Part shown: piece after piece, positions 1-27,074 of the stretch
Layout: every line of letters begins with the position of its first letter
Position numbering within the stretch: the first letter of the stretch is position 1
From: Candidatus Limnocylindria bacterium
Lineage (GTDB): Bacteria; Chloroflexota; Limnocylindria; QHBO01
Reading direction: 5' to 3'
Assembly: GCA_036258775.1 (NCBI GenBank)
Contig: DATADA010000183.1
Coordinates: 1 to 27,074 of the forward strand
Length of the DNA stretch: 27,074 nucleotides
The notes under the pieces: model-generated
Database searches by the model: none
What the model saw: only the letters and a program-made list of their open reading frames with translations
What the model was told of the DNA's origin: nothing
Program-made: the position numbers and the translations under genes

Positions 1-389
1 GCCGCGGGCCTCGTCGTCCTGGGCGCGTGGCTGCGTGCCCGCCGCCGCCCGGCGGCCGCGGCGAGCACGGCAAGCGGCACGAGCCACGCGATCGGGTCCC
101 GCGGCGCCAGCAGGATCCACTCGCCGTAGCGCCCCACGAAGTGCTCGCGGATCTCGGCCGGCGTGCGGCCGGCCGCCAGCTGACGCTGGATCTCGGCGCG
201 GATGGCGTCGGCCGCGGCGGTGCGCGACTCCGCCACCGACAGCCCCTGGCAGTCGGGGCAGCGCAGCTCGGCCGCCAGGCGCGCCGCGCTGGCGCCTTCG
301 CCGGGCGCCGGCGGGACCACCGCGCGGTACGCCACGATCCCGGCGATCGCCAGGAGCACGGCCGCGGCGGGCAGGGCGAGCCGCGTCAT
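1..389 (-). CDS. ccmH: Cytochrome c-type biogenesis protein CcmH (3' end truncated or rearranged at the window edge)
   Basis: Not in the ORF track; translated by hand. ATG at 389-387 overlaps the ccmG stop (ATGA). Reads MTRLALPAAAVLLAIAG...AELRCPDCQGLSVAESR...IREHFVGRYGEWILLAP...WLVP, with the CcmH LRCxxCQ motif. No stop before position 1. Confidence 0.9.
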   Translation of the reverse strand, partial: MTRLALPAAAVLLAIAGIVAYRAVVPPAPGEGASAARLAAELRCPDCQGLSVAESRTAAADAIRAEIQRQLAAGRTPAEIREHFVGRYGEWILLAPRDPIAWLVPLAVLAAAAGRRRARSHAPRTTRPA

Positions 390-913
390 CGGCCGCTCAC
401 GCCGAGCGCGGCGAGCTGCTCGTCGACGACCTGCTGGCTGAGCGGGCCGAACCACTTGAAGCGGACGATCCCCGAGGCGTCGACGAAGTAGGTCTCCGGT
501 GGGCCGGTGACGCCGAGGTCGAGCGCGATCCCGCCGTCCGGATCGAGGAGCGTCGGCCAGCCCCCGTCCCCGTAGCGCGCCAGCCAGCGGCGCGCGGCAT
601 CGGCCTCGTCCTGGTACAGGAGCCCCACGACGCTCAGCTCGTCGCCGTGCTCCGCCTCGAGCCCGAGCAGCACGGGATGCTCGTCGACACACGGCCCGCA
701 CCAGCTGGCCCACACGTTGACGATCGCGGGCCGGCCGCGCAGGGCGTCGCTGGCGAGGCGTTCGCCATCCAGCGTCGCCGCCTCGAAGGGGGGCAGGGGC
801 CGTCCGATGAGCGGCGACGGCACCTCGCGCGCGTCCCGGCTGAACCCGGTCAGGAGCAGCCAGCCGACGGGGAGCACGAACACGGGCAGCACCAGCCACC
901 TGAGCCTGCTCAT
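386..913 (-). CDS. ccmG: Thiol:disulfide interchange protein CcmG/DsbE (TlpA-like thioredoxin)
   Basis: Real start is the ATG at 913 (MSRLRWLVLP), which overlaps the ccmF stop. N-terminal membrane anchor, then VNVWASWCGPC, GVTGPPETY. 175 aa. Confidence 0.93.
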   Translation of the reverse strand: MSRLRWLVLPVFVLPVGWLLLTGFSRDAREVPSPLIGRPLPPFEAATLDGERLASDALRGRPAIVNVWASWCGPCVDEHPVLLGLEAEHGDELSVVGLLYQDEADAARRWLARYGDGGWPTLLDPDGGIALDLGVTGPPETYFVDASGIVRFKWFGPLSQQVVDEQLAALGVSGR

Positions 914-2952
914 CGGGCGCTCTCGGCGGTCGCGGCCGCCACGGGGCCCTCGGCGTCGGAGACCGACAGCGAGGACGGGCGCCGCGCCCGCTCGCGCGCC
1001 GGCTGCGGACGGCGGTCGGGCCACGCGGCGAAGATCGCACCGGCGACGGCGACACCGCCGCCGGCCCAGATCCAGGCGACGAGCGGGTTGACGAACACCG
1101 CGAACGACGCCACACCCGTCGCCGGGTCGTGGCCGAGCAGCGTCACGTACAGGTCCTCGCCGAGTCCGGACCGGACGGCGGGCGTCAGGATCGGCGTGGC
1201 CGAGCTCGGATACTCCCGCACGGCGGCGACCAGCGAGCCCCGCTGCGGGCCGGTGTAGTCGAGGTGCGCCCGCGTCTCGGCCACCCGGGCGTCGTCCGCC
1301 AGCGGCCCGCGGTCGACGCCCCGATACGTGAGCGTGTAGTCGCCGATCCGGATCGTCTCGCCCGGCCGCACCGTCCGCTCGGTGCTGTGCGCCGCGGTCG
1401 AGCTGATCGCCACGGCGACCGCCATGACGAGCACGCCGAGATGAACGACGTAGCCGCCGTAGCGACGTCGACTTCGCGCGACGAGGCGCCATGCCGCCGT
1501 CGGCACGGCCTCTCCGCGGCCGCCTGCCCTGGCCCGGGCGCCACGCACCCACTCGTCGGCGATCACCGCCGCGACGAAGCCGGCGAGCGCGAGCGTCGCG
1601 ATCGCCGCTGGATCACGCGCGCCGAACAGGAGCGCCGCCGTGCCGACGACGGCGGCGACGGCCAGCGGGAGCGCGAAGCGCCGCCTGACCGTCTCCCACG
1701 ACGCCGCACCCCACGGCAGCGCGGGGCCGACGCCCATCACGAACAGGAGCGCCAGGGCGATCGGCACGGTGACGGCGTTGAACCATGGCGCGCCGACGCT
1801 GACCCGCACGCCGCTGATCGCCTCGGCGAGGAGCGGGTAGAGGGTCCCGAACAGGACGGCGAAGGTCAGCGCAACGAAGAGCACGTTGTTGAGCAGGAAC
1901 GCGCTCTCGCGGCTCACCGCCGCGGCCGGACGGTCGGCGACGGCGAGATCCGGCAGCCGCCAGATGATGAGCGCCACCGAGGCGGTGAGGGCGAGCAGCA
2001 CGCCCCCCAGGAACCACGGGCCGATGGCCGACTGCGTGAACGAGTGGACGCTGGCCACGACCCCCGAGCGGGTCAAGAACGTCCCCAGGATGGTGAACAC
2101 GAACGTCGCGCTCACCAGCGTGACGGTCCACGTCCGCAGCCCGCCGCGGCGCTCGGCGACCATCGATGAGTGCAGGAAGGCGGTCGCCGTCAGCCACGGC
2201 AGGAGCGCGGCGTTCTCGACCGGGTCCCACGCCCAGTACCCGCCCCAGCCGAGCACCTCGTAGCTCCACCAGGCACCGGCCACGATGCCGGCGGTCAGGA
2301 AGATCCACGCCGCCAGCGTCCATCGCCGGGTCGTCCGCAGCCACTCGGCGCCGAGCCGGCGGGTCACGAGCGCCGCCACGGCGAACCCGAACGGGATGGC
2401 GAGGCCGGTGTAGCCGAGGTACAGCAGCGGCGGGTGGAGCCCCATGAACGGGTGGTTCTGCAGCAGCGCGTTCGGGCCGGGGCCCTCGCTCGGGACCGGC
2501 GTGATGCGGACGAACGGGTCCCCGGGCCACACCATGACCGCCAGGAAGAAGACCAGGCCACCGGCCAGCGCCGCGCCGACCCACGGCATCAGCGCGACGT
2601 GGCGGTGCCGGTATCGGTACAGGACGAGCGCCGCCCAGCCGCTGGCCAGCAGGGTCCAGAACAGGATCGAGCCCTCGAGCGCCGCCCACAGGCTGATGAC
2701 GCTGAAGAACGGCGGCGTGGTGGTCGCGTTGTTGCGCGCGACGTACTCCACGCTGAAGTCGTGGCCGAGCAACGCCGCGACCATGGCCCCGCACGCGAGC
2801 AGGGCCGCGGCGAAGGTGAGGTAGATCGCGGTCCGTGCGCTGGCGAGCACGCCGGTGTCGCGGCGCAGGCCGGCCGCCACGAACGCGACGAGGGCGTAGA
2901 CGGTCAGCGCCAGCCCGACCACGACCGACGCGTGTCCGACGACCGCGGTCAC
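910..2952 (-). CDS. ccmF: Heme lyase CcmF/NrfE family subunit
   Basis: 680 aa polytopic membrane protein with NHPFMGLHPP, the WWD-type motif WSYEVLGWGGYWAWDPVENAA, and TRSGVVASVHSF. GTG start overlaps the ccmE stop. Confidence 0.97.
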   Translation of the reverse strand: MTAVVGHASVVVGLALTVYALVAFVAAGLRRDTGVLASARTAIYLTFAAALLACGAMVAALLGHDFSVEYVARNNATTTPPFFSVISLWAALEGSILFWTLLASGWAALVLYRYRHRHVALMPWVGAALAGGLVFFLAVMVWPGDPFVRITPVPSEGPGPNALLQNHPFMGLHPPLLYLGYTGLAIPFGFAVAALVTRRLGAEWLRTTRRWTLAAWIFLTAGIVAGAWWSYEVLGWGGYWAWDPVENAALLPWLTATAFLHSSMVAERRGGLRTWTVTLVSATFVFTILGTFLTRSGVVASVHSFTQSAIGPWFLGGVLLALTASVALIIWRLPDLAVADRPAAAVSRESAFLLNNVLFVALTFAVLFGTLYPLLAEAISGVRVSVGAPWFNAVTVPIALALLFVMGVGPALPWGAASWETVRRRFALPLAVAAVVGTAALLFGARDPAAIATLALAGFVAAVIADEWVRGARARAGGRGEAVPTAAWRLVARSRRRYGGYVVHLGVLVMAVAVAISSTAAHSTERTVRPGETIRIGDYTLTYRGVDRGPLADDARVAETRAHLDYTGPQRGSLVAAVREYPSSATPILTPAVRSGLGEDLYVTLLGHDPATGVASFAVFVNPLVAWIWAGGGVAVAGAIFAAWPDRRPQPARERARRPSSLSVSDAEGPVAAATAESAR

Positions 2953-3428
2953 GGGCGGCCCGGTTCCTCCGCCGGCACGAAGACGCTGCCGCCGGGCGTC
3001 TCGCCGGGCGCGGGCGCCTCATAGTTCTCGTCGTGCTTGACGATCACGCGCGTCGCCCGGAAGACCCCGTCGACACCCAGCGTGCCCTCCACCACGGCGC
3101 CGGTCCCCTCCCGGAACGAGCTGGTGGGGGCGCTGTCCGCCCGGACGGCGACGTGGGTCTGGCCATCGGTCAGGACGAAGCGCAGGTCGGTGGGTGGCCC
3201 GCTGACGCTGCCCGGCTCGACAAGCCCTCCCACCCGCACCGTCTCGCCGACCGCCCGCTCACCGCGGGCGACCAGCTCGCTGGGGGTGAGGTAGTAGACC
3301 AGCGCACTGCCGATGCTGCCGAACGCCAGGAGCACGATCGCGCCCAGCGCGACCGCCGCGCCCAGGACGATCCCCCACCGGCGGCGGCGGCGCGGCAGCG
3401 CCGGTGGCGCCGGGGCGCGGACGGTCAT
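2949..3428 (-). CDS. ccmE: Heme chaperone CcmE
   Basis: ATG at 3428 (MTVRAPAPP) overlaps the ccmD stop. One TM segment, YYLTPSE, VRVGGLV, FREGTGAVVEG and the heme-binding HxxxY motif KHDENY. 159 aa. Confidence 0.95.
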   Translation of the reverse strand: MTVRAPAPPALPRRRRRWGIVLGAAVALGAIVLLAFGSIGSALVYYLTPSELVARGERAVGETVRVGGLVEPGSVSGPPTDLRFVLTDGQTHVAVRADSAPTSSFREGTGAVVEGTLGVDGVFRATRVIVKHDENYEAPAPGETPGGSVFVPAEEPGRP

Positions 3429-3550
3429 CGCTCGTCGTCCCGGGCTCGCTCCCGCGCGCGGCGCAGGCGCCTGCCGAGAAGCAGGGCGTAGGCCGCCAGT
3501 CCACCCAGGATGACGCCGTAGGCCGCGATCACGAAGCCGGCGTCGCTCAT
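3425..3550 (-). CDS. ccmD: Heme exporter protein D (CcmD)
   Basis: 41 aa, MSDAGFVIAAYGVILGGLAAYALLLGRRLRRARERARDDER: one TM plus a charged tail. Sits between ccmC and ccmE with ATGA overlaps on both sides. Confidence 0.85.
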   Translation of the reverse strand: MSDAGFVIAAYGVILGGLAAYALLLGRRLRRARERARDDER

Positions 3551-4260
3551 CGGGCCAGCGCCTCCCCGCGGACGGCCGCGACGCGCTCGCGGCGCACCTC
3601 CTCCTCGCGCCGCTGCTCGAGCCGCGCAAGCTCGTAGCGCCGGACCATGAGGTACGCCCAGGCCAGCGTGAAGGCGACGAGCATGCCGACCAGGGCGGCG
3701 ACGAACTGCCCGGGTGCGGGCGGATCGAAGACGCGGTCGGGGGCGAGGAAGGTCGGCGGCTGGTGCAGGCCACGCCACCAGATGACGCTGAAGTGGACGA
3801 TCGGGATGTCGACGGCGGCGACCAGGCCGACCACCGCCGCGCGGGTGGCGCGGCGCAGCGGGTCGTCGGTCAGGCGTCGGACCAGCAGGTAGCCGACGTA
3901 GAGCGCCAGCAGCAGGGCCGTGGTCGTCAGGCGCGGGTCCTCCCACTGCCAGAAGACGCCCCACACCGGCCGGCCCCACATCATCCCGCCCCAGATGGCG
4001 AAGGCCGTGAACATGACGCCGATCTCGGCGCCGGCGTGCGCGGCCGCGTCGAAGCGAAGGTCGCGGCGCACGAGCCACAGCAGCCCGCCGACGGCCGTCA
4101 CCGCGAAGGACAGGTAGCCGAGCCACGCCGAGGCAACGTGCGGGTACATGATCCGCTGCGCGTCGCCCTGGTTGGCGTCCGGCGGCACCACGAAGAGGCC
4201 GAACCCGGTCGCCGCCGCGACGGCGGCCACCGCCGCCCAGCCGAGGATGCGCGTCGCCAT
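3547..4260 (-). CDS. ccmC: Heme exporter protein C (CcmC)
   Basis: ATG at 4260 (MATRILGW). QRIMYPHVASAW, tryptophan-rich WGRPVWGVFWQWEDPRLTT, VHFSVIWWRGLHQP. 237 aa. Confidence 0.96.
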   Translation of the reverse strand: MATRILGWAAVAAVAAATGFGLFVVPPDANQGDAQRIMYPHVASAWLGYLSFAVTAVGGLLWLVRRDLRFDAAAHAGAEIGVMFTAFAIWGGMMWGRPVWGVFWQWEDPRLTTTALLLALYVGYLLVRRLTDDPLRRATRAAVVGLVAAVDIPIVHFSVIWWRGLHQPPTFLAPDRVFDPPAPGQFVAALVGMLVAFTLAWAYLMVRRYELARLEQRREEEVRRERVAAVRGEALAR

Positions 4261-4267
4261 CGGCCGC

Positions 4268-4957
4268 TCAGTCCTCCAGGACGAAGCCGTAGGCGGCCGC
4301 ACCGGCGACCAGCATGACGACGTCGAAGGCCGCGAGCAGCTGCAGCCACGCGACGAGCTCGCCGAACGGGTCGCCGGTCAGCGCGGCGGCGGTTGCCTTC
4401 ACCGCCGCGAGCAGGAGCGGCGCCGTGACCGGCAGCAGGAGCAGCGGCAGCAGCACCTCGCGGGCCCGCATGCGGACGGTGAGGCCGGCATAGAAGGTGC
4501 CGGCCGCGCCGAAGCCGACCGCGCCGAGCACCACGGTGACCGCCAGCGGCAGCCATCCGGCGGCCGGATCGAGCCCGTACAGGACCGCGACCGCAACGGT
4601 CAGGAGCGCGCCGAGCAGCAGCATCGCCGCCGCCGCCGCCAGCGCCTTGCCGGCGTACAGCGCGCGGCGCGAGACCGGATAGAGGGCGAGCTGCTCGAGC
4701 GAGCCGTCCTCCGCCTCGAGCTCGTGGAGCCGCGCGACCGCCAGCAGACCGGCGAAGACGAGCGCCAACCACAGCAGCCCGGGCGCCGCCTCGGCCAGGC
4801 GCCGCGCATCGGGCCCCAGGGCGAAGCCGAACAGGAGCAGGACGAGAGCCGCGAAGAAGACGGTGGAGACCGCGGCGTGCCGGCCTCGCAGCTCGGCGAG
4901 CGCGTCCTTACGGGCGACGGCCAGCGCCACGCCCAGCTCCCGGCGCACCGAGCTCAA
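4268..4957 (-). CDS. ccmB: Heme exporter protein B (CcmB)
   Basis: 229 aa hydrophobic protein: ARKDALAELR, APGLLWLAL, REVLLPLLLLPVTAPLLLAAV. TTG start overlaps the ccmA stop (TTGA). Confidence 0.93.
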   Translation of the reverse strand: MSSVRRELGVALAVARKDALAELRGRHAAVSTVFFAALVLLLFGFALGPDARRLAEAAPGLLWLALVFAGLLAVARLHELEAEDGSLEQLALYPVSRRALYAGKALAAAAAMLLLGALLTVAVAVLYGLDPAAGWLPLAVTVVLGAVGFGAAGTFYAGLTVRMRAREVLLPLLLLPVTAPLLLAAVKATAAALTGDPFGELVAWLQLLAAFDVVMLVAGAAAYGFVLED

Positions 4958-5757
4958 CGCGAGGCGCCCGCGGTGAGCACCCCGTCACCCACGGCGTGCG
5001 GCTGGTCGGCGGGCCGCGCCGCCGGCGCCCCGTCGAGAAGGCGGACGGCGCCGCCCCGGGCCTCGACGGCCACGCCGCCCTCCAGCCGGAGCGTGCCGTC
5101 GGCCTGTGCTGCGATCCGGTCGGCGGCGTGCGAGGCGACGATGACCGCGACGCCCGCGTCCCGCCAGGCGACGAGGAGCCGGTCGACGAAGCCCATCGCG
5201 TCCGCGTCGAGGGCAGCGTACGGCTCGTCGAGCAGCACCAAACTCGGAGAGCCGAGCAGCAGTCGCGCCAGCCCCAGCCGACGCCGCATGCCGGCCGAGT
5301 AGCCTCGGACCCGGCGGTCCGCCACTCCCTCGAGGTCCACCGCTGCCAGCGCGGCCGCCACCCTCTCCCTCGACTCGACGCCGCCGAGGCCGAGCAGGGT
5401 CGCGGAGAAGACGAGGTTCTCGCGCGCGGTCAGGTCGCCGTAGAGCGCGGTGGCGTGCGACAGGTAGGCGACCCGTTCGCGCACCTCGATCGGGTTGACG
5501 GCCGGATCGAGGCCGTCGATCCGCACGCTCCCCCAGCTCGGGCGGATGGCCGTGGCCAGGATCCGCAGCAGCGTGGTCTTGCCGGCTCCGTTCGGCCCGA
5601 GCAGGCCGACCACCCTCCCGGCGTCCATGCCGAACGAAACGCCGGCGAGGGCCGGCGTCTCCCCGAAGAGGCGGGCGACGTCGCGGGTCACGACGGCGGC
5701 CGGCGGCGAGTCGAAGAGCCCGCGGGAGCGCGGGGAAACGTAGATCGTCTGCGGCAT
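4954..5757 (-). CDS. ccmA: Heme ABC exporter ATP-binding protein CcmA
   Basis: Start taken at ATG 5757 (MPQTIYV), downstream of a clear promoter. Walker A GPNGAGKTT, signature YSAGMRRR, Walker B LLDEP. First gene of the ccm operon. Confidence 0.92.
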   Translation of the reverse strand: MPQTIYVSPRSRGLFDSPPAAVVTRDVARLFGETPALAGVSFGMDAGRVVGLLGPNGAGKTTLLRILATAIRPSWGSVRIDGLDPAVNPIEVRERVAYLSHATALYGDLTARENLVFSATLLGLGGVESRERVAAALAAVDLEGVADRRVRGYSAGMRRRLGLARLLLGSPSLVLLDEPYAALDADAMGFVDRLLVAWRDAGVAVIVASHAADRIAAQADGTLRLEGGVAVEARGGAVRLLDGAPAARPADQPHAVGDGVLTAGASR

Positions 5758-5794
5758 GCTCGACCGAGCGACGGACGGAAGGGTGGCCGATCCG

Positions 5795-5823
5795 AGTGTG
5801 CGGCCTGCCGCCGGGGGCGTCAA
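5795..5823 (-). promoter_or_regulatory. Sigma70-type promoter of the ccm operon
   Basis: Minus strand reads TTGACG-N17-CACACT, ending about 37 nt upstream of the ccmA ATG. Confidence 0.65.
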
Positions 5824-5830
5824 ATGAGCC

Positions 5831-5853
5831 GCGGCGTAATCGGCGGCGTAATC
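5831..5853 (+). repeat. 11-bp direct repeat GCGGCGTAATC x2 with 12-bp period; candidate regulator site
   Basis: Exact copies at 5831-5841 and 5843-5853, in the divergent ccmA/cupredoxin intergenic region. Confidence 0.7.
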
Positions 5854-5886
5854 TCGGCTGACAGATCCAGCGATCGAGGAGAGCCG

Positions 5887-6327
5887 ATGACGATCACGAA
5901 CAGCGGCCTGCCCGCCCTCGGGCTGGCCGTCCTGCTCCTGCTCCTGCTGGCGGCGTGCGGCGGCGGGACGGCCACCGCACCGCCCACCGAGTCGGCCGGC
6001 GAGGACCACGGCGCGCATGAGACCGGCGCCCCGGCCGAGACCGGCGCCGGCGGCGGGGAGTCGATGGAGGTGGCACTCGCCGACTTCGCCTTCGCGCCCA
6101 CGGAGCTCACGGTTCCCGCCGGCACGACGGTGACCTTCACCAACGAGGACTCGGCGCTCCACTCGGTGAGCGAGGGGAGCGACGGGCAGGTGGCAGATGA
6201 CGCGGCGTTCGACGAGGACGTCGAGGGCGGGGCGAGCGTCGAGATCACCTTCGACGAGTCGGGCACCGTCCAGGTCACCTGCAAGTACCACCCGTCGATG
6301 AACATGACGGTGACCGTCGAGGGCTGA
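5887..6327 (+). CDS. Cupredoxin (plastocyanin/azurin-family type 1 copper) lipoprotein
   Basis: GAGGAG RBS then ATG at 5887. Lipobox LLLAAC, FAFAPTELTVPAGTTVTFTNED, His in ALHSV, C-terminal CKYHPSM supplying the Cys/His/Met ligands. 146 aa. Confidence 0.92.
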   Translation: MTITNSGLPALGLAVLLLLLLAACGGGTATAPPTESAGEDHGAHETGAPAETGAGGGESMEVALADFAFAPTELTVPAGTTVTFTNEDSALHSVSEGSDGQVADDAAFDEDVEGGASVEITFDESGTVQVTCKYHPSMNMTVTVEG

Positions 6328-6370
6328 CCTGCGCCGCCCGGCGGCATCGGTTGCCCGGCCGGGGGGTGGA

Positions 6371-6379
6371 TGCTAGCCT
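6371..6379 (+). promoter_or_regulatory. Extended -10 element upstream of the HxlR-type gene
   Basis: TGcTAGCCT ends 10 nt before ATG 6390; no obvious RBS. Confidence 0.4.
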
Positions 6380-6389
6380 TCGGCGCCTG

Positions 6390-6767
6390 ATGGACGCCGC
6401 CCCCGCCGCCGATAACGGCGCGCAACCCCGGCGCCGCGCGGAGCGGCGCGCAGCGGCCCAGCAGGCGGAGTCGGAGGCGACGACGGCCCTCAACGTGCTC
6501 GGCCAGAAGTGGGTGCTGCGCATCGTCAGGGAGCTGGGCGGGCGCAAACGGCGGTTCTGCGAGCTCCAGGACGCACTCGGCGGCGCGAACTCCGCCACGC
6601 TCTCGCAGCGGCTGCGGCTGCTGGAGGAGGAGGGCGTGATCGCGCGCCGCATCGTGAGCAGCGTGCCGCCCTGGGTCGAGTACTCGCTCACCGACAAGGG
6701 GGTCGACCTGCGACGGGCGATCTCGGGGATCGAGAGCTGGGCAGACCGCTGGTCGAGGCGGGCATGA
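6390..6767 (+). CDS. HxlR-family winged helix-turn-helix transcriptional regulator
   Basis: LNVLGQKWVLRIVREL, RRFCELQ, TLSQRLRLLEEEGVIARR, PPWVEYSLTDKG all match the HxlR/DUF24 pattern. Confidence 0.9.
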   Translation: MDAAPAADNGAQPRRRAERRAAAQQAESEATTALNVLGQKWVLRIVRELGGRKRRFCELQDALGGANSATLSQRLRLLEEEGVIARRIVSSVPPWVEYSLTDKGVDLRRAISGIESWADRWSRRA

Positions 6768-7252
6768 GCCATCCGATCGCCGAGGAGCGTCCCACCGCGC
6801 ACGGCGACGCGCTCAACGCGGTGCGGTCGGGGATCGCCGAGGGGTTCGACCCGGTCGCGGCCGCGCAGCGCGCGGTCGACCTGCTCCACGAGCGCTTCGG
6901 GCACTACGACTGGGTCGGCATCTACTGGGTCGACGGTGGCGATCTCGTCCTCGGGCCGTGGCGGGGGCCGGAGGCGACCGAGCACACGCGGATCCCGATC
7001 GGCACCGGCATCTGCGGCGCCGCCGCGGCGAGCGGCCGGACGGAGATCGTCGACGACGTCGACGTCGACCCGCGCTACCTCGCCTGCTTCGCGAGCACGA
7101 AGAGCGAGATCGTGGTGCCGATCCTCGAGGGCGGGCGCGTGGTCGGTGAGATCGACATCGACGGCGCCGATCGCGCCGCCTTCGACGACACGGACGCCAG
7201 GTTCCTGGAGGAGGTCGCCGCCCTCCTCGCGCCGCTCCGACCCCGCGCGTGA
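6764..7252 (+). CDS. msrC: GAF-domain protein, probable free methionine-(R)-sulfoxide reductase (MsrC/YebR family)
   Basis: ATG 6764 overlaps the upstream stop. YDWVGIY, LGPWRG, IPIGTGICGAAA, RYLAC, SEIVVP, GEIDIDG. The two Cys sit in the GxCG and (H/Y)xAC motifs of fRMsr. Confidence 0.75.
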   Translation: MSHPIAEERPTAHGDALNAVRSGIAEGFDPVAAAQRAVDLLHERFGHYDWVGIYWVDGGDLVLGPWRGPEATEHTRIPIGTGICGAAAASGRTEIVDDVDVDPRYLACFASTKSEIVVPILEGGRVVGEIDIDGADRAAFDDTDARFLEEVAALLAPLRPRA

Positions 7253-7265
7253 GGTCCGGGCGGCG

Positions 7266-7288
7266 CGCCGTAACCGCCGCCGTAGCAT
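7266..7288 (+). promoter_or_regulatory. Promoter region of the ECF sigma gene: CGCCGTA x2 (12-bp period) and -10-like TAGCAT
   Basis: CGCCGTA at 7266-7272 and 7278-7284. TAGCAT at 7283-7288 lies 7 nt before ATG 7296. Confidence 0.5.
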
Positions 7289-7295
7289 CGGTCGC

Positions 7296-7871
7296 ATGGG
7301 CCGCCAGCACGATCCGAACCGGAGCGCGGCGGTCGTCACCGCCGAGGCCCGCTCCGGCGGCGCGACGTTCGAGGCGATCTACGACCGCCACGCGGTGGGG
7401 ATCTACCGCTTCATCTACGCGCGCGTCGGGAACCGGCCGGACGCGGAGGACCTGACCGCGCAGGTGTTCATGCGCGCCGTCGAGCAGCTCGACACCGCGC
7501 GCGACGCCGGACAGATCGCCGCCTGGCTCTACCGCGTCGCACAGAACGCGATCGCCGACTACTGGCGGGCGTTCTACCGCATCCCGATGGTGGCCGCCGA
7601 CGACTGGGCGCCGCGCTGGGACCCGGCCGACACCGGCAGCCAGCAGGCGCCCGCCTCGCCGGACGGCGACCACGCCACGCGGCGCGTGGAGGCGCTGCTG
7701 CGCCGCCTGCCCGACCACTATCGGCGCGTCCTCGAGCTGCGGTTCCTGCAGCGGCTGTCCGTCGCCGAGACGGCGTCGCGGATGGGCATCAGCCCGGGCA
7801 ACGCCAAGGTGCTGCAGTACCGCGCCCTGCGCAAGGCGGCGCTGCTCGCCGAGGGTGCGGCCGATGGCTGA
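7296..7871 (+). CDS. ECF-type RNA polymerase sigma-70 factor (BldN-like sequence features)
   Basis: 191 aa. Sigma2: FEAIYDRH...AEDLTAQVFMRA...AWLYRVAQNAIADYWR. Sigma4: LPDHYRRVLELRF...LSVAETASRMGISPGNAKVLQYRALRK. Confidence 0.93.
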   Translation: MGRQHDPNRSAAVVTAEARSGGATFEAIYDRHAVGIYRFIYARVGNRPDAEDLTAQVFMRAVEQLDTARDAGQIAAWLYRVAQNAIADYWRAFYRIPMVAADDWAPRWDPADTGSQQAPASPDGDHATRRVEALLRRLPDHYRRVLELRFLQRLSVAETASRMGISPGNAKVLQYRALRKAALLAEGAADG

Positions 7872-8712
7872 GCGGCACGAGCTCGACGCTGCCGAGCGGC
7901 TCGAGCGCTACCTCGATCCGCTCATCGCCGGCGGCCGGCCGGCGCCCGAGGACACTCCCGACCCGGCCGACGCGGATGTCGCGCGGCTGGCCGCCGAGCT
8001 GTCCGCCGCCACGGATCCGTCACGGGGAGAGCCGGACGATGCGTTCCTCGAGCAGCTGCGCCGCCGCATGCGCCAGGCCGACGAGGGGATCGCGGCCGTC
8101 GTTGTGCCGCCGCCGATCCGCGCCGAGGCGGCGGCCCGCCACGAGGCGACCGCCCCGCAGACGCCCGGGGCGCCGTCGCCCGCCGGGAGCAGGCGCTGGT
8201 CGATCAGCCGGCGCCAGCTGCTCCAGGCGGGGCTCGGCGCCGCGGCCGGGCTCGCCGCCGGCGCCCTCGGTGCGTCGGCGATCCGCCCGCCGGACGCCAG
8301 CGACGAGACGGGCGGCTGGGAGAGCGAAGGCGGGCTCGTCGCCGGCGAGGGCTTCTGGGCGGAGATCGCGACGGTCGAGCAGGTGCCGCCCGGCAGCGCC
8401 GTCCGCTTCGAGACCGCCGCCTTCTCCGGGTTCGTCGTGAACGACGGCGGCGAGATCCGCGCGCTCTCGAGCGTGTGCCCGCACATGGGCTGCACGCTTC
8501 ACTTCCGTCCCGACTGGCACGACCTGCGCTGTCCGTGCCACGGCGCCAGCTTCGACCTGGAGGGACGGCTGGCGAACGGACGGCGCCGCTGGCGCGAGCG
8601 CGGCGAGTACCCCGGCGATGCTCGCGCCTACCCCGTGGAGCTGCCCCCGCTGGTCCGCCCGCGAACGCGGGTGGAGGACGGCCGGGTCTACGTCTGGACC
8701 GCGCAGGCCTGA
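7864..8712 (+). CDS. Putative anti-sigma factor fused to a twin-arginine segment and a Rieske [2Fe-2S] domain
   Basis: ATG 7864 overlaps the sigma gene by 8 nt. Helical N-terminus (ERLERYLD...EPDDAFLEQLRRRM), SRRQLL at residues 115-120 followed by a Gly/Ala-rich h-region, then Rieske boxes CPHMGC and CPCHG. The Rieske call is firm; the anti-sigma call is inferred. Confidence 0.8.
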   Translation: MAERHELDAAERLERYLDPLIAGGRPAPEDTPDPADADVARLAAELSAATDPSRGEPDDAFLEQLRRRMRQADEGIAAVVVPPPIRAEAAARHEATAPQTPGAPSPAGSRRWSISRRQLLQAGLGAAAGLAAGALGASAIRPPDASDETGGWESEGGLVAGEGFWAEIATVEQVPPGSAVRFETAAFSGFVVNDGGEIRALSSVCPHMGCTLHFRPDWHDLRCPCHGASFDLEGRLANGRRRWRERGEYPGDARAYPVELPPLVRPRTRVEDGRVYVWTAQA

Positions 8713-8757
8713 TCCCGGCGATCAGCACGGGATCGTGGCCGGCGCCGTGGCGCGATT

Positions 8758-9000
8758 TCAGCCCGCGAGCACGTCGACCACGTAGGCGATCAGGTACGGG
8801 ATGGAGAGCACCACGATGAGTACCGCCAGCGCGATGCCGACGTACAGGAACCAGCGCATGTCGGGCGTGCCGGGCCTGATCGGCGGGGGCGTGAGCCGCT
8901 TCGCCAGGCGCGACGGGCGCCGTGGCCGCCGGTGCTCGTAGCGGTTCGGGCGTGACGGATCCGGCAGTCGCAGGCGCGGCAGGCCGCGCTTCTCGGTCAC
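8758..9000 (-). CDS. Small hypothetical membrane protein (Pro/Arg-rich N-terminus, C-terminal TM helix)
   Basis: 80 aa. GTG 7 nt after the upstream stop, with GAGG before it. Hydrophobic WFLYVGIALAVLIVVLSIPYLIAYVV. Confidence 0.55.
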   Translation of the reverse strand: MTEKRGLPRLRLPDPSRPNRYEHRRPRRPSRLAKRLTPPPIRPGTPDMRWFLYVGIALAVLIVVLSIPYLIAYVVDVLAG

Positions 9001-9007
9001 CGGTGCC

Positions 9008-10015
9008 TCATCGGTAGACGTCCGGATTCACGCAGTTCGGAAGCCGATCGCCGCGCAGTCCGGCGAGGAGGTTCTCGGCGGCCATGGCGGCCATGCGGCC
9101 GCGGGTCCCGCGCGAGGCCGAGGCGATGTGGGGCACGACGAGGCAGCTCGGCATCCCGATCAGCGGATGGTCTGCGGGCAGCGGTTCGGGGTCGGTGACG
9201 TCGAGGGCGGCGGCGAAGATGCGGCCGTCACGCAGCGCCTCGACGAGCGCATCGGTGTCGACGACCGGTCCGCGGCTGGTGTTGACGAGCACGGCGCTCG
9301 GCCTCATGCGTGCCAGCGCGTCGGCGTCGATCAGGTGCCGGGTCTCGGCGCTCAGGTTGACGTGGAGCGTCACGAAGTCCGACTCCGCCAGCAGCTCGGC
9401 GAGCTCCACGCGACGGGCGCCGCCGAGCGCCTCCTCCTCCTCGGGCGATGCGGCCTGCACGTCGTGGTAGAGGATCCGCATGCCGAAGCCGGCCCCCCGG
9501 CGCGCCATCTCGCGGCCGATCCGCCCGAAGCCGACGATGCCCAGGGTCGCGCCGTGGACATCGACCCCGAGCAGGAGCATCGGGCCCCAGGTCCGCCATC
9601 GGCCGTCGCGCACGTAGTCGACCGCCTCCGGCAGACGCCGGGCGGCGGCCATGAGCAGCGCCCAGGCGAGATCGGCGGTGGTCTCGGTGAGCACGCCGGG
9701 CGTGTTGCCGGCCGGGATGCCGCGCGCCGTGAGTTCCGGGACGTCGAGGTTGTCGAAGCCGACGGCGTAGTTGCTCACCACCCGCAGCCCGGGACCCGCG
9801 GCGTCGAGCAGCTCGGCGTCGACGCGGTCGGTCAGCAGCGACAGCAGCGCGTCGACCCCGCGCACGCGTCGCAGCAGCTCCTCGCGCGGCGGCGGCAGCT
9901 CGTCGGCCCACAGGTCGACGTCGCACGCGGCCCGGAGCGGGTCCAGTCCCTCGTCCGGGATCACGCGCGCCACGAACACGCGCGGCCGGCCGGAGGGCGC
10001 GGCACCCGCGTTCAT
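9008..10015 (-). CDS. D-2-hydroxyacid dehydrogenase (glyoxylate reductase / D-glycerate dehydrogenase family)
   Basis: Start ATG 10015. [22 protein letters not shown], Rossmann [30 protein letters not shown]. Confidence 0.93.
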
Positions 10016-10046
10016 GCGGGCCCGGGGCGAGCCGCGCCGCGGCCGC

Positions 10047-11252
10047 TCACCGGGCCGATCCGGCCGTGACGAGCTCGCCCGTCCGCTCCAGCCTGGCCAG
10101 CGAGGTGGCCATCCGCTCGATCGCCAGCGACAGGTTCTGGCGCGAGTTCGCGTAGGAGAGGCGCACGTACCCCTCGCCGTGGCGTCCGAAGGCCGTGCCG
10201 GCCAAGACGCAGACTCCAGCGTCGTAGAGCAGGTGATCGGCCAGCTCTGCGCTCGAGCGGCCGAAGCTGGACACGTTCGGGAAGGCGTAGAAGGCACCGC
10301 GCGGCTTGACGCAGCCGACCCCGGGGATCGCGTTCAGACCGTCGACCACGAGCGCGCGGCGCGCGACGAACTCCTCGCGCATCCGATCCGCGTCGTCCTG
10401 CGGGCCGGTGAGCGCCTCGACCGCGCCGGCCTGCGCGAACGCGTTCGTGCAGGAGACGCTGTTGATGACGAGGCGGCTGAAGGCGGTCGCAAGCCACTCG
10501 GGCACGATCCCGTAGCCCAGGCGCCAGCCGGTCATCGCGTAGGTCTTGCTGAACCCGTCGAGGGTGATCGTCCGCTCCGCCATCCCGGGCAGCGTGGCGA
10601 TGCTGACCGGCTCGCCGTCGTACTGCAGCCGCGTGTAGATCTCGTCGGCGAGGACGACGAGGTCGTGCTCGACCGCGATGCGGGCGATCGCCTCGACATC
10701 GGCGGCGGTCAGGACCGAGCCGCACGGGTTGTGCGGCGAGTTGATCACGATCATGCGGGTGCGGCGGGTCACGAGCCGCTCGACCTCGTCGACGTCCATG
10801 CGGAAGTCGTTCTCCTCCCGCAGCGGCGCCGCCACGGGGCGGCCGCCGACGAAGGCGACCATGCTCTCGTAGATCGGGAAGCCGGGGTTGGGGTAGATGA
10901 CCTCGTCCCCCTCGCCGACCACCGCCAGCATGGCGTAGAACATGATCGGCTTGGCTCCGGGCGTGACGACGACCTGTTCAGGCGTGGCATCGATTCCCTT
11001 GCGCGCCCGGACCTCGGTGCAGATCGCTCGGCGCAGCGGCTCGATGCCGGTCGGTGACGTGTAGTGCGTCAGGCCCTCGTCCAGCAGGGCGCGGGACGCG
11101 GCCTCGCTGATGTGCCTGGGCGTATCGAAGTCGGGCTCGCCGATCTCGAGGTGGATCACGTGGCGACCGCTCGCCTCGAGCGCCCGTGCCCGGGCCGCCG
11201 CCTCGAAGGCGGTCTCGGTCCCGATGCGGGCCATGCGTTCGGCAAGTCTCAC
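10047..11252 (-). CDS. PLP-dependent aminotransferase class I/II (aspartate aminotransferase-like)
   Basis: 401 aa. [41 protein letters not shown] (PLP lysine), YVRLSYA. Confidence 0.95.
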
Positions 11253-11309
11253 GTCTCGCGTGCCTCGTCTGCTGCTCGCGTGGGGTGCTGGGCGTGCTGC
11301 TCGGGGCCG

Positions 11310-11346
11310 CCGGAGGCGCCGCTTCGGCCTCCGGACACGAAGTGTA
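11310..11346 (-). promoter_or_regulatory. -10 element TACACT plus a 5'-leader hairpin upstream of the aminotransferase
   Basis: TACACT on the minus strand at 11346-11341. 8-bp stem CCGGAGGC/GCCTCCGG at 11310-11334 begins at the predicted transcription start. Confidence 0.4.
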
Positions 11347-11382
11347 CCGGCGGAGCGCCCACGGGGCGCGTGTGCATGCCCT

Positions 11383-11391
11383 TGCTATACT
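11383..11391 (+). promoter_or_regulatory. Extended -10 promoter of the IscA-family gene
   Basis: TGcTATACT, 43 nt upstream of ATG 11435. GGAGAG follows as the RBS. Confidence 0.65.
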
Positions 11392-11434
11392 TTCCGAAGC
11401 GCAACCTCACTCCCACTCTGGAGAGCGATCACGC

Positions 11435-11851
11435 ATGACGATGGAACACACCCAGCAGCCCGCGGTGCAGCCGGTGCCCGCGAGCGATGAGTCCCTCGTG
11501 ACGGTCACCGACGCCGCCGCCCGCAAGGTGGTCGAGCTTCGCAGCCGCGAGGGCAAGGAGGAGGCACGCCTGCGGCTCTTCGTGAAGAGCGGCGGCTGCT
11601 CCGGGTTCAGCTACGGGCTCGCCTTCGACGAGAAGCTCAACGACGGTGATCGGGTCGAGGATCACGCCGGCGTGCCGGTCGTGATCGACTCGTTCAGCGC
11701 CCAGTACGTCGACGGGGCGGAGATCGACTACGTCGACTCGCTGATGGGCTCGGGCTTCGCCATCAACAACCCCAACGCGGTCAGCTCCTGCGCGTGTGGG
11801 TCGTCCTTCAACACCGACGGCTCCCCCGCCCGCGCCGGCGGCTGCCACTGA
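11435..11851 (+). CDS. iscA: A-type Fe-S cluster carrier protein (IscA/ErpA/HesB family)
   Basis: VTDAAARKV, SGGCSGFSY, GSGFAINNPNAVSSCACGSSF: the three conserved Cys. 138 aa. Subfamily (IscA, ErpA or SufA) cannot be resolved. Confidence 0.93.
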   Translation: MTMEHTQQPAVQPVPASDESLVTVTDAAARKVVELRSREGKEEARLRLFVKSGGCSGFSYGLAFDEKLNDGDRVEDHAGVPVVIDSFSAQYVDGAEIDYVDSLMGSGFAINNPNAVSSCACGSSFNTDGSPARAGGCH

Positions 11852-11891
11852 GCCTCACCGGGCAGCAGCGCCCGGCACCTGCTCCCATGCG

Positions 11892-11915
11892 AAGGCCCCG
11901 CTCCGGCGGGGCCTT
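11892..11915. terminator. Intrinsic terminator-like hairpin between convergent genes
   Basis: Perfect 10-bp stem AAGGCCCCGC-tccg-GCGGGGCCTT followed by a short T tract. Confidence 0.7.
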
Positions 11916-11954
11916 TCGCTTCCCGGCTGACGGCCGGCTCGCGCGGGGCCCCGC

Positions 11955-12341
11955 TCAGCGCTGTGCGGACACGAACGCGGTGAGGGTCGCGAGCACCGCG
12001 ACGCACGTCACCGGGAGGAGCGTCGCCAGCCCGAAGCTCACCAGCCCGACGCCGACGAGCGGGACCGTCGCCGCGAGCATCAGCCAGCGGCCCGATGCCC
12101 GGCCAGAAGCGACGAGGATCGAGCCGAGACCGACCGCGAAGTACGCGATCGCGACCCCGAACACCGCTGGCGGAACACCGTGCGCCTCCATCATGGACCG
12201 AGTGCCGCACTCCAGCGGCGCATCCAGCCGGCCCTCGCAGTAGGCGTATGTCGGACCGAGGACGAGGTACGACACCAGCCCGCAGCCGAGGACCGCGCTG
12301 CCGACGCCGAGGAGCGAGGTGAAGCGTCGACCGCGCGCCAC
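11955..12341 (-). CDS. Hypothetical membrane protein (about 3-4 TM)
   Basis: 128 aa. Strong GGAGGAG RBS before the GTG. Hydrophobic stretches; Cys pair in the first loop (YCEGRLDAPLECG). Confidence 0.7.
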   Translation of the reverse strand: MARGRRFTSLLGVGSAVLGCGLVSYLVLGPTYAYCEGRLDAPLECGTRSMMEAHGVPPAVFGVAIAYFAVGLGSILVASGRASGRWLMLAATVPLVGVGLVSFGLATLLPVTCVAVLATLTAFVSAQR

Positions 12342-12357
12342 TGCTCCTCCGCCAACG

Positions 12358-12366
12358 TGCTATCTT
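12358..12366 (+). promoter_or_regulatory. Extended -10 element for the GbsR-like gene
   Basis: TGcTATCTT, about 47 nt upstream of TTG 12414. Confidence 0.45.
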
Positions 12367-12375
12367 CGGTGAGCA

Positions 12376-12405
12376 AGTATCGACCGCATAACCTGCTACT
12401 GTCAA
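12376..12405 (-). promoter_or_regulatory. Sigma70-type promoter for the 128-aa membrane protein
   Basis: Minus strand reads TTGACA-N18-GATACT. Confidence 0.55.
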
Positions 12406-12413
12406 GGGACACG

Positions 12414-13181
12414 TTGACGCTGAGAGACGCAGCGGCGCCCGTCGGCGCCCCAGCCCCTGAAGTCGAGACCTCGGAGGCGGAACGGATCCGGCGCGAGTTC
12501 GCCCGGGCCTGGGGCGAGATCGGGGCGGCATGGGGAGTCGCGCCGTCGACCGCGGCGGTCCAGGGATACTTCCTGGCCCACGGCGGCCCCCTGACCGAGC
12601 CGGAGATCCGCCGGGCGCTCGGCATGAGCCATCGCGCCGCCAGCGCCGCGCTCGCCCAGTGCGAGGAGTGGGGGCTGATCGAGCGGGCGCCGGACGCCCG
12701 CCGCAGCGGTCAGCGCGGCCCGGCGGCGGCGGCGTACCGCGCGGTCGGCGACCACTGGACGTGGTTCCGACACGTCACCCGGGCTCGCAAGGAGCGCGAG
12801 ACCGACCCCGTGCTGCCGGTCCTCGACCGATGCGTCAGCGCGGCCTCCGCCGCGGCGCAGGCCGGAGACGCCGGCGCCGAGGTGGCGGAGCTGGCCTCGC
12901 GGCTCGGGGCGCTTCGCGAGTTCGTGCGGCTCTTCGACCACGGCGTCGACGCGTTCATCACGGCACGCCCGCAGGCCACGGCGTCACTCTTCGCCGTGGT
13001 GGGGCGGCTCGACGAAGGGACGCTGAACCGCCTCTTCGCCCTCCTCGACCGCGTTCCGCCCGACGACGCGGCCGAGGCGCTCCGCACGCTGAGCCGGCTC
13101 TCGCCCGACGCGGCCCAACGGCTGGTGCGGCTCGCCGGCCAGCCCATGCTGGCGCGGCTGTTGGGCGGAACCGGGGGCTGA
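12414..13181 (+). CDS. GbsR/MarR-family transcriptional regulator with C-terminal helical extension
   Basis: Probable TTG start at 12414 after AAGGGA. EFARAWGEIGAAWGV...VQGYFLAHGGPLTEPEIRRALGMS...EEWGLIER...WTWF matches the GbsR-type wHTH pattern. Start codon uncertain. Confidence 0.8.
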   Translation: MTLRDAAAPVGAPAPEVETSEAERIRREFARAWGEIGAAWGVAPSTAAVQGYFLAHGGPLTEPEIRRALGMSHRAASAALAQCEEWGLIERAPDARRSGQRGPAAAAYRAVGDHWTWFRHVTRARKERETDPVLPVLDRCVSAASAAAQAGDAGAEVAELASRLGALREFVRLFDHGVDAFITARPQATASLFAVVGRLDEGTLNRLFALLDRVPPDDAAEALRTLSRLSPDAAQRLVRLAGQPMLARLLGGTGG

Positions 13182-13205
13182 CCCACGGGCCTGCCGCGCT
13201 ACTCG

Positions 13206-13249
13206 CCGCCGGCGCGACTCGCCGGCGGTGCTAGTCGCCGGCGGTGCTA
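13206..13249. repeat. GC hairpin and 15-bp tandem duplication between convergent genes
   Basis: Stem CCGCCGGCG/CGCCGGCGG at 13206-13214 and 13220-13228. TCGCCGGCGGTGCTA at 13219-13233 and 13235-13249. Confidence 0.6.
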
Positions 13250-14689
13250 CTCACCGGTCTCGTCGTCCTCGAAGAAGGAGGCTCCGGCCGCGACGGCCCG
13301 GCGCTCCCCACCTCCCAGCACCGCCGGGAGCGGGCGTGGCAGCGGCACCGGGGTGAGGTGGCGCGAAACGAGCTCGCGGGTGCCGGCGATGCCGAGGGCG
13401 TCGAACAGCACGCCGAACTTTGCCCGCAGCGCGTCGGCGATGCCTTCCTGCCGGTCCCCGGACAGCTCCCACAGTTGACGCTTGAACGGGCCGAGCGCCT
13501 TCTTGCGCGTCTTGTAGAGGAACTGCTCGTCGGTCTCCCCCTCCTTGCGCTCGTCGGCGGCACTCGTTCGGCTCCACTCCATCATCTCGCCGCGCAAATC
13601 GCCGGGGAGCGCGTCGTAGAGGATGTTCATGAACCCGGTCGCCAGGTGGATCTCCGCGCAGCCGTTGGCCGGGAAGTGGTGGAACGCCTCCTCGGGCAGC
13701 GTCGAGGCGCCGTGCTGGACGCATCCCGCCAAGCCGTACTCGTCGCGCGCCACGGCCGACAGCCGGCGCAGCGTGTCGAAGTCGATCGAGACCTCGGCGA
13801 TCGTGCCGTCCGGCAGCGGGACGCCGCCGTGGCTCGTGCCGGTCTGGATGCTGACCTTGCTGAGCCCGGTAAGATCCCCGATCCGCGCCCGGTACTGGTC
13901 GAGGTAGCCGCGCAGCTCCTCCTCGGTGGAGTTGTGCTTGCCCACCTCTCCGATCTCGCCGCCGATGCTGATCGTCACGCCCGCGGGCTGGAGCTCGCGG
14001 ATGAGCCGCGTGATCTCGGCGCTGTTCTCGGCATTGACGCGCTGCTGCTCCGGGACGGTGGGACGCGACAGGTCGACGAGGGTCGACGAGTCGATGTCGA
14101 TGTTCAGGAAGCCGGCCGCGACCGCCTCGCGAGTCAGGTCCTTGATGCCGTTCATCTCGGCCTCCGGGTCGACCGGCCACTTCTTGGGATTGAACTGGAA
14201 GTGGTCGCCCTGCAGGAAGACCGGCCCGCGCCAGCCCTCGCGCAGGGCCGCCCCGAGGATCACGGCGGCGTACTCGTCGGCGCGCTGGTCGGTGTAGGCC
14301 ATCTCGCTCTTGGCGATCTCGAACACCACCGTGCCGGCGTCGCGCTCGAGCGCCGCGCGGAACGCCTGTCGCGCGGTCAGGTACGCCGACGCTCGCACGT
14401 TGATCGCCGGCACCGTGAAGCGCGTCGGCTCGAACTCGCCGCGACCCCGGGCCAGGTACAGGTCGTGGATCGACGCCGACGGGCAGCCCAGTGCCTGCGA
14501 GGCCGACCAGATCGCCCAGCGGCATGCGTCGCGCATCGGCGCCTCGGCGTGGAAGACGGCGTCCCACACCAGGTCGTCGAGCAGCTGATCGCGGAAGCCG
14601 ATCTCGTCGTCGACCTCGAGGCTGTCCCCGCCGAGCCGCCCGACCCGCGACAGGCGCGAACGGAAGTCGTCGGCGGACGCGAACGTCAT
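13247..14689 (-). CDS. fba: Class II fructose-bisphosphate aldolase family protein (long form)
   Basis: 480 aa. VPAINVR, QGDHFQ, GGEIGEVG, QTGTSHGG and VQHGAS provide the Asp/His metal ligands of class II aldolases. Substrate not certain. Confidence 0.8.
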   Translation of the reverse strand: MTFASADDFRSRLSRVGRLGGDSLEVDDEIGFRDQLLDDLVWDAVFHAEAPMRDACRWAIWSASQALGCPSASIHDLYLARGRGEFEPTRFTVPAINVRASAYLTARQAFRAALERDAGTVVFEIAKSEMAYTDQRADEYAAVILGAALREGWRGPVFLQGDHFQFNPKKWPVDPEAEMNGIKDLTREAVAAGFLNIDIDSSTLVDLSRPTVPEQQRVNAENSAEITRLIRELQPAGVTISIGGEIGEVGKHNSTEEELRGYLDQYRARIGDLTGLSKVSIQTGTSHGGVPLPDGTIAEVSIDFDTLRRLSAVARDEYGLAGCVQHGASTLPEEAFHHFPANGCAEIHLATGFMNILYDALPGDLRGEMMEWSRTSAADERKEGETDEQFLYKTRKKALGPFKRQLWELSGDRQEGIADALRAKFGVLFDALGIAGTRELVSRHLTPVPLPRPLPAVLGGGERRAVAAGASFFEDDETGE

Positions 14690-14722
14690 GTCGGCAGGGA
14701 GCCTCGCTGTGGCGGTGACCGC

Positions 14723-14728
14723 ATCCTA
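14723..14728 (-). promoter_or_regulatory. Possible internal -10 (TAGGAT) for the aldolase gene
   Basis: TAGGAT overlaps the TAG stop of the upstream gene and ends 33 nt before ATG 14689. Confidence 0.35.
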
Positions 14729-15082
14729 GCGGAGGGCCGACACGAGGGTGAAAGCGAGCAGCGGCGCGACCACGATCCCGGCCGTCGCGGCCAGGAGGTA
14801 CCAGTCGCGCGCGGCGCCGCCGTCCGCCATGCGGCGCCGCCTCAGCCCGGCGGTCCACCACACCACGCCCGACAGGCCGGCGACGTAGAGGCCGGCCGCC
14901 AGGCCGGCGGTCGCCATGAGCAGGCCACGCGGCGGACCGCAGCCCGCCCACGCCAGCGGGCCGCCGGGTGGGCAGGCGGCGACGGCCTCGGCGACGATCA
15001 GCGAGCCGGCCGAGAGCAGGACGAGCGCGGACCAGGCGAGGTGCGCGGCGCGCAGGCGGTCCAGCGAGCGGGAGAGCGTCAG
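14726..15082 (-). CDS. Hypothetical membrane protein (about 3 TM), last gene of the Rieske/cyt b operon; probable CTG start
   Basis: The ORF track gives only 14726-14917. The frame stays open and hydrophobic (AHLAWSALVLLSAGSLIVAEAVAAC) back to CTG at 15082, which overlaps the upstream TGA. There is an in-frame stop at about 15124-15126. 118 aa. Confidence 0.6.
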   Translation of the reverse strand: MTLSRSLDRLRAAHLAWSALVLLSAGSLIVAEAVAACPPGGPLAWAGCGPPRGLLMATAGLAAGLYVAGLSGVVWWTAGLRRRRMADGGAARDWYLLAATAGIVVAPLLAFTLVSALR

Positions 15083-15663
15083 CCCGCGGCGTAGGCGGCG
15101 CCGCGCTCCCGCGCCGCCTCTGCCTCACGCCTGGTGATGCGCCGGTACTCGAAATAGAGGTACACGAGCGAGGCCGCGCCCAGGCCGGCGACCAGCGTCC
15201 CGAACGCCAGGGCCGCGAGCGGGAAGCGCAGCGGCCAGAGCGACCCACCGGCGAGGTTGAACGCCATGAGCGGGATGAGCAGCAGCATCACGAACAGGTA
15301 CTGGAGGAAGTTGAGCACGCGCACCAGCTCCCAGCCGAAGCCGCGGCGGCCGCGCGCCGCCTGCGTCCAGAGCGCCAGGATGATCAGCACGAAGAAGTTG
15401 CCGCCGCCGACCATGGCGGCGATGACGAAGCCGACGTCCTCGCTGAAGCGCAGGAAGGGGATCTCGACGGTCACCAGGTAGTACACGTAGTTCGGGACGT
15501 AGGCGACCAGGAAGTAGAGGTACAGGAAGAGCGGGACGCCCTTGAGGAGCGCCACCAGCCAGGTCTCGCGCCCGTAGAGCAGCCAGCTCGTGAAGTCGTC
15601 GACGAAGGCGAGGGCTCCGCGCAGGCCACGCCCGCGCCGGCGACCGGCGTAGGGGGTCGTCAT
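15079..15663 (-). CDS. Hypothetical aromatic-rich polytopic membrane protein (about 4 TM) in the Rieske/cyt b operon
   Basis: 194 aa. Starts 7 nt after the cytochrome c stop. Several TM-length hydrophobic segments; no His or Cys. Confidence 0.85.
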   Translation of the reverse strand: MTTPYAGRRRGRGLRGALAFVDDFTSWLLYGRETWLVALLKGVPLFLYLYFLVAYVPNYVYYLVTVEIPFLRFSEDVGFVIAAMVGGGNFFVLIILALWTQAARGRRGFGWELVRVLNFLQYLFVMLLLIPLMAFNLAGGSLWPLRFPLAALAFGTLVAGLGAASLVYLYFEYRRITRREAEAARERGAAYAAG

Positions 15664-15670
15664 CGGTGCA

Positions 15671-16492
15671 TCAGCCTCCGTGCTCGCCCTCGAGCAGGAA
15701 GGTGATCAGCGCCTCGAGCTGGCTCTCGCTGAGGACGTCCTCGGGGTAGGACGGCATGCCGGTCGACTCGCCGCCGTTGTAGTTCCCCGACGAGTCGCGG
15801 ATCCAGTTCTCCAGGAAGAGGCGCGGGTCCTCCTCGTAGTCGGCCTCCATCTGGTCGAGCTCCGACGGCGGCACCGGCAGCTCGGTGATCAGCTCCTCGC
15901 CGATGCCCTGGATGTTCGGGAACTGGGGTGGGGCTCCCGCCAGGTCGGCGCCGTGGCAGCTGGCGCACGATGGCGAGACGGAGGTGTACACCTGCGCCCC
16001 GGCCTCGACGGTGTTCGGCACCTCCTGCGGCTCCTCCTCCTCCGCCTCCTCCGCCCAGCTCTCGACCAGCACCGTCAGCGCCTCGATCTGCTGCTCGTTC
16101 AGCGGCCCACCGACCTCGTAGCTCCAGGCCGGCATGGCGCTGTTGACGTTGCCCGACACGACCACGCCGCCGAAGCGGATGACGAGGTTCACGTAGTTCG
16201 GGTTCGCCTGCAGCTTGTCGGCGATCCGGGCCGAGTGGAGGTTCGGGGCCTGCACGGTGCCCTGCGCGGTCTCGGCCTCGCCGCCGGTTCCGTCGGCGCC
16301 GTGGCAGCGGGCGCAGCCCGCGGCGGCCGGGTTCGACGGATCGTCGGCGAAGATCTCCTCGCCGAACTCGAGGAGCTGCTCCTCCTGGGTCTCGGCGCGG
16401 GCGGTTCGCCGCGCGTCGTCGGTGATCCAGTAGAAGACGGTGAACACGCTGAGCGCCAGGGTCACCAGTACGCCGAGCGTCTTGAGCCGCAT
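15671..16492 (-). CDS. Membrane-anchored diheme c-type cytochrome
   Basis: N-terminal TM. Two CxxCH motifs (CARCH, CASCH), each followed by a candidate distal Met (SAMPAW, TGMPSY). 273 aa. Confidence 0.93.
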   Translation of the reverse strand: MRLKTLGVLVTLALSVFTVFYWITDDARRTARAETQEEQLLEFGEEIFADDPSNPAAAGCARCHGADGTGGEAETAQGTVQAPNLHSARIADKLQANPNYVNLVIRFGGVVVSGNVNSAMPAWSYEVGGPLNEQQIEALTVLVESWAEEAEEEEPQEVPNTVEAGAQVYTSVSPSCASCHGADLAGAPPQFPNIQGIGEELITELPVPPSELDQMEADYEEDPRLFLENWIRDSSGNYNGGESTGMPSYPEDVLSESQLEALITFLLEGEHGG

Positions 16493-16495
16493 CGG

Positions 16496-17113
16496 TCAGG
16501 CGGAGCAGTGCGGCATGTCGCCCGGGCCACGGGAGTCGAACGTCACCGTGCCGGGTGGAGGACCGCTGATGACCTCGCGGGTGTCGACGATGTAGGTGCC
16601 GTTCTCGACTGCCGTCGCGAAGCTGTCCATCCCGCGCGGTGCGGGTCCGTCGCGCTTCTCGCCGAGGACGGTGTACTTGCTGCCGTGGCAGAGGCACTCG
16701 AACCAGTTCGACTGGTCGCACAGCTGCGGGATCTGGCAGCCGAGGTGCGGGCAGGTCCGCCACAGCGCCAGGATCTGGTCGCCGGGGTCCTGGACCGCCT
16801 CGCCGGTTCCCTCGACGCGGGCCATGGCGGCCGGCACGTTGACGACGAACAGGTTGGCGGCCTGGTAGATGTACGGCAGCCCGTTCTGCCACTCGGGTGC
16901 GGCGGAGTTGATGTCGGCGGAGGTGCCGATGCTGATCCGCGCGCCGAGCCCCTCTCGCAGGTTCGGCCACAGGAAGGCGACCGTCCCGCCCAGGAACTCG
17001 AGCGACAGGATCCCCACGCCGACGCCGAGCATCCGGCGCATGAAGCCGCGGCGGCTGATCTCGCCTCGTGGCGGGCCGTGGACGACCCCGTAGCCGGCGC
17101 CCTGCGTGGTCAC
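16496..17113 (-). CDS. Rieske iron-sulfur subunit of a quinol:cytochrome c oxidoreductase (QcrA/PetC-like)
   Basis: Real start GTG 17113 overlaps the upstream stop. Tat motif SRRGFM plus TM; boxes CPHLGC and CLCHGSKY; GPAPRGMD. 205 aa. Confidence 0.95.
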   Translation of the reverse strand: MTTQGAGYGVVHGPPRGEISRRGFMRRMLGVGVGILSLEFLGGTVAFLWPNLREGLGARISIGTSADINSAAPEWQNGLPYIYQAANLFVVNVPAAMARVEGTGEAVQDPGDQILALWRTCPHLGCQIPQLCDQSNWFECLCHGSKYTVLGEKRDGPAPRGMDSFATAVENGTYIVDTREVISGPPPGTVTFDSRGPGDMPHCSA

Positions 17114-17727
17114 AGCGTGAAGAACAGGCCGTCCCACGGCCAGACCCAGTTCCAGCCGGGGCCGCGGAAGAACGAGCCGATGAGGGTCACCAGCAGGCCG
17201 CCGATCATGATGCACAGGAAGAAGACCCACATCATCTTGCGGTCGCGGGCGGCGCGATACGGCGAGCGGTCGATGTACGGGATGATGGCCAGGCCGACGA
17301 GGTAGAGGGTCGGGACCAGGACGCCCGCCACGGTCGGGTTGAAGTAGCTCAGGATCTCCTGCAGGCCGAGGAAGTACCACGGCGCCTTGGCCACGTGCGG
17401 CGTCACCGCGCGGTTGGCCATCTCCTCGAGCGGCGCCTGGATGAGCAGCGACGTGATCGTCAGCAAGGCGAGGATGAGCATCATCATCAGGAACTCGGCC
17501 CGCAGCAGATGCGGCCAGGTCAGGAGGGTCTCGTCCGGGCGCTTGTCGACGCGGACCATCGACTCCTGCTTGACGTAGGCGAGCAGGCGGAAGCGCTCGG
17601 TGCCCGGCACGCCCGGCGGGCCGGGCAGCTTCGGGCCGGTGCCGCGCTCGACCATCGGCACGCGCGGCGGCGCCTGCGTCGGAGCGTTCTTGTCGGCGGT
17701 GGCGTTCGGCCGGCGCTCGATCGTCAT
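17110..17727 (-). CDS. Cytochrome b subunit IV-like protein (C-terminal half of split cytochrome b; PetD/QcrC-N-like)
   Basis: TWPHLL, APLEEMAN...PHVAKAPWYFLGLQE, IPYIDR; three TM helices. 205 aa. Confidence 0.92.
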   Translation of the reverse strand: MTIERRPNATADKNAPTQAPPRVPMVERGTGPKLPGPPGVPGTERFRLLAYVKQESMVRVDKRPDETLLTWPHLLRAEFLMMMLILALLTITSLLIQAPLEEMANRAVTPHVAKAPWYFLGLQEILSYFNPTVAGVLVPTLYLVGLAIIPYIDRSPYRAARDRKMMWVFFLCIMIGGLLVTLIGSFFRGPGWNWVWPWDGLFFTL

Positions 17728-17749
17728 CGGTCTCTACAGGGTAGCGCGT

Positions 17750-18484
17750 CTAGACCGGCCCGCTGATTCCGCCGTCCTTCCTGATCCGCCAGAAGTGGAT
17801 GATCATGAAGAGGGCGGCGATCAGCGGGAAGGCGATGACGTGCATGACGTAGAAGCGCAGCAGCGTCCCCTGGTCGACCTGCACACCGCCGAGCAGGATG
17901 AAGCTCGACTCGGCTGACAGGAGCGGCGCATAGGTCGCCATCTGGGTGCCGACGGTGATCGCCCAGAAGGCGATCTGGTCCCACGGCAGCAGGTAGCCGG
18001 TGAAGCTGAGCCACAGGGTGCAGAAGAGCAGCACCACGCCGACGACCCAGTTGAACTCCCGCGGCGGCTTGTACGCCCCGTGGTAGAAGACGCGGATCAT
18101 GTGCAGGAAGACGGTCAGCACCATGAGGTGCGCCGCCCAGCGGTGCATGTTCCGCACGAACGCGCCGAAGGCGACGCTCGACTCGATGGCCTGGATGTCC
18201 TGGTAGGCGCGGCTGATCGACGGCACGTAGAAGAACATCAGGTAGATGCCGGTGACGGTCAGCGCCAGGAACAGGAAGAAGCTGATCCCGCCCAGGCAGA
18301 AGGTGTAGGTGTAGCGCACGGCGTGGCGCTTCACGCGCACCGGGTGCAGGTGCAGCCAGACATTGTTCATGACCGCCAGCGCGCGGGTGCGGCTGGTGTT
18401 CGGGTAGGGCTGGCGGATGAGGCTGCGCCAGGCCGACGACTCCTTGATGAAGCGAACGACCGGGTTCGGCTGCCCGTTGCTCAT
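17750..18484 (-). CDS. Cytochrome b6-like subunit (N-terminal half of split cytochrome b; PetB/QcrB-like)
   Basis: 244 aa. FCLGGISF, RNMHRWAAHLMV...LHMIRVF, KPPREFNW, FTGYLLPWDQ, TLLRFYVMHV...IHFWRIRKDGGISGP. The four heme b histidines are present. Confidence 0.96.
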   Translation of the reverse strand: MSNGQPNPVVRFIKESSAWRSLIRQPYPNTSRTRALAVMNNVWLHLHPVRVKRHAVRYTYTFCLGGISFFLFLALTVTGIYLMFFYVPSISRAYQDIQAIESSVAFGAFVRNMHRWAAHLMVLTVFLHMIRVFYHGAYKPPREFNWVVGVVLLFCTLWLSFTGYLLPWDQIAFWAITVGTQMATYAPLLSAESSFILLGGVQVDQGTLLRFYVMHVIAFPLIAALFMIIHFWRIRKDGGISGPV

Positions 18485-20454
18485 CGGTCGACCACCGCCC
18501 CGGCCTGCTGCCCGATCTGCCCGAGCACGTTGTCCTTGTAGCTCTCCAAGAGCACCTTCCCGTCAGGCGTGAACCGCTCGAGCTCGAGGCGGTCCATCGT
18601 GATGCAGTTCGTCGGACAGCGCTCCACGCACAGGTTGCAGCGGATGCAGCGCTCCTCGTCGATGATCATCGCGATCCCGCGCGGCCACGACTGGAACAGC
18701 TCGACCTCGGGATCGTCGCCGCCGACCTGCGCCTTGTCGACCATGTAGATCACGCCCTCGGGGCAGACGTCGGCGCAGAGCCCGCACAGGATACAGCGGG
18801 GCCCATCGATGTTGATGTTGTGGTTGCACTGCAGGCAGCGCTGGCCCTCGGCGATGGCGCTGCGCGTGTCGTAGCCGACCTCGACCAGGCTGGTGAAGTC
18901 ACGGCGCAGCTCCGGCGGCGCCATCGGGATGTGCTGGCGCTCGATGGCCTCGTAGAAGCGCGGCATGTCGTGCTCGAGGGCCTGGGTCACGACCGCGCGG
19001 TTGATGACCGGCAGCTCCTCGAGCTCGTCGCCGCGGTAACCCGCCAGCCAGCGGTCGACCGCCCGCGCGCAACGCCGGCCGAGTCCGGCCGCCTCGATGA
19101 TCGTCGCCGGGCCCGTGACGAAGTCGCCGACCGCGAAGACCCCGTCGACGTTGGTGGCGAACGTGTCCGCGTTGACGGTGATCTTGCCGCGGTTGAAGTC
19201 GAAGCGGAACGAGTTGTAGCGCGCCCCATCGCCGCGCGACGGCGTGGAGCCGTTGAGCGGCGCGGTGCGCCACGACGAGACCGACCCACCCTCGAGCACG
19301 GCGCGGGTGTCGGTGACGCCGACGTGCCGGTTCAGCTTCGCGCCGTACTCGCCCAGCACGTTGTTGTCGGGTGACTGGCTCGTGCAGGGGATGACCATGT
19401 CGCACGGGATCGTGAACTCGCTGCCGGGGATCGGCTCGGCGCTGCGACGGCCTGACGCGTCCGGCGGGCCCAGACGGGTCCGCACGAAGCGCATGGCGGT
19501 GACCCGGCCGTTCTCGTCGGCGATCACCTCCTCCGGCGAGGCGAAGTACTCGAAGCGGACCCCCTCGAAGCGGGTCTCGTGCTGCTCCTCCTCGTCGACC
19601 ACCATCTCGTCGGGACCGCGGCGGTAGACGACCGTGCTCGTCTTGGCGCCGAGCCGCAGGGCCGTGCGCGACGAGTCCATGGCGGTGTAGCCGCCGCCGA
19701 CGATGACGACGTGCTCGCCGACCCACTGCGGCTCGCCGAGGTTGGCGCGCTTCAGGAAGTCGACGCCGTAGATCACGCCGTCGAGCTCCTCGCCCGGCAC
19801 GTTCATGGCGACCGGGTACATGCAGCCGGTGGCGACGACCACGGCGTCGTGCCGCTCGCGCAGCTGGTCGATGGTGACGTCGCGCCCGATCTCGGTGTTG
19901 TAGTGGAACTCGACCCCGTGCTTGGCGACCCAGTTGACGTCGAGCTCGATCACGTCACGCGGCAGCCGGAAGGCGGGGACGCCGATGAGCGTCGTCCCAC
20001 CGCCCGACGGCAGCGCCTCGTAGACGTGCACCTCGTGGCCGTAACCGGCGAGGTCCTTCGCGGCGGAGAGCCCCGCCGGGCCCGCGCCGATGACGGCCAC
20101 GCTGCGCCCGGTCGGCGGGTTGACCACGATGTGGTCCGGCATGTTGTTGGCGTAGTGCCAGTCGACCAGGAAGCGCTTCATGGCGCGGATGGCGAGCGGC
20201 TTGTCGATGTCCGCGCGGCGGCAGGCCTTTTCGCAGGGCGCGCTGCAGACGTACCCGCAGATCGCCGCCACCGGGTTCGGGTCGCGGGCGAGGATGTAGC
20301 CCTCCTCGAACCGCCCCTCGCCGGCCAGCATCAGGTAGCCGCGGCAGTTGGTGTTGACCGGGCAGCCCTCCTGGCACTCGATGTTGCACTGGAGCCAGTC
20401 GACACCGACCTCGGCCGTCTGGAACCGGAGGGGGATGGCGTTCTCGGAGCTCAC
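18481..20454 (-). CDS. FAD-dependent NAD(P)H oxidoreductase with Fe-S clusters (GltD/SudA/NfnB superfamily) and a C-terminal 2x[4Fe-4S] ferredoxin domain
   Basis: 657 aa. N-terminal CNIECQEGCP and CGYVCSAPCEKAC; FAD fold VIGAGPAG; NAD(P) fold IVGGGYTAMD...VYRR; GDFVTGP; RCLQC; then CILCGLCADVCP and CIRCNLCVERCP. Its stop overlaps the cyt b ATG (ATGA). Confidence 0.92.
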   Translation of the reverse strand: MSSENAIPLRFQTAEVGVDWLQCNIECQEGCPVNTNCRGYLMLAGEGRFEEGYILARDPNPVAAICGYVCSAPCEKACRRADIDKPLAIRAMKRFLVDWHYANNMPDHIVVNPPTGRSVAVIGAGPAGLSAAKDLAGYGHEVHVYEALPSGGGTTLIGVPAFRLPRDVIELDVNWVAKHGVEFHYNTEIGRDVTIDQLRERHDAVVVATGCMYPVAMNVPGEELDGVIYGVDFLKRANLGEPQWVGEHVVIVGGGYTAMDSSRTALRLGAKTSTVVYRRGPDEMVVDEEEQHETRFEGVRFEYFASPEEVIADENGRVTAMRFVRTRLGPPDASGRRSAEPIPGSEFTIPCDMVIPCTSQSPDNNVLGEYGAKLNRHVGVTDTRAVLEGGSVSSWRTAPLNGSTPSRGDGARYNSFRFDFNRGKITVNADTFATNVDGVFAVGDFVTGPATIIEAAGLGRRCARAVDRWLAGYRGDELEELPVINRAVVTQALEHDMPRFYEAIERQHIPMAPPELRRDFTSLVEVGYDTRSAIAEGQRCLQCNHNINIDGPRCILCGLCADVCPEGVIYMVDKAQVGGDDPEVELFQSWPRGIAMIIDEERCIRCNLCVERCPTNCITMDRLELERFTPDGKVLLESYKDNVLGQIGQQAGAVVDR

Positions 20455-20523
20455 TCTCGGTCCGTGTCGCTCTGTGCGGGTTCCGTGCGTCGCCGGGGTG
20501 ACGGCATGGGGAGCGGCCAGCCG

Positions 20524-20553
20524 ATGCTACCGTTCGCCGCTCGGGGGTGTCAA
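20524..20553 (-). promoter_or_regulatory. Sigma70-type promoter of the oxidoreductase-Rieske/cyt b operon
   Basis: Minus strand reads TTGACA-N18-TAGCAT, ending about 69 nt upstream of GTG 20454. Confidence 0.7.
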
Positions 20554-20569
20554 AGAAGGTCGGTGCCCG

Positions 20570-21757
20570 TCAGGCCGCGCTGCGCAGCAGCAGCCGGAGC
20601 CGGATCAGGCAGATGACGAAGCAGACGACGCCGATCCCCGCCAGCACGGCGAGCATCCACTCCTCGCCGACCGCTCCGCGCAGCATCGAGTCCTGGAGAG
20701 TCGCGATCCCGTGCGTGACGGGAAGCACCAGGGCGAGCCCGCGCACCCAGGCGACGAACTCCTCCACGGGCAGGACGAATCCGCTGAAGAAGACCGAGGC
20801 GAGCAGGAAGAGCATGGCGAGCTGCACCGCCTGCCGCTCCGAGTCGGCGAAGAGGCTGATGAGCAGGCCGACCCCGAGCGAGGCGAAGGCGAGCAGCGCG
20901 ACGATGCCCGCCACGGGGCCCCAGCCGCCCAGCAGCGGGACGCCGAGCACGTAGACCATCAGCGCCGCCACGATGGCGCCGACGAGGACGGTGAGCAGGC
21001 CGTAGGCGAGGTACTTGCCGAGCAGAATCTCGCTCGCGTTGAGCGGCGAGACGCGGAACAGGTCGAGCTGCCCGCCGAAGCGCTCGCGGATCATCGACAG
21101 GCTGGCGAGCGTGAGCGCCATGTGCTGGACGACGAGGGCGAAGACGGCCGGCCCGAAGAAGGCGAGCGTCGCCGGCTGCGTCGGCGCCACGTTCTCGGTC
21201 TCGACCCGGGCCGGCTCGGCGATGACGTCGGGCGAGATGTTGACCGGCTGGCCCTGCTGCGCGGCGAGGGTGATGCCCTCGGCGGCCGCGACCCGGATGA
21301 TCTCCCGGTTGAGCCGGTCGGTCATGGTGAAGATGCCGAGGCGCGCCAGCGAGTCGTCGACCGGGTCGACCTCGTTCCAGGCGGCCTGCAGCGTCGACTG
21401 CTCGCCCCGGCGCAGGCGCTCGCGGGCATCGGCGGGGGCGATCACCACCAGGTCGACCTCCTGGCGCTCGAGGCGGTCCATCGCCGCCTGCGGGTCCTCG
21501 GAGACGCGCACCACGTCGAGCCGGCCGCCGGAGAGCTCGCTGAAGGTGGCGGGATCGGCGGGCAGGCCGAGCTCGGCGGGAAGCACCAGCTCGGTCGGGA
21601 TCGGCCGGCGGGAGCCGGTGTAGCCGAGCCCGAAGATGAGCATGATCCCGAACGGGCCGAGGATGAGCGCGGCGATGATGCCGGGGCGGCGGACGACCTC
21701 GCGCAGCTCCTTGCCCAGGAAGCTCGAGACGCGAAAGAGGCTGGCGACCGGGTTCAC
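20570..21757 (-). CDS. ABC-2 type exporter permease
   Basis: 395 aa. KELREVVR, one N-terminal TM, an extracytoplasmic loop, then 5 TM with IRERFGGQLDLFRVSPL...ILLGK, FFSGFVLP, PVTHG. Confidence 0.92.
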   Translation of the reverse strand: MNPVASLFRVSSFLGKELREVVRRPGIIAALILGPFGIMLIFGLGYTGSRRPIPTELVLPAELGLPADPATFSELSGGRLDVVRVSEDPQAAMDRLERQEVDLVVIAPADARERLRRGEQSTLQAAWNEVDPVDDSLARLGIFTMTDRLNREIIRVAAAEGITLAAQQGQPVNISPDVIAEPARVETENVAPTQPATLAFFGPAVFALVVQHMALTLASLSMIRERFGGQLDLFRVSPLNASEILLGKYLAYGLLTVLVGAIVAALMVYVLGVPLLGGWGPVAGIVALLAFASLGVGLLISLFADSERQAVQLAMLFLLASVFFSGFVLPVEEFVAWVRGLALVLPVTHGIATLQDSMLRGAVGEEWMLAVLAGIGVVCFVICLIRLRLLLRSAA

Positions 21758-21764
21758 GCGGCGG

Positions 21765-22742
21765 TCAGAAGGCGGCCGGCGGGCCGGCGACGCCGACCGC
21801 TCCGTCCCGGTGACGCGCCACCAGCTCCGTGAAGACGTCGTCGAACGACGGCTGGTACTCCTCGATCGAGTGCACGCCGATCCCGCGCTCGTTGAGCCGC
21901 TCGGTGATGCGCGGGGTGGACGTTCCCGCCTCGCCGGTGACCGCCACCAGGGTGTAGGCGTCGATCTGGCGCACGCTGGTGATGCCGGCGACGTCCCGCA
22001 GCGCCTCGGGGGTCACCTCGCGGGTCGCGCGCACGCGGAGCAGGTCGCCGCCGTAGGTGCGCCGGCGCAGCTCCTCCGGCTCGTCGACGGCGATCAGCTC
22101 GCCGGTGGCGAGCAGCGCGACGTTGTCGCAGTATTCCGCCTCTGCGACGTACTGGGTCGTGCAGAGCAGCGTGCGTCCGGCGTCGCGCAGCCTGCGGAGC
22201 TCGTCCCAGATCGACTTGCGCAGGATCGGGTCGATCCCGGCGGTCGGCTCGTCGACGAACAGGACGGCCGGGTCGTGGACGATCGCGCAGGCCAGCTCGA
22301 GCCGACGCTGCATGCCGCCGGACAGGTCCGAGGCCCGGCGGTGGCGGACGTCCCACAGCTCGACGACCTCGAGCGCACGGCGGATGAGCCGGCTGCGCTT
22401 CCACCAGGGGGTGCCGAACATGGCAGAGATGAAGCCGACGTTCTCCTTCACGGTGAGGTCCGGGTAGAGGCTGAAGAGCTGCGGCATGTACGCGATTCGC
22501 TCGCGGTGGCTGCGGCGGAAGCGCCTCGGCTCGACCCCCATGACGCGCACCGTGCCCGCGCTGGGCGCAAGGATGCCGGCCAGCATGCGGACGACGGTCG
22601 TCTTGCCCGACCCCGACGGCCCGATGAGCCCGAGGATCGTTCCCGGCTCGACCCCGAGCGTCAGGTCGCGCACGGCCACCACGTCGCCGTAGCGGCGCGT
22701 GACGCCGCGCATGTCGATCACCGGCTCGACCGCCCGCTCCAT
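21765..22742 (-). CDS. ABC transporter ATP-binding protein (drug-exporter type, with C-terminal extension)
   Basis: GPSGSGKTT, LSGGMQRR, VDEPTAGIDP, TTQY. Start is ATG 22742 or TTG 22754. Confidence 0.93.
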   Translation of the reverse strand: MERAVEPVIDMRGVTRRYGDVVAVRDLTLGVEPGTILGLIGPSGSGKTTVVRMLAGILAPSAGTVRVMGVEPRRFRRSHRERIAYMPQLFSLYPDLTVKENVGFISAMFGTPWWKRSRLIRRALEVVELWDVRHRRASDLSGGMQRRLELACAIVHDPAVLFVDEPTAGIDPILRKSIWDELRRLRDAGRTLLCTTQYVAEAEYCDNVALLATGELIAVDEPEELRRRTYGGDLLRVRATREVTPEALRDVAGITSVRQIDAYTLVAVTGEAGTSTPRITERLNERGIGVHSIEEYQPSFDDVFTELVARHRDGAVGVAGPPAAF

Positions 22743-22789
22743 GCCGCGGCGCAAAGCAATCGGCGTGCCGAGGCTCGCTCGTCAGACGA

Positions 22790-23533
22790 CTAGACGGTCG
22801 CCCGCTCGGCGAGCAGGGCCCGGAGCCGCTCGGCGTCGCGGAGGGCGTGTCCCTCGGGATCGTTGTTGAAGTATGCCCACACCGCCCGGCCGTCCCCGGC
22901 CCAGCCGGCGATGCGGTCCGCCCAGGCGGCGAGCGTCTCGGGGCCGTAGCTGCCCTGGTAGCGGCCGACCGAGCCGTGGAAGCGCACGTAGACGAACGGC
23001 CCCACCGGCTCCGTCGGCGACTCGGAGCCGCGCATGTCGTGCAGGCAGAGGGCGGCCCGGTGACGCTCGAGCAGGGCGAACGTGTCGGCGTGGTACCACG
23101 ACGCATCACGGAACTCGAGGGCCTGCGCCCGGCGGCGTGGCACGCTGGCGAGGAACTCGTCGAGCCGCTGCAGGTTGCGGTTCCAGCGCGGCGGCAGCTG
23201 GTAGAGCACCGGCCCGAGCCGCTCCCCGAGGCGCCGCGCCCGGCTCCAGAAGCGCTCGACCGGCTCGGCCGGCTCGCGCAGCCGCTTGAGATGGGTCAGG
23301 TAGCGGCTCGCCTTGACCGCCATGACGAAGCCGGCCGGTAGCCGCTTCCGCCATCCGGCGAAGGTCTCGGCCGCCGGGAGCCGGTAGAAGGAGTTGTTCA
23401 GCTCGACGGTGTCGAACCGCTCGGCGTAGAACTCGAGCCAGCGCGACTTCGGCAGCTCGCGCGGGTAGAAGACGCCGCGCCAGTGGTCGTACTCCCAGCC
23501 CGACGTGCCGATCCGGACCGATGCGCTGGCCAC
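22790..23533 (-). CDS. DUF72 domain-containing protein
   Basis: RIGTSGW, VELNNSFYRLP, FVMAVKASRYLTHLKRL, LGPVLYQLPP, ALEFRDASW, VYVRFHG, WAYFNND. Start is GTG 23533 or in-frame ATG 23575. Confidence 0.92.
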   Translation of the reverse strand: MASASVRIGTSGWEYDHWRGVFYPRELPKSRWLEFYAERFDTVELNNSFYRLPAAETFAGWRKRLPAGFVMAVKASRYLTHLKRLREPAEPVERFWSRARRLGERLGPVLYQLPPRWNRNLQRLDEFLASVPRRRAQALEFRDASWYHADTFALLERHRAALCLHDMRGSESPTEPVGPFVYVRFHGSVGRYQGSYGPETLAAWADRIAGWAGDGRAVWAYFNNDPEGHALRDAERLRALLAERATV

Positions 23534-23617
23534 GCCCGTCCAGGTGCGGATTCCGGGCCACGCGGCACGCTCCATGCGGGATTGCGGCTGCGAAGCAAGC
23601 AAGCGGAGGCCGGAACC

Positions 23618-23869
23618 GTGGCCGAGCTGAGCACGAAGGAGCGCGATCGGCTGCGCAGGGACCAGTTCGCCTACGTCGACTCCGACGGCGGCGAGCACCT
23701 GCCGATCCACGACGAGTCGCACGCGCGCAACGCCATCAGCCGCTTCAGCCAGACCGACTTCGAGTCGAAGGCGGCCAGGGAACGCGCCCGGAAGAAGATC
23801 CTCAAGGCGGCCGAGCGCTTCGGGATCGACGTGTCCGAGGACGCCGACGTCCGCCGGCCCGCTCGCTGA
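23618..23869 (+). CDS. Small conserved hypothetical protein (DUF6582-like)
   Basis: GGAGG RBS then GTG 23618. 83 aa, LSTKERDRLRRDQFAY...LPIHDESHARNAISRFSQ; resemblance to DUF6582 is from memory. Confidence 0.8.
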   Translation: MAELSTKERDRLRRDQFAYVDSDGGEHLPIHDESHARNAISRFSQTDFESKAARERARKKILKAAERFGIDVSEDADVRRPAR

Positions 23870-23872
23870 CCG

Positions 23873-24760
23873 ATGCGGGCGATCTGGAAGGGCGCCATCA
23901 GCTTCGGGATGGTCAGCATCCCGGTGAAGCTGTACACCGCCACCGAGCAGAAGGACGTGCGCTTCAAGCTGCTCCACCGCGACGACGGGGCGCCGATCGT
24001 CGAGAAGCGCTTCTGCACCGCGGAGGACCGCGAGGTCGCCTGGGACGACCTCGTGCGCGGCTACGAGGTGTCGAAGGGCGAGTACGTCATCCTCGACCCC
24101 GCGGAGATCGAGGCGGCCAAGCCCGAGAGCGCGACCACCATCGACATCGGCGACTTCGTGGAGCTGACCGAGGTCGACCCGATCTATTTCGAGAAGAGCT
24201 ACTTCCTCGAGCCGACCGACGTCGGCGCCAAGGCCTTCACGCTCCTGCGCCGGGCCCTGGAGGAGACCGGGCGGGTCGCCGTCGCCAAGGTGACGATCCG
24301 CTCCAAGGAGCGGCTCGCCACGGTGCGCGCCTACGACGGTACGCTCCTGCTCGAGACGATGTTCTGGCCCGACGAGATCCGCTCCACCGGCGGGCTCGAC
24401 CTGCCCGACGGCGAGGAGACGCGCGTGCGGCCGAAGGAGCTGGACATGGCGCGCAGCCTGGTCGAGAGCCTCTCCGATCGCTTCAAACCGGACGAGTACA
24501 CCGACCGTTACCGGATCGCCCTGCAGGAGCTGATCGAGCGCAAGATGAAGGGGGAGGCGCGCTCGGCGAAGCGCCGCAAGCCCGAGCCGAAGGTCGTCGA
24601 CCTGATGGAGGCGCTGGAGGCGTCGCTCCGGGCGAGCCGCGGCGGGAATGGAAACGAGGATGAGGCTCCGTCGCCGCGCGGCAGGCGGAAGGCCGGCCAG
24701 CGCGCCGGCAAGCGCGATGCGAGCGAGGGACGCGCCCGCCGCGGCCGGAGCGCGGCGTGA
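23873..24760 (+). CDS. ku: Non-homologous end-joining DNA-binding protein Ku
   Basis: MRAIWKGAISFGMVSIPVKLY, LVRGYE, IDIGDFV, VDPIYFEKSYFL, TMFWPDEIR, KVVDLMEALEASL, basic C-terminal tail. Confidence 0.97.
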   Translation: MRAIWKGAISFGMVSIPVKLYTATEQKDVRFKLLHRDDGAPIVEKRFCTAEDREVAWDDLVRGYEVSKGEYVILDPAEIEAAKPESATTIDIGDFVELTEVDPIYFEKSYFLEPTDVGAKAFTLLRRALEETGRVAVAKVTIRSKERLATVRAYDGTLLLETMFWPDEIRSTGGLDLPDGEETRVRPKELDMARSLVESLSDRFKPDEYTDRYRIALQELIERKMKGEARSAKRRKPEPKVVDLMEALEASLRASRGGNGNEDEAPSPRGRRKAGQRAGKRDASEGRARRGRSAA

Positions 24761-24899
24761 CCCGGGCGATCGGCGAGCGCCCGGCGCACCGCAGCGGCGG
24801 GCATACAGGGTGGGCACCGCCCGGGAAGCGGCCGTCGCACTCGCGCTGGCGCTGGCGCCGGGCGCGGCGAGCTGCGGGACCGGTGGGGAGGGAACGGCG

Positions 24900-25355
24900 A
24901 TGACGGCCCAGCTGACGGTCAGCAGCGACGCCTTCGAGGAGGGCGGCGCCATCCCGGCGCGCCACGCGTGCGACGGGGAGGACGTGTCGCCGCCGCTGCG
25001 CTGGAGCCGCGGGCCGGAGGAGACCGGCGCGTACGCGCTCATCGTCGACGATCCGGACGCGCGTGGGTTCGTCCACTGGGTGGTGGCCGACATCCCCGCG
25101 AGCCGCACCGAGCTGGACGAGGCGGCGTCCGGCGGCGAGATCGAAGGCATCGAGGGCCGCAACGACTTCGGCGGCACCGGCTGGAGCGGACCCTGCCCGC
25201 CGTCCGGCACGCACCGCTACACCTTCAGCGTCTACGCGCTCCGCGAGCCGCTCCAGCTCGCCGGCGACATCGACGCCGGCACGCTGCGCGCCGCGATGGA
25301 GGGACGCGTCGTGGCCGAGGGCTCCGTCACCGCCACCTATCGACGCGGCGGCTGA
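24900..25355 (+). CDS. YbhB/YbcL family Raf kinase inhibitor-like (PEBP) protein
   Basis: GGAGGG RBS then ATG 24900. CDGEDVSPPLRW, ALIVDDPDA..FVHWVV, GRNDFG..GWSGPCPPSGTHRYTF. Confidence 0.92.
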   Translation: MTAQLTVSSDAFEEGGAIPARHACDGEDVSPPLRWSRGPEETGAYALIVDDPDARGFVHWVVADIPASRTELDEAASGGEIEGIEGRNDFGGTGWSGPCPPSGTHRYTFSVYALREPLQLAGDIDAGTLRAAMEGRVVAEGSVTATYRRGG

Positions 25356-25367
25356 CGTCGACCGGGG

Positions 25368-27074
25368 TCAGCCCCCGAAGAACGCGGCCATCACCTGGCG
25401 GACGAGCGGCGCGGCGTCCGAGCCGCCGGTGGCGAGCGGAACCTGGACGAGCACGGTGGCCACGGAGATGGTCGGATCTTCGGCCGGCGCAATGGCCGGG
25501 AACCAGGCGTTCGGGTTCGGGGTCCCGGTCTCGGCCGTGCCGCTCTTTCCGGCGACCGGCACGCCGAACCCGGCGAACGCCGCCGTCGCCGTCCCGTACG
25601 GCAGCGTGACGACCGCCCGCATCGTCTCGACGATGTAGGCGAGCTGCTCGGGCGCAAGCGGCACCCGCCGGATGGGCTCCGGCGCGAAGCTCTCGACGAC
25701 CTGCCCGTCCGGGTCGCGGGTCTCGACCGCGATCCGCGGCGTCCACAGCGTGCCGCCGTTGCCGATCGCGGCGTACGCGTTGGCGAGCTGCAGCGGGGTG
25801 ACCAGCAGCGGCCCCTGGCCGATGGAGAGCTGCAGCTGGTCGTGGAAGCCGTAGCCGCTGCCACGGTTCGCCTGCATCCATCCCTCGTCCGGGACGATGC
25901 CCGCCTCCTCGGGCAGATAGCGCGCCCCGCTCGCCGCGCCGAAGCCGAACGCCCTGACCATCTCCGGCAGCGCGCCCGGGTCGACGACGAACACGTCACC
26001 GGCCAGGGGCATGTAGGTCGTGTTGCAGCTGAATGCCATCGCCTCCGCCAGCGAGACGACGCCGGGCAGCGAGTGCTGCTCGAAGTTCACGTAGGTCACG
26101 CCGTCGACCGGCCAGGTCGGCGGGCAGGTGACGCCGCTCTGCGCGGTCGCGACGCCGGTCGCCAGCGCGGCCGCCAGCGTGAAGGGCTTGAAGGCGGAGC
26201 CGGCCGGGTAGCCACCCAGGGCGGCCTTGTTGAGCAGCTGGTTGAAATCGGCCGGCGAAAGAGCGGTCCCGTCGAGCGCGAGCCCGGTTGCGAGCGAGTT
26301 CGGATCGAATGCCGGCCGGCTCGCCAGCGCCCAGATGTCCCCGCTGGCGGGGTCCACGACCGCGGTCGCCGCATCGGCGTACGGCGCCAGGACGCCCTCC
26401 GCGGCGCGCTGGAGCGCCGGCCGGATGGTGATGACGAGGTCGGCCCCGGGGACGCCGGCGCTCTCGAGGACCGGAGTGGGTCCGCCTCCCTCGGGCACCG
26501 CCTCCAGGCGCCAGCCGGGCGAGCCGCGCAGGACGTCGTCGGCGGTCGCCTCCAGCCCGCTCCGGCCGACGGGGTCGCCGATCTCGTAGCCGGCCTGCGG
26601 CCGCGCCTCGATGTCCTCGGCGGTGACCTCGCTGGCATAGCCGACCAGCTGCCCGGCGAGCTGGCGCTGCGGGTAGACGCGGGTGCCGTCGTCGCGGTTG
26701 TCGGCGAACACGGTCCCGTCCTGCGCGACGATCCGGCCGCGCGGGGAGAGCACCCGGGCCAGGCGCAGCTGCCCCCGCTCACCGAGCTCGGGGAACAGCA
26801 CCGCCGGCGACCAGCGCACCTGCCAGCCGGTCGCGCCGCGGGTCAGCAGCAGGCGGCGCTCGACCTCGACCGCTCCGAACCGCTCCGTGTCGAACGTGAT
26901 GCCGGCCTCCACCCCGACCGCAGGCACCGGCCCCTCGACCGGGGCGTCCGTCGGCAGCGCGGGGGACGCGGCCGGCGCACCGCTCGCGACCGGTGCCTCG
27001 CTGGCCGGACCGCCTCCGGCCGGACTGGCCGCCGGAGTCGGGCGGGCGGGCGGCGCGAGGTCGGGCGGCCGCGG
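25368..27074 (-). CDS. Class B penicillin-binding protein / transpeptidase (PBP2/MrdA-like), 5'-truncated by the window
   Basis: SxxK (GSAFKPF), SxN (SCN) and KSG (GKSGTAE) motifs; dimerisation-domain motifs PRGRI..DG and VGRSGLE. The frame stays open to 27074 through a Pro/Ala/Ser-rich linker. Confidence 0.92.
   Translation of the reverse strand, partial: PRPPDLAPPARPTPAASPAGGGPASEAPVASGAPAASPALPTDAPVEGPVPAVGVEAGITFDTERFGAVEVERRLLLTRGATGWQVRWSPAVLFPELGERGQLRLARVLSPRGRIVAQDGTVFADNRDDGTRVYPQRQLAGQLVGYASEVTAEDIEARPQAGYEIGDPVGRSGLEATADDVLRGSPGWRLEAVPEGGGPTPVLESAGVPGADLVITIRPALQRAAEGVLAPYADAATAVVDPASGDIWALASRPAFDPNSLATGLALDGTALSPADFNQLLNKAALGGYPAGSAFKPFTLAAALATGVATAQSGVTCPPTWPVDGVTYVNFEQHSLPGVVSLAEAMAFSCNTTYMPLAGDVFVVDPGALPEMVRAFGFGAASGARYLPEEAGIVPDEGWMQANRGSGYGFHDQLQLSIGQGPLLVTPLQLANAYAAIGNGGTLWTPRIAVETRDPDGQVVESFAPEPIRRVPLAPEQLAYIVETMRAVVTLPYGTATAAFAGFGVPVAGKSGTAETGTPNPNAWFPAIAPAEDPTISVATVLVQVPLATGGSDAAPLVRQVMAAFFGG

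Follow-up and report, generated by a model that had tools for sequence, protein, structure and literature searches.

An ECF sigma factor gene and an overlapping Rieske protein gene

Between positions 7,296 and 8,712 of the window (i.e., the whole stretch of 27,074 nt that was analysed), two genes on the forward strand overlap by 8 nt: an ECF sigma factor gene and the gene of a protein, hereafter the partner, that ends in a Rieske [2Fe-2S] domain. The closest relatives of the window are metagenome-assembled Chloroflexota of the class Candidatus Limnocylindria, and its G+C content is about 73-75%. The features discussed below are the following, all on the + strand.

5835-5850 (+), second copy of the upstream element, CGTAAT-N6-CGTA, ending 36 nt before the cupredoxin ATG at 5887 (exact match)
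5887-6327 (+), cupredoxin lipoprotein, candidate regulon member (Pfam Copper-bind, E 1.7e-10; element upstream)
7269-7284 (+), element CGTAAC-N6-CGTA, whose end lies 11 nt ahead of the sigma start codon (conserved upstream of sigma orthologs)
7296-7871 (+), ECF sigma factor, BldN-like, 191 aa (Pfam r2 and r4_2 domains)
7864-8712 (+), anti-sigma candidate, 282 aa, sharing 8 nt with the sigma gene (open reading frame and its translation)
7873-8100 (+), predicted cytoplasmic three-helix region, helices 4-21, 34-48 and 59-79 (AlphaFold2 and alignment conservation)
8209-8280 (+), twin-arginine motif (R116, R117) and hydrophobic helix 116-139 (invariant RR; predicted helix)
8341-8709 (+), predicted extracytoplasmic Rieske [2Fe-2S] domain, with box I at 8476-8493 and box II at 8530-8541 (Pfam PF00355)

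The sigma factor consists of sigma-70 regions 2 and 4 alone (Pfam Sigma70_r2, E 5e-12; Sigma70_r4_2, E 1.4e-12), and the ATG at 7296 is the sole in-frame start ahead of the conserved region. Its score against TIGR02937 (76.9 bits, for a cut-off of 42.9) places it among the ECF (group 4) sigma-70 factors. Among NCBIfam families, TIGR02952 (the BldN family) scores best, with 110 bits against a curated cut-off of 206, and the top match in the PDB is 6dxo_A, i.e., sigma-BldN from its complex with RsbN (E 5e-23). Judged by score, the protein is BldN-like, yet outside the BldN family (TIGR02952 / ECF121). An earlier reading of this DNA, made from the sequence only, had called an ECF sigma factor, which both Pfam domains bear out, and had seen a resemblance to BldN, which stands for the best family and the best structure but stops short of the family cut-off.

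The ATG of the partner sits 8 nt inside the sigma gene (ATGGCTGA). By prediction, the protein begins with a conserved three-helix region in the cytoplasm, continues with an internal twin-arginine signal anchor and ends in an intact Rieske domain of bc1 type; AlphaFold2, run on an alignment of 29 sequences, gives three N-terminal helices, a Pro/Ala-rich linker with little order, a further helix at 116-139 and a beta-rich domain. The coordinates, lengths and 8-nt overlap given by the sequence-only reading were all correct, and the three parts it described (helical N-terminus, SRRQLL with a hydrophobic segment, Rieske domain) are all real features. We found more than 850 full-length homologs of 260-296 aa, with a query coverage of 97-100%, and the N-terminal extension therefore belongs to the family. 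None of them carries an anti-sigma name, and the database sources label homologs as b6f or bc1 subunits.

Tat signals are usually N-terminal, and a protein that really started near the RR motif would be a plain Tat-exported Rieske protein, an outcome that the sequence-only reading had itself named as fatal to its proposal. Gene starts were compared among the 28 diverse loci described below. In all 28, no stop interrupts the frame of the partner after the sigma stop codon and a start codon is present there, and the 69-145 residues that precede the RR motif are conserved at the protein level. Together, these observations rule out a gene-start artefact, and we give the late start practically no credence.

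The sigma gene is linked to the N-terminal head of the partner

Among contigs sampled at one genome per species, the sigma ortholog lies immediately upstream of the partner in all 12 close loci. Of 401 Chloroflexota genomes sampled, 107 had matches, from which the best 30 loci were taken; the 28 of these with enough upstream DNA all have a sigma ortholog (40-73% identity) immediately upstream and on the same strand. They span nine Chloroflexota families (f1, f8, f9, f17, f27, f28, f40, f45 and f48), one of which is Ktedonobacterales. The distance between the sigma stop and the partner start is -8 or -4 nt in most loci, and the overlap is kept even where identity has fallen to about 30% in the partner and to 40-50% in the sigma factor. 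Even the distant partners (about 30% identity) retain the [ST]RR motif, the hydrophobic stretch, all the Rieske ligands and the disulfide cysteines. The pairing of the two genes is far beyond chance.

We then extended the survey with a profile built from short-headed members of the family, which retrieved 80 Rieske loci. Those matching over the N-terminal region have the sigma gene upstream in 18 of 18 cases, including assemblies labelled (as deposited) Streptosporangiaceae, Bacillota and Proteobacteria, whereas those matching in the Rieske domain alone have a sigma homolog within 1.5 kb in none of 62. The linkage thus goes with the N-terminal region rather than with the Rieske domain: the sigma gene is tied to the head domain, not to Rieske proteins generally. 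A genome survey for ECF genes followed by proteins with an N-terminal extension, a Tat motif and a Rieske domain had been proposed in the sequence-only reading, for which homologs unlinked to ECF genes would have been damaging; linkage held in every locus with the N-terminal region.

The genes that flank the pair are conserved within family f1 only, which indicates that the conserved unit is the pair itself. No redox partner gene and no cytochrome b gene is conserved beside it in the loci compared, so that gene context does not single out the partner as a bc/b6f Rieske subunit. The cytochrome b cluster of the window (15671-18484, - strand) has its own Rieske gene (16496 to about 17090, - strand), and the partner is therefore not a missing subunit of that complex.

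A conserved head with an RsbN-like predicted layout

In alignments across families, the head positions P26, A43 and L65 are invariant and L20, P57 and F61 nearly so. Indels are confined to the linkers, which vary in length, and the hydrophobic and proline positions are kept; by this pattern of conservation, the N-terminal region is under selection. An exhaustive phmmer search of residues 1-112 against 1.8 billion representatives returned only 25 clusters, all of them the same family or fragments, meaning that this head does not occur in fusion with any other sensor domain. A profile of the head found no paralog among the six-frame open reading frames of its own genome and matched no family in Pfam and no chain in the PDB, anti-sigma domains included. 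Residues 1-112 contain no HxxxCxxC motif and no cysteine, and with no zf-HC2 or RskA match in Pfam either, we rejected a class I or zinc-binding anti-sigma domain (ZAS).

The cytoplasmic part of RsbN has 117 residues that form three helices with flexible linkers; it touches sigma-BldN via residues 11-18, 43-50 and 63-77 and is followed by a membrane helix at 118-139 (PMC6101532). As modelled, the head and membrane helix of the partner are strikingly like this class III anti-sigma layout, with three helices and one membrane helix (by prediction) and a BldN-type sigma gene next door. The sequence-only reading had suggested an RsbN-type N-terminus, which is upheld for the arrangement of helices and membrane segment but not for the sequence: RsbN (6dxo chain B) is absent from the matches of the head profile to all PDB sequences at E <= 10. 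The anti-sigma topology that it had assigned to the partner is supported, and the N-terminal domain is conserved and tied to the sigma gene in nine Chloroflexota families.

Proteins encoded after paralogous BldN-like sigma factors in the relatives show the same order of motifs, and some carry DUF5667. Between the head profile and these proteins, hhalign gives a weak colinear match (P 4e-4 to 6e-4, probability 28-34%), in a comparison set that includes L026 from the unpublished genome G004. We also modelled a pseudo-fusion of sigma factor and partner with AlphaFold2 (sigma~X~partner, block alignment), which reached a pTM of 0.44 and in which the helices gained no clear confidence. The sigma part of this model superposes poorly on 6dxo_A (TMt 0.43, rmsd 13.8 A) and lies farther from polymerase-bound ECF sigma factors (rmsd 20-29 A) than from RsbN-bound BldN.

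The membrane anchor and the Rieske domain

Both arginines of the SRRQLL motif, R116 and R117, are invariant; the predicted helix begins at this pair, and about 22 hydrophobic residues follow [ST]RR. The Pfam TAT_signal model scores 15.2 bits on the partner, below its cut-off of 22.7. Distant homologs do not keep the A-S-A (AxA) that follows the hydrophobic stretch, and the helix is thus probably an uncleaved Tat signal anchor.

The Rieske domain matches PF00355 over residues 165-239 (E 1.6e-13) and is modelled with a pLDDT above 90. Its two boxes, CPHMGC and CPCHGA, include both disulfide cysteines of the bc1/b6f-type (high-potential) Rieske proteins, and the cluster ligands and disulfide cysteines are conserved in 29 of 29 diverse homologs. 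The domain is of bc1/b6f type with intact cluster ligands; the sequence-only reading had likewise called it intact. Foldseek paired it with 8hn2_A, the soluble domain of the bc-type Rieske protein of Chlorobaculum (E 1e-8), and further with the arsenite oxidase AioB, kuste4569 and PetC3.

An upstream element shared with cupredoxin genes

In about 36 of 40 loci, distant families included, the motif yGTAAC-N6/7-CGTA stands upstream of the sigma ortholog, and the copy at 7269-7284 is its sole match in the window, where 0.02 were expected. When the pattern is relaxed to YGTAAY-N6/7-CGTA, the 1.56-Mb assembly (55% complete) has three exact matches, all of them intergenic and each pointing at a gene: the sigma gene, the cupredoxin gene of the window and a second cupredoxin gene on contig C71. 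In four relatives of family f1, the non-self intergenic matches precede PF03640 (Lipoprotein_15) lipoprotein genes, and in two of the four another match precedes the gene of a small secreted protein. In families f8 and f28, the element precedes the sigma gene and lipoprotein genes that are PF03640-like by motif. Literature searches returned nothing on the function of PF03640. Genome-wide, the element is not enriched over a reversed-pattern control; what speaks for it is where it lies and that it recurs before orthologous genes. Among the genes of the window that had seemed plausible targets to the sequence-only reading, the cupredoxin shares the element with the sigma gene, but none of the ccm, iscA and bc-complex genes carries it.

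The first half of the element is the -35 hexamer of the BldN and ShbA promoters, which read CGTAAC-N16-CGTTGA (PMC2375139) and CGTAAC-N16-CGATGA (PMC12019637), and its second half resembles the ECF -10 core. The spacing does not follow the BldN target promoter: CGTA comes 6-7 nt after CGTAAC instead of the canonical 16-17 nt of ECF promoters, i.e., about 10 bp sooner. No conserved -35 or -10 was found at canonical spacing around the element. The paralogous sigma genes of the same lineage (L022 and L025) carry a canonical GTAAC-N16-CGTT, which makes the compressed form particular to this group.

In family f1, the sigma start codon lies 9-13 nt after CGTA and there is no other start, so that a productive transcript must begin at or just before the ATG, which places CGTA near -12 and GTAAC near -24. 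To our knowledge, no sigma-70-family factor uses a -24/-12 geometry. The ATG that follows the motif was considered as part of a CGATGA-like -10 and rejected: its distance varies between 17 and 21 nt, and it is the sole in-frame start. A dyad, TGCTTC...GAGAT, upstream of the sigma genes proved to be coding sequence of the conserved upstream GAF gene. An Rfam scan of the G152 repeat gave no match. The element may be an unusual promoter read by this sigma factor or, since its spacer departs from ECF geometry, the operator of another regulator.

Anti-sigma factor, electron carrier or activator

The linkage, the topology and the RsbN-like layout make it fairly probable, in our view, that the partner is the regulator of the sigma factor and that the pair is a two-gene ECF sigma/anti-sigma module. 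The main rival is that the partner is an ordinary periplasmic electron-transfer protein, co-expressed as a target of the sigma factor, with an N-terminus that serves export or assembly, e.g., by docking a Tat chaperone. This would account for the complete Rieske fold of high-potential type, which resembles PetC3 and the soluble domains of bc-type subunits, for the annotation of the homologs, for the lack of an anti-sigma signature by sequence and for the presence of other electron carriers, the cupredoxins, in the candidate regulon. It sits poorly with a sigma linkage that tracks the N-terminal region and not the Rieske domain, with an overlap that persists at 30% identity while the neighbourhood holds no conserved redox partner gene, with a bc cluster already provided with its Rieske subunit and with a module that offers no other anti-sigma candidate. 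We thus regard an electron carrier as unlikely.

If the partner is the regulator, its sign could still be positive: a cytoplasmic fragment might activate the sigma factor instead of sequestering it, in the manner of FecR. FecR is a sigma regulator that is Tat-inserted via an internal RR motif (PMC12036975; Passmore 2020), and FecR/FecI of E. coli shares with the pair a cytoplasmic sigma-binding N-terminal part (putative here), the internal twin-arginine motif with its logic of insertion and a folded periplasmic sensor; moreover, the computed evidence fits inhibition and activation alike. The likeness is one of topology only, since the partner has no FecR or DUF4880 domain in Pfam and neither TonB nor a receptor in the outer membrane accompanies the pair. 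FecR is a positive regulator that acts once a cleavage cascade has run, and its sigma factor is of a different ECF group, whereas the sigma factor described here falls in a BldN-like branch in which the characterised partner, RsbN, is an inhibitor. An activating partner seems to us quite improbable, more so than an electron carrier.

A candidate transmembrane switch

The pair is most likely an undescribed sigma/anti-sigma switch over exported copper proteins. In this model, the sigma factor would be co-produced with a single-pass membrane protein whose three-helix cytoplasmic head probably binds it and keeps it inactive, by analogy with RsbN and sigma-BldN. The Rieske domain would fold and gain its [2Fe-2S] cluster in the cytoplasm, after which the Tat pathway would carry it across the membrane via the twin-arginine anchor, which is internal and would stay uncleaved. 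Once the exported cluster changed (in its redox state, by loss or damage, or through a failure of maturation or export), the sigma factor would be freed by conformational change or proteolysis and would switch on a few exported proteins: the products of its own operon, cupredoxins and PF03640 lipoproteins. Candidate inputs are the cupredoxin or quinol pool, through its redox state, copper or oxidants that damage the cluster, and iron limitation, through failed maturation. The data establish the gene pair, its domain layout, the intact cluster ligands, a linkage that spans the phylum and the shared upstream element; that the head binds the sigma factor, that export depends on Tat, what the signal is and that the element serves as the sigma factor's own promoter are parts of the model that we infer.

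A more specific version may be put forward tentatively. The exported Rieske cluster might be the true receiver, either because its redox state is set by the periplasmic cupredoxin or quinol pool or because its integrity is hit by copper, oxidants or iron supply, including failed Tat proofreading, with the signal relayed via one membrane helix to a class III-like head; in addition, the sigma factor might read a compressed yGTAAC-N6/7-CGTA promoter at about -24/-12. We hold this combination to be doubtful as a whole.

Comparison with known systems

The closest parallel is RsbN/sigma-BldN of Streptomyces venezuelae (PDB 6DXO, PMC6101532), in which the partner gene likewise lies directly downstream and whose sigma factor is the nearest solved relative of the one described here. 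Both partners have a cytoplasmic part of about 115 aa, three helices at nearly equal positions, variable linkers, a single helix through the membrane (at about 116-139) and a C-terminal domain outside the cytoplasm, these features being predicted for the protein of the window. The outer domain is a 140-aa Rieske [2Fe-2S] fold here, whereas that of RsbN is a 272-aa domain of unknown function; the anchor here has a twin-arginine motif, and sequence similarity to RsbN is undetectable. The sigma factor lacks the N-terminal pro-sequence of BldN and is preceded by CGTAAC-N6/7-CGTA, not by CGTAAC-N16-CGTTGA.

Anti-sigma factors that use metals, Fe-S clusters or redox are known, namely RsmA (a [2Fe-2S] protein acting on sigma-M), RshA and the zinc-binding RsrA/ChrR (PMC3427169). 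As is proposed for the partner, their activity is linked to a metal or Fe-S cofactor and to redox. They are cytoplasmic, with a Cys-ligated cofactor within the sigma-binding domain, whereas the His/Cys Rieske centre of the partner lies in a separate domain, predicted to be at the outer face of the membrane. As to the outer domain, small membrane-anchored Rieske proteins that stand apart from bc complexes, namely Synechocystis PetC3 (PDB 5CXM; TM-score 0.81 by target length) and kuste4569, likewise carry a minimal Rieske fold on a Tat-type anchor, but have neither a cytoplasmic N-terminal domain nor sigma linkage. The cyanobacterial Rieske loci in our survey have no sigma gene nearby.

ECF sigma/anti-sigma pairs are one of the main bacterial routes for sensing outside conditions, and the known anti-sigma sensor domains answer envelope damage, metals, lysozyme or receptor signalling. 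The sequence-only reading knew of no characterised anti-sigma factor with a Rieske sensor, and our full-text literature searches agree: they returned no paper in which an anti-sigma factor or an ECF group is connected with a Rieske domain, and the word Rieske is absent from the main text of the ECF re-classification paper. The pair is thus a probable new variant of ECF anti-sigma signalling, with a new type of sensor. If so, ECF signalling would gain an input, redox or iron-sulfur, at the outer membrane face, and this input would be tied to how blue copper electron carriers are supplied in abundant and mostly uncultured soil Chloroflexota (e.g., Limnocylindria and Ktedonobacterales). Should the exported cluster itself be the signal receiver, it would be the first extracytoplasmic iron-sulfur sensor in sigma-factor signalling. 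The compressed promoter-like element is a separate puzzle. If the model is right, hundreds of entries now labelled as cytochrome b6f/bc1 iron-sulfur or ferredoxin subunits would need relabelling.

Distribution and genetic context of the module

The module, formed by a BldN-like ECF sigma gene and the overlapping gene of a candidate Rieske-domain anti-sigma factor, is patchily distributed across the 401 Chloroflexota genomes that we searched. It was identified in 10 of the 16 other genomes of the window's own family (f1) and in none of the 29 genomes that represent the three remaining families of this class. Among the distant families of Chloroflexota, several carry it often (e.g., 11/11 genomes in f28 and 10/12 in f17).

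In the window, the sigma gene is directly preceded, on the same strand and after a gap of 43 nt, by two genes that overlap by 4 nt:

6351-6767, +, HxlR-type regulator gene
6764-7252, +, GAF-domain protein gene

The GAF gene is conserved upstream of the sigma gene in family f1 only, and the sigma gene may therefore also be read through from the HxlR-type/GAF operon.

The window also contains cytochrome c maturation genes and a cytochrome bc-type cluster in which the flavoprotein and cytochrome b genes overlap:

910-5700, -, ccmF, ccmC-like gene, ccmB and ccmA
15671-20454, -, bc-type cluster, comprising:
18481-20454, -, GltD-like Fe-S flavoprotein gene
17750-18484, -, cytochrome b gene
17110-17727, -, subunit IV gene
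16496 to about 17090, -, the cluster's own Rieske protein gene
15671-16492, -, c-type cytochrome gene

The ccm genes adjoin the cupredoxin gene, and all four lack the yGTAAC-N6/7-CGTA element that precedes the cupredoxin and sigma genes.

Paralogous sigma genes and related sequence elements

Related genomes contain paralogous BldN-like ECF sigma genes (L021 to L025), and a canonical GTAAC-N16-CGTT precedes two of them (L022 and L025). The gene following the sigma gene in L021, L023 and L024 encodes a single-pass protein in which a PDPxFxxxLR motif precedes the membrane helix and the part outside the membrane gives a sub-threshold match to the Pfam domain DUF5667 (19-23 bits, for a cut-off of 27). 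The proteins encoded after these paralogous sigma genes may represent a broader Chloroflexota family of RsbN-like anti-sigma factors.

The window's own genome has three sites at which GTAAC/GTAAG occurs as two or three direct repeats with a spacing of 11-12 nt; the last site lies close to a contig end, with no ORF found downstream:

C79:430, -, upstream of an SSB-like gene
C196:578, -, upstream of an ORF
C53:1704, +, near the end of contig C53

These runs appear to form a distinct periodic element whose sequence is related to that of yGTAAC-N6/7-CGTA.

In another Chloroflexota genome (G152, family f24), about 19 among the matches listed have the spacer (T/G)CTCTCT and read TGTAAC(T/G)CTCTCTCGTA. 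The two copies that we compared (L085 and L090) are nearly identical repeats of about 150 nt that begin at this motif and have no match in Rfam. The repeat may correspond to a small RNA present in multiple copies, or to a mobile element with yGTAAC-N6/7-CGTA in its promoter.

Follow-up and report, generated by a model that had tools for sequence, protein, structure and literature searches.

A flavoprotein-led Rieske/cytochrome b6 operon standard across the Limnocylindria

A seven-gene operon of a soil bacterium of the class Limnocylindria (Chloroflexota) encodes a b6c-type Rieske/cytochrome b complex, comprising cytochrome b6 with haems bP, bN and cN, subunit IV, a Rieske protein and a membrane-anchored dihaem cytochrome c, and an operon of this kind, led by a flavoprotein gene, is standard across the class. 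Gene content strongly implies that aerobic Limnocylindria use the complex as their main quinol:cytochrome c oxidoreductase. Given the homology with the anammox complexes and the gene coupling seen throughout the class, we infer that the soluble flavoprotein docks on the cytoplasmic (N) side, where it would swap electrons with haems bN/cN. Stoichiometric co-assembly and any NADP(H)-linked activity are likewise putative.

Organisation of the operon

The window, a 27,074-nt stretch, belongs to a metagenome-assembled genome that is 55% complete. The promoter and all seven genes lie on the minus strand, listed here 5' to 3' with the gene that follows them:

20524..20553, minus strand: sigma-70-type promoter (TTGACA at 20553-20548, 18-nt spacer, TAGCAT at 20529-20524)
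18481..20454, minus strand: NfnB/GltD-like NADPH/FAD flavoprotein, 657 aa, GTG start (Pfam Fer4_20, Pyr_redox_2, Fer4_7)
17750..18484, minus strand: cytochrome b6, 244 aa, 4 TM (Pfam Cytochrome_B, 1.7e-43)
17110..17727, minus strand: subunit IV, 205 aa, 3 TM (Pfam Cytochrom_B_C, 1.6e-10)
16496..17107, minus strand: Rieske [2Fe-2S] protein with twin-arginine anchor (Pfam Rieske; start uncertain)
15671..16492, minus strand: membrane-anchored dihaem cytochrome c, 273 aa (Pfam Cytochrom_C in two stretches; N-terminal TM helix)
15079..15663, minus strand: membrane protein, 194 aa, 4 TM (TM prediction; no family assigned)
14726..15082, minus strand: membrane protein, ~118 aa, 3 TM (frame conserved in relatives; TM scan)
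13247..14689, minus strand: class II aldolase-like gene, 480 aa (PF01116, 1.3e-13)

An earlier note on this DNA had placed a single TTGACA-N18-TAGCAT promoter before the seven genes, and this reading stands: it is the sole promoter-like site in 13000-21000 (one found versus 0.3 expected), its -10 element, TA[GC]CAT, is kept in 77/77 upstream regions of relatives, and a -35 element, TTG[AC][CG]N, lies at 16-19 nt in 60 of the 77. Also confirmed were the overlap of the flavoprotein stop with the cytochrome b start, which is 4 nt long (ATGA), and the placement of the Rieske gene after cytochrome b, where it follows subunit IV as well. Translational coupling of the flavoprotein to cytochrome b6 is supported, as is a single, tightly packed operon led by the promoter; all six downstream genes were present in 47 of the 50 loci of relatives with enough flank. 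Intergenic gaps are 22 nt (cytochrome b to subunit IV), 3 nt (Rieske to cytochrome c) and 7 nt (cytochrome c to the 194-aa membrane protein). The note's limit of 22 nt for all overlaps and gaps holds with non-canonical starts for the Rieske and last genes and fails with canonical ones, the first ATG codons lying at 17041 and 14917, respectively. In the Rieske gene, the position at which relatives carry ATG reads ACG (17107), and either this codon or the ATG at 17041 may be the start.

The genes for the flavoprotein, cytochrome b and subunit IV are represented in metatranscriptome contigs of relatives, rather than of this strain, with two contigs running across the flavoprotein/cytochrome b junction, although such RNA libraries may include DNA. 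The aldolase-like gene begins 36 nt past the last membrane-protein gene, no terminator-like site was found in this gap, and the gene adjoins the operon in 49/80 loci of relatives. It is possibly co-transcribed with the operon; its membership in the system is uncertain.

The 194-aa membrane protein matched no Pfam or NCBIfam family, and in an atlas search it retrieved hypothetical Chloroflexota clusters only. It is syntenic in 57/80 loci, the remainder being mostly incomplete, is confined to this family-level clade of Limnocylindria, and was absent from the L083, anammox and Acidobacteriota loci compared. The last protein carries a CPPGG...C loop. Starting its gene at the first ATG (14917), 161 nt past the previous stop, would give a 63-aa product. 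This was rejected: the frame is open from a CTG at 15082 that overlaps the upstream TGA, and its protein-level conservation in relatives spans query residues ~2-118, so the protein is taken as ~118 aa with 3 TM.

The b6-type core and the flavoprotein

Cytochrome b6 has the haem histidines H114, H128, H215 and H230 and a CLGG haem-cN motif (C63), all of which are invariant in alignments with anammox cytochrome b (55-57% identity). Retention of the haem-cN cysteine and of the C-terminal RKDGGISGP motif fits a working Qi site. Subunit IV contains the Qo motif KAPWYF and a Pro/Ala-rich N-terminal extension of ~65 aa, the Rieske boxes read CPHLGC and CLCHGSKY, and the cytochrome c haem motifs are CARCH and CASCH. 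With the canonical b6f/b6c complexes of cyanobacteria, Bacillus and Heliobacterium, the locus shares the split into cytochrome b6 and subunit IV, histidine spacings of 14 and 15 residues, the haem-cN cysteine and a C-terminal RKxGISGP. It differs from them in its Qo motif (APWY here, PEWY there), in a cytochrome b N-terminus ~37 residues longer and in having a dedicated FeS flavoprotein gene, which canonical operons lack.

Cytochrome b6 also scored 293.7 bits against the NCBIfam ExtP equivalog (cut-off 290), and subunit IV matches ExtQ. ExtOPQ (Cbc6) is the Rieske/cytochrome b module of the Geobacter extHIJKLMNOPQS cluster and likewise combines a short b6-like cytochrome, a small membrane partner and a Rieske protein (PMC5877670). 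That cluster is without a flavoprotein, and since its porin, rhodanese and 4- to 12-haem cytochromes are all absent at this locus, the ExtP name was rejected as a mis-annotation.

The flavoprotein has four [4Fe-4S] cysteine motifs, a C-terminal 2x[4Fe-4S] domain and no TM helix. Its PDB matches are NfnA (5e-100), NfnB (1.5e-86) and GltD (3e-65), and its GxGxxG, GGGxxAxD and YRR motifs are kept, so that sequence supports a bona fide NfnB/GltD-type NADPH/FAD/FeS module. In common with the NfnB/GltD small-subunit family (E-values 1e-65 to 1e-100) it has Fer4_20, FAD and NADPH sites and YRR. Unlike that family, it carries the extra C-terminal 2x[4Fe-4S] ferredoxin domain, its RCLxC segment comes after the FAD domain, an arrangement shared with Bfu-type NfnA, and its operon holds no NfnA or GltB partner gene, the partner being a membrane cytochrome instead.

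Relation to the anammox complexes

The operon design was reportedly first discussed for anammox bacteria. The Kuenenia complexes Kuste4569-4574 and Kustd1480-1485 share a common core with this locus: cytochrome b6 has four helices and CxGG, subunit IV is a separate protein with APWY, and a Rieske protein is present, as is a GltD/NfnB-like flavoprotein that carries four FeS motifs and whose gene immediately precedes cytochrome b. Identities to the anammox homologues are 32-41% for the flavoprotein (32-39% in full-length alignments), 49-58% for cytochrome b and 36-46% for subunit IV, and the best PDB matches of the Rieske protein are 9rk4 (Kuste4569) and 9rk3 (Kustd1480). Here the Rieske gene follows subunit IV; in anammox bacteria, which also have hexa/octahaem cytochromes and an HAO-like protein in place of the dihaem cytochrome c and a subunit IV with 5 TM rather than 3, it precedes the flavoprotein. 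The two lineage-specific membrane proteins are additional here, Arg511, predicted in anammox to contact an extra haem, is not conserved, and the host, unlike anammox bacteria, is an aerobe with an A-type oxidase and complex I. The description of the locus as related to but distinct from the anammox complexes is thus borne out. Both the flavoprotein and cytochrome b of Limnocylindria form deep clades separate from anammox, so no recent transfer is involved.

Such a linkage in a non-anammox bacterium, to which the earlier note drew attention, is not new, being known from comparative genomics (Dibrova 2013, 2017). PMC5600118 describes subfamily G as a short CxGG cytochrome b adjoining a large Cys-rich NAD(P)-binding protein, as at this locus, and mentions oxidoreductase/cytochrome b proximity "in many other cases" beyond Planctomycetes; Ktedonobacteria, Nitrospinae and others are named there; Limnocylindria are not. 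The locus probably belongs to subfamily G as so described.

Occurrence across the class and beyond

Among 60 Limnocylindria genomes, each at least 85% complete, the flavoprotein is found in 55, at least 52 of which have a b6 gene within ~2 kb downstream on the same strand. Genomes without the flavoprotein (six, from two genera) also lack a b6-type cytochrome b. In 22 of the 55 flavoprotein-bearing genomes, about four in ten, this cytochrome b is the only one. The linkage extends to Acidobacteriota and further metagenome lineages. In at least three phyla, and in several deep clades of its own tree, the flavoprotein occupies a fixed place immediately upstream of cytochrome b or Rieske. Within the operon it is the most conserved protein, with a median 88% identity to 80 relatives compared with 60-67% for Rieske and cytochrome c. 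Five near-complete relatives contain A-type COX1, NuoD and PntB, and ActD was not found in them.

Possible routes of electron flow

Sequence is compatible with both NADPH feed-in and NADP+ reduction. The reading favoured overall, tentatively, is a normal Q cycle with N-side NADPH entry. The membrane core would run an ordinary Q cycle delivering electrons through cytochrome c to the A-type oxidase, while the flavoprotein would serve mainly as an N-side entry, passing electrons from NADPH via FAD and the FeS chain on to haem cN and the quinone at the Qi site. In that case the complex would double as an NADPH:quinone/cytochrome c reductase, possibly a reversible one. Such entry would resemble the ferredoxin/FNR-to-b6f route proposed for cyclic electron flow, and the association of FNR with b6f offers a precedent for N-side NADPH/ferredoxin input. 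Counted against it are the Rieske CLCHGSKY pair, the lack of conservation of Arg511 and the flavoprotein's closest relatives beyond the class (P0123, Ktedonobacteria), which have no adjoining cytochrome b; a non-pumping NADPH entry is also not obviously needed, since complex I and PntAB are already present.

A bifurcating quinol:cytochrome c/NADP+ oxidoreductase, a scheme said to have been proposed for the anammox complex by Kartal et al. in 2013, is rather unlikely here. One electron of a Qo quinol would travel uphill from bP through bN/cN and the FeS chain to FAD, making NADPH at the expense of the other electron's drop to Rieske, cytochrome c and finally O2. The subunit-by-subunit homology to Kuste4569-4573 and Kustd1480-1485 and the shared APWY motif speak for it. 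So does Rieske box II (CHGSKY), which with its Ser/Tyr pair matches the box of Kuste4569 exactly; the +303 mV measured for Kuste4569 has been taken as a sign of very low-potential b haems, and the anammox authors read it as favouring NAD(P)+ reduction (PMC12954380). This "high-potential Rieske on low-potential quinone" argument is not applicable here, because none of the quinone-biosynthesis proteins MenB, MqnA/D, MenA and UbiA scored above cut-off. Kuste4571 His43, in AlphaFold3 the predicted ligand of an extra interfacial haem (PMC12954380), is conserved as cytochrome b6 His45, but the motif is present too in cytochrome b genes without a flavoprotein nearby. The electron would also have to move against the membrane potential, heterotrophs with PntAB have other NADPH sources, and because the complex is often the sole complex III of these aerobes, respiration would depend on an equal NADPH sink if NADP+ reduction were obligatory.

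It is less likely still that the flavoprotein is co-transcribed without being a stable subunit, acting as a soluble NADPH-dependent FeS oxidoreductase, for example in ferredoxin or redox homeostasis, with only its expression coordinated with the bc complex. While the protein lacks a TM helix, Ktedonobacteria, many Pseudomonadota and P0123 have the same architecture with no cytochrome b close by, and cytochrome b showed no linkage-specific docking motif, the ATGA coupling, the fixed gene position across phyla, the joint presence and absence across the class and the stronger conservation than other operon members all argue for a subunit. The anammox homologue moreover co-migrates with its complex in complexome data, as cited in PMC12954380.

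Least probable is that the module connects the b haems with something other than NADP(H). Electrons could enter or leave in ferredoxin fashion by way of the C-terminal 2x[4Fe-4S] domain, which is of surface type; NfnB relatives among the PDB matches exchange electrons with ferredoxin. Alternatively, a superoxide-limiting valve could drain over-reduced b haems, b6-type complexes being known sources of ROS. Against this reading, the flavoprotein retains both dinucleotide sites and the YRR motif found in NADPH-binding relatives, and purifying selection acts over the whole protein, not the FeS part alone.

Organization of the operon

The Rieske/cytochrome b operon lies on the minus strand of the window (G+C ~73%), and its features, assigned by Pfam except for the promoter-like site and where another basis is given, are as follows:

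20553-20524, minus strand: promoter-like site TTGACA-N18-TAGCAT (1 found in 8 kb, 0.3 expected)
20454-18481, minus strand: flavoprotein, 657 aa, with Fer4_20, Pyr_redox_2 and a C-terminal 2x[4Fe-4S] domain
18484-17750, minus strand: cytochrome b6, 244 aa
17727-17110, minus strand: subunit IV, 205 aa
ending at 16496, minus strand: Rieske protein
16492-15671, minus strand: dihaem cytochrome c, 273 aa, with two CxxCH motifs
15663-15079, minus strand: protein of 194 aa with four transmembrane (TM) helices and no family in the Pfam search
15082-14726, minus strand: small membrane protein of ~118 aa with three TM helices (conserved frame and TM scan)

The earlier note had placed one promoter before seven genes, with the flavoprotein stop overlapping the cytochrome b start, and both points held: the promoter-like site is the sole one of its kind in 8 kb, and stop and start share an ATGA at 18484/18481. 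The -10 hexamer was seen in all 77 of the upstream regions of relatives that were examined. A class II aldolase-like gene, which is a conserved neighbour in relatives, starts 36 nt past the last operon gene, and the rest of the window carries CcmF, CcmC, CcmB, ABC-2 exporter, Ku and PBP genes. The System I cytochrome c maturation genes among them (CcmF, CcmC-like and CcmB; 910-4984, minus strand) lie ~10 kb downstream of the operon on the same strand.

Two gene boundaries required closer definition. In relatives the Rieske gene starts with ATG-ACN-CAG directly behind the subunit IV stop (ATG there in 58/60), whereas the corresponding position in the window (17107) reads ACG; the next in-frame ATG is at 17041, and a start there would lose the first of two RR pairs. 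Either the ACG serves as a near-cognate start, or the consensus of this metagenome-assembled genome (MAG) is wrong at this position. The last operon gene was called by the ORF finder as 63 aa from ATG 14917, and its frame is open from 15082, where a CTG overlaps the previous TGA (CTGA) and no ATG, GTG or TTG start is present. The part upstream of ATG 14917 encodes a TM helix and a CPPGG...C loop and is conserved at the protein level across the class, so the last protein is taken to be ~118 aa with three TM helices. Neither of the two small membrane proteins could be given an identity from Pfam, NCBIfam or Atlas.

Conservation within Limnocylindria

The source genome is a MAG of 1.56 Mb that is 55% complete, and its nearest proteins and loci belong to Candidatus Limnocylindria of the Chloroflexota. 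Gene order is identical across 80 species-level loci, and all six genes downstream of the flavoprotein are present in 47 of the 50 loci that have enough flank. Median identity of relatives to the window is 88% for the flavoprotein, 85% for cytochrome b6, 83% for subunit IV, 67% for the Rieske protein, 60% for cytochrome c, 62% for the 194-aa protein and 70% for the last protein.

An even sample of 60 Limnocylindria genomes, each at least 85% complete, was used to survey the class. The flavoprotein was found in 55/60, and the survey for a GltD-like gene beside cytochrome b suggested in the earlier note placed a b6 gene just downstream and on the same strand in at least 52 of the 55 flavoprotein-carrying genomes. 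The class genomes without the flavoprotein (six, from two genera) also lack a b6-type cytochrome b. The operon supplies the sole cytochrome b in 22/55 flavoprotein-carrying genomes, a figure that corrects the 4/5 obtained with a first sample of five genomes. The remaining carriers have further Rieske/cytochrome b sets besides the operon, and since many members hold two to four cytochrome b genes, several such complexes per genome are common in the class. A second, actinobacterial-type QcrC-QcrA-QcrB set is found in the source MAG itself, at the end of another contig, C82 (L002:1-1782).

Eight loci (L003, L018, L025, L055, L059, L061, L071 and L077) encode operon proteins 85-90% identical to those of the window, on contigs whose bins are assigned to other phyla (Steroidobacteraceae, Gaiellales, Binatia, Zixiibacteriota, Actinomycetota and Methylomirabilota). 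These are most likely mis-binned Limnocylindria contigs.

Comparison with the anammox complexes

Among solved structures, the Rieske protein best matches 9rk4 (Kuste4569) and 9rk3 (Kustd1480), the Rieske subunits of the two Kuenenia complexes with an NAD(P) oxidoreductase (PMC12954380). A peptide from the Rieske structure alignment was used to retrieve 80 Brocadiales loci as an anammox set, to which the window proteins are related as follows.

Identity of window proteins to the anammox set
Flavoprotein: 32-41% (full-length alignments 32-39%), E-values down to 1e-121
Cytochrome b: 49-58%
Subunit IV: 36-46%
Rieske cluster domain: ~40%

Both kinds of locus share the gene order flavoprotein-cytochrome b-subunit IV, a GltD/NfnB-like flavoprotein with FAD and NAD(P)H sites and four FeS motifs beside cytochrome b, and a separate subunit IV and Rieske protein, the latter with two cluster-binding boxes. 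They differ in that the Rieske gene lies upstream in the anammox loci but downstream of subunit IV in the window, that subunit IV has five TM helices there and three here, and that the P-side cytochrome c is hexa- or octahaem in anammox bacteria, with or without an HAO-like partner, and dihaem in the window. Nothing similar to this dihaem cytochrome c was found in the Kuenenia locus L088.

The cofactor sites of the membrane core are retained. Cytochrome b6 is of the four-helix b6 type, with haem histidines H114/H128 and H215/H230 at b6-type spacing, and these four residues and C63-L-G-G are invariant in an alignment with Kuenenia, Brocadia and Scalindua (A1). The CLGG/CxGG motif binds haem cN. 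Subunit IV has KAPWYF instead of PEWY, the same as in Kuenenia. The Rieske cluster boxes read CPHLGC and CLCHGSKY, and the Ser/Tyr pair is shared with Kuste4569, for which a potential of +303 mV has been measured (PMC12954380).

The flavoprotein aligns at residue level with solved NfnA, NfnB, NfnI-L and GltD (E-values 1e-65 to 1e-100), with 4ylf_B, 5jca_L and 9n5u_A as the structures compared residue by residue. It keeps the Fer4_20 two-cluster domain, the FAD GxGxxG, the NADPH GGGxxAxD and the YRR motif common to all of the solved relatives aligned, and its cysteine pattern fits two GltD-type and two ferredoxin-type [4Fe-4S] clusters. The Limnocylindrales, Kuenenia, P0123 and P0124 homologues in alignment A2 lack an insertion of ~45 residues that the window flavoprotein has between FAD-domain segments (residues ~371-418; 19200-19345, minus strand).

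In Kuste4571, His43 is an AlphaFold3-predicted ligand of an extra interfacial haem b, and its predicted arginine contact on the flavoprotein is Kuste4570 Arg511 (PMC12954380). His43 aligns with a conserved His45 of the window cytochrome b; Arg511 aligns with Leu559 of the window flavoprotein, so the arginine is not conserved. The His45 motif is also seen where cytochrome b has no flavoprotein gene close by, and the N-terminal motifs WLHLHP and WRSxFRHGY, considered as possible docking marks restricted to linked cytochrome b, were rejected as such because they are present in linked and unlinked genes alike. At another position, His54 (~18323-18325), nine residues ahead of the CxGG cysteine, is found in nearly all linked genes examined (Tyr in L132), and most unlinked Brocadiales paralogues have Ser, Gly or Asn there (exceptions L108, L150 and L167). 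On these alignments, His54 tracks flavoprotein linkage only loosely.

Distribution and phylogeny

Gene neighbourhoods were sampled for ten flavoprotein representatives from different clades of a 95-flavoprotein tree. The flavoprotein gene adjoins a cytochrome b or Rieske gene in L083 (Limnocylindrales) and in P0127, P0129, P0131, P0132, P0141 and P0150 from other lineages, and five Acidobacteriota loci are linked as well. No cytochrome b lies within 6 kb of the flavoprotein homologue in P0123, in Ktedonobacteria, in many Pseudomonadota or in Kiritimatiellota, which rules out a family that is always cytochrome b-linked. The Nitrospinota homologue P0124 has no cytochrome b on its downstream side, the only side covered.

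Well-supported branches separate the Limnocylindria and Kuenenia clades in the flavoprotein tree, and the cytochrome b tree requires just four linkage changes and places Limnocylindria in a clade of its own. Both trees are without an outgroup, and no evolutionary direction is claimed from them. A recent transfer from anammox bacteria is ruled out by the deep separate clades that Limnocylindria form in both trees. Taken with the spread of linkage, the trees show the Limnocylindria complex as a branch that is deep and independent within an old, widespread partnership, and not as a recent import.

Electron flow and respiratory context

The textbook view gives Rieske/cytochrome b complexes one accepted function; an NADPH flavoprotein bound to them permanently would bring in another substrate and perhaps another mode of energy coupling. 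To our knowledge, such a flavoprotein has been proposed and modelled solely for hard-to-grow anammox bacteria. At the level of sequence, the operon joins an intact b6c core to an intact NADPH/FAD/4xFeS module, with genetic coupling as tight as it can be; this coupling is what the genomes show, and a physical association of flavoprotein and membrane core is predicted. A passage of Dibrova et al. (PMC5600118) states that short subfamily-G cytochromes b and NAD(P)-binding FeS oxidoreductases co-occur 'in many other cases' beyond Planctomycetes; our literature search found no published description of the operon for Limnocylindria. The operon is a well-documented addition to a known kind of complex whose biochemistry is predicted.

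By analogy with the anammox complexes, the flavoprotein module would dock on the N side. We favour a normal Q cycle in which NADPH electrons would enter at haem cN/Qi, since the operon often encodes the sole complex III of a genome and has retained the Qi-side motifs. A bifurcating, NADP+-reducing mode is still a serious competitor, given the anammox-like high-potential signature of the Rieske protein. The direction of electron flow is a point that sequence cannot decide. A broader reading, which seems unlikely, would make the main and often only complex III of an abundant class of aerobic soil bacteria a site where the quinone pool, cytochrome c/O2 and cytoplasmic NADP(H) are reversibly coupled. 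In particular, Qo bifurcation could then drive NADP+ reduction with O2 as the ultimate pull; if true, respiration would generate NADPH in a setting other than anammox metabolism.

An A-type haem-copper oxidase, NuoD and PntB are present in five near-complete relatives (G001-G005), which puts the complex into aerobic respiration alongside complex I and a transhydrogenase; ActD was not found in these genomes. None of MenB, MqnA/D, MenA and UbiA reaches its cut-off in the five, and therefore no menaquinone assumption was made in the energetics. For MenB the five genomes yield just crotonase paralogues, for MenA/UbiA just UbiA-family genes close to COX1, and for MqnA/D nothing.

The operon belongs to the standard gene set of an entire class of common aerobic soil Chloroflexota, where it often holds the only cytochrome b, and it relies on a simple dihaem cytochrome c in place of exotic multihaem partners. 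This offers a much simpler respiratory system in which to test whether NADPH electrons go in or out.

The flavoprotein, cytochrome b6 and subunit IV genes are covered by RNA-library contigs with 85-99% identity to the window, and two of these contigs span the flavoprotein/cytochrome b junction. The contigs come from two metatranscriptomic and two other RNA-labelled libraries; as they derive from relatives and may include DNA, they lend weak support to operon expression.

Annotation of the operon genes

All of the Fer4_20, FAD, NADPH and YRR features of the NfnB/GltD small-subunit family are present in the window flavoprotein. No NfnA or GltB partner stands beside it; the genes next to it encode cytochrome b6 and an ABC-2 permease. 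The cytochrome was compared with the NCBIfam model for ExtP of Geobacter ('selenite/tellurite reduction operon b-type cytochrome'). Cytochrome b6 passes this equivalog (NF040969 / NF040970 pair) with 293.7 bits against a cut-off of 290, but subunit IV falls below the ExtQ cut-off (60 vs 150), and the ext operon context is absent as well, with no porin ExtI, rhodanese ExtH or multihaem ExtKLMNS in the window. Because of that score, the misleading ExtP name may be put on a respiratory cytochrome b6. Annotators should be wary of it, and likewise of the label 'glutamate synthase small subunit' that pipelines give to the flavoprotein.
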